Source: Pyrolobus fumarii 1A
Lineage (GTDB): Archaea; Thermoproteota; Thermoprotei_A; Sulfolobales; Pyrodictiaceae
Assembly: GCF_000223395.1 (NCBI RefSeq)
Contig: NC_015931.1
Location: 480,001-512,000 of the forward strand
Reading direction: 5' to 3'
Length of the DNA stretch: 32,000 nt
Part shown: positions 1 through 32,000 of the stretch, one piece after another
Layout: each line of letters starts with the position of its first letter
How positions within the stretch are numbered: the first letter of the stretch is position 1
Made by a program: the position numbers and the translations under genes
Notes under the pieces: model-generated
Seen by the model: only the letters and a program-made list of their open reading frames with translations
What the model was told of the DNA's origin: nothing
Databases searched by the model: none

Positions 1-541
1 CTTTCCTAGGCTTAGGTGTCCTCCCGGCTTGCTCATTCTGGTTCGCCTCGGATGCATAGCCTCTCGCGTAGAAGTAGCGCAGAGGATTTGTAATCACACG
101 ATCCTGCGCCGCTCTCGTCCTCTTGCCCATTATGAACCCCCCAGCCTTCCAAACACAGTTTTGGCTACTCTCGTCGTAGCTTAGCGTAATATTATCCCAG
201 GATGAGGATGTTAGACTACTTGCATTCATCCCCCACATAGAGGGCGTGCTTGTGTCAATGTTACACCCTTGATTGCACGTTATTTCGATGTACTCGGCTT
301 TAGCCGAGGAGTTGTAACCGTGCTCGATTCTACAGTCGCACTTTACACTTGTCTTCACGCATCTTCTAAGATCCTCAGAGTTCGCAATGTACCATGTGAT
401 TGCCGCTAGTGTGAAAGCGAGTGATCTCGCTAAAAGTGCCTCCGGCGGCGGGACGAAGATGCGAGCCGTGTTAGACGGTGTAGATGGAGCTTTTGCCGCT
501 CGTCTCGACCCGGTTGCACGCTTAACCCGCTTCTTTGCCAT
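1..541 (-). CDS. Partial ORF (N-terminal ~180 aa, continues past the left edge). Cys-rich and unassigned. It sits downstream of cas5a, where cas3'/cas8a would be expected.
   Basis: Hand translation of the minus strand: ATG at 541-539 (MAKKRVKRATGSRRAAK...), upstream in-frame stop at 565-563, frame open to base 1. Overlaps the cas5a 3' end by 20 nt. No Walker A in the visible part. Cys clusters CVKTSVKCDC and ITCNQGC. Absent from the ORF track because it has no stop in the window. Confidence 0.5.
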   Translation of the reverse strand, partial: MAKKRVKRATGSRRAAKAPSTPSNTARIFVPPPEALLARSLAFTLAAITWYIANSEDLRRCVKTSVKCDCRIEHGYNSSAKAEYIEITCNQGCNIDTSTPSMWGMNASSLTSSSWDNITLSYDESSQNCVWKAGGFIMGKRTRAAQDRVITNPLRYFYARGYASEANQNEQAGRTPKPRK

Positions 542-1451
542 GGTCCCGCACCCTGGGTATGACTATACGCGTATGCACGAGTATATACTCTATTGTAGGT
601 TCACGCTTAGAGGGAAAAACAGAGTTTAAACTCTCAACGCGATACACGCCACACTTATCCGTGTTGATTTTTACGCGCACCCAACCCGGGTATCTGGGGT
701 GTATCGCTTCGCGTAGCACATTGAATCTGGTTAAGCTTGGGTTTAGCTTACTGCAGGGTTCAGCCGAGTAGCTGCATATAAGCTCGTCCGCGTCGCGTGG
801 TACAGGCGTCTTCTCGGCCACATAGTTTCCGTAAACATTTCCAACGCATTCTCTCAACGTGAGCCAGGGTGTCACAATCTCGTTGACACCATGCTCCTCT
901 ACAAGTTGAGCCTCAAACACGGCCAGGGGATCGACAAACGACTCTTTACCGCCAAGCCGCGAGACATGCTGCAGACCCGTCTTGAGCGCGTCTATGTCCC
1001 CGTCTTCGGATGCAACCAGTACCATTACCCTACCGTGGGGTGAAATCGTGTACCCTAGCTTTATTGGCGCAAAGAGCTCGTGGACGGCGAGTTTCTGCGG
1101 GAGGTCTTCACGCCTAGTTTTGAGCGACTGATACGGGCCTGTGAAGTAGCGTATGAGTATACCGGTTCTAATGGAGGGTGAGAGCCAGGCTGCCGAAACC
1201 CACCATCTCCTACCGAGGATCTTTATTATGGATGCAGCGCCGCTAGTTAAGATCGACCCGGAGCCGATACTCGTAATTATGAACTCGCGTGTACCCAGCA
1301 ACCCGAGGTCGTGGAGGGTCTTGGCTAGCGCCCCTAGAATTGTGGTTGGCGGGGGGAGTAGGTATGAAGGTTGAGATGCGCTTCCGAACCACGCTCGGCT
1401 CGACAACCCCCAGTGGACGCGGTATACCGCAATAGCAGCTCGGAGTACCAA
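522..1451 (-). CDS. cas5a: Cas5a (type I-A Cascade RAMP subunit)
   Basis: N-terminus ...VHWGLSS...SYLLPPPTTILGALAK matches the Cas5 hallmark (HWGFS...LPPPTTLIGAL in Sulfolobus Cas5a). It lies directly downstream of cas7/csa2, as in type I-A operons. Confidence 0.85.
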   Translation of the reverse strand: MVLRAAIAVYRVHWGLSSRAWFGSASQPSYLLPPPTTILGALAKTLHDLGLLGTREFIITSIGSGSILTSGAASIIKILGRRWWVSAAWLSPSIRTGILIRYFTGPYQSLKTRREDLPQKLAVHELFAPIKLGYTISPHGRVMVLVASEDGDIDALKTGLQHVSRLGGKESFVDPLAVFEAQLVEEHGVNEIVTPWLTLRECVGNVYGNYVAEKTPVPRDADELICSYSAEPCSKLNPSLTRFNVLREAIHPRYPGWVRVKINTDKCGVYRVESLNSVFPSKREPTIEYILVHTRIVIPRVRDHGKEAG

Positions 1452-1458
1452 GACGTTT

Positions 1459-2715
1459 TCACCTGGCGGTGCACTGCAAGCCTACATTGTCTCGAATCCT
1501 CCCGATCAAGTCGGGTATGGTGTTCGTTATCTCAACACCTGGTAGCCTGCCTATCAGCTGCCTGAGCCTCTCGGCGTAGTTGCTGCCTAGGGCTGCCGTG
1601 ACATATGCTACGAGCTTCACGTCAACATTGAGCTTCTTGTAGTCGTCTAGCTTCCTCTTAAGTTCCTCCACAAGGTTCTCGAGGGGTAGTGTCGCTGGGG
1701 GTAGCGGCACCGGCCTGTCGCTCAAAACTGCTATGACAAGCTCGGTGACGTTATGCGGCCTGTACCTTGACCTCTTGGCTCCAAAATCGCCTTCGAGCAA
1801 CGGCCTAAGTGCATCCAGAGCAACGCACCTTCTCAATGTCAGCGTGCACTCTTTGTCCTCCACGCACCCCCCTGCTATGCTATAGCTCCCCACGCAACAG
1901 AGGTCAAGCTCGATGTTGCCGCCGTAGAGCACCGACCCGACCTGCACGTAGTATGGGACCTGGATGGCCTCCTCGTAGCCAGGTAGCCTCAACGACTGTG
2001 CCTTTAACGCGCCCCTAACGTGCATCTGGTGGTCAAGCTGCGTCGCCTCGATAGCGTCGAGCGTTGGTATGAGATAAGAGAAGCGTATGCAGCTAGTCCT
2101 CCTCGTGGGTCCCTGAGTGACCAGGAAACCCCCAATATCCTCCACGAGGCTATTGTCAACAATCCGCTTCTCAATATCCTGTAGGTCGCTGAGCGAGAAC
2201 CCCTCTCTCCTACCAGCATAGCGATTAGCGAGGTCACACTCCCAGCCTCTGGGCTTAGGTGCCTTGCCCTGCTCAGCCTGTTGGCACTGCTTCTGGTAGA
2301 AGCCCAGATCCCAGTGTTTGAGTAGCTCACCTTGCTCGCTCCAGTAGTCTATCCTACTGCTGCACTCGGTGTACTTTGTCTTTGCCAGCTCGACTATCTC
2401 CATCTGGTAACGGTGTGCTAGAGATTCTCCACTGACTGCAGGTACCCACCTGACCACATATTGTCCTGGAGCCCTCGGGACTATGACGGGGACAGTCCTC
2501 CTCCTCGTCACGTTCCCCACGCTTTCAACCATGTTGAGGGCGTCGACGTTCACTAGCAACCTGTAGACAATCTGAATCCACCTCAACTTGATGTTGCAAC
2601 ATGCACTTCTCTCCTCCCGGTCGTTACCAGTCTCCATACTAGACCCTCCGCCCGCCCCACCACCCTCAAGCTTCTTGAGAAGCTTCTGAAGCTCGGTCTT
2701 CTTGTTCACAGTCAC
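1459..2715 (-). CDS. cas7: Cas7 / Csa2 (type I-A Cascade backbone subunit). The start may instead be the internal ATG at 2637.
   Basis: LLVNVDALNMVESVGNVTRRRT, VSGESLAHRYQ, RRTSCIRFSYLIPTL and GDFGAKRSRYRP align with conserved Csa2 blocks that I recall from Sulfolobus Csa2 (VSGEALAHAYQ, RRTSRIKLGYMIPAL, GNFGGKRSRFLP). The N-terminus has an unusual Gly-rich linker (GGGAGGGSS). Confidence 0.9.
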   Translation of the reverse strand: MTVNKKTELQKLLKKLEGGGAGGGSSMETGNDREERSACCNIKLRWIQIVYRLLVNVDALNMVESVGNVTRRRTVPVIVPRAPGQYVVRWVPAVSGESLAHRYQMEIVELAKTKYTECSSRIDYWSEQGELLKHWDLGFYQKQCQQAEQGKAPKPRGWECDLANRYAGRREGFSLSDLQDIEKRIVDNSLVEDIGGFLVTQGPTRRTSCIRFSYLIPTLDAIEATQLDHQMHVRGALKAQSLRLPGYEEAIQVPYYVQVGSVLYGGNIELDLCCVGSYSIAGGCVEDKECTLTLRRCVALDALRPLLEGDFGAKRSRYRPHNVTELVIAVLSDRPVPLPPATLPLENLVEELKRKLDDYKKLNVDVKLVAYVTAALGSNYAERLRQLIGRLPGVEITNTIPDLIGRIRDNVGLQCTAR

Positions 2716-2721
2716 GCCCCA

Positions 2722-3084
2722 TCACCTCCCACCAGCAAGAGCTTTCACAGCAAGCTCGTGGGCGAGACGCAAAGCGTGTTCAACGCACTCTGACCTCCTG
2801 GCGTCGCTAGCAATCGCCTCGACAATCTCGACTAGGCTGTCCCACTCGTCACGCCTCCTCTCCTCAACATTCTCAATGACGCTCCTCACGCCCCTCTCAA
2901 CCTCGAACAGTGCCACCAGGAGAGAGTCTGGGCCAGAAGCCAAACCAAGCTTGTCAACAGGACCGTACCTGGCCTCCTTCACGAAAGCCTCGTGGAGAAG
3001 ACGAGCCGCCTTAGACACTCTGAAGGAGTCGACACGGGCAGATCTACACTCTTGACCCTCAACGAGGGACATGGCCATCCACAA
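2722..3084 (-). CDS. csa5: Csa5-like small subunit (Cas11 equivalent of type I-A). Likely start is ATG at 3078 or 3072.
   Basis: ~115-120 aa helical protein, first gene of the csa5-cas7-cas5a order, 6 nt upstream of cas7. The call is by position and size, not by a sequence motif. Confidence 0.55.
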   Translation of the reverse strand: MWMAMSLVEGQECRSARVDSFRVSKAARLLHEAFVKEARYGPVDKLGLASGPDSLLVALFEVERGVRSVIENVEERRRDEWDSLVEIVEAIASDARRSECVEHALRLAHELAVKALAGGR

Positions 3085-3102
3085 GTATGTGCTTATCGCA
3101 AG

Positions 3103-3110
3103 GTAAAAAC
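3103..3110 (-). promoter_or_regulatory. TATA-like box upstream of the csa5-cas7-cas5a operon
   Basis: Minus strand reads CGTTTTTACC about 25-30 nt upstream of the candidate csa5 start codons (3084/3078). The spacing fits an archaeal promoter for a (near-)leaderless transcript. Confidence 0.3.
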
Positions 3111-3567
3111 GTTAACCAGTCAAATATTTTCTAGCGCATATACACTTGCTGGCATACAACGAGCATACAAGACCGAGAGGGAGCATAAAACATCAATATG
3201 TATCGTCAAGGGTAGTTAGCATACGTACTAAGTGTCGCACTACATGTAACGATTGTAGCGATTGAAGTTATACTAACACCTGGCACTAGGGTTAGTAGGC
3301 TCTCACGCCGCAGCCACTTACAAGATGTTCAAAGCTGCTACCGTACAACCACGTTACGCCAATTACTATGACCGCGGAGGGTGACTGATATGCGCTTAGA
3401 GCCAGCATCAGGCTATACTAACTATCGTGAAGTGTTCGCCGTGGCTAGTGAACAGCGGAACCGGTAAAATTGGAATGCAGTGCGGCATCGCTGATTGCCT
3501 AGGCCTGATGGAGGATCCCGTATCTCTCGCCGTATTTATCATACTCTGTCAAGCCTCTCAAATCCGG

Positions 3568-3578
3568 TATAATTTATT
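3568..3578 (+). promoter_or_regulatory. TATA-like box upstream of the first HEPN-MNT pair
   Basis: TATAATTTATT lies ~40 nt upstream of the GTG start at 3616. A GGGTG Shine-Dalgarno-like element sits just before the start. Confidence 0.3.
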
Positions 3579-3615
3579 GGTATCCATAGCCAGTGTAGAT
3601 GCGCGATAGTAGTGG

Positions 3616-4041
3616 GTGTTGCTTGTGAGTGGCGAGTATGTGTTGGTGCTTAGGAGGAGGGCGTTGGGGTTTCTTGAGGAGGCGCGGGAGGCTAGGGATC
3701 CGGATCTGGCCGTCTTCTTTGCCGAGCAGGCGATGCAGCTCTACATCAAGTCGGTTCTCTACGAGTTGTTCGGGGAGCGTGTGAGGGGGCATGGGTTGCG
3801 TGAGCTTCTCGGGCTTCTGGCGCGGCTGCTCGAGGAGGCGGGGTACGGGAGGGAGGCTGAGGCTGTGAGGAGCTTCGTGGCTAAGCACCGTGGGCTGCTC
3901 ATAGAGGCTGAGGAGGCTTACACCCTCGCCAGGTACGGTGAAGTCGGGTACAGTGAGGCCGACGCGGCGAGGATGACCAGTCTCGCGGAGAGTCTCATCC
4001 GGATGCTCGAGGGGGTCGCCAAGCGTGTCAAGATGGGTTAG
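3616..4041 (+). CDS. HEPN domain protein (HEPN-MNT module, pair 1)
   Basis: ~140 aa helical protein with FFAEQAMQLYIKSVL...RGHGLRELL, which matches the HEPN-family pattern. Its 3' end overlaps the downstream nucleotidyltransferase gene by 17 nt. Confidence 0.75.
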   Translation: MLLVSGEYVLVLRRRALGFLEEAREARDPDLAVFFAEQAMQLYIKSVLYELFGERVRGHGLRELLGLLARLLEEAGYGREAEAVRSFVAKHRGLLIEAEEAYTLARYGEVGYSEADAARMTSLAESLIRMLEGVAKRVKMG

Positions 4042-4354
4042 GTATCATTTCCAGCACCTGCGCCGCTGGAGAGAGTACGCCGAGAAGGTTGCGAGGGCTG
4101 CGGCGGAGCTCGTGCCCGGCGCCAGGGTCTACGTTGTAGGCGGTGTGGCGGAGGGGCGCATAACAGTACTGAGCGACATAGACATCCTCGTGGTGGTTCC
4201 TCGGGGGGCTAAACGCCGCGGCCTCGCACGCGACATACTCCTAAAGGCTATCGACGAGCACGGCCTACCGTGGGATGCGCCCGTAGAGCTGCACGTGGTA
4301 GAGGAGGGCGAGGAGGGCGAGTACACGCGGCGTCCACACATACGCCTACACTAG
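4025..4354 (+). CDS. Minimal nucleotidyltransferase (MNT, pair 1)
   Basis: VYVVGGVAEGRITVLSDIDILVV matches the GS/GG-x-A-x-G...SDxD polymerase-beta-type NTase motif. ~109 aa. Confidence 0.8.
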   Translation: MSRWVRYHFQHLRRWREYAEKVARAAAELVPGARVYVVGGVAEGRITVLSDIDILVVVPRGAKRRGLARDILLKAIDEHGLPWDAPVELHVVEEGEEGEYTRRPHIRLH

Positions 4355-4495
4355 CTGGCCGGGGGTGCCAACAGGGATGTCTCTAGCGGCTCGCTCTCAC
4401 TACAGAGTTGGGGAGCGTTGCGGTTTTGAGTAGGCCGCTAGGGGGTGGATATACTGCGAGCCCCACTCTGGCTGCGCCGTTGCGTGTGGCGGGCG

Positions 4496-4855
4496 CTAGT
4501 GGTCCAGGGGTATCATCCTCTTGGCATGCCTCTTGTAGCGTTCGAACCCCTTTGGGCCGACAACGTGGAGGTCTACGGGGTAGTGGAGTGGGAGGCCCTC
4601 GTCGAACGCCGTGAGTAGTATCCTCGTCTTCGCTTCTAGCCTCTCGCGTGGGTCCGGGTCACGCGGCAGCACCACGAGTATGTCTAGGTCGCTTGTTGCG
4701 GTGAAGGTGCCCTCGGCTACACTCCCTATGAGGTAGACTCTAGCGTCGGGGTAGAGGCGCTTGGCTGCCCTCGCTACTATCCTCGCAGCTTCTCTCCAAG
4801 TGTCACGCAGCTCGTAGAACCACTTGGCCATCAGCACATCGATCTTGTCTACCAT
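4496..4855 (-). CDS. Minimal nucleotidyltransferase (MNT, pair 2)
   Basis: VYLIGSVAEGTFTATSDLDILVVLP motif. 119 aa. Lies 4 nt downstream of a HEPN gene. Confidence 0.8.
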   Translation of the reverse strand: MVDKIDVLMAKWFYELRDTWREAARIVARAAKRLYPDARVYLIGSVAEGTFTATSDLDILVVLPRDPDPRERLEAKTRILLTAFDEGLPLHYPVDLHVVGPKGFERYKRHAKRMIPLDH

Positions 4856-4859
4856 GGTA

Positions 4860-5270
4860 TCACCTCGTTAGCCTCTCGAGTAGCGCGATAACCCGTTTTG
4901 CCAGGTTGACCCCTCTCTCGGCGTCAGTGCGGGTATACCCCGGCACCTGGTACCGCCCCTGCACGTAGGCATCCTCGAGCAGGATCAGCCCCTCCCGGTT
5001 GTCAGTCACGAAGCCCCGTATGCTGTTGGCCTCTTCCCGCCTACCAGCCTCCTCGAGCACGGACGCGAGGTAGCCTAGGAGCCTGCGCAGGTTATGCCCT
5101 CGGGGCACGCCGCCCAGCAGCCGGGCATACACGGCTTTGACGGCCAGCTGCGCAGCCTGCTCAGCCATCACAAGCGCCACGTCGTACTCTCCCTCTGAGA
5201 GGAGGTGCTCGGCCTCCCGGAGGTACACCAGGGCACGCCTCCACAGGGTCCTCGCCAGCTCGCCGCTCAC
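4860..5270 (-). CDS. HEPN domain protein (pair 2). The ORF is open up to 5462, but the start is probably the GTG at 5270.
   Basis: VALVMAEQAAQLAVKAVYARLLGGVPRGHNLRRLL is paralogous to the 3616-4041 protein. The upstream extension is low-complexity and overlaps the neighbouring gene. Confidence 0.7.
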   Translation of the reverse strand: MSGELARTLWRRALVYLREAEHLLSEGEYDVALVMAEQAAQLAVKAVYARLLGGVPRGHNLRRLLGYLASVLEEAGRREEANSIRGFVTDNREGLILLEDAYVQGRYQVPGYTRTDAERGVNLAKRVIALLERLTR

Positions 5271-5412
5271 CCGGGGGACCCCACTAGCAGGGGCCGCGTG
5301 AGAGGCTACTATGGGGCTTACAGCCGGGCACATCCCCGGGCGCACGGGCGAGAAGGGCGCGGCCAGAACCGTCGGTGTTGAAAACGCCTCGTGTAGACCC
5401 AGAAGCCGAGAG

Positions 5413-5979
5413 CTAGGGCAGTAGTTTCTCGCCCATCTTGCCCACCCTACAGGTTTCCTCAATAGCCTTGATGAACGTCTCTACGCGTCGCACATCCGTG
5501 CATATGAAGAGTTTCAACCCGTCGGCCTCAATGTAGAGGCCCGTGTCGCACCTCCCGTCTATGAGCGCGTAGTAGCGTGTACCGTTTCGCGCCCTGAAGA
5601 GGCCAAACGCGGCTGTGAGCTCGGCCCCGCACACCCGGGCCGCGGGCCACAGTGGGTCGCCCCGCCCCACCCGCACGACCCTACAGCCGCCCCTCACGAT
5701 GGCCTCGCGCACCCTCAGGCAACTCACGTACCTCGCGTGGACTAGCCCATCCAACACCTCGACTCCCAACCACTCGGCCCTCCGGAGGTACCACGCGTAG
5801 CCAACAAGCAACACCTGGATTGCCACCAGGAGGACGAGTACAAGGATCAGGGCGAGATCCGGGCCTCCGAGCACGAGGAGCAGGAGGAGGACCGGCGTGA
5901 CGATAAGCAGGGTTATGCCAGCGATCTGCAAGACCATACCCGAGTAGATATGCGCGTCGATGCGCAGCGAGGCACGCAT
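5413..5979 (-). CDS. Membrane protein, two N-terminal TM helices plus a C-terminal beta-rich (PH-like?) domain. Start is probably internal (5979 or 5937).
   Basis: Hydrophobic stretch LQIAGITLLIVTPVLLLLLVLGG...LILVLVLLVAIQVLLVGYAWY, followed by a soluble ~110-aa domain. No family motif recognised. Confidence 0.5.
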   Translation of the reverse strand: MRASLRIDAHIYSGMVLQIAGITLLIVTPVLLLLLVLGGPDLALILVLVLLVAIQVLLVGYAWYLRRAEWLGVEVLDGLVHARYVSCLRVREAIVRGGCRVVRVGRGDPLWPAARVCGAELTAAFGLFRARNGTRYYALIDGRCDTGLYIEADGLKLFICTDVRRVETFIKAIEETCRVGKMGEKLLP

Positions 5980-6110
5980 GCCACGCGGCACCCCGATAAT
6001 GATTGACGGTTGTTGGCTCCCTTCGGGTCTATGTTGTCTAGTCCTAGCGTTATAACGCGACCTTGGAGAGTGTCGCCCGAAACCCGGTAATATTGTACCC
6101 ATATTGACGT

Positions 6111-6704
6111 GTGATTGCTAGGTATTGGCGCCGGTGGGCTACCGTGAGCTATTTGTATGCTTTCCGCTTGTCTAGCTCCGAGCTTGTGAGTCTGGGTGTC
6201 TCTGCGCTTGCGTGGCCCCTGTTCATCATCGCCACGGGCTTTGTAGCTGCACTGGCGCTTGTCATTATCGCGCGTCAGTGTGGTGGCGTGGGGTGCGCGC
6301 TGCGCTCGCCGTTCTTCTGGCTGGTTGTCGTGCTTGGCGTTATCCTCCCGGCTGTGGTGATGGTCTTCGACATTGTGACTACGAGGGCCGAGTACGTGGT
6401 AACCGGTAACTGCACGCTGGTAGTGGACACCAGCTTCGGTAGTGTACGCGTGTCTCTCCCCAACGCGACTGTGACTCTCACCGGCGACCCGGGCATCAAG
6501 CTGCGCAAGCATGGGATCGGGGTGCCCGGGTTGCTAGTCGGCCGTGTGGAGTTGAGCGACGGCTCGGAGGCGCTGGCCATAGTCTATCGGCCGCCCGGCC
6601 ACTACCTGGTCGTGAAGAGCGACGGGGAAACGGTCATACTCTCGCACCCGGGTATCGAGGAGGTCTACGAGAAGATCATGAGCGCCTGCCGTGCGACACG
6701 CTAA
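6111..6704 (+). CDS. Membrane protein, 2-3 TM helices plus a C-terminal beta-rich (PH-like?) domain
   Basis: TM segments (ALAWPLFIIATGFVAALALVIIA; FFWLVVVLGVILPAVVMVF), then a beta-strand-like domain. Same architecture as the divergent neighbour. Confidence 0.55.
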   Translation: MIARYWRRWATVSYLYAFRLSSSELVSLGVSALAWPLFIIATGFVAALALVIIARQCGGVGCALRSPFFWLVVVLGVILPAVVMVFDIVTTRAEYVVTGNCTLVVDTSFGSVRVSLPNATVTLTGDPGIKLRKHGIGVPGLLVGRVELSDGSEALAIVYRPPGHYLVVKSDGETVILSHPGIEEVYEKIMSACRATR

Positions 6705-6852
6705 CGTAGTGCGGGGTACGCCCGCCGCGGCTTAACACGAGCTTGGACACACGCCTAGGGGGCCCCTCCCAGGCACATGGTTCGAAACCGGCGCCGCGTC
6801 AGAGGGTCAGCGTGGAGCCCACCCCCATGGGGTATGGCGCGCTATCCCCGTG

Positions 6853-6901
6853 TGCAGCGCTGCATAGAGGTGCAGTAACCCATCGTAACGTACATATGTA
6901 C
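6853..6901. promoter_or_regulatory. Two perfect 12-bp palindromes upstream of the CARF gene (candidate operator / TATA region)
   Basis: TGCAGCGCTGCA at 6853-6864 and GTACATATGTAC at 6890-6901. The second ends 33 nt before the TTG start at 6934. Confidence 0.25.
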
Positions 6902-6933
6902 CTCTGGGCGTGTGTAAGGACAGGTTGTAGGGC

Positions 6934-7665
6934 TTGGCTCGTGAGAAGTCAGTTGTTCTTGTTGTCACGCAGGGTACTAGCCCGGGTGTCGCCGCCGAGG
7001 CGTACCACAATATCGTCACGGGGAGGGCGGTAGACTATGATAACGGCGTGCTACGTGGGAGAGTCGAGAGCGTCGTGATAGTGGCTACTAGTGGCTCCAT
7101 GGCGGTGTTGGCTGCCAGGGCAGCCGCGGCTATACTCACATGCTGCATGGGCCTCGATCCTAACAGGGTCAGGCTCGTGTTCGCGCCCTGCAGTGACGTC
7201 ACGGATGCAGCCTCGTACGGCGCCTACTACGACGCTGTCTACGAGACCCTGGAGTCCGTGCTGGAAGAGTCGAAGGACAGCATCGTGGTTCTCGACGTGA
7301 CCGGTGGCCGCGTGGGCATGGCCATAGCCGCCTTCGAGGCGGTCAACGCCATGCTTACCAGGGATAGGGTGAGGGTGACGACAACCCAGGTGCCGCCAGA
7401 GAAGTACCGGGCGGTGCAAGAAGCGTTCAACGAGATGAAGGGTAGGCTCGAGGAGGCGCTCGCAAGGTTCGAGGAGAGAGTGAAGACGGGCGACGCCAAG
7501 AGAGCATGCGAGGAGCTACTCGAGGAGACACGCAGCGACAAAAACAGCCTATGCAGCCTAGTGACACGCGAGGCGATCACAGCAGCCATATGGCCGAGAC
7601 CGCCAGCACCCCCCAGGAGGAGGAAGAGAGGCGGGACTCACCCCCAACGCGATCAGAGCAGGTAA
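6934..7665 (+). CDS. CARF-domain protein (CRISPR-associated Rossmann fold) with a short helical C-terminus and no recognisable effector domain
   Basis: VVLVVTQGTSPGVAAEA and VVLDVTGGRVGMAIAAFEA match the two CARF signature blocks (compare HTLGTSPEA and LDLTSGTKAMS in Csm6). The C-terminal ~25 aa are low-complexity (PPAPPRRRKRGG) and may be a read-through tail. Confidence 0.7.
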   Translation: MAREKSVVLVVTQGTSPGVAAEAYHNIVTGRAVDYDNGVLRGRVESVVIVATSGSMAVLAARAAAAILTCCMGLDPNRVRLVFAPCSDVTDAASYGAYYDAVYETLESVLEESKDSIVVLDVTGGRVGMAIAAFEAVNAMLTRDRVRVTTTQVPPEKYRAVQEAFNEMKGRLEEALARFEERVKTGDAKRACEELLEETRSDKNSLCSLVTREAITAAIWPRPPAPPRRRKRGGTHPQRDQSR

Positions 7666-8062
7666 CAGCCTCGTGCTTACTCCGAGGTTCTTCCCTCTCG
7701 GGCCCCAAGCCACCACAATCATACACACGCTTGTCGCGGTCCTCTAGACTACCCCAGTATTTCCAGCCGCGGAGGTAGGCTGCTACGGTCTCCTCCGGCG
7801 ACTCTATGTAGTCGATGCCCTCCGGGGTCTCCAGCTCCACGAGCCTCCAAGCCTCCCCGGCGTCCAACAACGCCAAGCCTAACCGGGTCACGCGGCTTAG
7901 CCCACCGTACAAGTTGCACTCCACAGCCTCACGCTCATCCAGGCTCGGGGCGGCGGAAGCCCCTACCCCCTCCCACACCCTCCTAAGCTCCTCTAGCCTC
8001 AACCTCCTCACACCCAACCGCATGCACCCCGAGACACACCCGCCCATACTACACCCATGCAC
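7577..8062 (-). CDS. Hypothetical protein (start possibly the ATG at 8023)
   Basis: ORF only. Convergent with the CARF gene, and the two 3' ends overlap by 89 nt. The C-terminal third looks non-globular. Confidence 0.3.
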   Translation of the reverse strand: MHGCSMGGCVSGCMRLGVRRLRLEELRRVWEGVGASAAPSLDEREAVECNLYGGLSRVTRLGLALLDAGEAWRLVELETPEGIDYIESPEETVAAYLRGWKYWGSLEDRDKRVYDCGGLGPEREEPRSKHEAVTCSDRVGGESRLSSSSWGVLAVSAIWLL

Positions 8063-8101
8063 ACGGCAAAAACATGTTTACACAAAACACCCAACCAGAG
8101 C

Positions 8102-8197
8102 AACATAATTCATTCTTGGTTGTTCGCCGGTATCACCTCGCGCACGGCATCCTGCGTCACCAGCCTCGCTAGGGAACAACCAAGAATGAGTTGAAAG
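8102..8197. repeat. Orphan inverted pair of CRISPR-repeat-like sequences flanking a 47-48-nt segment
   Basis: 8102-8125, aacatAATTCATTCTTGGTTGTTC, has array orientation and a degenerate 5' end. 8173-8197, GGAACAACCAAGAATGAGTTGAAAG, is the reverse complement of the array repeat with 2 mismatches. Positions 8107-8125 can pair with 8174-8192 over 19 bp including one G-U. Confidence 0.85.
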
Positions 8198-8469
8198 TGC
8201 GTGCGACTCAGGGAAGTGGCACACAGCCCAACGTTCGACAAGTGGCTATTGGAGATTGGGCGTGTGACTGAAAGGTGAGTAAGCGGCTCTACGTGCTGGT
8301 GCTTAGCGACCCCCTCTCCTCAGAGATATACTCTCGGACGCGAGGAAAGGCGAGGTTGTGGTGAGGGACGTGGTTGTCTTCGCGGAGATGTCTCCCCAGA
8401 AGGCGGGGGCTACAGCCAGAGGGGTGCGATCATCTACAGGGTTGAGCGTTTTCGCGGCTAGCCTCGCGC

Positions 8470-8706
8470 TTACACTGCTCCTCGGCTAGACGCCTCTCTC
8501 CTCTTCCCCGCTTTCTCGAGCATCTCTAGGTATCTTTTCGCGAGCCTCGCTAGAAGCATCCGCTCTCTCTGCTCGAGCCCCGCTGCGGCCGCGAAGGGCG
8601 AGAAGAGCTCTCTCCTAACCTCGGCTATCCTGGCCTCAACCCCGTCCCTATCCAGCTGTTGGCGCGGCTGCATGCGCTTGAGGAGCTGGTCGCCGGTCAC
8701 GGGCAT
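8470..8706 (-). CDS. Small helical hypothetical protein (ORF open to 8733; the ATG at 8706 follows a GGAGAGGAG SD-like element)
   Basis: ORF plus an SD-like element. Last gene of the tandem run of small minus-strand ORFs. Confidence 0.4.
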   Translation of the reverse strand: MPVTGDQLLKRMQPRQQLDRDGVEARIAEVRRELFSPFAAAAGLEQRERMLLARLAKRYLEMLEKAGKRREASSRGAV

Positions 8707-8821
8707 ACTCCTCTCCCCTTGCGCCTTATGCACTTGAGGCGAAGCGTGTAGAGCCTCGGATTATCCGCCCTGCGGGCTCTCCATGCCCTAGATCCTACCG
8801 ATCACCTTTTATTATGTCTGC

Positions 8822-9019
8822 TTAGGTCTCTCTAGCTACTCTCTTCAACCTCTTCTCTGCCTCTTCCAGGGTTAGCCTATAGGCTATAACGTCGAGTATC
8901 ACTTGGCGGGCTTTGTGGGGTGGCACGCCAAGCCTCTTAGCCAGCCTCTCGAGCCTTGCTATCTCCTCGCCTCGCGCGTCGCGATACATGCGTACGAGCT
9001 TGTCAGCACATATAGGCAA
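8822..9019 (-). CDS. Small helical protein, possibly HTH-containing
   Basis: 65 aa. LAKRLGVPPHKARQVILDVI resembles a helix-turn-helix. The C-terminal LTLEEAEKRLKRV resembles the motif of the neighbouring paralogues. Confidence 0.45.
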   Translation of the reverse strand: MPICADKLVRMYRDARGEEIARLERLAKRLGVPPHKARQVILDVIAYRLTLEEAEKRLKRVARET

Positions 9020-9049
9020 GGGAGTTCCCCGGCGCCTAGCGATGAGCGT

Positions 9050-9286
9050 TTAACACTCTGCTAGTCTCTCGAGCTTCTTTCGGGCCGTCTCGTAGCCTAT
9101 ACGCCCCTCGAAGAAATCATCGAGTATCCTTTCGGCCTCATCTCCTCTTCCCGCCGCCCTGGCTCTCCTTGCGAGTGTTAGCAGCGCGCCTATCCTTTCT
9201 CTTACCGCCCTTACCTCTCTCACGGCTCTCTCCACGGCCGGATCCGGGTGGATCCCGCGGGCCATAGGATCGGCCCAGGGTCTCAC
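9050..9286 (-). CDS. Small helical protein, paralogue family with a C-terminal F-x-E-G-R/K-I...A...L motif
   Basis: RARAAGRGDEAERILDDFFEGRIGYETARKKLERLAE aligns with 9316-9588 and 11508-11666. Confidence 0.5.
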   Translation of the reverse strand: MRPWADPMARGIHPDPAVERAVREVRAVRERIGALLTLARRARAAGRGDEAERILDDFFEGRIGYETARKKLERLAEC

Positions 9287-9315
9287 AAACGGGACGCCTA
9301 GTAAATGGGGCTCAT

Positions 9316-9588
9316 CTACTTCTCCCCCGCTTTCTCGATGAGCGTCCTGAGCCTCTTGATCGCCTCTTCCCGCGTGATCTTCCCCTCGACGAACCAGTCT
9401 GCGAAGACCTCGAACGCCTCGTCGAACACCCCGAGCTTATACGCCCTAGCAGCGAGACGGAGCGGCTCGTCGAGCGGCCGCCGTATCTCGTCGATCGTGA
9501 GGCGCTCCACGGGCATCTTTCTAGCCACGGCCTGGCGCATCCCGAGTGAAACCCTAACCACTCTTATAGCATGCCCGTCCATACGCAA
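9316..9588 (-). CDS. Small helical protein, same paralogue family
   Basis: AARAYKLGVFDEAFEVFADWFVEGKITREEAIKRLRTLIEKA. Confidence 0.5.
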   Translation of the reverse strand: MRMDGHAIRVVRVSLGMRQAVARKMPVERLTIDEIRRPLDEPLRLAARAYKLGVFDEAFEVFADWFVEGKITREEAIKRLRTLIEKAGEK

Positions 9589-9605
9589 TATTCGGGGTTC
9601 GGCTC

Positions 9606-9776
9606 GTGCAGCGTGCGGAGAAGATACCGTGGAGAAGGATTGTCGACTGGGTTTTCAGGGAGTATAGGTGGGAGCTTGACATCCTACGCGAGTATGACAG
9701 GAGCGGCAGGCTTCCGAGCAGAGAGGAAGTTGAGAGGCTGAAGAGCAGAGCTAGGCGTGTTGCAGCCACTCGATAA
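9606..9776 (+). CDS. Candidate 56-aa ORF, below the track threshold, convergent with doc
   Basis: Hand translation from GTG 9606: VQRAEKIPWRRIVDWVFREYRWELDILREYDRSGRLPSREEVERLKSRARRVAATR, stop at 9774-9776. The composition is protein-like, but it overlaps the doc 3' end by 26 nt. Confidence 0.25.
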   Translation: MQRAEKIPWRRIVDWVFREYRWELDILREYDRSGRLPSREEVERLKSRARRVAATR

Positions 9777-10158
9777 GATCCTCGATGCTCCACTCGCCAC
9801 GCGCGACCCGGATAGCCGCCTCGTATGCAGACGCGGGTTGCCTGACCCGATTCGCTTTGAGGAAGGCCCTTAGGAGTACAACCGCAAACCTCTTGTTACC
9901 GTCTGTCAGCGGGTGGCGCGTTATAGCCTCGTAGAATAGCGTTGCAGCGGCTATAATCTTCTTCACCCTGCACGAGCTTCTCGTGTACCGTGCTGCGTAC
10001 CTGGCGCTCTCGAGGATAGACTCTAGCGCATCAACCGAGACAACGGCTATATGGTCCCGTGGGTAGTGCCTACAAAGCTCCTCGACGATGTATAGTAGCA
10101 GGCTGACTGAAGGATAGCGTATCACGCACCGTTTTCTCCGAACCTTCTTCCTCGCCAA
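9751..10158 (-). CDS. doc: Doc/Fic-family toxin (death-on-curing type)
   Basis: HPLTDGNKRFA matches the Doc variant of the Fic motif, HxFx(D/N)(A/G)NKR. 135 aa, a typical Doc size. Confidence 0.8.
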   Translation of the reverse strand: MARKKVRRKRCVIRYPSVSLLLYIVEELCRHYPRDHIAVVSVDALESILESARYAARYTRSSCRVKKIIAAATLFYEAITRHPLTDGNKRFAVVLLRAFLKANRVRQPASAYEAAIRVARGEWSIEDLIEWLQHA

Positions 10159-10161
10159 CCC

Positions 10162-10365
10162 TCACCGCCTCTTCGAGGCTGCAAGGAGCCCCAGGATGAG
10201 GGCGGCGAGCGTCAGGAGACCCGCGGCGGCGACAGCCAGCTTGAGCCGGAGGTCTAGCTGGGCGCTCCTGGGCATCTGGTTCCAGTCGATGTACATCTGT
10301 AGGAGAGTCGCGGCGGCGACGAGCGCAGAGCTGAGCGCAGCGAGTATGCCCGTCGAGCGTCTCAT
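10162..10365 (-). CDS. Small 2-TM membrane protein
   Basis: 67 aa with two hydrophobic helices (ILAALSSALVAAATLL; LAVAAAGLLTLAALILGLLAA). Its stop is 4 nt from the doc start. Confidence 0.45.
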   Translation of the reverse strand: MRRSTGILAALSSALVAAATLLQMYIDWNQMPRSAQLDLRLKLAVAAAGLLTLAALILGLLAASKRR

Positions 10366-10541
10366 CTCTTACCCCTCGTTGCTAGCTTTGCAGCGATGAA
10401 CGCTACGAGGAAGAGGGTGAGGAGCAGCGCCCCAAGCATCACGGCGAGGCAGCGTGCCTGCTACTACCAGCTTGGGTGCTAGCACGAGCAGCGCCACCAG
10501 CGGCGCGAGGATGAGCAGCAACCAGAGCACGGCTCTACACC

Positions 10542-11090
10542 CTACTTCCTTACTAGCATCAGGGGTATGACTAGGAGTGAAAGTATGCCAGCGCCGAGGG
10601 CGAGTGGCACCAGCCATGGTATTTGCTCGACAGCCGAGGCTGTGGTCACAAGCAGCTTGTAGACCGCCGGCTGGTTGACGAGTACAACGGTTGCAATGAT
10701 ACACGCGAGTATCAACGCTATTATGATCGCGATTGTGACTGCACCAAGTTGTGCTTCCTGCACATGCACGCCATAGAGGCTCCATAGCTCATCATATGTT
10801 AACCTCTTCCCTATGATAGTAGCGTCGTGACTGTACTCGCAGTAGAGGGGGTTGCACGTCTTACAGTTCACGGCGTTCGGCACGAAGATAGAGGGGTGTG
10901 CGGACAAGCCGGGGGCGGATGTCAATAAGTGCTTCGAGGTAGAGACGTGGTACAGCTGCTCTACAACCACAACCACTACAACAACCGCCACGACTACCAC
11001 AACTAGTAGCATAACAGCAACGACAAAGTCGAGCACCAGTGACACAACAATCCCGCCGCCAGCGGCGACACTACCCTGGGGGAACAACAA
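10542..11090 (-). CDS. Polytopic membrane protein with a poly-Val TM helix and a Cys-containing loop
   Basis: VVAVMLLVVVVVAVVVVVVVV, then the loop NCKTCNPLYC, then 2-3 further TM helices. Confidence 0.5.
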   Translation of the reverse strand: MLFPQGSVAAGGGIVVSLVLDFVVAVMLLVVVVVAVVVVVVVVEQLYHVSTSKHLLTSAPGLSAHPSIFVPNAVNCKTCNPLYCEYSHDATIIGKRLTYDELWSLYGVHVQEAQLGAVTIAIIIALILACIIATVVLVNQPAVYKLLVTTASAVEQIPWLVPLALGAGILSLLVIPLMLVRK

Positions 11091-11173
11091 GACAACAACC
11101 TACGCCGCTGTTGCGCAGCAGCGCTACTGCTCCTACCGGCGCTGCTCTTCTTCCTCGCACGCAGGTAGTTTTC

Positions 11174-11518
11174 TCACGCCCCGATCTCCTCGAGGCTCCT
11201 CTTCACTTCCCTCGGCAGGTGCTTCTGGATCACCGGGGCGTATAGGATCACGAGGAACGAGACCAGGAAGGCTAGGAGTAGGAGCTCACAGGCCGTCACC
11301 TCTAGGGGTTTGACGGCGCCAGTAGCCCTGTTGACCAGGTAGAGGGTCGCCACGGTCCTATCCAGCCCGCCCAGCCTGTAAGCCAGGGCGAAAGACTTCC
11401 CCACGAGGAGAGACGCGAGCATACTCTTCCTGAAGCTCCCGGTCTTCAGGTAGACAACACTCCACACGAGGAACATACCGAAGGCGAACACCACCCAGGC
11501 CAGGCTGCTAGCGTCCAC
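11174..11518 (-). CDS. Membrane protein (3-4 TM helices)
   Basis: Hydrophobic segments throughout the 114-aa ORF. Its start overlaps the upstream small ORF by 11 nt. Confidence 0.45.
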   Translation of the reverse strand: MDASSLAWVVFAFGMFLVWSVVYLKTGSFRKSMLASLLVGKSFALAYRLGGLDRTVATLYLVNRATGAVKPLEVTACELLLLAFLVSFLVILYAPVIQKHLPREVKRSLEEIGA

Positions 11519-11666
11519 CGTCTACACCCGCCAGCCTCTGGAGTCTCCTCAGGGCCTCACTCCTCTCGATCCTACCCTCTATGAAGTCCTCGAGCACCTT
11601 CTCGGCTTTCCGCCGGTCTCTAGCCCTGAGAGCCAGGCGCACCATCTCCCACGCGCGTCTCCTCAT
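11508..11666 (-). CDS. Small helical protein, third member of the F-x-E-G-R/K-I paralogue family (ORF open to 11750; ATG 11666 preferred)
   Basis: MRRRAWEMVRLALRARDRRKAEKVLEDFIEGRIERSEALRRLQRLAG. The ATG at 11666 lies just after the PIN stop at 11672. Confidence 0.5.
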   Translation of the reverse strand: MRRRAWEMVRLALRARDRRKAEKVLEDFIEGRIERSEALRRLQRLAGVDGGR

Positions 11667-11671
11667 CTCGA

Positions 11672-12112
11672 CTACCCTCGGGTTAGGCACCTCTCCCCAC
11701 CACTCCCATGGTTGATACAGCAGAGACCCAACTCTATAGCCTTGTTGCAAGCCCCCTTGTCAGAGGTTACCATGTACTCTGCGCCTATCATCTTAGCCGC
11801 AAGTATATGCGCATAGTCGAAGATGGTGTTGATGCTCGCATGGGGGCCTGCAAGGTCTCTAGCTTCGCTTAGCAAAGCCAACACCGGGACCCTGTAGATG
11901 CGGATGTCATAGCGCCTAGCGATACTCCTAGCGACAAACCCCTTTTCATACTGTCTATACTCGAAGACGAGCACCGTACTCGTGCAGATAACCCCTCTAT
12001 TACGCCTGGCGAAGCTAACCGCCTCACTCCTCTCCTCGCTAAGATCCACGAAGAAATTCGTGTTCACGTAGTACTTGCAGCGTCCCCTGCGCCTAGATCT
12101 CCTCTTCGCCAA
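11672..12112 (-). CDS. PIN-domain protein (VapC-like toxin)
   Basis: YVNTNFFVDL (first acidic residue) and ...AEYMVTSDKG (distal Asp) at the spacing typical of PIN domains. 146 aa. Its start overlaps the upstream gene by 20 nt. Confidence 0.65.
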   Translation of the reverse strand: MAKRRSRRRGRCKYYVNTNFFVDLSEERSEAVSFARRNRGVICTSTVLVFEYRQYEKGFVARSIARRYDIRIYRVPVLALLSEARDLAGPHASINTIFDYAHILAAKMIGAEYMVTSDKGACNKAIELGLCCINHGSGGERCLTRG

Positions 12113-12458
12113 TCCCCTCTACCTCTTCGAGGCTCTTCTCGAGCTCATCCACAGAGACCGGGATGCCCCGCTCCGCTGCACGTCTAGCAGCCGCTAGCAG
12201 GGCGGCCACCCTCGCGGACGGCGGCGGCGGGCCCCTAGGCTGCCTCAACCATTCCGTCAAGAGGTGTTCCCAGAGCTCGGCAGCCCACTCTGGGGCATCC
12301 AGCACGTCAAACTCGGTGTCGGGGGCTAGAGCAGCGGTGGTGTCTAGGATCTCGGCGGCGCTCAGACTCGTTGCAACAGTCTTCAGGTTCTCGCGGAACT
12401 CCTTCTTGCTGCGCCTGAAGATGCGTAGAACCTGGCGGGGCTCAGCACCTAGATCCAC
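12093..12458 (-). CDS. Hypothetical acidic protein upstream of the PIN gene (candidate antitoxin)
   Basis: Call is by position only (overlaps the PIN start). No DNA-binding motif recognised. Confidence 0.4.
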   Translation of the reverse strand: MDLGAEPRQVLRIFRRSKKEFRENLKTVATSLSAAEILDTTAALAPDTEFDVLDAPEWAAELWEHLLTEWLRQPRGPPPPSARVAALLAAARRAAERGIPVSVDELEKSLEEVEGIGEEEI

Positions 12459-12538
12459 TATAAACTATTAGCGACTATTAGTGTCTGTGCCGTGCAGCAT
12501 AGGGCCCCCGATCATAGCGACAATCACATCTTATACTA

Positions 12539-12783
12539 TCTCCAATTCATTCTTGGTTGTTTCGTGGCGCTCATCGTCTCGTAGGCCTTGACTATGGTCG
12601 GCCTCGACTTCTTTCAATTCATTCTTGGTTGTTTCATATGGGGTGAGGTGTTGATATGGGGCGAAGTTGAGAATTATGCCAGAATAATCTTTCAATTCAT
12701 TCTTGGTTGTTTCTCTGCTCTCCCTCTTCTCCACCATATTCTCGATGTGCTCCTCTAGCTTTCAATTCATTCTTGGTTGTTTC
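12539..12783 (-). CRISPR. CRISPR array 1: 4 repeats and 3 spacers (47, 53, 45 nt). crRNA sense is on the minus strand.
   Basis: Repeats at 12539-12563 (degenerate: TCTCC instead of CTTTC), 12611-12635, 12689-12713 and 12759-12783. Plus-strand consensus is CTTTCAATTCATTCTTGGTTGTTTC. The minus strand reads GAAACAACCAAGAATGAATTGAAAG, ending in the ATTGAAAG tag. Confidence 0.95.
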
Positions 12784-12802
12784 GTCCTACAGTATCAGTA
12801 GG

Positions 12803-13216
12803 GTGTTTGCTGCCGCGAGGGGCATAGCCAAGGGGCTTCTCGCTGTACGGGAGGAGCGCGTCTACCGCGGGCGTAGGGTCGTGGTAACCGGCTACGACCT
12901 CGTAGAGTTGTTGACCCTCATTGCAACGGTTGCCGACCCCGAGGCTCGGAAGAGAGTAGCCGAGGCCATAGCCGACGGGAACGCCGAGGCCGCCAGGCGC
13001 GTAGAGGAGAGGATGGTTGAGTACGTGGCGTCCGTCGTGGAGTCGCCGGACCCCCTGGCCGCGCACGTGGCTCAACGCGTAAACGAGGAGTGGTACGCCA
13101 GGTTCGCGGAGTTCATCCAGGAGCCGGACTACATGCGTTTCTTGCGCCGGCGTTTTTCCCACTCGCGGCGCAGCTTCTCCTCGGCTATCCGCCTAGCCCG
13201 CTCCAGCTCACTTTGA
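12803..13216 (+). CDS. Hypothetical helical protein (start GTG 12803 or later). The track ORF start at 12707 lies inside the array and is an artefact.
   Basis: The middle part is protein-like (DPEARKRVAEAIADGNAEAARRVEERMVEYV...EEWYARFAEFIQEPDY). The 3' end overlaps the convergent membrane-protein gene by 88 nt. Confidence 0.35.
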   Translation: MFAAARGIAKGLLAVREERVYRGRRVVVTGYDLVELLTLIATVADPEARKRVAEAIADGNAEAARRVEERMVEYVASVVESPDPLAAHVAQRVNEEWYARFAEFIQEPDYMRFLRRRFSHSRRSFSSAIRLARSSSL

Positions 13217-13893
13217 GTCAACCCTAATGAGCGTGCAAGCTCCACCGCGAGCTCTAGCCCGAGGCGCTTGCCAATCGGCACTAGGACTTCATCCGCAATC
13301 AGAGCAGCATAGTCGCCGTCGTACTGGGCGAGCTTCCACCAGAGCCACTCGATGCTATCCGTCACCCAGAGAAGCGGCGCGAGCACCGCAGACACCACTG
13401 TAACGAGGAACCAGTCTAGCGGTAGGCGGCCCCCCACGAGCGCCAGTAGCAAGGGGGCCGCGGCTGCCACGGCGGCCTCCGCTGCAGAGGCCCCGGCCCA
13501 CCCCTCGTCGCTAGGCCTGCCCAGGAGCGCTATCGGTATACCGAGGTAGAGCAGCCCGCCCACCGGCGCGGTTAGCAATGCAGCCGCGGCATGATGTGCC
13601 CCCAGCGCCCCGGCCACCAGGCCGAGCGGCACGGCAGCCAAGCCAGCCCAGAAGGCGTCGCCCAGCACATTCGCCCTAGTGACGAACATGGATAGTGGAG
13701 CCAACCCCAGGGTGTCGTCGGCGAACCACCATAACAGTAGCAGGTAGAGCGCGACCAGCACCGTACCCGCGGGTAGCTCGAACCCGCCCAGCACCAGGTG
13801 GACGGGCCAGAGCGCCAGCGTCTCGGCCAGCCAACCCAACAGTTGTAAAGCCTGGGCTTCTACCATCGTAAACCCCGGGTTACACCCGACCAT
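13129..13893 (-). CDS. Polytopic membrane protein with a charged C-terminal helix
   Basis: Multiple hydrophobic helices, then ...ELERARRIAEEKLRREWEKRRRKKRM. No family recognised. Confidence 0.5.
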   Translation of the reverse strand: MVGCNPGFTMVEAQALQLLGWLAETLALWPVHLVLGGFELPAGTVLVALYLLLLWWFADDTLGLAPLSMFVTRANVLGDAFWAGLAAVPLGLVAGALGAHHAAAALLTAPVGGLLYLGIPIALLGRPSDEGWAGASAAEAAVAAAAPLLLALVGGRLPLDWFLVTVVSAVLAPLLWVTDSIEWLWWKLAQYDGDYAALIADEVLVPIGKRLGLELAVELARSLGLTQSELERARRIAEEKLRREWEKRRRKKRM

Positions 13894-13930
13894 CCACGAC
13901 CACTTATACCCCGGGTTAGTCGCGAGTACA

Positions 13931-14623
13931 TCAAGATGGTGTGCGGGCTAGTACCCAACCGTCAGATGCTCTTCGCCCCGGTCCGCCAACGGGGGTGTGC
14001 ATGTGTGCGCCGACTGAGCTGTTACCTAACATGCTGCGGAAGAGCTTGTAGGCCTCATTACTCAGCTCCTCGAACACTTGAGCCGCGACGCCTTGGCGTG
14101 CGGCTATACCGGCAAGGACGAGGATGACAGCCGCTTTGACATATTCGCCCTTGCCAATCTCGCACCGGAGGTACCTATCGATGATGGTTAACGCGCTGGC
14201 AACCGACGCGAAGAATGCTGCAGCCTCCTCGGTGAACCTACCCTCCCCCAGCTCCTTGGCGAAGAGGCGGCACCAGATGCAATCCCACAACTCTTCTACC
14301 TCGGCTTTCACGGCCGCCGGTGTGGAGCCATCCAGGAACCTGGGAGCGTCTCGAGCGAGCTCGGCTAGCCTCTCCTCCAAGAGCGCCAGGGCTTCGTGGA
14401 CACGCCCCGCCCTAACTAAGGGCGAGACCTCCTCCTCAACCCTGCTCAACCACTCCTCAATCACACTGCGGGGTAGGATGCGCGACTCCCGCCTAAGCGA
14501 GTAGACAGCCACCGCGGCGAGTACAACATCCTCATCCACACAAGCGGGCACGGGAACCACCATCACAAAACTGCATGAACGATTGTTATCCCTTCTTGGC
14601 TCCTCGGGGTGCCGAGGCGTCAA
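13931..14623 (-). CDS. Hypothetical helical protein (start possibly the ATG at 14563)
   Basis: ORF with balanced composition. No motif recognised. Confidence 0.4.
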   Translation of the reverse strand: MTPRHPEEPRRDNNRSCSFVMVVPVPACVDEDVVLAAVAVYSLRRESRILPRSVIEEWLSRVEEEVSPLVRAGRVHEALALLEERLAELARDAPRFLDGSTPAAVKAEVEELWDCIWCRLFAKELGEGRFTEEAAAFFASVASALTIIDRYLRCEIGKGEYVKAAVILVLAGIAARQGVAAQVFEELSNEAYKLFRSMLGNSSVGAHMHTPVGGPGRRASDGWVLARTPS

Positions 14624-14657
14624 TGTGCATACGGTGCTGTTCCCGACCGACCCGGGG

Positions 14658-14664
14658 TATAAGA
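14658..14664 (+). promoter_or_regulatory. TATA-like box for the 14700 gene
   Basis: GGGGTATAAGAGG, with TATAAGA 36-42 nt upstream of the GTG start. GGTG SD-like element at 14692-14695. Confidence 0.35.
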
Positions 14665-14699
14665 GGTAGGAGGCTACGGGCGGTCGTTCACGGTGGGTC

Positions 14700-16424
14700 G
14701 TGGTGGGTAGGCTGGTGCTCTACGCTGCCGCGGCGGCTGTGGGTGTGTACATCGGCCTCCTCGTAGTCGCGCTCATCGCGTCCGTGCACGAGCAGCCCCA
14801 GAGGCCGGAGGTGCACGTCTACATCTACAACCGTGAGGCCTGGGAGGCGGCCCGGCGGCAACACGAGGTCACCCCGGTGGAGCTGGCGGAGGCCGTCCGT
14901 AACGGTACTCTGCTTGTCTCTCCGCCCGCCGGCCCCGGGCTGGCGTCCAGAGGCGAGCCCAGGGTACCCTACCCGCTCTGGGCCAGGATGAAGCCCGTGG
15001 ACGTGAGCGACCCGCGGGTACGCGGGTACCTGGAGTGGGTGCTGGGGCTCATCCGGGAGGGGGCCAGGAACCCCAAGAGCTACGGGTTCGACGACGCTGT
15101 GGTGCTCCCGAGGAGGGCTAGCCTGGAGCCACCCGCACCCATAGCGAACGCGACGGCCAGGATAGGCACCGTGCTCCTGCCCTACGGGTTCGCCGTCACC
15201 ACCGTCATCTACCCGTGCGGCCCCACGGGCAGCCCCGGCCTATGCGCGGTAGTCCACATGTACGCGTGGAACAAGACGGGCCTGGCGAGGATGGTGGTGA
15301 GGGCGATGGGGGTGGAGCAGTTGTTGGCGCCCCCACCCCGGCGCATGGGGAAGCTCGAATGGTTTGAGAAGCGGATACTCTGGGTCGTGGAGTGGCCGGT
15401 CGACCCGAGACACTCCGCCGTCCTCGCTTACAACGGGTCTAGGGTGGCGAGGGTCACGAGGGTCTACGTGGTGCTAGAGGAGCCGCTCATAGAGATGCTG
15501 GGGATACCCAGCCCAACCGGGTTCCTCTCCAGGGCGGCGAAGTGGTTCTGGGCGCTCTCCGGGGTAGCCGGGGGGATAGCCACCTGGCTCAGCGGCGCCG
15601 GCTACCATGAGGTGGCGGACACGCTTGTCCGCCGCGGCCTCCTGGCGTACAAACTGCACTACACGTATAGGGTGGCGTGGACCACCGGGGAGCCCTACCG
15701 GCTCATCCAGCGGCAGGGCGGCGTCTGCGAGGACTACGCCCTGGCGACACTCATGCTAATATCTGGGCTGGGGAACGAGCCCGCGGTGCTAGAAGTGGGT
15801 ATAGTCAATAAAGAGGGGCATTTCGCCGCGGGCCTACTAACGACGCTGGTGGACTGCGGGCTGTCCACAGACAAGTTCGTGGACCTCCCGGCCCCACTGC
15901 CGGTGTGCACCAGGGGCTACGTGAACTACGTGGACACCGCGAGCATGCCCACATCCCACTACAAGAGGCCGGTGTTCGTCCCGCCCTTCCTCATCCCCGA
16001 CGCCCTGGACTACTGGTTCCTCTGGAGGGGGTTCGTGGACAAGCTCCCATGGTGGCTGGTGAGCCCCTACGCGGCCAACACGACCCTGGGCCGTGAGGGT
16101 ACACGCTTCGTGATGGAGGTGGCGGCGAACTACTCCTGCACCCCCAGCATAGCCTGGCGTAGTGTCTACCCGCTGGCTGTGGGGGACGTGCTGGAGCAGG
16201 ACGCGGGGCTGGCAAGGAGCTTCGCCAGGTACGTGAACGCCACGCCCACCGGCGAGAGGCTCACCCCGCCCCCGCCAACCGTCTACAGGGCCGGCGACCC
16301 GACCCCACCCGACGTGAGACTCGACTACTCCCTGCCGGGCGACTTCCGAGTACCGGACCACGGCATCTTCTTGACAGAATGGGAGGCGCACCAGTGCCCA
16401 CCCGAGTTTAGCCGCGACACCTAG
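14700..16424 (+). CDS. N-terminally membrane-anchored large protein with a possible transglutaminase-like Cys-protease core
   Basis: N-terminal TM (LVLYAAAAAVGVYIGLLVVALIA). GGVCEDYALATLMLISGLGNEP...EGHFAAGLL...STDKFVD resembles the Cys-His-Asp spacing of transglutaminase-like folds. Confidence 0.5.
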   Translation: MVGRLVLYAAAAAVGVYIGLLVVALIASVHEQPQRPEVHVYIYNREAWEAARRQHEVTPVELAEAVRNGTLLVSPPAGPGLASRGEPRVPYPLWARMKPVDVSDPRVRGYLEWVLGLIREGARNPKSYGFDDAVVLPRRASLEPPAPIANATARIGTVLLPYGFAVTTVIYPCGPTGSPGLCAVVHMYAWNKTGLARMVVRAMGVEQLLAPPPRRMGKLEWFEKRILWVVEWPVDPRHSAVLAYNGSRVARVTRVYVVLEEPLIEMLGIPSPTGFLSRAAKWFWALSGVAGGIATWLSGAGYHEVADTLVRRGLLAYKLHYTYRVAWTTGEPYRLIQRQGGVCEDYALATLMLISGLGNEPAVLEVGIVNKEGHFAAGLLTTLVDCGLSTDKFVDLPAPLPVCTRGYVNYVDTASMPTSHYKRPVFVPPFLIPDALDYWFLWRGFVDKLPWWLVSPYAANTTLGREGTRFVMEVAANYSCTPSIAWRSVYPLAVGDVLEQDAGLARSFARYVNATPTGERLTPPPPTVYRAGDPTPPDVRLDYSLPGDFRVPDHGIFLTEWEAHQCPPEFSRDT

Positions 16425-16543
16425 ACCCCGGCGCACCCACCCCCACCCCTCCTCCACACCCGCGCTCACCCGGCACCCAGCCCCACACCAGCCATCCTCG
16501 CACCCTCCACACCCTACGCGCCCCGCACCCCCGAGGACGCCGC

Positions 16544-16667
16544 ATGCTGCAAACCATTGTGCACTCGGGGGCGCTCCCCGCCACCCGGGGGCCTGGAGGG
16601 CGGCCACACACAGCCCAGGGAGGGGCCCAGGAGCCCACAGCGGAGCAGCCATGTTGCAAACCATGGT
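16544..16667 (+). repeat. Two copies of the ATGTTGCAAACCATGG motif (left cluster)
   Basis: 16544-16560 ATGCTGCAAACCATTGT and 16651-16667 ATGTTGCAAACCATGGT, in GC-rich non-coding DNA after the stop of the 14700-16424 gene. Confidence 0.8.
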
Positions 16668-16846
16668 ACACACATGGGGCACCTCCAGGGCCCCTCTCCC
16701 CCGCCGCCGCCCGGCGCGCACGTAGACGCGTGGACGACCCCAGACGCCGCCAGAGTAGACCCTACCATCTTCCAGCTGGAGATGATGGTGTACCAGTGCC
16801 CACCGGGGGAGGAGTCCTAGCGCCCCGCGTGCGGCTGCAGGGTGGC

Positions 16847-17293
16847 CTACGGGGAGGTGGTTGCGCTTATGGCGTACTCGGGGTACGCGCTGTACACGTA
16901 GCGGAGGAGCTCGAAGGGCTTATCGGCCCACAGGCGGACCAGCCTCTCCATCTGCTCGAGGAAGTGGGGCTCCTCCCTCCTCAGCCTCTCCACTATCTCC
17001 TCGTAGAGCCTCCTCCCCTCCCCGGTCAGCTCGAAGACGTAGACGGTGTATGCTCCTCCATGAGAGGGCTCGGTGTGCACCCTCACCAGGCCCCGCCTCC
17101 TCGCCTCGTCGACGCCCCTCGCCAGCTCCGCGGAGACCGGGCCGTAACGGGTGGGTGTGTACCCCAGGCAGCAGCCGCCCGCCTCAACGACGCCCAGGAA
17201 CCCGAGCTTCTGGAGAACCGTGCCGCCACGCAGCCGCCCGCCGGCGAGCCCCACGAGCAGCACAACCCACTCGACGGGCGATAGCCTGGCCAT
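16847..17293 (-). CDS. Putative winged-helix DNA-binding protein
   Basis: 148 aa. LSPVEWVVLLVGLAGG...GTVLQKLGFL...YGPVSAELARGVDEARRRGLV...YVFELTGEG resembles a wHTH followed by a helical C-terminal domain. It is the only convincing ORF in 16.4-18.1 kb. Confidence 0.5.
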   Translation of the reverse strand: MARLSPVEWVVLLVGLAGGRLRGGTVLQKLGFLGVVEAGGCCLGYTPTRYGPVSAELARGVDEARRRGLVRVHTEPSHGGAYTVYVFELTGEGRRLYEEIVERLRREEPHFLEQMERLVRLWADKPFELLRYVYSAYPEYAISATTSP

Positions 17294-17704
17294 GAGTAGA
17301 CACCCCGAAAACCGGGCGTGGGCTGGGGGCGGCGCCCCTCTACCCCCGGAGCCCGATTAGCGCCAGGGTAAACGCGGCTAGGGCGATGCCAGCCAGGGTG
17401 AGGGTCTGTATGGCGAACTGCCCCGCGTAGACTGCTATGCGGTCAGACCCATCCACGCTCCCACCCTCCAGGGGACGGGGCCGGAGGCGCCGGTATACAC
17501 TCTTCCCCAGGGCCCTCACCGCGCGTCCTCGGGCCTCGCCGCCGAGTACTTCTCGACGAGCTCGCGTCCTCAAGGTTGGCTCCTCGTGCGGCGGTTGCCG
17601 GCGTAGACACCCGGTAGACCATCTGCCCAACTGCTCCGAACTCGCTCCCCGTGGGGGTGGCGTTGAAGGCCCCGGCTGGGGCCGCTCCCAACACCCACAC
17701 CCGC

Positions 17705-18040
17705 ATGTTGCAAACCACGGCACCCCTCCGTACCCAGGCCCCAGGTGGGCGCTGGGCAGCAACCGCGGGCAAGGGCATGTTGCAAACACCGGGGCCCCGA
17801 GACCCGCACCCCCCACGGGCCGGGGTCGCGTCAGCTGGGGCCGGAGGCCACCGGCCACGCCGCGAACCGTGGGGCGCTACCCTTCCCAGCCACACGCCGG
17901 GGGCGGAAACGGGCCAGAGCCGGGGCCTACGGGGAGACGGTGACGTTGCAAACCATGGTGCCCCTGGCTCCGTTCGCACGGGGCTTGGGGGGTGCACGAG
18001 CCCGGCTCCGGGCACCAGACCCCATGTTGCAAATCATCGT
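17705..18040 (+). repeat. Quasi-periodic cluster of the ATGTTGCAAACCATGG motif (right cluster)
   Basis: Copies start at 17705 (ATGTTGCAAACCACGG), 17777 (ATGTTGCAAACACC), ~17857 (degenerate, ACGCCGCGAACCGTGG), 17943 (ACGTTGCAAACCATGGTG) and 18024 (ATGTTGCAAATCATCGT). All are in the same orientation. Spacings are 72, 80, 86 and 81 nt. A related GTGTTGCTTGTACACGG forms the start of the 18084 ORF. Confidence 0.8.
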
Positions 18041-18083
18041 CTACTCTCTCACGCTCTCCGGGGCACGGTTATAGCCGCGTGGG

Positions 18084-18737
18084 GTGTTGCTTGTACACGG
18101 CATGAGGAGGGGCGTGTATACCGCGGCGTTCCTGCTGCCCTACCTCCGGGGGCGTCCCCGGAGGGGCGCCTCCCCCAGGCGGATAGTCATCTGGCAGTCT
18201 AGCAGCGAGTTCATCGAGGCGCTTAGGGGGGCGCTGGAGAGGGACGGGTTCGACCCGGGGAGGGTGATGGTCGTCAACGTGTACGCGACGAGGGTTAAGG
18301 GGAGGGTGTACCGTCGACTGAGGGTCGTGCTCCTGGAGCCGGTGGCGAGGAGGGTCTACCGCCTCCTCTACCCGAGGGTCAAGCCCGTCATCTACAGGTT
18401 CCAGGGTGCGAGGATGATGCTGAGGACCGCGCTGAGGGTGACGAGGGTGAGGGGCGCGAGGCTCGAGGGGCTCCGGAGGAGGCTGCTGCGCTCGGGGCTA
18501 GCAGCCACCGACATCGACCCGGTGTGCCGGGTGCCCGGCTGCCTGGCGGCGAGGCTAGCCAGGGGGAGGAACCCCTTCCTAGCGGCCTACCACAGCTGTA
18601 TGAGGCGCTACGAGTGGCTCCCCTTCGAGGAGAGGGAGGGCTACTGCATCTACACGGCCTATGAGGAGGTGGGCGGCGACCCGCCGCACTGGGCGAGGAT
18701 GATGTACGAGAGGGTCAGGGCGAGGCTATTCGGGTGA
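18084..18737 (+). CDS. Arg-rich hypothetical protein
   Basis: 217-aa ORF, very basic (many RR/RxR). Contains CRVPGC...HSC, a possible metal-binding motif. GTGA stop/start overlap with the next gene. Confidence 0.45.
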   Translation: MLLVHGMRRGVYTAAFLLPYLRGRPRRGASPRRIVIWQSSSEFIEALRGALERDGFDPGRVMVVNVYATRVKGRVYRRLRVVLLEPVARRVYRLLYPRVKPVIYRFQGARMMLRTALRVTRVRGARLEGLRRRLLRSGLAATDIDPVCRVPGCLAARLARGRNPFLAAYHSCMRRYEWLPFEEREGYCIYTAYEEVGGDPPHWARMMYERVRARLFG

Positions 18738-19000
18738 CGGGCGTGGCGCCCTCCGACGCGGGGCTGGAGGCGAGGAGGCTCGAGGGCGAGGCTAGGGCGG
18801 CGCGCGAGAAGATACGCGCGTTCGAGGAGAGGTACGGGATGTCCTCGCGGGAGTTCCTGGGGCGGTTCCTCCGCGGCGAGCTGGGCGACGAGCAGGACTT
18901 CATCGAGTGGTGGGGTGAACTCGTCTTCCTCGAGGAGGCGGAGAGGGGGCTGGAGGAGCTGAGGAGGGCTGAGCGGGGCGGGGAAAAAGAGCGGGGCTAG
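18734..19000 (+). CDS. Small antitoxin-like helical protein
   Basis: EKIRAFEERYGMSSREFLGRFLRGELGDEQDFIEWW resembles a pattern (FE-x-KYGMSSEEF...GEL-x-D-x-DF-x-W) that I recall from small archaeal TA-associated proteins. The family was not verified. Confidence 0.45.
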   Translation: MTGVAPSDAGLEARRLEGEARAAREKIRAFEERYGMSSREFLGRFLRGELGDEQDFIEWWGELVFLEEAERGLEELRRAERGGEKERG

Positions 19001-20994
19001 CCCTGCGGCTGGACACCCACCAGGTAGAGGATGTAGTCGTGGCTGGCGGGCGCAACCGCGTCTATCGGGACGCCCTCCGGCACGTAGTTGAACCAGGCTT
19101 CGGCGGCCTGGCCGACATCCCTCGTGAACACCTCGGCTCCCGTGGTGGCGTCGGCCAGCGTCGCCGTGACACTGGCGACCGGCTTGATGTTATGGATGTG
19201 TAGGAAGACCGGCGCACCGTAGACTCTGAAGAGGGCCTCGTCCCCAGGCATGACGATGAGGTGTGTCAGCGCGACTAGGCTGCCGCAGCCTTCGAGCCAG
19301 CCGCCGCACGCCCAGCCTGGGTGCACGCGCAGGTAGATGGTCGCCGGGCCCTGGACGAGCAGCGCGAGCCTATGCACGTTGCCGGACGTGAACGTGTAGA
19401 CGCTGCTAGTGTTAACCATACCCTCCGCCCTAGCCGCGATGATTGGGTTGGCGTAGCCGGTGTCGACCTCGACGAACGGCGGCTTCGCCCAGCTCGTGAT
19501 GGGCGTGTAGAACTCGGCGACTATGATGTGCCTCCCGTCCGGGACCCTCACCGCAAGCTCCGCCCAACCATCCGACTCGGACGTGGCGGCGACGAGCAGC
19601 GACGGCTCTACGGCTGAGTACGTGTCCCACAGCAGCCTCTCGAGCCACGCGTTCACAGCTATCCTGGATAGGCTGTAGGGGTTGCCACCGTTCCCGTAGA
19701 GCGGTAGGGCTACAACCGCGTTGCCGGACGCCGAGATGGTAAGCCCGTAGCCGGCAGCGGCCCTAGAGTACCTCGCGTCTATCTGCGACGCTTGTGGCTC
19801 CGGCGTTGCCCTAACCGCCCCGCCCTCCAGCCACACGATGCGGTCGATGACGCCGGGGACGTGTATGTACGGGTCCAGCAGCACGTCCGACTTCAACGTA
19901 TCGATGGTGGTGATAGCAGCGTGCCAGTAGAGCTCCGGCGGCTCGAAGCGCCCGGTGGAGGCGTCGAGGTGGCCGAAGGGCAGCGGGAGCCTGAACGTCG
20001 CGACGGGCAGGCTGCCCGTACGATACACGAGTATCTTCGAGAGGACGGCCGCCGCGTCGCTGAACTCCGGTGTATCGTCGCACGGGTTGAGGATGTAGGC
20101 GCGTATGCGGAGCCTATACTCGCCGCCGGTGGAGTCCAGGGCTAGCACCGGCGCGAGCTGCACCACGGTGTCACTAGTGTAGTTGAGGCAGATGACGGTG
20201 GTGCAGTCTGTGCCCCACGTCTCGCCGGGGCGGTCTATCACCGCCCTGGCGGCGACGCTCCCGTCGGGCGAGACGACCTCGACGACAATCCTCACGGTCA
20301 GCTTGTTGTCACCATCTTTGTCATCGTAGGTGAAGACGGGGACTACGACGACCCTGCCGCTTGGCAGGCTCAGCGGGACGATGACCTCCAGGAGCGGCTC
20401 CTCGGAGGCCAGTGTACAGACGTTGCCCTGCCAGAGCAGCTTGAACGTGTCGTCGCACGCGGCGTAGAGGACGACGCCCGAGTGCGCCGAGCTCCCGCCG
20501 GATAAGGTACTCTCGAGGTTCAGCCCGCGGGCGAGGGCAGCGTATCTACCGTCGCTCATCGGGCCCTTTACGCCCGGCTTCGGGTATGCGTCACAGTGCG
20601 GCAGGTAACTCCTGGCCACCACAACGCCGTCCGCGATAAGCTCCATCGTGGTGTTCCACTCGCCGGGGATACGAGCCGTCTTGTCGACACCCAGCCCGAC
20701 GTACGGCGCGTAGAGCCACGAGAAGTCGATGACGTAGCTGGATGGTTGGCCTCCCTGGTCAATATCCGGCCAACCCACCTGGTATGGTACCTCCGGGAGG
20801 TCTATGTCGAGGTGCACCACGCTGCCCGGCCTCGGGTCTGTGATAGCCCGGAAGCTCCTCTCCGCCCACCGGTACGCGAGGAACGCCTGGGCGGTGTCGT
20901 TCTCCGACGTGTGCGTCAGCGGCGTCACGACGTGGGCGCGGTACCGTACTGCGCCGGTGACGGTGCAGGGCCCCACGCCGGGTATCCTCGCCAC
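18997..20994 (-). CDS. Large (665 aa) beta-rich hypothetical protein with no TM or signal peptide. It starts 60 nt downstream of the array 2 trailer, on the same strand.
   Basis: Long ORF with balanced, strand-rich composition and a GTG start at 20994. No catalytic motif recognised. Confidence 0.6.
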   Translation of the reverse strand: MARIPGVGPCTVTGAVRYRAHVVTPLTHTSENDTAQAFLAYRWAERSFRAITDPRPGSVVHLDIDLPEVPYQVGWPDIDQGGQPSSYVIDFSWLYAPYVGLGVDKTARIPGEWNTTMELIADGVVVARSYLPHCDAYPKPGVKGPMSDGRYAALARGLNLESTLSGGSSAHSGVVLYAACDDTFKLLWQGNVCTLASEEPLLEVIVPLSLPSGRVVVVPVFTYDDKDGDNKLTVRIVVEVVSPDGSVAARAVIDRPGETWGTDCTTVICLNYTSDTVVQLAPVLALDSTGGEYRLRIRAYILNPCDDTPEFSDAAAVLSKILVYRTGSLPVATFRLPLPFGHLDASTGRFEPPELYWHAAITTIDTLKSDVLLDPYIHVPGVIDRIVWLEGGAVRATPEPQASQIDARYSRAAAGYGLTISASGNAVVALPLYGNGGNPYSLSRIAVNAWLERLLWDTYSAVEPSLLVAATSESDGWAELAVRVPDGRHIIVAEFYTPITSWAKPPFVEVDTGYANPIIAARAEGMVNTSSVYTFTSGNVHRLALLVQGPATIYLRVHPGWACGGWLEGCGSLVALTHLIVMPGDEALFRVYGAPVFLHIHNIKPVASVTATLADATTGAEVFTRDVGQAAEAWFNYVPEGVPIDAVAPASHDYILYLVGVQPQG

Positions 20995-21054
20995 GAGGTG
21001 GATGACGTACGGTGGCTTGTCGCTCCTACAGACGACCGGTAGGGTCGTGTCGTT

Positions 21055-22240
21055 CTTTCAATTCATTCTTGGTTGTTTCTACTATCCCCCATGCTGCAAG
21101 AAGCGCAGGATGTGTAACCTTTCAATTCATTCTTGGTTGTTTCATGGGAGTAGGAGCCGCTTCACGACCATCACCATCCTCGCTTTCAATTCATTCTTGG
21201 TTGTTTCGCACGCTACCTCACCCGGGTCACGCGCGCCACTATCACCCAGCAGGTGCTTTCAATTCATTCTTGGTTGTTTCGCGAGGCCTACGATTATGTA
21301 GTCTTTGAGTGTGAAGCTCTTGCTTTCAATTCATTCTTGGTTGTTTCGAAGTTTATTGTCATTGGTCGACATAAGTTTACACCGATTCAGCTTTCAATTC
21401 ATTCTTGGTTGTTTCACAAGTACGGGAAGGGCATCAGCGGAATTGCCAAGTACCTTCTTTCAATTCATTCTTGGTTGTTTCACGATGTCGATGTATATCA
21501 TAAATGCTTTGGCGAGTGTAACCTTTCAATTCATTCTTGGTTGTTTCATCCTTCCCGACCCTGGGCGAGGCCTTCGGCCTCCCGCCGCTACTTTCAATTC
21601 ATTCTTGGTTGTTTCTGGAGGAGGACGTGGGGAGGGAGTACGACAGGGAGTACAACCCCTTTCAATTCATTCTTGGTTGTTTCATGGGTGTTGGAACACT
21701 CGAAGAAGCTTGACGAGCTTAAACTTTCAATTCATTCTTGGTTGTTTCGTCTAGGGTATGGCGCGGCAATACAACACCAGGAGGTCTCTTTCAATTCATT
21801 CTTGGTTGTTTCTAATCTCGACTGGTCTGGGCACATTAACCCCCGATGGTATCTTTCAATTCATTCTTGGTTGTTTCCGTGTCTGGTATTGTAAGGATTG
21901 CGTACGAGAAGGGTATACTACGATTCGCAACTTTCAATTCATTCTTGGTTGTTTCACAATTACAACCCCAAGAAGCGTACAATAAAGCGGGGGGATAGCT
22001 TTCAATTCATTCTTGGTTGTTTCAGGAGGAGGTCGCGACGGTAGAGTCGCCACCGTACAACAACGTTACCTTTCAATTCATTCTTGGTTGTTTCCTGGGT
22101 CACCGCCTTCGGCGCAGACCCAGCGATTCTAGACGAGATCATCAACGCTTTCAATTCATTCTTGGTTGTTTCATGCGCTAGATCTAGCATTGCAATAGTA
22201 TATGCAATGAGCATCCTTTCAATTCATTCTTGGTTGTTTC
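21055..22240 (-). CRISPR. CRISPR array 2: 18 identical 25-nt repeats and 17 spacers of 39-53 nt. crRNA sense is on the minus strand, with the leader on the right.
   Basis: Repeat CTTTCAATTCATTCTTGGTTGTTTC starts at 21055, 21119, 21183, 21256, 21323, 21391, 21457, 21523, 21591, 21659, 21724, 21788, 21853, 21931, 21999, 22070, 22148 and 22216. The reverse complement ends in ATTGAAAG, the 8-nt crRNA 5' tag known from Sulfolobus and Pyrococcus. Confidence 0.97.
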
Positions 22241-22500
22241 TGCATTCTTGCCGTGTGGTTATAGGCTCTTCCCCATATTTATCTCTGCCTGTCTTGCCTT
22301 TGTTGGCGTGGCTGGGGAGGGGTAATGGGCTTCAACGGTGCCCTTGCGGGACGGTCCAGGGGTAGTACCGGGTTTATAAACGGGGCAAGGGTTAAATGCG
22401 GGTTCCCTGCGGTTAGGATGGTCTCGCTACCGCCGATAGTCCCGTGGGTGACGGTCCACAGGTAGTACCGGGGATTAAAAGGATTACGCTGAGGGGTAGA
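22241..22500 (-). promoter_or_regulatory. CRISPR leader with a tandem ~31-40-nt direct repeat carrying TATA-like boxes
   Basis: AT-richer non-coding DNA abutting repeat 18. 22350-22380 (GACGGTCCAGGGGTAGTACCGGGTTTATAAA) and 22450-22480 (GACGGTCCACAGGTAGTACCGGGGATTAAAA) match at 25/31 positions and lie exactly 100 nt apart. Confidence 0.6.
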
Positions 22501-22611
22501 AAAGGTTTTCGCGGGATGTGGTTTTGTAGTTGGTGTTGTGTTGGGTTGTTGTGTTGGTGTTGTATCGTGTTCTTATGGTAGTCTGGTGGTTGTTGTGTTG
22601 GGTGTCTTGTT

Positions 22612-24213
22612 GTGCGTGGTTGGGTTGTTCTTCCTCTGGTGTTGTTGATTGTTGTTCTGTTTGGCTGTGTTGTTGCGGGTGCTTCGCTTGTCATTGATGT
22701 GTTGGACTCTTATGTTGGGCTTTGGGATGTTAGTGGTGAGCCGCCGACGGTTATGGTTGCCGGTGTGGCTAGTGTGACCGATTATTACTATGGTGGTGGG
22801 GTGTTGGGGTGGAAGTCGGGTCCTCTGGACCTCTACGATCATATCGTTCTCGTGATTGGACCGTTTCACGAGTATGTTGCCTACGCGTGGGTGGAGGTAA
22901 GGCTGGATTATGGTACTGGCGTCTTTTTCATAGACGAGTTTAACGATGATGATCTTGCGACGTCGGGCGGCTCCCACACGGTCTACAACACGTTGTACTC
23001 GCTGTTTGGCGACCCTAGGGTTGCTTACACGCCCGGCGAGGCTATAGACACGCCGGAGGAGCTAGGCTTCCGCGTCTACTGCGACCGCGATATCGTCAAC
23101 AACGCGCCCTACTGTTTCATCATAACCGGGTTCGCGCCAGCACTCTACGTAAGCACACCCGGTGTGCACGTGCTGTTCGCGAGAGTCTACGCCTGTATGT
23201 GGGACTGGCAGAGGCAGGTGATAACACGTTGCGTGTACGACACCATGACGTACACGTTCACCGTGAGGACGACGCTGCTCGACTGGCGCACCACCATAGA
23301 CCAGCTGGTCTCCTTCCTACTGCTCAACATGACTTCCACCCTCGGCAGGATAGAGGCTAGCGTCTCAACCCTAGGCAGGATGGCAAGCAGCATGAGGAAC
23401 ACGCTAGAGGCTGTAAGGACTAGCGTTGACCTCCTCGACGCGAAGCTTGATATGCTAGAGAGTGGCGTTGAGGCGGGGCTAGCCAGGCTCGAGAGGAGCA
23501 TAACGCTGGTCGTGTACAACGCCACTGGTAGGCTAGAGGGCGAGGTTGCGAGGATAACAATGAGGATAGAGGGGCTTAGCAGCGAGGTGAGCAGGGCAGC
23601 CACCGAGATACAGCGGAGGGTTAACGAGCTGGCAGAGACGCTGGCATCTCACGACCGCAACCTGACCATGATAGCCGAGGAGGTGACGCGTAGCCTAGAG
23701 GGCCTAGAGGTCTCCATGAACGCGACTAGAGAGGAGGTTAGACTAGTTGCCAGAAACGCCACCCTCCTAACCCTCGAGGTGGAGATTGTAAAGGACAAGC
23801 TAGACACGCTGGCAGACAACATAGTCGAGACGCTAGCCGCCATCGACAGGCTAAGATACGAGATGAGCATGCAGGGGACAGAACTCCAAGGCACGGTCAA
23901 CAACTTGAAGAGCACGGTAGCGAACAGCACGGCCAGACTAGAGACCCTCATGCGAGAGACGCGCAAAGCACTATCAAGCAGGATAGAAGAGCTAAACCAC
24001 ACGCTAATAACGAGCCTCGAGAGGCTAGCAGAGAAGCTAACCGAGAGCATAACAAGACAAGCAGCCACAACGAACAGGACCATAGCCGAGCTACAGGAAC
24101 GCCTAGAGAACGTCTCCCATGAACTCGGAGCAATGTACATACAGCAAGCCGCGACCCTAACCGGCGCAATAGCGGCATCCGCCACAGCAATACTCCTAGC
24201 GCGAAGAAGATAA
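22612..24213 (+). CDS. Surface coiled-coil protein with N-terminal and C-terminal TM anchors
   Basis: N-terminal TM (VVLPLVLLIVVLFGCVVAG), a ~210-aa globular domain, then ~290 aa of heptad-like sequence with 9 N-x-S/T sequons, then a C-terminal TM (LTGAIAASATAILLARRR). Confidence 0.65.
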   Translation: MRGWVVLPLVLLIVVLFGCVVAGASLVIDVLDSYVGLWDVSGEPPTVMVAGVASVTDYYYGGGVLGWKSGPLDLYDHIVLVIGPFHEYVAYAWVEVRLDYGTGVFFIDEFNDDDLATSGGSHTVYNTLYSLFGDPRVAYTPGEAIDTPEELGFRVYCDRDIVNNAPYCFIITGFAPALYVSTPGVHVLFARVYACMWDWQRQVITRCVYDTMTYTFTVRTTLLDWRTTIDQLVSFLLLNMTSTLGRIEASVSTLGRMASSMRNTLEAVRTSVDLLDAKLDMLESGVEAGLARLERSITLVVYNATGRLEGEVARITMRIEGLSSEVSRAATEIQRRVNELAETLASHDRNLTMIAEEVTRSLEGLEVSMNATREEVRLVARNATLLTLEVEIVKDKLDTLADNIVETLAAIDRLRYEMSMQGTELQGTVNNLKSTVANSTARLETLMRETRKALSSRIEELNHTLITSLERLAEKLTESITRQAATTNRTIAELQERLENVSHELGAMYIQQAATLTGAIAASATAILLARRR

Positions 24214-24259
24214 GCGAAAAAACAAATAAACAATCGGCCCAACCGACTAGACAACACGC

Positions 24260-24304
24260 CCGCCCTCCGGGGCCCCGGGGCAGAACCCCGGGCCCCCGGA
24301 GGGC
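24260..24304. other. 20-bp GC hairpin at the start of an ~85% GC element
   Basis: CGCCCTCCGGGGCCCCGGGG-CAGAA-CCCCGGGCCCCCGGAGGGCG. 19 of 20 positions pair, with a 5-nt loop. Confidence 0.8.
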
Positions 24305-24734
24305 GGAAAGCAGCCCCCGAGGGGTGAGGGGGGCGCAAGGCCCCCCGCCCCAAGGCACCCCGGCGGGGCCCCCGGGCGGCAGGGGCGCCCCCCGCCCCCC
24401 AAGGGGACGGGGGTGGGGGCCACCGCCCCGGCCCGTGGGGTCCCGTCGGGGCGATGAGGGGCGGGCCCCCTCGGGGGCACAGTGGCGCCCCGAGGCCCGT
24501 AGCGTTGGCATAGCTGAGCCTAGTGTTCTAGAGCCCTGCATTGTGTTCTGCTGTTGTTTTGCAGTGCTGCGTTGATTGTCTTGGTTTTGCGGGGCGGGCC
24601 TCGGGGCGCGAGTGGGGTGGCTCCTAGCCTCCGCCCGGTTGTTTTCTTGCTTTCTCCCCCCGTTCTCGTTCTGGTGGTTTTGGTCTCTCGCCCGATGATG
24701 GGTTTCTCTCCCTGAGGGCACCAGGTTTCCGGCC

Positions 24735-26024
24735 TTGTCCTCCCCCATGTCCCCCTGGTTCTCCTGTCTGCGCAGTGGTCGTTGCCTCCGCGTGACTGAC
24801 GCTGTCGAGATGCTCGTGTGTCGGGTTAACCCGGTTGTTCTCGTCGGTGCGCCGGGTGTCGGGAAGACTAGCCTTGTGAGGGAGGCTGCGAGGAGGTACG
24901 CCGAGGAGCGTGGCCTTGTGTTCGTGGATTTGACGTCTGGTGTTGTCAGCGTCGATGGTTGTAAGGGGCCGCTGCACGATGTGCGTGTGAGGAGGTGTCT
25001 TGTTAGGCTTGTGGAGCGCGACCCGGATAGGTTTATGCTGTTCTACCGTATGGTGATGTCCCACGTTCTGCCCGAGGACCTGCTCGGTGTGCCCCGCGTG
25101 GATAGCGAGACATCCACAGTTGTGTATCACAAGCCTCTCCCGGTACACCTTATGACGGTTGAGGGTGTGCACGGGGTGCTGTTCCTGGATGAGGTGTCGA
25201 GCGTGGCGCGTGACGATGTGCGTAGCCTGCTATACGCGATGCTCGACGAGAGGCGTGTAGGTGACGTGGTGTTGTCGAGCAGGGTGTTCATAGTGGCTAG
25301 CGGCAATAGGCTAGGCGACGATGATAGTGTGGAGCCTCTCCCGGCGCCTATAGTGAACCGCGCTGTTGTCGTCCACGTGGTGCCGCCTTCTATCGAGGAG
25401 TGGGGCGAGTATATGGACGGGAGGTACGAGAGGTGGTGGAGCGATGCGCTCGGCTACCTGCTTCTTAGGCCCTCCCTCTTCCAGGGTAGGCCAGCCCGTA
25501 GCCGCCTCACCGGCTACGATAGCTTCCCGTCTCCACGCTCTTGGGAGAAGCTGGCTGGCGAGGTCATGGTGAGGGCGTGTAGGTGGAACCATAGGCGTTG
25601 CAGCCTGGCGAGCTTCGTGGTCGGGAGGAGGGCGTGGGAGGAGGTGCTGAGGCTTGACAAGCTCGCCGCCAGGATGGGCATAGACGTTGGGAGCCTAGCG
25701 GATGTTGCTGTTGAGGATCTCCTGGTGAGCAGGCCGGGGCTTGTTGTGGAGGCTCCCGAGGTTGCGGCCGACATGGTGGCGTACGATGTTATAGTCCGGG
25801 GTGAGGAGGGTTCCCTAGACACGCTGGCCGATGTGCTAGCCAAGCTGAGGGGGTCTAGGCTTGACGTGGAGGGCGTGATAGCCAGGATAGAGGCGTTGAT
25901 GAGGGTGTCGAGGGAGCTGGGGTTGGAGCTGGCGAGGAGGCTCTCGGAGAGGGACGAGGGGCTGGATAGAGCCATACGCGCCTACATCGAGAGGGTTGTG
26001 AGGCAAGGCTCGCGGCCGCCTTGA
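24735..26024 (+). CDS. MoxR-like AAA+ ATPase (AAA_5 type)
   Basis: Walker A VVLVGAPGVGKTS, Walker B GVLFLDEV, and the following ...ASGNR.../...SPRSW segments are typical of MoxR/CbbQ-like ATPases. TTGA overlap with the downstream VWA gene. Confidence 0.75.
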   Translation: MSSPMSPWFSCLRSGRCLRVTDAVEMLVCRVNPVVLVGAPGVGKTSLVREAARRYAEERGLVFVDLTSGVVSVDGCKGPLHDVRVRRCLVRLVERDPDRFMLFYRMVMSHVLPEDLLGVPRVDSETSTVVYHKPLPVHLMTVEGVHGVLFLDEVSSVARDDVRSLLYAMLDERRVGDVVLSSRVFIVASGNRLGDDDSVEPLPAPIVNRAVVVHVVPPSIEEWGEYMDGRYERWWSDALGYLLLRPSLFQGRPARSRLTGYDSFPSPRSWEKLAGEVMVRACRWNHRRCSLASFVVGRRAWEEVLRLDKLAARMGIDVGSLADVAVEDLLVSRPGLVVEAPEVAADMVAYDVIVRGEEGSLDTLADVLAKLRGSRLDVEGVIARIEALMRVSRELGLELARRLSERDEGLDRAIRAYIERVVRQGSRPP

Positions 26025-27379
26025 GGGTGCGTGTCTCGTTCAAGCCCCGCCCCGCCCTTAGGCCGGGCGACGCTCTCGACAAGGCTGCTGTGATGCTGGT
26101 GCTTTGCAGGCTACTCGGGGTCGCCGGTAGGGTTGCGTCTGCATCCACGCGCCTCGGTGTTTCGAGGCTCCTGCGAGAGGTGGAGGTGTTTATCGCGCCG
26201 GTTTTCGAGGAGGGTGCCCCCGCCTTCACGGACGGCAGGCGCGTGTACATCGATGCCAGGTTCATGCTCTTCTCTGGCCTGGCCGAGATACTCGACATCG
26301 TCGTTCTACACGAGCTTGTGCACGTGGGGCTCGCGCACCCCGAGAGGAGCGGGAGGCTAGTCGCGTCGGGGGTCTCGCCGGGCGCGGTGCTCCTAGCAGC
26401 CGACTACATCGTGTTTAGGAGGCTCGTGGAGGCTCTAGGTGCGCATACCGCGGGGCTACTGAGGCGGTGGTTGCACGTCGACGACAAGCTCCTCGACTGG
26501 CTCCTATCCACCATAGGCGAGGGCATAGAGGAGTACAGGGATGCCCCCCTGGAGGTTGTCGCCGAGGCTGTCGACCGGGCTCTCCGCCACCTCCAAGCTA
26601 TGAGGCCGAGGCTGGTGCACGCCGTCGCCGGGGACCAGCTTAACGACCTGGAGCGTTTCATAGGCTCTCTGGACGGTCTTGCAACAGAGCGCCGGGTTGA
26701 GAACGACGACCGCGAGCACCGTATGCTGATCTCGCTGTTGGCGCGTATGCTTAGGAGGGTGTTGAGGAGAGTCTCTGGCGTGGAGAGGAGCAGGCTAAAC
26801 TCATACCAGCGTACACCCTCCAGGCCCTCGAGGCGCCTCGGGTCTCCCCCAACCACACTCTACGCTCCGGGTGGAGCGTCGGCACCCCGTCTCTACGCGT
26901 TGATAGACACTAGCCTATCGATACCCTCGTGGGTCATAGCCGAGGCGGCTAGGGTCGTGGCTGGTGCCGCGAGGAGGCTAGGGTATAGACGCGTCTACAC
27001 GATACTATGGTCGGATAGGCCCTACTTCGCCGGGAGCGTGCCGAGCAGGCGTCTCGTGGAGGAGGTTGCGTCGCGGGCGGAGGGCGGGGGCACGCTCCTC
27101 GCGCCAGCACTGAGGCTCGTATCGAGGCTCGGCCCCCAGAGGAGCGCCATAGTGATACTCTCGGACTTCGGTATAGCCGACGACCTAACCGTCGTCAAGA
27201 AGCTCCTTGGGTCGTTGAGGGCCTCCGGAGCCAGGATAATACTGGTGTTGATGCCTGGTTTTGAGGTCAGGGATGTGTTCAGGGAGCTGGGAAGGTACGC
27301 CGACGCAGCCATTGATATCGTTGAGGAGTTGCACGAGCTGCGCGCCAGGCGCGGGCCGGGTGCAACGCCTACACGATGA
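26021..27379 (+). CDS. VWA-domain protein with an N-terminal putative HExxH metallopeptidase domain (DUF2201-like architecture)
   Basis: VVLHELVHVGLAHPERS (HExxH), and in the C-terminal half LYALIDTSLSI (DxSxS MIDAS motif). The classic partner of MoxR ATPases. Confidence 0.7.
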   Translation: MRVRVSFKPRPALRPGDALDKAAVMLVLCRLLGVAGRVASASTRLGVSRLLREVEVFIAPVFEEGAPAFTDGRRVYIDARFMLFSGLAEILDIVVLHELVHVGLAHPERSGRLVASGVSPGAVLLAADYIVFRRLVEALGAHTAGLLRRWLHVDDKLLDWLLSTIGEGIEEYRDAPLEVVAEAVDRALRHLQAMRPRLVHAVAGDQLNDLERFIGSLDGLATERRVENDDREHRMLISLLARMLRRVLRRVSGVERSRLNSYQRTPSRPSRRLGSPPTTLYAPGGASAPRLYALIDTSLSIPSWVIAEAARVVAGAARRLGYRRVYTILWSDRPYFAGSVPSRRLVEEVASRAEGGGTLLAPALRLVSRLGPQRSAIVILSDFGIADDLTVVKKLLGSLRASGARIILVLMPGFEVRDVFRELGRYADAAIDIVEELHELRARRGPGATPTR

Positions 27380-27427
27380 CAGCCTGTTGCACCAGGTTGA
27401 GAGTGTCTATCTCGAGGCTAGAGGCGG

Positions 27428-27658
27428 GTGCTGACAGTGACGCGTAGGCGCCGGAAGACGGTTGACGTGCTTGATGAGGTGTTGGAGAGGTTGACGTGCT
27501 GCGAGGAGGGTGGAGAGTGTAGCGGGGAGACGGAGTACAGCGTGTACGACGAGAATACTAAGCAGCTAGTGTATCTCGTGGCGTGTCATGACAGTGTTCT
27601 GTTGCATGGTGGTGTGCGTGGCCTCCTCTCTCGCAGATTGCATCGAGAAGCTGGGTAG
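27428..27658 (+). CDS. Small Cys-containing ORF, possibly the frameshifted 5' part of the next gene
   Basis: 76-aa ORF (LTCCEEGGECSG) that overlaps the 27588 ORF by 71 nt in another frame. Confidence 0.3.
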   Translation: MLTVTRRRRKTVDVLDEVLERLTCCEEGGECSGETEYSVYDENTKQLVYLVACHDSVLLHGGVRGLLSRRLHREAG

Positions 27659-28619
27659 CGCGGTAGAGGCGCTTGTGGAGGCTGCCAGGCTGTGCGGGGA
27701 GGACCCGAGCTGCTATGCTAGTATCGCGCGCGGCCTCCCTCCCCACCCATTCACCCGCAAGGGTGACCCGGCCTGCTACGAGCTTCTACGTAGGCGTGTA
27801 AGGGCCTCCGTGGGGCAGGGTCGCTTATGCAACATAGTCTACTCGATACGCTTGGATGTGCTCGGGCGCGTCTATGTGGCTCGTGGCGCGGCGCCTGGGC
27901 TCCGCGTGGCTACATACCAGTGTAACGACGAGAGCCTGTTTAGCATCGTGCTGGGGGGTCGCGGCGCGAGCGGCAACAGCACTGTAGTGTTGGGCGGGGT
28001 TGCGCTGCCCCTGGCCACACCCCGGCCCAGCCTTGAGCTCGAGCTGAAACCAGACGCGCTTAGAGCTATGCTGCTCGGCGTGGCGTCCGGGCTGTACGGC
28101 GTCTCACGTGGCACAGCGAGGCTCAGGAGGCTGTTAAGCCGCATAGTCCTTTACATACTCTCGCAGTATGCTGGTAGCGTAGTGTCCGGCGAGAATGCGA
28201 GAGGATGGCACCCCCACGCGACGCTAAGATCGTTGTGGCTGAGGCTCCCGGTGCCCATCCCGTGTAGACCCTTCCCCACCGCCGCCCTCGTCGAGTGCCG
28301 CGATGAGACCGCCCTAGCCGCGCTCTACAAGAGGCTAGCCCACTGGGCGCTCAACACTATCACAGCCCTCCTGGAGTACGAGGATGTGACGGTATCGAGG
28401 CTGATGGGTGGAGACGTGTTCGTTGCAAGGCTCATGGTGGTCGGTGTGGGGGGCGGTGGGCAGGTGAGGGGGTTCACGGTGTTCCAGGGCGACCTGGACA
28501 CGTTTAGGAGGGTGACTCGCCGTGCTGGCTGCCGAGCCAAGCTATACCCCCTCGACGCTGTGAAGATCCACCATAGAGGCTCGTGCACACACCCGGCCGC
28601 GTCGTGGTACCGCAGCTAG
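27588..28619 (+). CDS. Hypothetical protein, third gene of the MoxR/VWA cluster
   Basis: 343-aa ORF on the same strand. No motif recognised. Confidence 0.5.
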   Translation: MTVFCCMVVCVASSLADCIEKLGSAVEALVEAARLCGEDPSCYASIARGLPPHPFTRKGDPACYELLRRRVRASVGQGRLCNIVYSIRLDVLGRVYVARGAAPGLRVATYQCNDESLFSIVLGGRGASGNSTVVLGGVALPLATPRPSLELELKPDALRAMLLGVASGLYGVSRGTARLRRLLSRIVLYILSQYAGSVVSGENARGWHPHATLRSLWLRLPVPIPCRPFPTAALVECRDETALAALYKRLAHWALNTITALLEYEDVTVSRLMGGDVFVARLMVVGVGGGGQVRGFTVFQGDLDTFRRVTRRAGCRAKLYPLDAVKIHHRGSCTHPAASWYRS

Positions 28620-28641
28620 CCTAGAGACGCGATACACGTGC

Positions 28642-29196
28642 GTGGAGATGCGTCCCGCGGAGACCAGCTTTACCGTGCTTCGGGGAGGTTGTAAGTGGGC
28701 GTCGGGCTTGACCAGCATAGTTGCTCTCCGGCTTCCTCGCAGCGTGGTTGAGAGGCTGGAGCGCGAGGCTAGAGGGCTTGGCATGGGTCTAGAGGAGTAC
28801 GTGTTAGAGCTTCTCCTGCATGACCTGGATCCGCCGGAGCGTGTGAGAGAGTACATCGAGGCCGCTAGGTTACTCCTTCAACGGGCTCGGGAGGAGCTAG
28901 AGAAGGGGGATGTTAGGCAGGCTGCTGAGAAGGCGTGGGGGGCTGCTGCGCTGGCTGTCAAGGCCTACGCGGCGTGGAGGGATGGGAGGAGACTAGCGAG
29001 CCACGGCGAGCTATGGGAGTACAAGAGGAGGCTGGAGAAGGAGCTTGGAGAGTGGGTTCACGACGCTTGGATGAACGCCACGGGGATGCACGTGTGCTTC
29101 TACGAGGGGTGGTGTACGCGGGAGGATGTGGAGAAAGCTTTGGAGAGAATCGGGAGGCTGGTAGGTGAGATCGGGAAGCGTGTAGGGGCACGGTAG
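28642..29196 (+). CDS. PaREP1-like protein with an RHH-like N-terminus (true start probably the TTG at ~28708)
   Basis: EKAWGAAALAVKAYAAWRDGRRLASHGELWEY matches the PaREP1-family core as I recall it. The N-terminal VALRLPRSVVERLEREA resembles a ribbon-helix-helix strand. Confidence 0.6.
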   Translation: MEMRPAETSFTVLRGGCKWASGLTSIVALRLPRSVVERLEREARGLGMGLEEYVLELLLHDLDPPERVREYIEAARLLLQRAREELEKGDVRQAAEKAWGAAALAVKAYAAWRDGRRLASHGELWEYKRRLEKELGEWVHDAWMNATGMHVCFYEGWCTREDVEKALERIGRLVGEIGKRVGAR

Positions 29197-29466
29197 CCCC
29201 GCGCCGCGGGCAACCATGGCGGGATTTGAGGCCACGGGGTATTTCTCGAACGTGTCTTTGCTGGAAACATTCTTTCGGGTTGGTAACCTGGGCGGTGGCT
29301 GCATGCGTGGCGGGCATCACGTGTTACGTGCGTATTGTCTAGCTCCCTCTTCGCGCTTCCGCATCTCTAGACGCTGGTGTTACGCGTAGCATGCAACGAC
29401 CTCATGCGTGGGAACGTTGCACCCCAGTGTTATGTGTTGAGGCCCCGGCGTACATGATGGTGGTAT

Positions 29467-30027
29467 GTGTTGGCGGTTAGGGTCGAAAGACTCGCCCTAT
29501 ACACTCTCCTCGCCGTAACCATACTAGCGTCCACGGTCGTCCTCTCGAAGCTATACAGTTACATCACGACCAACGTGTCTGTGGGCTTCGCGTCTACGGG
29601 CATAGAGGTTAGGGGCGCTAGGGTTGTCGAGAAGCCGGATGGGGTCGACGCCTCTATTAGCGTTGAGGAGTCGCTTTGGGGTGACAGCCTGGTCATAGAC
29701 ATCAGTGTGGACGGCTTGTCGGATAACGATAGGGTTGTATTCGAGTTTGAGGTTGTGAACACGGGCTCTAGGAGCGTCGAGCTCAGCGTTGAGAGCTTGA
29801 AGCGTAGGATAGGCGGCTGGGGGTGCTACGTCGACGTTACTGTACAGAGGCGGGGGTTGCTAGGCTGGATTAACGTCAACACCTGGGATAAGTTCGAGCT
29901 GGACGCTGGCGACTCGATGACATTCCGGATTATAATTGAGGCTCCGAGCGGCGTGAGCGACAGCTGCGCCGGCGACAGTATAAGCGACACGGACGTCTTC
30001 AAGCTCAGCGTTGAAGCCGGGAGCTAG
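29467..30027 (+). CDS. Secreted or membrane-anchored beta-rich hypothetical protein
   Basis: N-terminal hydrophobic helix (LALYTLLAVTILASTVVL), then beta-strand-rich sequence. Confidence 0.5.
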   Translation: MLAVRVERLALYTLLAVTILASTVVLSKLYSYITTNVSVGFASTGIEVRGARVVEKPDGVDASISVEESLWGDSLVIDISVDGLSDNDRVVFEFEVVNTGSRSVELSVESLKRRIGGWGCYVDVTVQRRGLLGWINVNTWDKFELDAGDSMTFRIIIEAPSGVSDSCAGDSISDTDVFKLSVEAGS

Positions 30028-30047
30028 GCGTAGGGGTGTCACTGACG

Positions 30048-30779
30048 CTACTCTAGCCCCCATCTTACGCTCCTCGCGGCTACAGTCATAGATGCTACCA
30101 GCCACGCTATGAGCGCGGTTAGCGGTAGTATCGGCGGGTATGGGCTTAGGCCCACGAGGCTCCGTGCGAACTCTGCCGCCGCGCCCGTCGGGACGAGCGT
30201 CACGACAAGTAGCCTGAAGGGCTCCGGGATTACTGCTGCCGGGTAGAAGACCGGCGGCAGCATCATCAACGCGAAGCTTATCGGGTTGGTTATCGCCGCT
30301 ATGTTTGTCGGCTTCTCTATCCTCATGGCTATGGCTAGGCCGAGGGCTGTACTGGTGGGTGTGAGTAGAAGCATTGCTGCGAAGCCAGCCAGGAGGTAGT
30401 GTAGCGCGTTGAGCAGCACAGCCACAACTATCATGACGGCGAGCGGTGCCGGGGCGAAGATGAGGTGCCCGAGTAGCGCGCCGATGATATAGGCTCTTGG
30501 CGTTACCGGGGACGCCACGAGCATGTCTATCATCCCCGTTATTCGCTTCCAACCCACCTCCTGCCCGACCACGTTGAGACCCAGCGAGAGGCCACTAGCC
30601 ACCATGAATGCTATGAGGGTGTGGCGTACCGCGCCGACACCGCCCCACGCGTAGAGTATCACCATGAACGCAACTACAGTGAACACCTCTTGCACTATCC
30701 ACATTGGTTGTCTCAGCACCCATCTCGACTCGAGGACGGCGACGCCCAGCACCTTGCGGAGGGTCTCCCGGAGGCTCAC
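30048..30779 (-). CDS. ABC-2 type transporter permease
   Basis: 243 aa with ~6 TM helices. 4-nt overlap with the upstream ABC ATPase gene. Confidence 0.7.
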   Translation of the reverse strand: MSLRETLRKVLGVAVLESRWVLRQPMWIVQEVFTVVAFMVILYAWGGVGAVRHTLIAFMVASGLSLGLNVVGQEVGWKRITGMIDMLVASPVTPRAYIIGALLGHLIFAPAPLAVMIVVAVLLNALHYLLAGFAAMLLLTPTSTALGLAIAMRIEKPTNIAAITNPISFALMMLPPVFYPAAVIPEPFRLLVVTLVPTGAAAEFARSLVGLSPYPPILPLTALIAWLVASMTVAARSVRWGLE

Positions 30780-31714
30780 CGCGCGCCACCCCTCGTGTGG
30801 TACAGGTAGACGTCCTCCAGCCCAACCTCCTCTATCGTGACGCTCTCCGCGTCAACCCTCGAGGCTATCTCGGAGGCCTCACCGCGGTCGCGCGCGTAGA
30901 GCACGAGCATGTCGCCGATCTCTAGCCTCGGGCCGCTCCACTCGACCCTCCTGGGTCTCCGGAGCACGACGCGGTAACGGTAGGGTATGCTGCTCCGCAG
31001 CTCCTGGGGCGGGCCCTCGGCAGCCACACGCCCCTCGCTTATAAGCACCAGGTGGTCTGCGAGCGCCTCAGCCTCCCTCATGTCGTGTGTCGTCAGGAGA
31101 ACAGCGCTGCCCGACGAGGCGTACCTCCTCACGATGCCCCACACGCTGTACTTCGACTCCACGTCGAGGCCCGTGGACGGCTCGTCCAGGAACACCACCT
31201 CGGCGCCAGTAGCGAGCGCCATAGCGGTCACAACCTTCCTCTTCTGGCCTCCGGAGAGGTGCCAACCAGGCCTATCCCTCACATCCCAGAGCCCGAGCTC
31301 CTCTAGCACCTCCCTAGCCCTCGCATAGGCATCCGAGACGCTCCACCCACGGGCAACCAGGTACCACTTCACGGCCTCCATGGGCGTGAGGTTCGGGTCT
31401 ATGCTCGCCTCCTGTGGCACCAGCGCAATCCTCCTACGAACCTCCCAAGCCTCACGCACCACGTCGAAACCAGCCACAAGCCCACGACCGCCAGTAGGCC
31501 TAAGGAGAGTAGCCAGCATCTTCACGGTCGTGGTCTTCCCGGCGCCATTCGGCCCGAGGACGACCGTCACACGGCCATACGAGGCCCGGAAGGACACCTC
31601 CCTCGCGCCCCACACGCCATTAGGATACCGCTTCGAGAGGCTCTCGGCTACAACAGCCTCGCCGCGCGCCAAGATGCCCCGGGGCCTCCACAACCCCGCG
31701 ACAATACCCGACAT
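30776..31714 (-). CDS. ABC transporter ATP-binding protein (ABC-2/multidrug type). The ORF is open to 31855, but ATG 31714 is preferred.
   Basis: Walker A GPNGAGKTT, signature LSGGQKRK, Walker B VVFLDEPSTGLD, H-loop LLTTHDM. Confidence 0.9.
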   Translation of the reverse strand: MSGIVAGLWRPRGILARGEAVVAESLSKRYPNGVWGAREVSFRASYGRVTVVLGPNGAGKTTTVKMLATLLRPTGGRGLVAGFDVVREAWEVRRRIALVPQEASIDPNLTPMEAVKWYLVARGWSVSDAYARAREVLEELGLWDVRDRPGWHLSGGQKRKVVTAMALATGAEVVFLDEPSTGLDVESKYSVWGIVRRYASSGSAVLLTTHDMREAEALADHLVLISEGRVAAEGPPQELRSSIPYRYRVVLRRPRRVEWSGPRLEIGDMLVLYARDRGEASEIASRVDAESVTIEEVGLEDVYLYHTRGGAR

Positions 31715-31931
31715 AATAACAGCTTTGTGTGCAAACAGCCACACGTCAATATTGAATGGTAGGACAATTGTCGCCGGTAAAGACGGGTTTAGCGCGGCAG
31801 GTATCATAGCGAGCAAGGCTAGACTCTCGTTACACGGCGTCCATGCAACGCGCAACTATAATCCAGTTAGGTACCCGCAAACCCCAGACGTAGAAATAGA
31901 CGAGCCTATCTCAGTCCTGCTGGGGGAGGTT

Positions 31932-32000
31932 GTGCACACCACGGTGACTATCCGTATCCCGAGGAGCATGGTCAAGAGGCTTGCAAGGGAGGCTGAGAAG
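31932..32000 (+). CDS. Partial ORF (first 23 codons), paralogous to the N-terminus of the 28642-29196 PaREP1-like gene
   Basis: GTG at 31932 is preceded by GGGGAGGTTGT, the same string found at 28683-28693. It translates to VHTTVTIRIPRSMVKRLAREAEK (compare VALRLPRSVVERLEREA). Confidence 0.4.
   Translation, partial: MHTTVTIRIPRSMVKRLAREAEK

Follow-up and report, generated by a model that had tools for sequence, protein, structure and literature searches.

The DNA analysed here, referred to as the window, is a 32-kb stretch of the genome of Pyrolobus fumarii 1A, which measures 1,843,267 bp (PMC3156397). At the left end of the window, on the minus strand, lies a type I-A effector module (522-3084) with cas7/Csa2, cas5a and a possible csa5, and the operon continues past that end with cas8a, cas3 and a cas3 HD gene. 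Between about 3.6 and 12.5 kb there is an island of toxin-antitoxin and defence-type genes comprising two HEPN/nucleotidyltransferase pairs, a Doc toxin, a weak PIN-domain match, small paralogous ORFs and a Crn1-like CARF gene. The window also holds two CRISPR arrays, with 21 exact copies and one degenerate terminal copy of a single repeat. On the plus strand this repeat reads CTTTCAATTCATTCTTGGTTGTTTC, and the crRNA sense (GAAAC...ATTGAAAG) of both arrays is therefore on the minus strand. The arrays are as follows.

12539-12783, minus strand: array 1, four repeats, the terminal one degenerate at its tag end (TCTCC as against CTTTC); no leader.
21055-22240, minus strand: array 2, eighteen identical repeats, with a typical leader at 22241-22520.

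The first repeat of array 1 is abutted by GC-rich coding-like DNA (12784-13216) and, because it has no leader, array 1 looks like a detached array fragment. Table 3 of the published P. fumarii genome statistics lists 'CRISPR repeats 0' (PMC3156397), as against the two arrays and 22 repeats found in the 32-kb window alone. P. fumarii has been reported to carry three other repeat types (PMC3597662).

Several further features of the window were recorded. A 243-aa protein encoded on the plus strand (6934-7665) has no Pfam match but matches the NCBIfam Crn1 ring-nuclease model (E 7e-18, short of the curated cutoff), which points to a divergent CARF ring nuclease and, by extension, to a type III system in another part of the genome. 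Four small paralogous minus-strand ORFs of 65-90 aa (8822-9019, 9050-9286, 9316-9588 and 11508-11750) share a C-terminal motif approximating to F.EGRI..EEA.KRL..L and are interleaved with the Doc toxin (9751-10158) and an ORF with the weak PIN match (11672-12112; E 0.003, below the Pfam cutoff). They belong to no Pfam or PHROG family and are possibly an antitoxin family. At 18084-19000 on the plus strand an 88-aa ORF shares 4 bases with the end of a 217-aa ORF and has a weak NCBIfam match to the TumA antitoxin (E 3e-7, below cutoff); the two may constitute a further toxin-antitoxin pair beside the array 2 trailer. A 24-nt motif around CATGTTGCAAACCATGG is present in four copies (16649-16672, 17703-17726, 17775-17798 and 17941-17964) in a region of 70% GC where ORFs overlap on both strands. 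Short tandem repeats rich in GT (TGGTGTTGTGTTGG...) occupy 22519-22667, between the array 2 leader and an ORF at 22612-24213, and an ACAACC tandem repeat at 10961-11003 encodes a Thr-rich or hydrophobic low-complexity stretch.

Within the island, the intergenic region 8018-8469 provides about 450 nt of non-coding DNA in which the only ORFs are of 43-48 aa and of no known family. An inverted-repeat finder identified in this region two 19-nt arms, at 8107-8125 and 8174-8192, that are 18/19 (95%) complementary and 48 nt apart, both of them copies of the CRISPR repeat found in the window arrays. The features of the pair are listed here.

8107-8125, minus strand: left arm, a partial repeat (positions 6-24) in array orientation, reading GAACAACCAAGAATGAATT in the minus-strand sense; without the tag end.
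8126-8173, no strand assigned: inter-arm segment (loop), 48 nt, of spacer length, 67-69% GC.
8173-8197, plus strand: R1, a near-complete repeat with the tag GTTGAAAG (7/8), whose arm at 8174-8192 pairs with the left arm.

An earlier note on this DNA had described a facing pair of repeat-like sequences separated by a length within the spacer range and lying 4.3 kb from the nearest array, with a nearly complete right copy in crRNA sense on the plus strand, opposite to both arrays, and a left copy in array orientation that had lost its tag end. The measurements agree with this description throughout. R1 matches the repeat at 23/25 positions (two mismatches); the match is on the minus strand, so that R1 reads GGAACAACCAAGAATGAGTTGAAAG in crRNA sense on the plus strand, and shuffled controls give an expectation of 0 matches of this type at three mismatches or fewer. 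The left copy, in the 25-nt frame 8102-8126, matches 18/25 ungapped, with an exact 18-nt core (repeat positions 6-23) and all five positions of the tag end replaced (AACAT versus CTTTC). The gap between the two 25-nt repeat frames is 46 nt, genuine spacers in the window arrays measuring 39-53 nt, and the pair is 4342 nt from array 1. Both inverted copies have C at repeat position 24, where 22/22 array copies have T. This is most simply explained by descent of the two from one variant repeat, and thus from a common source, with no need for selection for pairing. The inter-arm segment (8126-8173) has no significant match in any comparison made. No protein similarity to anything compared was found for 8198-8469, a tblastx comparison of 8040-8480 with the window and relatives gave no coding remnant, and the element has no Rfam family match.

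In RNA the two arms would form a 19-bp stem whose sole non-Watson-Crick position is a G-U pair in the plus-strand transcript and an A-C mismatch in the minus-strand transcript. The predicted plus-strand fold at 37 C has a free energy of -43 kcal/mol, far better than shuffled sequences (z -3.6), and that of the minus strand is unexceptional (z -1.4). The stem is 32% GC with a predicted melting point near 95-100 C, and the mid-stem pairing probability calculated with ViennaRNA parameters is 0.88 at 90 C, 0.23 at 100 C and 0.04 at 106 C, values for which the free-energy parameters are a rough extrapolation at 106 C and which proteins or polyamines, being able to stabilise RNA, could shift. P. fumarii grows between 90 and 113 C with an optimum of 106 C (PMC3156397), and within the roughness of this extrapolation a naked hairpin at 32% GC is not like the structure that would be expected under selection in this organism.

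These data bear on the proposal that the hairpin or anti-repeat is functional as RNA, which we consider improbable. Such an RNA might titrate Cas6 or Cascade as a decoy, might act in trans as an anti-repeat on the pre-crRNA and so modulate its processing, or might, on the minus strand, stabilise the 3' end of transcripts from the upstream small-ORF operon or terminate them. The strength of the plus-strand fold is consistent with a role of this kind, as are the complementarity of the left arm to 18-19 nt of every array repeat transcript and the presence on the minus strand of T4 and T5 runs, which start 15-30 nt past the stem and fall within 15-58 nt of it. However, common descent of the two arms accounts for their pairing at no extra cost, and a stem predicted to be mostly open at 100-106 C argues against the proposal and weakens its decoy form. 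The minus-strand fold does not stand out from shuffles, and a terminator scan of 7900-8800 returned nothing, no GC-rich stem being followed directly by a T run. Moreover the known RNA decoys (Racrs) are viral and the island is without viral or mobile-element signal. A more particular proposal makes use of the predicted melting behaviour: on a plus-strand transcript the anti-repeat and repeat would form a thermosensitive duplex in cis that hides the Cas6 site of the R1 plus S1 guide near 90 C and frees it near 100-106 C, or the anti-repeat would pair in trans with the pre-crRNA. We hold this to be very doubtful. To our knowledge no archaeon has been described in which a class 1 CRISPR system is under the control of an RNA thermoswitch or of a tracr-like modulator.

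On the plus strand upstream of the hairpin there is a single TATA-like hexamer, TTTACA at 8077-8082, about 27 nt before the stem base. It is overlapped by one further feature.

8070-8082, no strand assigned: putative AT-rich palindrome AAACATGTTT, as read from the sequence.

As a candidate promoter element TTTACA is suggestive but weak. The element gave no match to a bacterial-type promoter, no strong promoter was found, and the DNA upstream has no significant similarity to a leader. The 10-mer CACACGGCAA at 8060-8069 recurs at 22251-22260 in the array 2 leader, 7 nt before the first repeat and in the matching sense orientation. It was considered as a leader relic and set aside, the similarity not being significant in a local-alignment test.

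The DNA downstream of R1 carries a second set of repeat-derived signals. The pentamer GAAAG occurs 10 times on the plus strand of the 32-kb window, and three of these occurrences end at 8197, 8274 and 8349, that is, at the end of R1 and then after 77 and a further 75 nt, the period of the arrays being 64-78 nt. Given R1, the probability of two further tags at array spacing is 1.6e-4 by mononucleotide shuffle and 2.8e-4 by dinucleotide shuffle, both values being somewhat optimistic because the periodicity was spotted by eye ahead of testing. The segments so delimited are given below.

8198-8249, plus strand: S1, a 52-nt spacer-like segment after R1.
8250-8274, plus strand: psiR2, a decayed repeat of which the tag ACTGAAAG alone is kept (7/8 to ATTGAAAG), ending 77 nt past the end of R1.
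8275-8324, plus strand: S2, a 50-nt spacer-like segment.
8325-8349, plus strand: psiR3, a decayed repeat (13/25) with the tag GAGGAAAG, ending 75 nt past the end of psiR2.

The 8-nt tags of R1, psiR2 and psiR3 are thus GTTGAAAG, ACTGAAAG and GAGGAAAG respectively. Similarity to the repeat in the bodies is at background level (9/25 in psiR2, 13/25 in psiR3), and psiR2, which lies 52 nt downstream of R1 in the same orientation, is significant only as part of the GAAAG chain. No further relic repeats of at least 16/25 were found in the window outside the arrays and the inverted-pair site. R1, psiR2 and psiR3 together look like the trailer end of a plus-sense array, because comparable decay is seen in a related Pyrodictiaceae metagenome-assembled genome (MAG; L168, Cas7 58% identical), where a genuine array with a leader has trailer repeats matching at 25, 24, 20 and 17 of 25 positions with GAAAG kept. 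The right copy can hence no longer be called an orphan, as it had been, two decayed repeat units coming after it; likewise the description of 8198-8469 as non-coding holds, apart from the tiny ORFs, but the region is not featureless, the periodic GAAAG tags having been overlooked. In a metagenomic relative (L166, Cas7 65% identical) positions 1-345, upstream of csa5, contain a leader-type motif CCGTACTACC together with repeat-like units in decay at about 84, 154 and 225, and so provide a further case of a decayed array adjoining a type I-A operon.

The DNA on the other side of the pair has been rearranged.

7577-8017, minus strand: deletion-fusion pseudogene, called as a 146-aa ORF, from comparison with related MAGs.

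Two genes contributed to it: window positions 7831-8033 match the N-terminal portion of one with 88 aa, and 7730-7848 match codons 108-146 of the other, which has 205 aa and is nucleotidyltransferase-like. In related MAGs both genes are intact and adjacent, next to thyX in a housekeeping context, and about 360 nt present between these gene parts in the relatives are missing from the window. Homology to the relatives ends near 8040, about 65 nt ahead of the left arm. An origin of the element from a mobile element or MITE was considered and rejected: there are no target-site duplications at the element, no PHROG matches among ten island ORFs tested, no integrase family among the Pfam matches of 30 window ORFs scanned, and no match to phage or plasmid DNA, nor was a tRNA found.

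Comparison with other sequences was limited by the rarity of the repeat. Logan contigs L001 and L034-L036 are identical to the window, L001 extending it by 4 kb of the cas operon. The repeat or the pair was found in no other public sequence beyond the source strain, which reflects an absence of comparators and is not a demonstrated loss of conservation. A search of genome contigs with Cas7 gave no match, the closest Cas7 found being 72% identical. The repeat core gave only single chance matches in bacteria among genome contigs and chance matches among metagenome and viral contigs, and the inverted pair had 0 matches in the metagenome data. The type I-A loci of relatives (L164-L168) have related but different repeats and no inverted solitary copy, and a literature search with the repeat sequence returned no paper.

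The guides of CreA and CreR recognise their promoter targets by a seed (nucleotides 1-5 and 7-11) that pairs with a site flanked by a PAM, the promoter being in most cases an adjacent one or that of the cas operon (PMC8501985). These 10 seed positions together with a PAM-flanked site were taken as the criterion in a search with the loop in both orientations, the sequence after each copy, and S1 (seed TGCGT.CGACT), S2 and S3, using k-mers and seed-with-PAM scans against the 32-kb window and the extra 4 kb of L001. For the loop, S1, S2 and S3 there was no 10/10 seed match with any PAM in the window or L001 except to self, and 9/10 matches occurred at chance frequency without CCN. Local alignment of the pseudo-spacers to six candidate promoter regions, including the cas promoter (3085-3615), gave nothing significant. 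An 11-mer of the loop that matches 8542-8552 (z 2.7 in 24 tests) was taken as chance. Partial complementarity to promoters, above all those of cas genes, had been anticipated in the earlier note; none above chance was present in the window, the cas promoter or L001. Its suggestion of a CreA-like regulator fares no better, there being no seed match with a PAM in the same DNA and CreA repeats being direct and not inverted (PMC8501985).

A related possibility, to which we give some weight while thinking it unlikely, is that R1 is a functional standalone mini-array or single repeat unit. Cas6 would cut a plus-strand transcript within R1 to give a cr-like RNA with the 5' handle GTTGAAAG and S1 (8198 onward) as the guide, psiR2 being the degenerate distal repeat; by partial complementarity this RNA would then guide the type I-A Cascade, or else a type III complex, to a cas or toxin promoter and bring about its repression, in the manner of CreR, CreA and crlRNAs. 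The anatomy is consistent with this: 5.4 kb upstream of the I-A cas7 operon, intergenic DNA contains a repeat of 23/25 with a 7/8 tag; a degenerate distal repeat, its tag also 7/8, follows 52 nt further on, and TTTACA stands about 27 nt ahead of the stem. Mini-arrays with a degenerate distal repeat have been reported for approximately 10% of archaeal I-A loci (bioRxiv 10.1101/2023.03.03.530964) and forms of CreA with one handle exist (PMC8501985). Set against this are the outcome of the target search, in which no cas promoter site was found, the lack of a strong promoter or leader similarity, and the upstream anti-repeat itself, which if folded would mask the Cas6 site.

At the level of DNA, the inverted copies could bind the CRISPR repeat-binding protein Cbp2 and so affect local transcription or recombination. 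Cbp2 binds double-stranded CRISPR repeats specifically and P. fumarii encodes it as Pfum-1392 (PMC3597662), and both copies are intergenic and next to the candidate promoter. Nevertheless Cbp2 would bind any repeat copy, functional or not, no regulated gene is evident and the downstream gene is a pseudogene; we rate such a site as having very little probability.

On balance we lean, by a modest degree, towards the element being the remnant of a former plus-sense array joined by rearrangement to an inverted truncated repeat, with no dedicated function. What kind of events took place, and in which order, is inferred, and so is the lack of function. A plus-sense array would once have stood at the site, of which R1, as the last good repeat, and the two decayed trailer units ending at 8274 and 8349 remain. 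An inversion plus a deletion, or a template switch, would have cost that array its leader-proximal part and put in its place a reversed, partial copy of the same repeat variant (8107-8125), this left copy being cut off at the junction with unrelated DNA. A head-to-head pair separated by one spacer is beyond the reach of simple inverted-repeat recombination; the minimum would be either a template switch or an inversion that broke within spacers and was followed by a deletion. The array from which both copies came would have had the repeat GGAACAACC..., or else one with G at sense position 18. The 19-bp stem would be an unselected by-product of the rearrangement, since two opposite copies of one repeat pair automatically.

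Of the origins put forward in the earlier note, the scar of an array inversion or recombination is the one favoured by the decayed three-unit plus-sense remnant, the truncated left copy, the shared variant and the rearranged neighbourhood. The left copy passes from 18/18 identity in the core to 0/5 beyond it, which is the pattern of a breakpoint and not of uniform decay. The nearby pseudogene and the leaderless array 1 also point to rearrangement, and further evidence in favour comes from the absence of a target in the window, cas promoter and L001, the weak stem and the absence of an Rfam match. Some observations count against an array remnant. R1 (23/25) and the left core (18/18) are almost intact whereas psiR2 and psiR3 are near background, a disparity that calls for the event to be recent or for the pair to have been preserved; a genome that is compact (87.7% coding) has kept about 450 nt of non-coding DNA here; the distance between the arms is exactly that of array units; and the TATA-like TTTACA lies at some 27 nt upstream of the stem base.

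The element does not have the make-up of a canonical array, defined by at least three near-identical direct repeats with a regular period and a leader, since it has one good plus-strand repeat, two units reduced to their tags, an inverted partner and no leader similarity. It fits the known class of standalone repeat-like sequences and mini-arrays that occur in CRISPR-cas loci, defined by intergenic sequence outside the arrays that matches the repeat of the same locus over 16 bp or more, R1 (23/25) and the 18-nt core of the left copy both being of this kind. The sequences described by Shmakov et al. (2023; bioRxiv 10.1101/2023.03.03.530964) likewise have more than 16 matching bases and lie out of array in the intergenic DNA of a CRISPR-cas island, and in their mini-arrays a second, degenerate, distal repeat-like unit stands at spacer distance (20-60 bp) and has the orientation of the first. 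These authors proposed that standalone repeats arise by array truncation or recombination, as is argued here for the inverted pair. The present case differs in that the well-preserved partner of R1 is inverted and not direct, and whereas the mini-arrays of Shmakov et al. were called regulatory from conservation and a promoter target, no promoter target is present here in the window and L001. An ordinary degenerate trailer, such as that of L168, shares the progressive decay of units at the array period and the retention of the 3' GAAAG. The element departs from it in having neither a leader nor upstream intact repeats and in having an inverted truncated repeat where the next unit belongs.

The CreTA and CreR elements (PMC8501985; PMC9458426; bioRxiv 10.1101/2023.03.10.532045) are also ectopic repeat-derived sequences near type I cas genes in which the 8-nt 5' handle is the best preserved part, one-handle forms included, and R1 would supply such a handle, GTTGAAAG (7/8), ahead of S1, the other well-preserved copy being inverted. 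In contrast to these elements, the present one has no seed and PAM match to an adjacent or cas promoter, and its repeats are inverted; where CreTA has the adjacent toxic small RNA creT with its mini-ORF of rare codons, no toxin is identifiable among the 43-48-aa ORFs of 8018-8469; it is not a demonstrable member of the CreTA group. The cases that have been described belong to types I-B, I-E and V-A (bioRxiv 10.1101/2023.03.10.532045), and 'I-A' does not occur in the CreA paper (PMC8501985). Like the anti-repeats of tracrRNAs in types II and V and the viral Racrs (PMC10651486), the element contains, outside an array, sequence complementary to or mimicking the repeat. Complementarity to the array repeats is indeed present; however, the host is an archaeon with class 1 systems, and the only CRISPR-related genes in the window are the type I-A module and the Crn1-like CARF gene, no type II or V effector accompanying them. 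It also differs from a Racr in that no virus or mobile element carries it, as judged from the PHROG (ten ORFs), integrase (30 ORFs) and phage or plasmid comparisons.

A functional element would bring cr-like regulation to type I-A, and to an archaeon growing at 106 C, and would add an anti-repeat feature new to class 1, although no finding here supports function yet. If it is a remnant, it provides a clean example of the break-up of an array leaving ectopic repeats behind, and a warning that repeat-derived hairpins can form without selection. Ectopic repeats are the raw material from which regulatory mini-CRISPRs such as CreA, CreR and crlRNAs are thought to arise, and the P. fumarii element may be material of that sort for a cr-like regulator, or else an unproven example of one.

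Follow-up and report, generated by a model that had tools for sequence, protein, structure and literature searches.

Two CRISPR arrays with one repeat in Pyrolobus fumarii and the 8.3-kb block of probably acquired genes between them

Two arrays with a common repeat and a single leader

We analysed a 32,000-nucleotide stretch of the genome of the vent archaeon Pyrolobus fumarii 1A (here the window) and found two CRISPR arrays on its minus strand that are built from the same 25-nt repeat, CTTTCAATTCATTCTTGGTTGTTTC. Array 1 (12539–12783) has four repeats and three spacers. Its copies at 12611, 12689 and 12759 are exact, and the trailer-end copy (12539–12563) is degenerate, with three mismatches that all fall in its first five plus-strand bases. 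Array 2 (21055–22240) has 17 spacers and 18 repeats, all 18 of them exact copies of the array 1 repeat on the same strand; the number of exact 25-nt matches expected by chance in the window is 0. The spacers (45–53 nt in array 1, 39–53 nt in array 2) are mutually different, and the two loci thus show the regular identical direct repeats (4 + 18 copies) and unique spacers of like length that characterize CRISPR arrays. A scan allowing up to 10 mismatches found no degenerate trailer repeat for array 2.

Read on the minus strand, the repeat is GAAACAACCAAGAATGAATTGAAAG, that is, GAAAC...ATTGAAAG. Handles of the ATTGAAAG type are an established feature of Cas6-processed crRNAs, and the 3' end of the repeat, read directly off the sequence, has this form. 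We took the minus strand to be the sense strand because of this 3' end and because of the cas genes present, Cas11a, Cas7 and Cas5a. These type I-A effector genes (522–3084, minus strand) provide the cas context of the arrays and comprise Cas5a (522–1451; NCBIfam cas_cas5a, E 9.5e-6), Cas7/Csa2 (1459–2715; Pfam DevR/Csa2, E 1.4e-54) and Cas11a/Csa5 (2722–3084; PADLOC Cas11a, E 1.3e-77). Effector genes of the matching subtype therefore lie near the arrays, and the adaptation genes lie outside the window. Scans of the window for tRNA genes and Rfam families were both empty.

The two arrays differ in what lies upstream of them. The leader of array 2 (22241–22611, minus strand) is 371 nt long with 52.6% GC, and is intergenic because the 533-aa open reading frame that begins at 22612 matches a called gene. 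It contains a TATA-like element, ATAAATAT, on the sense strand (22275–22282), ending 34 nt ahead of the first repeat. By contrast, the 100 nt upstream of array 1 on the sense strand are 64% GC and contain no AT-rich 8-mer or TATA-like element and no similarity to the array 2 leader, and 19 nt separate the first repeat of array 1 from the start codon of the gene for p137. As far as sequence can tell, a leader with a TATA-like box is present for array 2 only, and array 1 is leaderless. Array 1 may now be silent, or expressed by read-through alone.

A first-pass annotation had described much of this layout, and our analysis agreed with it on the identical 25-nt repeat in one orientation, on the leader found only at array 2, on the perfect leader-proximal repeat of array 1 followed within 20 nt by coding sequence unlike that leader, and on the distal repeat of array 1 as the only degenerate one in either array, the distal repeat of array 2 being perfect. 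Its inventory of repeats held for arrays 1 and 2 and overlooked a third locus, an inverted pair of repeats at 8102–8126 and 8173–8197.

This inverted locus (8102–8197) shows that repeat-mediated rearrangement has happened nearby. It is consistent with a reading in which recombination between repeats of different arrays, by inversion or translocation, placed a distal array fragment beside unrelated DNA, with no insertion at all. We consider this quite improbable, as arrays 1 and 2, which are 8271 nt apart (12784–21054), are in direct and not inverted orientation, and the foreign composition and orphan content of the DNA between them would be left unexplained.

Genes and composition of the intervening block

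The intervening block (12784–21054; 8271 nt, 66.7% GC) has intact repeats on both sides, and its two end genes face inward. At its left end lies p137 (12803–13216, plus strand), a small conserved protein with homologues P0010 (52%) and P0023. A 111-aa database self-match (P0006) implies a shorter start at about 12881; conservation (EERVYRGRRV) extends upstream of it, to 12851. We rejected a 5' truncation of p137 at the junction because N-terminal length differs among its homologues. The multi-pass membrane protein p254 (13129–13893, minus strand) has a homologue (P0007, 45–47% identity) at the equivalent relative position on the 3.5-kb metagenome contig L007. The membrane-anchored transglutaminase-like protein p574 (Pyrfu_0534; 14700–16424, plus strand) has a weak Pfam DUF553 match and the UniRef name transglutaminase-domain protein. 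Its homologue is also on L007 (tblastn E 5e-44), and in this two-sequence alignment C343, H374 and D412, the candidate catalytic residues, do not vary. The order p137–p254–p574 is kept on L007, forming a three-gene left-end module. Missing from that syntenic module is the orphan p230 (13931–14623, minus strand), whose only database match is itself and which is flanked by a 27-nt inverted repeat (13899–13925 and 14641–14667) containing CCCGGGGTATAAG.

Further to the right, six copies of ATGTTGCAAACCA lie on the plus strand between 16544 and 18036 in apparently non-coding DNA of 70–72% GC, compared with 0.19 expected; the motif occurs nowhere else in the window. Within this interval is p148 (16847–17293, minus strand), a winged-helix (PadR/Panacea-like) protein of a widespread archaeal family with more than 100 homologues; family members match PadR, SocA_Panacea and F-93 WHD, and p148 matches phrog_14939 (E 2.6e-5). 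The Arg/Cys-rich protein p217 (18084–18737, plus strand) has a homologue, P0009 (52–55% identity), on contig L008, where it lies between T2SSE and HerA/TraG-like ATPases and a PD-(D/E)XK nuclease. A sequence search of the PDB with p217 was empty. The p217 gene is followed by p88 (18734–19000, plus strand), a small antitoxin-like protein that matches NCBIfam TumA (E 2.8e-7, below the curated cutoff) and PADLOC PDC-M44A (E 4.6e-8) and has a homologue on contig L009 among PIN/AF2212 genes.

The rightmost gene encodes the orphan p665 (Pyrfu_0540; 18997–20994, minus strand), whose sole match among 5.8e9 proteins is itself and which matches no family in Pfam, PHROGs, NCBIfam or PADLOC. The gene runs in the direction of array transcription, and 60 nt separate its start codon from the distal repeat of array 2. 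Structures predicted with AlphaFold for p665 (mean pLDDT 33) and p217 (mean pLDDT 47.6) were not good enough for a fold search. The homologues of block proteins were found by exhaustive HMMER search; a word-indexed search with concatenated small proteins missed even self matches, and word-indexed searching found no homologues of p574 and p665, the two largest proteins.

The predicted genes give the cargo a mosaic make-up. An envelope module is formed by p137, p254 and the transglutaminase-like p574; the other parts are a winged-helix regulator amid six iterated motifs, p217, two orphan genes and an antitoxin-like protein. With its regulator, antitoxin-like protein and envelope proteins, the cargo looks like variable-region or plasmid-type DNA and not like a recognizable virus.

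A comparison of GC content and codon usage with the flanks, suggested by the first-pass annotation, set most of the block apart, with an exception at its left end. The block has 66.7% GC versus 58–61% in the flanks and 54.9% in the genome, a single finished 1.84-Mb chromosome (PMC3156397). Third-position GC (GC3) is strongly raised, to 0.86–0.92, for genes in 14700–20994, compared with 0.72 ± 0.055 (maximum 0.835) in 21 flank genes. Such deviation from the host is what an integrated element would display. The left 1.9 kb (12803–14623), however, has GC3 within the flank range, which speaks against an insertion of the whole block; the two parts of unlike GC3 are still tied together by the syntenic homologous module on L007. 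As the flanks themselves are 4–6 GC points above the genome mean, the block is 'foreign' relative to an atypical baseline. The closest homologues of block genes, few in number, are on metagenome contigs of 66–70% GC with GC3 of 0.80–0.92, and the composition of the cargo suggests a donor pool of higher GC.

Mobility functions and relatives of the block

We found no cas gene, integrase or transposase among the block open reading frames judged likely to be genes (Pfam, NCBIfam, PHROGs and PADLOC), as the first-pass annotation had stated for this 8271-nt interval. Replication, capsid and conjugation hallmark genes are likewise lacking in the block, and DNA-transfer ATPases occur only beside the p217 homologue, on another contig (L008). 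Terminal direct or inverted repeats that could represent att sites, a target-site duplication or transposon ends were not significant by standard scoring; a short similarity between the ends, TCCTACAG..GTAGGGT, had a post hoc value of only P~0.01. No internal degenerate repeat came up in a scan that tolerated up to 10 mismatches, and checking the junction sequences by hand revealed no open reading frame that would be restored by circularizing the block.

On these grounds the block does not fit three known kinds of element. An IS element or transposon would bring a transposase, terminal inverted repeats and a target-site duplication, and a casposon would bring Cas1 and terminal inverted repeats. 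A site-specifically integrated virus or plasmid agrees with the deviating composition; the block has no recombinase, intact or split at the ends, no direct att repeats at both ends and no hallmark genes, and the window has no tRNA gene that could have served as the site.

The first-pass annotation had pointed to virus and plasmid collections, and megablast and tblastn searches of the block against phage and plasmid collections returned nothing relevant. Alignment-based searches with block proteins found no relatives in genome, metagenome and viral contigs; the alignment for p148 was too diverse for such a search. The 25-nt repeat had no match in genome and metagenome contig collections. In viral contigs, its 18-mer core had five single-copy matches, about the chance level; one of the five was read in context and shares 24 of the 25 repeat bases, alone on a contig of 40% GC. 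L007 has no CRISPR-like direct repeat on its whole 3.5 kb, and the 300 nt beyond its p137 homologue are free of one too. None of the spacers in the window (0) match the intervening block.

Exact-protein look-ups retrieved only contigs of the same strain, which break at repeats. These independently assembled short-read contigs match the window with 100% identity, and their ends fall at 12785 and 21078, within the repeats that bound the block. All short-read contigs of the strain break in this way, so the linkage of the segments cannot be confirmed from them, which leaves room for an assembly artefact in which repeat-bounded segments were mis-ordered in the reference genome. This is very improbable. 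The reference genome consists of one finished chromosome of 1.84 Mb (PMC3156397), and one of the independent contigs, L001, joins the right end of the block to a repeat, placing the block between repeats whatever the order of the segments.

Origin of the arrangement

We think it somewhat more probable than the alternatives together that a single type I-A array gave rise to both arrays, array 1 being its trailer part and array 2 its leader part, parted by about 8.3 kb of horizontally acquired DNA. The first-pass annotation had proposed such an insertion; all sequence features open to testing fit the proposal, and genome and metagenome collections yielded no relative in which the array is uninterrupted or the site empty, which leaves it unproven. 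Also against it, no att sites, target-site duplication, terminal inverted repeats or recombinase were detected, and other origins are conceivable both for a leaderless mini-array and for the perfect repeat that ends array 2.

One such origin would be two independent arrays, array 1 being a decayed remnant that lost its leader to overwriting and the genes in between being ordinary variable-region chromosome that accumulated beside a CRISPR locus. Several arrays with one repeat type are frequent in crenarchaea. P. fumarii itself has several arrays, as follows from the four different repeat types reported for it (PMC3597662). The neighbourhood is a variable region rich in toxin–antitoxin genes (HEPN/nucleotidyltransferase pairs, Fic and PIN), the block too contains antitoxin-like and winged-helix genes, and its left part is flank-like in GC3. 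We nevertheless consider independent arrays unlikely, because they need two separate coincidences: array 2 would have to end in a perfect repeat, with no degenerate trailer repeat, exactly where the foreign DNA starts, and array 1 would have to start with a perfect repeat 19 nt from coding sequence with zero leader remnant.

If one array was split, about 8.3 kb of acquired DNA would have come between two of its repeats. From the leader at 22241–22611, the array is read along the minus strand; beyond the 18th repeat any transcript would enter the block, where the orphan gene for p665 is the first co-oriented gene, and the three oldest spacers, in array 1, are left without a predicted promoter ahead of them. 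The joined ends of the block would form a divergent promoter region of approximately 80–105 nt. Junctions at intact repeats on both sides (perfect repeats end at 12783 and start at 21055), inward-facing end genes and this divergent promoter together make recombination between repeats the most likely route, with a circular element probably contributing one repeat copy and the host array the other. Such recombination fits the anatomy of the locus; illegitimate insertion into a spacer would be an alternative route. Two specific forms of recombinase-free capture, taken together, seem to us doubtful: recombination between an array repeat and a plasmid-like circle that bore one host-type repeat, or insertion by the adaptation machinery of an 8.3-kb 'giant spacer' at the repeat that was then next to the leader, with 17 normal spacers added later. 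Either way, the identical flanking repeats could allow reversible excision.

Related events are known. Stand-alone host-type repeats occur in archaeal viruses and conjugative plasmids (PMC6858448), and Faure et al. 2019, to the extent summarised in PMC8616872, envisaged that a mobile element may enter a host array via a solitary repeat unit or mini-array. The predicted product of solitary-repeat-unit integration is the anatomy seen in P. fumarii, with intact host repeats on both sides, distal spacers cut from the leader and no need for an integrase. That idea, however, concerns viruses, whereas the P. fumarii cargo has no viral hallmark genes, and neither a repeat scan of viral contigs nor a comparison of block genes with them found a free form of the element or a relative bearing a single host-type repeat. 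In Campylobacter coli, the cargo gene erm(N) is inserted within a CRISPR-Cas9 array (PMC11823653), and there too repeats enclose protein-coding DNA, spacers lie on both sides of it and no dedicated recombinase is at the site. The C. coli case, bacterial and of type II, concerns one resistance gene and is backed by many strains with variant arrays, whereas that of P. fumarii is archaeal and type I-A and involves an 8.3-kb multigene block in a single genome.

Insertions of IS elements and transposons occur in crenarchaeal (Sulfolobus) CRISPR arrays and likewise interrupt the array and cut its distal part off from the leader. Unlike them, the P. fumarii block has no transposase, terminal inverted repeats or target-site duplication, and with its 8.3 kb and at least eight genes it exceeds a simple IS in size and complexity. 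Locus F of Saccharolobus solfataricus is a leaderless inactive array beside active ones. Array 1 resembles it as a short leaderless array of the same repeat family that presumably acquires no spacers, but differs in being co-oriented with a leader-bearing array 8 kb away that ends in a perfect repeat, which argues for physical splitting over independent decay.

The P. fumarii locus is thus a neat instance, still unproven, of an event of a known kind. If the split-array reading is correct, it would be a clean archaeal case of arrays absorbing kilobases of foreign genes without a dedicated recombinase. Such capture would strand old spacers and put new genes under leader read-through, and the locus would give concrete form to the use of repeats as recombination sites of mobile DNA, so far merely proposed. 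If these are merely two arrays with variable-region genes between them, the locus is ordinary. The P. fumarii genome paper lists no CRISPR repeats, and the arrays described here correct that record.

Two arrays of one repeat

A scan with the 25-nt repeat CTTTCAATTCATTCTTGGTTGTTTC found exact copies at 12611, 12689 and 12759 and a further copy at 12539, the three mismatches of which all fall in its first five plus-strand bases (array 1, 12539-12783). Array 2 consists of eighteen exact copies spanning 21055-22240. The copies of both arrays all lie on the same strand, with 0 expected by chance, and the spacers measure 39-53 nt, no two of them alike. Between the two arrays lie 8,271 nt (12784-21054); the array coordinates and repeat counts of the first-pass annotation were confirmed. 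Even with up to 10 mismatches tolerated, scanning revealed no decayed repeats inside this gap, and the repeat was not found in genome or metagenome collections. Read on the minus strand, the repeat is GAAACAACCAAGAATGAATTGAAAG, and its terminal ATTGAAAG is the well-known 8-nt crRNA 5' handle of Cas6-processed archaeal repeats. The repeat sense is the minus strand, which makes the degenerate copy the last repeat, on the 3' (trailer) side.

Genes for Cas11a/Csa5 (2722-3084; PADLOC E 1.3e-77), Csa2/Cas7 (1459-2715; Pfam E 1.4e-54) and Cas5a (522-1451) show that the window encodes a type I-A effector module. The paper on the P. fumarii genome, which describes one chromosome of 1,843,267 bp and 54.9% G+C, states "CRISPR repeats 0" (PMC3156397), whereas the window contains 22 repeats and this cas module; according to later work, P. 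fumarii has repeats of four different types (PMC3597662).

The stretch upstream of array 2 (22241-22611; 52.6% GC) is intergenic, because the 533-aa ORF that begins at 22612 is a called gene. On the leader sense strand, ATAAATAT (22275-22282) ends 34 nt ahead of the first array-2 repeat. The leader also contains a 32-nt direct duplication (22341-22372 and 22441-22472; 84% identity), and a TATA-like box comes after each copy (TTTATAAA and ATTAAAA). Low-complexity sequence that is strongly G/T-rich (TGGTGTTGTGTTGG...; window 22500-22700) runs from the leader end into the first part of the 533-aa gene, which encodes a coiled-coil membrane protein.

In the 100 nt that precede array 1 on the sense strand, the GC content is 64%, no AT-rich 8-mer occurs, and no similarity to the array-2 leader was seen. 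The ORF for p137 (block proteins are named by their length in amino acids) starts within this stretch, at a GTG at 12803, and its conservation with two homologues (motif EERVYRGRRV) reaches 12851, ahead of the shorter start that a 111-aa database self-hit would imply. Array 1 thus has no leader of its own, because the sequence in that position is coding. The simplest history of the locus, and probably the true one, is that a single array took in 8.3 kb of foreign sequence at a point between two of its repeats, which explains both the leaderless array 1 and the perfect repeat at the distal end of array 2. That the two arrays are independent and separated by variable-region DNA is conceivable but doubtful. 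Dense toxin-antitoxin-type genes do occupy the DNA between the cas genes and array 1 (3616-6102 and 9751-12458), comprising two HEPN/nucleotidyltransferase pairs, one Fic/DOC gene and one PIN gene. Beyond array 2 there is another HEPN-type gene, of the PaREP1 family (28642-29196).

Composition and relatives of the intervening block

The block between the arrays has a GC content of 66.7%, compared with 58.4% and 61.2% in its flanks. Five of its genes (14700-20994) have GC3 values of 0.86-0.92, compared with 0.72±0.055 and a maximum of 0.835 in 21 flank genes; the other three (12803-14623) have values of 0.68-0.79, inside the flank range. Relative codon preferences of block and flanks are correlated (r = 0.91), which would fit a hyperthermophile donor.

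An exhaustive HMMER search returned few homologues of block genes, at 45-57% identity, and searches of IMG/VR and of phage and plasmid collections returned no relatives of the block. A 3.5-kb ENA metagenome contig (ERZ27262668; 66% GC) encodes homologues of p137, p254 (13129-13893, minus strand) and p574, whose order and orientation match those in 12803-16424. The p230 gene (13931-14623, minus strand) is absent from this otherwise syntenic contig. The three homologues show the same GC3 gradient as their block counterparts (0.80, 0.84 and 0.87). This shared module crosses the compositional boundary within the block, so the left and right parts belong together. No CRISPR-like direct repeat was found on all 3.5 kb of the contig, including 300 nt past the p137 homologue.

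A homologue of p217 (18084-18737, plus strand) lies on a 10.7-kb contig of a metagenome-assembled genome (GCA_054016795.1, 1-10723; 69.5% GC), between T2SSE and HerA/TraG-like ATPases and a PD-(D/E)XK nuclease. This setting is of the DNA-transfer or mobile-element type. Large surface proteins of the FG-GAP and PEGA types are also encoded there; the contig may represent an island for conjugation or DNA uptake, and its context could hint at the function of p217. On a chromosomal contig, a homologue of p88 (18734-19000, plus strand) lies amid PIN/AF2212 toxin-antitoxin genes.

A single split array also explains the lone degenerate trailer repeat and the foreign, mostly orphan cargo. The arrangement on which the first-pass annotation had built its proposal of one ancestral array split by an insertion is confirmed, and the interpretation itself is supported in part. 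Rearrangement via repeats, rather than insertion, is an unlikely origin of the present arrangement, although one structure in the window might record such an event. An inverted repeat pair missed by the first-pass annotation comprises an 18-nt core at 8107-8124 (plus strand) and a 2-mismatch copy at 8173-8197 (minus strand). The full 25-nt copies (window 8102-8197) are separated by 46 nt, both share a TTTC-to-TTC(C/G) change, and the region folds into a long hairpin (dG -24.4 kcal/mol, z -4.4). The pair could be left over from a rearrangement of arrays, or it could be a regulatory or decoy element derived from the repeat.

Block junctions and possible routes of insertion

We found no significant terminal direct or inverted repeats at the ends of the block. 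The hairpin motif CCTAC-N5-11-GTAGG occurs just twice in the 32-kb window, once per block junction and in the same orientation (12786-12802 and 21025-21043), 3 nt past the array-1 repeat and 11 nt ahead of the array-2 terminal repeat. The pair is not a clean att core, because the two copies differ at their centres. When the two 40-nt junction flanks were aligned locally under lenient settings, P was ≈0.01, a post hoc value of weak significance. Independent short-read contigs from the same strain match the window at 100% identity and end at 12785 and 21078, so a repeat directly next to the right end of the block is seen in independent data as well; mis-assembly of the reference is highly improbable.

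Both end genes face inward: p137 starts 19 nt from the left repeat, and p665 starts 60 nt from the right one. In a circularised block, p137 and p665 would share a divergent intergenic region of ~80 nt, or ~105 nt with one repeat copy. A repeat on a circular element that recombined with a host repeat would leave exactly the observed anatomy; an alternative route would be illegitimate insertion into a spacer. Integration via repeat recombination has been envisaged for viruses with solitary repeat units (PMC8616872), and both archaeal viruses and conjugative plasmids are known to carry stand-alone host-type repeats (PMC6858448). A bacterial precedent for a gene inside an array is erm(N) of Campylobacter coli (PMC11823653). 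The proposed split array of P. fumarii would be a further case of this already known type of event.

Gene content of the block

Consistent with the first-pass annotation, which had recognised no cas gene, integrase or transposase in the block, searches with Pfam, NCBIfam, PHROGs and PADLOC detected none of these, nor any replication or capsid gene. The product of Pyrfu_0534 (p574, 574 aa; 14700-16424) is a predicted membrane-anchored, transglutaminase-like protein, as judged from a weak DUF553 match, its UniRef name and candidate catalytic residues; these candidates, a Cys, a His and an Asp, do not vary between the protein and its aligned homologue. p148 is one of a large family of archaeal winged-helix proteins, members of which match PadR, Panacea and F-93 WHD, and p88 is similar to the antitoxin TumA and to a PADLOC candidate component. 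Both p230 and p665 are orphans. The 665-aa ORF (18997-20994, minus strand) is Pyrfu_0540 of P. fumarii 1A (100% identity), and p665 matched only itself among 5.8 billion proteins.

The p230 gene is flanked by a 27-nt inverted repeat (13899-13925 and 14641-14667; 85% complementary) that contains exact copies of CCCGGGGTATAAG. p230 looks like a secondary insertion into a divergent promoter region, and the inverted repeat may reflect a promoter duplication or a small insertion. Around the p148 gene, ATGTTGCAAACCA occurs in six same-strand copies (16544-18036; 0.19 expected by chance) and nowhere else in the window. These copies lie in apparently non-coding DNA of 70-72% GC and could be operator, iteron or centromere-like sites.

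Follow-up and report, generated by a model that had tools for sequence, protein, structure and literature searches.

A family of short direct repeats occurs in a 32 kb stretch of the Pyrolobus fumarii 1A genome, referred to here as the window, on both sides of a gene for a winged-helix protein. The repeat family is real. Its copies may form a homotypic cluster of putative operator- or iteron-like sites for protein binding, as part of an integrated mobile element, and we give this reading a probability of roughly 0.45. Its main basis is elimination: with the coding, RNA, promoter and CRISPR readings set aside, a protein-binding array is the best reading that survives and, as the word has no relative to be compared with, its role is one that we infer.

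A search of the window for ATGTTGCAAACCATGG with up to 3 mismatches returned exactly 6 matches, whereas shuffled sequence gave 0.10 on average and never more than 1. All six were on the plus strand, with starts at 16544, 16651, 17705, 17777, 17943 and 18024, confirming the six clear copies in one orientation reported in the initial annotation. The word spans 19–21 bases, of which ~19 nt are conserved, and its extended form is (C)ATGTTGCAAACCATGG(TG). In a sequence-only model built from the six copies, these scored 18–23 bits and the next-best site in the window scored 6.3 bits, so that within the window the full motif is indeed confined to this region. Copy 1 (16542..16565; GCATGCTGCAAACCATTGTGCAC; 2 mismatches; 21.3 bits) lies 120 nt past the stop of a 574-aa ORF, and copy 2 (16649..16672; CCATGTTGCAAACCATGGTACAC; 0 mismatches; 23 bits) is the consensus copy. 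Right of the winged-helix gene are copy 3 (17703..17726; 1 mismatch; 21.7 bits), copy 4 (17775..17798; 3 mismatches; 18.9 bits), copy 5 (17941..17964; 1 mismatch; 21 bits) and copy 6 (18022..18045; 2 mismatches; 18.3 bits), the last of which ends ~24 nt upstream of a TATA-like box. A further site on the same strand (17855..17877; CCACGCCGCGAACCGTGGGGCGC) scored 3.2 bits with an E value of 7.7. Its position keeps the phase of the array, with 80 nt from copy 4 and 86 nt to copy 5, and its differences from the consensus in the alignment are mostly T>C and A>G. A degenerate seventh copy at ~17857, as initially annotated, is possible from this phase and mutation pattern; alone, the site is not significant. 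With it counted, the copy spacings are 107, 72, 80, 86 and 81 nt, as originally given, which correspond to 10.2, 6.9, 7.6, 8.2 and 7.7 helical turns and thus show no helical phase.

Pairwise identity among the copies was 76% within the 19-nt word and 26–43% in the adjoining 19-nt windows, where 30% is expected from composition. The segments between copies, initially described as not obviously conserved, resembled one another no more than shuffles did (z = -0.25), and their GC content was 66–83% compared with 37–72% for the CRISPR spacers. Because the flanks are at chance level and the inter-copy DNA is unrelated, conservation is limited to the word, and selection therefore appears to act on the word itself. 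The consensus is an asymmetric word of ~19 bp with the layout CATG-TTGCAAAC-CATGG, the most conserved part of which is the centre (TTGCAAA) and not the half-sites. The earlier description of two joined palindromes applies to the two copies in which ACCATGGT is unbroken; what is invariant among the copies is the core TGCAAA.

The DNA around the copies was found to be GC-rich and largely non-coding, as proposed. Both non-coding stretches are at 71% GC, no 500-nt window across 16001–18500 falls below 67%, and AT-rich patches in these stretches are limited to the motif copies and to short TATA-like boxes. A coding role was ruled out by flat codon-position GC over 16424–16700 and 17500–18000 together with the placement of the motif copies in different reading frames. 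The absence of any credible ORF holds for these two intervals, but not for a probable membrane-helix ORF of 38 aa on the minus strand (17340..17456; translation …AIQTLTLAGIALAAFTLALIGLRG*), which has codon-position GC periodicity in frame, nor for 16716–16820, which looks like the 3' end of the upstream gene in a second, diverged version.

The gene flanked by the two sets of copies (16847..17293, minus strand) encodes a 148-aa protein annotated as a 'transcriptional regulator' in P. fumarii 1A and 100% identical to P0001. Its predicted structure (pLDDT 74) has an H-E-H-H-wing order followed by three helices, and in structure it comes closest to PadR/HxlR/MarR regulators, RTP and STIV F93 (E 0.009–0.09), in agreement with the winged helix first assigned to it. 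The 38-aa ORF lies upstream of this gene in the same orientation, and the TATA-like GGTATACAC (17491..17499, minus strand), an AT-rich patch resembling the other TATA boxes of the surrounding GC-rich island, is likely to be the promoter of a small-ORF/winged-helix operon. The repeat array points towards an orphan gene on the plus strand (18102..18737) whose 211-aa product (P0005) is rich in arginine and carries a Cys/His cluster at its C terminus; for this protein, a database search returned no match except itself and the structural model was uninformative (pLDDT 48). The TATA-like GGTTATAGCC (18067..18076, plus strand) is found ~30 nt upstream of ATG 18102, where the public gene call for this protein also starts and which is probably the true start. 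A related sequence had been proposed at an ORF start at 18084; the motif model detects none there. An 88-aa ORF (18734..19000, plus strand) with weak similarity to TumA-antitoxin and PDC-M44A overlaps the 211-aa gene by 4 nt. Five copies, counting the decayed one, occupy 340 bp of the divergent promoter region between the small-ORF/winged-helix and 211-aa/88-aa operons, and the remaining two (16544 and 16651) lie where the 574-aa gene and the winged-helix gene converge, past both of their 3' ends. Island promoters read GGTATAAGAGG, GGTATAAGTGG and GGTTATAGCC, with TATA boxes of the GGTATAAG type. As these are ordinary TATA boxes, the word was rejected as a promoter; it contains no such box, which in archaeal promoters stands ~26–30 nt upstream of a start, and no gene lies downstream of most copies.

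The wider context is consistent with the integrated plasmid or virus initially suggested. The island (12784..21054) is 8.27 kb long with 65–72% GC, carries almost only orphan genes, and sits between CRISPR repeats, dividing a CRISPR array; its left junction coincides with a point of similarity between the CRISPR repeat and a gene of the element itself. No cas gene was detected by Pfam beside the island on either side, no Rep, ParA, ParB, integrase or Orc1/WhiP genes were detectable among its ORFs, and no AAA+, Orc1 or Cdt1-like domain was found in its proteins. The 574-aa protein (14700..16424, plus strand) is encoded by the last gene of a conserved island core, and its homologue (P0008, 32–37% identical) occurs with the same two upstream genes on the metagenome contig L346. 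The similarity of this syntenic contig to the island core stops just short of the repeat region, and it holds no copy of the word. Three homologues are known for the winged-helix gene, all from vent assemblies; they likewise lack the word in their flanks and have a promoter that is conserved among them but different, so that the proposed tie between the repeats and the neighbouring winged-helix protein is not supported. By these comparisons, neither the winged-helix gene nor the conserved island core is accompanied by the word in relatives. No counterpart of the word was found in genome, viral and metagenome collections. As the word is known from one genome alone, selection on it is putative.

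If the repeats are protein-binding sites, one sequence-specific protein, dimeric or monomeric, would dock on each copy, and the copies would act in cis on an integrated and partly decayed mobile element of P. fumarii. Around and between them, the DNA has moved to 75–83% GC and retains no similarity. This reading is favoured by the position of copies between divergent operons, by the adjoining gene being modelled as a PadR/MarR/RTP-type winged helix and by the setting in a foreign island with a family member elsewhere. The array would lie between divergent promoters at ~17495 (minus strand) and ~18070 (plus strand), and the bound array would most likely set expression of the 211-aa/88-aa operon, because it fills the inter-promoter region and its last copy is ~24 bp from the TATA box; it may perhaps act on the small-ORF/winged-helix operon too. 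The pair at 16544 and 16651 could serve as a second anchoring point, such that the two sets of copies would bracket the winged-helix operon like the iteron sets around repA in P1-type replicons. Three candidates for the binder can be named: the PadR/MarR-like winged-helix protein encoded next to the array, the 211-aa protein, which is basic and an orphan, and a nucleoid protein of the host. The main sub-alternative would be a maintenance role, with the array as the origin or partition site of a once-free element.

Iteron sets of theta-replicating plasmids, such as P1 incC/incA on either side of repA, have repeats spaced ~22 bp apart or in some other helical phase; an AT-rich unwinding region lies next to them, and the protein that binds them is a Rep with tandem winged helices. 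The present array is similar in that several co-oriented direct repeats of ~19 bp, in two sets bracketing a winged-helix gene, are found on a mobile element. Unlike iterons, its spacing is irregular at 72–107 bp and unphased, which also counts against a centromere type, and its neighbour is a single PadR/MarR-like winged helix outside the Rep family, with homologues that lack the repeats. Of the classical features of the iterons initially suggested, phasing with the helix and an AT-rich region for unwinding are missing, and no initiator of the Rep type was detected. Partition centromeres of the parC/sopC type differ in having an adjoining parA/parB-type operon, and archaeal oriC regions in having inverted ORBs, an AT-rich region and an initiator gene in place of exclusively co-oriented copies. 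Another parallel is Sulfolobus oriC3, part of a presumed captured extrachromosomal element in which the winged-helix protein WhiP is reported to bind repeats in and beside its own gene (Robinson and Bell 2007, as cited in PMC3607249). Both are crenarchaeal loci with a winged-helix gene beside repeats and a suspected extrachromosomal-element origin; however, WhiP is a Cdt1-like tandem winged-helix protein, its repeats are AT-rich, and oriC3 has ORB-type elements, none of which were seen in the island. For PadR-family regulators, the operator rule is ATGT-N8-10-ACAT (PMC3506622). The adjacent protein has PadR/HxlR/MarR proteins as its best structural matches, the word opens with ATGT, followed after 8 nt by another block of 4 bp, and the consensus copy reads CATG-N8-CATG. 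The second half-site is nevertheless ATGG or CATG and never ACAT, such that the word follows the rule in its first half only (ATGT in 4/6 copies, ACAT at N8–N10 in 0/6), and PadR operators are single promoter palindromes whereas the word forms an array.

Of the rival explanations, a functionless relic is the most probable, though unlikely. The copies would have been left by old duplications or by repeated insertion or recombination, for example at att-like cores, with no protein user today. The island looks degraded, with orphan genes, one decayed copy and no recognisable maintenance genes, the segment at 16716–16820 is possibly a duplicated gene end, and the word is in no relative. Neutral decay should, however, erase word and flanks equally fast, and here the word is 76% identical and the flanks are random; the persistence of an AT-rich word in DNA driven to 75–83% GC likewise argues for constraint. 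An RNA-level element, either the tandem structured small RNAs offered initially as the alternative or a long leader or non-coding RNA with sponge-like single-stranded protein-binding words, would account for every copy being on the same strand, for the small-RNA-like unit size of 72–86 nt and for the array lying immediately upstream of the 211-aa gene in the same orientation. We regard it as improbable: none of the seven units folded more stably than shuffles on either strand (z from -1.0 to +2.1; +0.47 for the whole array), a 5-bp hairpin in copy 2 is absent from the other copies, Rfam (gathering and E-value scans) and tRNA scans were empty, and the array is neither preceded by a TATA box nor are its units followed by T-rich terminators. 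Very improbable is a vestigial CRISPR-like array of a second repeat type borne by the island, the word being what is left of the 5' portion of an old repeat. The layout of repeat, unique spacer and repeat in units of 72–86 nt would fit, as would the position of the island within a CRISPR array, and metagenomes are rich in genuine 36-nt CRISPR repeats starting GTTGCAAACC with units of 72–80 nt, similar to the word in their first 10–12 nt, in unit size and in the unique sequence between copies. The resemblance of the word to GTTGCAAACC repeats is, however, a product of the pattern used in the search. Such repeats are nearly the same over all 36 nt, with a hairpin and a ATTGAAAC or ATTGCGAC end, whereas only ~19–21 nt are conserved here, with nothing like a repeat 3' end in common and a copy identity of 76%, far from ~100%. 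CRISPR arrays in general have near-identical repeats of at least ~23 nt and unique spacers of a uniform ~30–50 nt. The 'spacers' here (51–88 nt, 66–83% GC) are unique but have the composition of motif-free non-coding island DNA, and both a leader and a nearby cas gene are absent.

Two further readings invoke replication. The array may be, though this is distinctly unlikely, the cis maintenance locus of an unrecognised family of very GC-rich elements in deep-sea hyperthermophilic Crenarchaeota, either a replication origin or a segregation site, the element having entered by recombination with a CRISPR repeat or spacer. The ~80-bp-spaced sites would recruit a winged-helix protein encoded by the element or the host ucm-binding protein, and the locus would therefore be a freshly captured archaeal origin. 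We give hardly any credence to the word being a site for a host nucleoid or origin protein, namely a GC-shifted crenarchaeal ucm, which UBP would bind and which would mark an origin acquired by capture. Origins derived from captured extrachromosomal elements are an established idea (PMC3607249, PMC4010727). Both Desulfurococcales and Sulfolobales have the ubp gene, and Aeropyrum origins contain ucm too (PMC12141716). The known ucm is short and asymmetric, ends in CAAAC and is recognised as double-stranded DNA, which the word would resemble, in an order, Desulfurococcales, that is reported to carry ubp; Sulfolobus ucm ATTATACAAAC (from oligonucleotides, PMC12141716) agrees with ATGTTGCAAAC at 8/11 positions, CAAAC included; by our own estimate, with many offsets from which to take the best, chance alone would yield such a match with a probability of roughly 0.05. 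The conserved word (19 nt) is, however, longer than ucm, and ucm occurs once per origin in an AT-rich region with hundreds of further sites scattered genome-wide (PMC12141716), whereas the word forms a local array in GC-rich DNA and has no further copy in the window's remaining 30 kb. The island is also without ORB elements, an AT-rich region and an orc1 or whiP gene.

To our knowledge, no mobile element or regulatory circuit of P. fumarii has been characterised. If the copies are a relic, the word would be a mere curiosity of one genome. If they are protein-docking sites, they would provide a 19-bp handle to fish out a sequence-specific DNA-binding protein of an organism able to grow at temperatures as high as 113 °C. 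A foreign, nearly all-orphan island of 65–72% GC within a CRISPR array could show how elements invade or disable such arrays, and could also show how archaeal chromosomes capture extrachromosomal replicons.

Allowing up to three mismatches, six matches to the 16-mer ATGTTGCAAACCATGG were found in the whole 32-kb window, at positions 16544, 16651, 17705, 17777, 17943 and 18024 (copies 1–6), all on the plus strand, compared with a mean of 0.10 and a maximum of one in dinucleotide shuffles. The identical six copies were grouped as a 19-nt family by a repeat-finding scan. In an anchored alignment, per-column information indicated a conserved stretch of ~19–21 nt, running from the CATG preceding GTTGCAAA to approximately the GGTG after it, with TGCAAA invariant across the copies and no conserved column in the 25–40 nt downstream. 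Under a sequence-only model built from them, the six copies scored 18–23 bits and the next-best site in the window 6.3 bits. Mean pairwise identity was 0.76 in the word and 0.26–0.43 in adjoining 19-nt windows, for which 0.30 is expected from composition. The inter-copy segments (66–83 % GC) showed mutual similarity not above that of shuffles (z = −0.25), which ruled out a tandem duplication still traceable in the inter-copy DNA. The word is comparatively AT-rich and asymmetric, and its six co-oriented copies have flanks without residual similarity. The degenerate further copy of the initial annotation (17855–17877) was weak as a motif match, at 3.2 bits and an E value of 7.7; its support comes from its position in phase with its neighbours, 80 and 86 nt away, and from the nature of its departures from the consensus, mainly T>C and A>G. 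An eighth copy proposed at the start of an ORF at 18084 was not picked up by the motif model.

Codon-position GC periodicity was strong in the 574-aa gene (14700–16424, plus strand), in the winged-helix gene (16847–17293, minus strand) and from 18100 on, and flat over 16424–16700 and 17500–18000. Weak periodicity over 17290–17530 followed the frame of a minus-strand ORF, the final 38 codons of which specify a membrane helix. A coding repeat was ruled out on the absence of codon periodicity; the reading frame of the word differs between copies 1 and 2 and between copies 3–4 and 5–6, and ORFs across the repeat region had zero Pfam matches.

The promoters of the island, the GC-rich segment at 12784–21054 that includes these genes, are ordinary TATA boxes: GGTATAAGAGG ~40 nt upstream of the 574-aa start, GGTATAAGTGG upstream of a 254-aa gene, and GGTTATAGCC (18067–18076, plus strand) ~30 nt upstream of the ATG at 18102, where the publicly annotated gene begins. 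A TATA-like GGTATACAC (17491–17499, minus strand) is the likely promoter of the small ORF and the winged-helix gene. Based on the positions of these boxes, copies 3–6 and the decayed copy fall within an interval of ~575 bp separating two divergent promoters, with ~24 bp between the end of copy 6 and the plus-strand TATA box. The interval between the 574-aa gene and the convergent winged-helix gene contains copies 1 and 2, at 120 and 227 nt beyond the 574-aa stop. A promoter array was ruled out for the repeats once the actual TATA boxes of the island were read; a scan for sigma-70-type promoters and intrinsic terminators, of a type barely relevant to archaea, found none.

Other features were observed in the same non-coding DNA. 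The hexamer GTAGAC has six plus-strand copies around the winged-helix operon (16722, 16755, 17296, 17427, 17603 and 17614, the last two 11 nt apart), compared with 0.16 expected from composition, and may be a second candidate binding word. Positions 16716–16820 look like a divergent duplicate of the 574-aa ORF's 3′ end (16318–16424), in the same frame and also ended by TAG, with respective protein ends …MMVYQCPPGEES and …EAHQCPPEFSRDT before the stop and a reading frame open between the first TAG and the second. This duplication was suggestive by BLASTP (E 6e-4) and not significant as a DNA alignment. Immediately 3′ of the 574-aa stop, at 16425–16540, one strand is strongly C-rich (…CCCACCCCCACCCCTCCTCCACACCC…). 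The non-coding DNA of the island (71–83 % GC) is richer in GC than its genes, which is unusual.

To place the word among other genomes, the 17-mer CATGTTGCAAACCAYGG was searched, giving 15 single matches in viral contigs and 109 single matches in 185,579 species genomes. The latter were in unrelated organisms with zero clustered, close to our own estimate of ~140 chance matches for this collection. The genome scan did not return the P. fumarii locus itself, probably because of masking. Scans for a two-copy pattern returned only single, unrelated matches in viral contigs, and only unrelated CRISPR arrays, coding repeats and single matches in metagenomes and viral contigs combined. No further near-consensus copies from relatives or from P. 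fumarii surfaced in these scans.

The CRISPR repeat CTTTCAATTCATTCTTGGTTGTTTC is present as four copies at 12539–12783 and 18 copies at 21055–22240, in a single orientation, and the 8.27 kb between the two blocks has 65–72 % GC compared with ~55–60 % on both sides. The word copies therefore sit in a foreign island splitting a CRISPR array. An independent Logan assembly of run SRR064176 reproduced 17263–18898 exactly. Read as its reverse complement, the CRISPR repeat has ATTGAAAG at its end; by analogy with crenarchaeal repeats, the leader would then presumably lie right of 22240, which places the island in the leader-distal part of the array. As is usual for terminal CRISPR repeats, the leftmost one is degenerate. 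A solitary, oppositely oriented repeat that differs at two positions is found at 8173–8197 (minus strand), 4.3 kb left of the array. The island ends (12785–12806 and 21024–21046), each beside a CRISPR repeat, have TCCTACAG…GTAGGGT in common with different middles, possibly a trace of the insertion in the form of an att-like site or a duplicated spacer. No CRISPR spacer in the window matched the island as self-targeting would predict; a 10-nt overlap between the first CRISPR spacer and copy 1 was attributed to chance. No cas genes were recognised within the window, and a PaREP1/HEPN protein is encoded right of the array (28642–29196).

Pfam, PHROGs, NCBIfam and PADLOC identified almost nothing among the island proteins, tblastn of these proteins against phage records gave no match, and a weak Haloarcula plasmid match was uninformative. 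The 211/217-aa and 665-aa (Pyrfu_0540) proteins had no homologue except themselves among 5.8 billion proteins, and the structure model of the 211-aa protein was unusable (pLDDT 48). An 88-aa ORF at 18734–19000, overlapping the 211-aa gene, has weak similarity to TumA-antitoxin and PDC-M44A. An exhaustive search with the 574-aa protein as query yielded a single genuine relative, P0008 (37 % identity), encoded on L346, a metagenome contig of ~3.5 kb (ENA ERZ27262668, 1–3543, 66 % GC). L346 encodes homologues of three island genes (12758–13144, 13171–13854 and 14910–16295) with their order kept, which makes the island a member of a small family of GC-rich elements. L346 lacks the remainder of the island, including the 230-aa gene, the repeats and the winged-helix gene. 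Similarity ends with the 574-aa homologue, followed after 24 nt by an unrelated convergent gene, and the motif model had zero matches on the contig; the repeat region is therefore a variable arm of the element, and the content of L346 divides the island into a conserved core and this arm.

L346 has a homologue of the first island gene (12758–13144) in its 171-aa ORF at 304–819. The alignment extends into the CRISPR repeat (AFNSFLVV versus AFNAALFL), the L346 DNA GCTTTCAACGCCGCGTTGTTTTT corresponding to GCTTTCAATTCATTCTTGGTTGTTTC in the window, and because of this the insertion may have used a repeat-like stretch in the element's own gene. There is no full CRISPR repeat on L346. No paper on Pyrolobus mobile elements or this locus was found in the literature.

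The 148-aa protein matches an annotated 'transcriptional regulator' of Pyrolobus fumarii 1A at 100 % identity, and its prior description as a winged-helix protein was confirmed by the AlphaFold fold and consistent Foldseek matches. The model, obtained from a four-sequence alignment (pLDDT 74), comprises a helix, strand, helix, long loop, recognition helix, beta-hairpin wing and three helices. Foldseek matches in the PDB were weak (E 0.009–0.09, TM ~0.41–0.47) and consistent in kind, namely HxlR/PadR/MarR regulators, the B. subtilis replication terminator protein and STIV F93; a profile search of PDB sequences gave nothing significant. The gene has three homologues (72–79 % identity) in hydrothermal-vent assemblies, and DNA-level conservation among the loci is confined to the gene itself. 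Co-inheritance of the word with the gene was rejected, as the flanks of all three homologues lack a word copy; they also lack any other convincing repeat family. A promoter CATCTCCGGCTATA(T/A)CC is common to the homologues and missing from the window. The homologues adjoin tRNA 3′-end-like sequences (GGTTCAAATCC…CCA; 1456–1493 and 2512–2549 on contig L003, 1–20 on contig L002), with no complete tRNA detected by ARAGORN, which suggests that these loci are small tRNA-targeting integrated elements.

We interpret the array as putative protein-binding sites of the element (probability roughly 0.45), a regulatory role being somewhat likelier than maintenance. Selection would act on the double-stranded word, in the role of a recognition site for a protein, because an AT-rich asymmetric word has been kept sixfold while its surroundings drifted to 75–83 % GC. 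The alternative that the copies are a functionless relic is considered unlikely. An operator or upstream-activating array would fit the location of the copies, which lie between divergent operons in a mobile element, copy 6 being a short distance upstream of a TATA box. PadR operators have the form ATGT-N8-10-ACAT (PMC3506622), whereas the word has ATGT-N8-ATGG (CATG-N8-CATG in the consensus copy); the word departs from the PadR rule because its centre is better conserved than its half-sites. Two repeat sets bracketing the winged-helix gene resemble iteron sets around repA and recall the Sulfolobus WhiP/oriC3 pair, for which an origin by capture of an extrachromosomal replicon has been proposed (PMC3607249, PMC4010727). 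In contrast to a classical origin or centromere, spacing here is irregular (72–107 bp), there is no AT-rich region, no Rep, Par or Orc gene was detected in the island, and relatives of the winged-helix gene and of the island core alike lack the word.

An RNA-level role is quite improbable. Structured small RNAs, suggested in the initial annotation, were not supported by folding of seven units on each strand (z −1.0 to +2.1 against shuffles) or of the whole 412-nt array (z = +0.47), and Rfam (gathering and E-value modes) and ARAGORN were empty for the repeat region. A canonical CRISPR array was ruled out, the common part being too short and too divergent with no shared 3′ end, and a vestigial CRISPR-like array is very improbable for the same features and the lack of cas genes by Pfam in neighbouring ORFs. 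The would-be 'spacers' are 51–88 nt, with GC as extreme as in the motif-free non-coding DNA of the island. A metagenome scan for two copies 50–80 nt apart led to true CRISPR arrays with 36-nt repeats starting GTTGCAAACC, a likeness to the word that was imposed by the search pattern. The least probable reading is that of host UBP-type sites, for which the word matches Sulfolobus ucm ATTATACAAAC at 8/11 positions, a statistically marginal agreement; ucm is the site of the nucleoid/origin protein UBP, and the ubp gene is reported in Desulfurococcales (PMC12141716).

As protein-binding sites, the repeats are a familiar kind of feature, namely clustered direct-repeat binding sites on a mobile element. 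Judged from the sequence of one genome, the novelty lies in the word, its element and the host context, with nothing comparable retrievable and the mechanism inferential. No less interesting than the repeats is the insertion of a GC-rich orphan element into a CRISPR array.

Follow-up and report, generated by a model that had tools for sequence, protein, structure and literature searches.

The closest described counterpart of the locus analysed here is SiL-E1, a pseudo-spacer of about 2 kb in the CRISPR_2 array of Sulfolobus islandicus LAL14/1, which has perfect repeats on either side (Jaubert et al. 2013, PMC3718332). Known pING1-like plasmids match SiL-E1 collinearly as far as the repeats, and the authors left the mechanism open. 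A further route has been put forward for viruses carrying solitary repeats (Faure et al. 2019, summarised in PMC8616872). Integration through such a repeat predicts an element that lies in the array between host-type repeats and interrupts array transcription; in the part of the summary consulted it stands as a proposal and not as a documented case. Related sequences at the two ends of integrated DNA are also produced by tyrosine integrases, whose attL and attR sites are direct repeats at the two ends of the integrated element, and by IS200/IS605 elements, whose left and right ends bear subterminal palindromes that are related, point in the same direction and are not accompanied by terminal inverted repeats.

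We analysed a stretch of 32,000 nt of the Pyrolobus fumarii 1A genome (the window; G000:C1:480001-512000 of the 1,843,267-bp contig), in which a single spacer slot of a CRISPR array is taken up by an 8.27-kb insert. The insert has about four times the length of SiL-E1, the sole published case that a limited text search of the literature brought up. In both loci several ORFs are carried by foreign DNA of kilobase size, the repeats to its left and right are identical, ordinary repeat-spacer units follow beyond them, att sites are lacking, and the host is a crenarchaeon whose repeats are of a similar type (SiL-E1 as described in the available part of PMC3718332). They differ in size (8.27 kb versus about 2 kb), in that the P. 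fumarii insert has no known donor, and in that it bears look-alike words at its ends, of which we found no mention for SiL-E1 in the same part of that report. The features are collected in Table 1.

Table 1. Features of the interrupted array, of the insert and of its junctions (window coordinates unless G000:C1 is given)
Feature	Position	Strand	Description
Insert	12784-21054		8,271 bp in one spacer slot, about 8 genes
Array 1	12539-12783	-	Four repeats, 3 spacers, degenerate terminal repeat at 12539, without leader
Array 2	21055-22240	-	18 perfect repeats, 17 spacers; leader-proximal piece
Leader of the split array	22241-22611	-	150 nt past the last repeat were read; end coordinate 22611 from the preliminary description
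Left flanking repeat	12759-12783		0 mismatches, flush with left end of insert
Right flanking repeat	21055-21079		0 mismatches, flush with right end of insert
Left motif copy	12785-12804	+	TCCTACAG-TATCA-GTAGGGT, 1 nt past the left flanking repeat; last bases overlap the possible GTG start at 12803
Right motif copy	21024-21045	+	TCCTACAG-ACGACCG-GTAGGGT, then CGTGTCGTT, then the repeat; 9 nt from the repeat
Weaker inner copy	12861-12883	+	TCTAC-CGCGGGC-GTAGGGTCGTG, inside the left-end coding sequence
Extra palindrome CTAC-N6-GTAG	12892-12905	+	Encodes the conserved peptide GYDLVE
Overlapping palindrome	21032-21048	+	ACGACC-GGTAG-GGTCGT, predicted fold at right junction
Left-end gene	12803-13216	+	Reads inward; 137 aa if started at GTG 12803, 111 aa if started at 12881
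Right-end gene	18997-20994	-	665 aa, reads inward, no homologue found
Insert genes, first four			137-aa ORF; 254-aa membrane protein; 230-aa protein; 574-aa protein
Insert gene between iteron-like repeats			148-aa winged-helix (wH) protein
Insert genes, rest			217-aa basic protein; 88-aa TumA-like protein; 665-aa protein
Genome arrays, first four	G000:C1 388807-391251, 425698-430417, 437565-438823, 461092-466549		
Genome arrays, remaining three	G000:C1 473827-475977, 492539-492783, 501055-502240		

The window holds two same-strand blocks of the 25-nt repeat CTTTCAATTCATTCTTGGTTGTTTC, one of four and one of 18 repeats. Twenty-one copies match without mismatch, and 23 do so at three mismatches or fewer, including the degenerate copy at 12539 and an orphan at 8173-8197. 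Seven arrays are found genome-wide, and a conserved leader (TGCATTCTTGCCGTGTGG..., TGCATTCTTGCC...) lies directly past the last repeat in six of them, that is, in all except the four-repeat block. Since this block is leaderless and carries a degenerate repeat at its far end, both blocks are parts of one array, the four-repeat part being distal. It is a single array, split by 8,271 bp, with its leader at 22241 and transcription running along the minus strand from there, and the two repeats that flank the insert are identical and in the same orientation. All 252 spacers of the genome are 37-58 nt long. The sole cas1 gene (genome position 470935-471780) lies outside the insert, about 21 kb upstream of it. 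The seven arrays, with some 260 repeats, span 114 kb, and the published table of P. fumarii genome statistics gives 'CRISPR repeats 0' (PMC3156397). Concerning their far ends, a degenerate terminal repeat is present in arrays A, C and F and absent in arrays B, E and G, and the far ends of other arrays may have been lost in events similar to the one described here.

The insert looks foreign, judging from its GC content (65-71%, as compared to 54.9% for the genome) and from its almost complete lack of outside relatives. Its likely genes were judged by third-position GC. The 574-aa protein has no outside homologue in 5.8 billion proteins or 29 family-level genomes, and the 665-aa protein has none in 5.8 billion proteins or roughly 200 order-level genomes. 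No donor of the insert was found in viral, plasmid, genome and metagenome collections. Of the insert genes, a genome of the same genus (G138) contains only the wH and the TumA-like gene, both in other contexts. The wH copy in G138 is 76% identical and lies between a transporter gene and ilvD. The 88-aa protein of the insert (18734-19000) matches the antitoxin TumA below threshold (NCBIfam, E = 2.8e-7). In G138 the homologue of this protein adjoins one that by eye looks TumE/DUF6516-like, and the partner in the insert is the unrelated 217-aa basic protein. Promoters of the insert share a GGGGTATAAG(A/T)GG-type TATA element (13899-13911, 14654-14666, 18065-18075).

Two stretches of the insert have close relatives elsewhere in the chromosome. 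Within the wH gene 423 bp (window 16870-17292) are 100% identical to genome positions 328022-328444 with unrelated flanks, which points to recent gene conversion or transfer between high-GC islands. The second wH copy is part of a further high-GC island (G000:C1:317998-329400), where some translations resemble, by eye, a secretion/conjugation-type ATPase and a tRNA-guanine-transglycosylase-like gene pair. A pseudogene piece of the 574-aa gene is found at G000:C1:460463-460891, with 57% amino acid identity, four stop codons and 87% nucleotide identity over the best 262 bp; 200 bp separate it from the first repeat of array B, a perfect copy at the far end of that array. The 423-bp identity together with the pseudogene piece elsewhere indicates that the insert is a mosaic.

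The genes at both ends of the insert have frames that reach the flanking repeats. The frame of the left-end gene is open back into the repeat, and that of the 665-aa gene stays open for 21 codons upstream of its start. Regarding the left-end gene, database protein P0003 begins at the GTG within the weaker inner motif copy. A single outside homologue of the left-end protein was found, the distant P0004, which has about 30 extra N-terminal residues, and the likeness between the two extends almost up to the junction (fixed-register p = 0.04). The left-end gene may therefore be cut at its 5' end by the junction, in which case the insert would be a fragment and not a whole element. In neither joint configuration does the right end of the insert encode the N-terminal part of P0004, and the contig of P0004 was not found in genome, viral, metagenome, phage and plasmid collections.

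Each end of the insert carries the word TCCTACAG followed, after a short centre, by GTAGGGT. A preliminary description of the window had noticed these two copies, and both their sequences (TCCTACAG-N5 and -N7-GTAGGGT) and their positions are exact. The composite TCCTACAG-N3-10-GTAGGGT occurs at the two junctions only in the whole 1,843,267-bp genome. The 8-mer TCCTACAG itself, which the preliminary description had not seen elsewhere in the window, has a third occurrence there on the minus strand (10297-10304), and it is not rare (3 seen, 1.2 expected; 15 of 100 shuffles reach at least 3). The codon phase of TCCTACAG, derived by hand from the sequence and the frames, differs between the left and right copies, so the likeness exists at the level of DNA and is not a protein repeat. 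Two further sites lie near the left end. The weaker inner copy has the 11-mer GTAGGGTCGTG in common with the right copy (21039-21049) and encodes the conserved peptide GRRVV; the inner copy and the extra palindrome both code for GRRVVVTGYDLVE, a peptide conserved in the family of the left-end protein. The word GGGTCGTG is about 15-fold enriched in the insert, partly at gene starts. Due to this enrichment and to the coding conservation, the two extra sites count for less than is apparent. Genome-wide, CTAC-N5-11-GTAGGGT is found at 20 sites, three of them less than 100 nt from the junctions, and no flanks are shared among the other sites. The iteron word CATGTTGCAAACCATGGT was considered as a relative of the junction motif and turned out to be unrelated. 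No Rfam family or tRNA is present at the junctions, and the window contains no tRNA gene.

The strength of the likeness depends on how it is measured. Smith-Waterman alignment of 12784-12830 with 20995-21054 (47 x 60 nt, repeats left out) recovers the motif, as the preliminary description had proposed to test, and reaches p = 0.015 under two scoring schemes; lenient gap costs give p = 0.13-0.22. When 200 x 200 nt are aligned, the motif is not the top match, and the top match has p of about 0.09. We also asked how often a pair of 50-nt windows shares two exact blocks in collinear order with a combined length of 15 nt or more. In this two-block test the junctions stand out with p of about 0.001 against random pairs from the genome and 0.003 against random pairs from the insert. 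In addition, 5-nt complementary arms within the blocks would arise by chance in roughly 1% of cases (a factor of about 100), an estimate for a property noticed post hoc. Overall, the statistical support for the junction likeness is modest.

The likeness may thus be a product of chance, the insert ends being arbitrary break points of a captured fragment. The non-significant alignments with lenient gaps and with 200-nt windows speak for this, as do the post hoc discovery of the likeness, a hairpin that is neither stable nor conserved, and a 3' block that overlaps the enriched GGGTCGTG. The two-block test and the complementary arms, on the other hand, would be unusual for coincidence, and so would a composite that is unique in 1.84 Mb and whose two copies lie 1-9 nt from the junctions. 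We regard chance as a rather unlikely explanation.

The arms CCTAC and GTAGG had been read as a 5-bp stem. In DNA at 37 °C the left copy is predicted to fold at -2.7 kcal/mol (z = -2.0). The right copy favours another stem (ACGACC/GGTCGT), and the weaker inner copy has no fold. The 5-bp stem is weak on the left and is not the preferred fold on the right. P. fumarii grows above 100 °C, where a lone 5-bp stem cannot stand. These predictions bear on the idea that the insert is an IS200/IS605-like or other HUH single-strand transposon with subterminal hairpins and a transposase encoded elsewhere. Look-alike palindromes in direct orientation with differing loops, together with the lack of inverted terminal repeats (there is no inverted similarity between the insert ends), are what such an element would show. 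However, no Y1 HUH transposase (PF01797) is encoded in the insert or anywhere in the genome, the stems are weak, and the right end is followed by a repeat instead of the expected spacer. Such transposons are not known to make 25-bp target duplications, and a 25-bp repeat stands on each side of the insert. This reading is largely refuted, and we give it hardly any credence.

The copies had further been interpreted as an attL/attR-like duplication of a repeat-plus-spacer unit, arising either from a site-specific recombinase that uses the hairpin or from an element with its own repeat-spacer unit. What holds of this is that the copies lie at both junctions of one insertion with perfect repeats on either side; the duplicated unit itself is not supported, as a degenerate repeat is found nowhere in the insert. 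The 17 nt before 21024 had been described as weakly resembling the 3' half of the repeat, but the resemblance is at chance level, 28% of random 40-mers from the insert matching the repeat equally well. A duplicated host spacer or att core is no better founded. The spacer implied by the duplication, G-TCCTACAG-(5 to 7 nt)-GTAGGGT-CGTGTCGTT, has 30-32 nt as compared to the 37-58 nt observed, and the centres of the copies (TATCA versus ACGACCG, 5 versus 7 nt) are unequal in both sequence and length, which does not suit a common crossover region. In known attL/attR pairs, by contrast, the core is the same in both sites, overlap region included, and the element comes with an integrase gene. No integrase or transposase family was detected in the insert with Pfam, PHROGs or NCBIfam, profiles that a highly divergent recombinase could escape. 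The only tyrosine recombinase of the genome (PF00589) lies at 1,784,175, 1.28 Mb away. The 217-aa basic protein was modelled with AlphaFold as a possible hidden recombinase, which gave a pLDDT of 48 and no usable model, and it has no sequence match in the PDB. Origin of the copies from a duplicated spacer or att site is thus unlikely.

The same evidence weighs on the related proposal that both junctions are hybrid products of a crossover, either between a spacer and its protospacer or in a site-specific attB x attP exchange, as the preliminary description had suggested. The geometry of a single crossover fits, with direct repeats at both ends that each lead into a CRISPR repeat. Recombination between spacer and target is known (Varble 2019, as cited in the part of PMC8616872 consulted), and it is among the scenarios proposed for SiL-E1 in the available part of PMC3718332. 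The ordinary spacer implied by such a crossover would start GTCCTACAG... and end ...GTAGGGTCGTGTCGTT. Yet it would have the same 30-32 nt, with 0 of 252 spacers being shorter than 37 nt, its centre would have to account for two copies that differ by 2 nt, no integrase was found, and none of the 252 genome spacers matches the insert. We consider crossover products improbable.

Some further candidates were examined along these lines. A casposon fails for want of terminal inverted repeats and of a Cas1 (casposase) of its own in the insert. The right 44 nt (21011-21054) were also considered as a spacer derived from a cas3-like or csx1-like gene. They are identical at 24 of 28 positions to the helicase motif VI region of the host cas3 (genome 405004-405031) and at 25 of 29 to a CARF-HEPN csx1-like gene (1787071-1787099). 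Two matches of this strength together fall in the tail of about 2-3% for random 44-mers, and the translation of 21011-21054 lacks the helicase arginine, so both matches are treated as chance. The spacers flanking the insert do not recur in other arrays of the genome, and the left-flanking one has no match in metagenome contigs.

Since a perfect repeat stands on both sides, the insert may have entered through the repeat, and this includes entry of an element with a repeat of its own. Such an element would have carried a host-type repeat (x-repeat-y) and would have integrated as a circle by homologous recombination between repeats, the motif copies merely flanking the repeat of the element. Recombination of this kind would leave perfect repeats on both sides, would do without a recombinase and could use any internal repeat, which suits a site 18 repeats away from the leader. 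Published work contains a proposal of this kind for solitary repeats borne by viruses (PMC8616872, in the part consulted), although no free element with the P. fumarii repeat was found and no viral contig in IMG/VR carries it. The 423 bp shared with 328022-328444 are a sign that the insert and the chromosome have exchanged DNA by homology. An ORF from GTG 21012 shares its frame with the left-end gene if the repeat is kept between them, but the same frame argument is valid for a direct joint without a repeat. Neither a degenerate second repeat inside the insert nor a reason for two look-alike words around the repeat comes with this route. Cas1-type capture and recombination through an element-borne repeat would both yield the observed structure; the latter we judge unlikely, while taking it seriously.

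The explanation that we prefer, tentatively and while still holding it to be doubtful, is that the motif copies come from the inserted DNA and serve as markers of its ends, and that the insert is an oversized 'pseudo-spacer' joined to the repeat on both sides. Closing the insert into a circle would bring the two copies to a distance of 10 nt (32 nt from start to start) between divergent genes. A random break would hit this 10-nt gap about once in 800 cases, which probably links the break point to the motif. The copies would then be neighbouring sequence words lying on either side of, or specifying, the site at which opening or trimming of the donor DNA took place. Both free ends would have been joined to the two sides of one CRISPR repeat, by which the repeat came to stand on both sides, and the likeliest route would be aberrant spacer integration by the host Cas1-Cas2. 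We infer both that the motif defines the insert ends and which enzyme did the joining.

The closeness of the copies to the repeats (1 nt and 9 nt), the uniqueness of the composite in the genome, the junction-window tests (p = 0.001-0.015) and the presence of one cas1 gene about 21 kb upstream are in favour of end markers. This is countered by the modest statistics of a similarity found post hoc and by the lack of any relative of the insert with the same ends. If the left-end gene is cut (p = 0.04), the left copy would be placed inside coding sequence. The weaker inner copy is explained by coding constraint, and GGGTCGTG is common in the insert. Unlike other insert genes, those at the ends have no GGGGTATAAG-type promoter within the 60 + 19 nt at the insert ends. 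The normal target of Cas1-Cas2 is the leader-proximal repeat. The insert lies 18 repeats from the leader, so that end markers joined by Cas1-Cas2 require either 17 later acquisitions or an ectopic event.

A more specific form of Cas1-Cas2 uptake, which we think quite improbable, is that a whole replicon of 8.3 kb was taken as one 'spacer' by way of 3' tails annealed through microhomology. After resection, the 3' tails would pair through the TCCTACAG and GTAGGGT blocks. The paired region, about 20-22 bp long and ending in 3' flaps of 9 nt and 1 nt, would mimic a prespacer, and one integrase complex could attach both ends, one on each side of the same repeat. If this were true, terminal microhomology would be a rule for the uptake of kilobase-sized DNA by CRISPR arrays. 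The probability that remains beyond all these explanations falls to more complex rearrangements.

Taken together, the junction feature is real, modestly supported and so far unique, and its interpretation as an att site or as a duplicated repeat-plus-spacer unit is mostly not supported. A sequence feature at the ends on both sides is directly testable. Even if the ends should be meaningless, the CRISPR array of an organism living above 100 °C tolerates an 8-kb interruption that carries genes.
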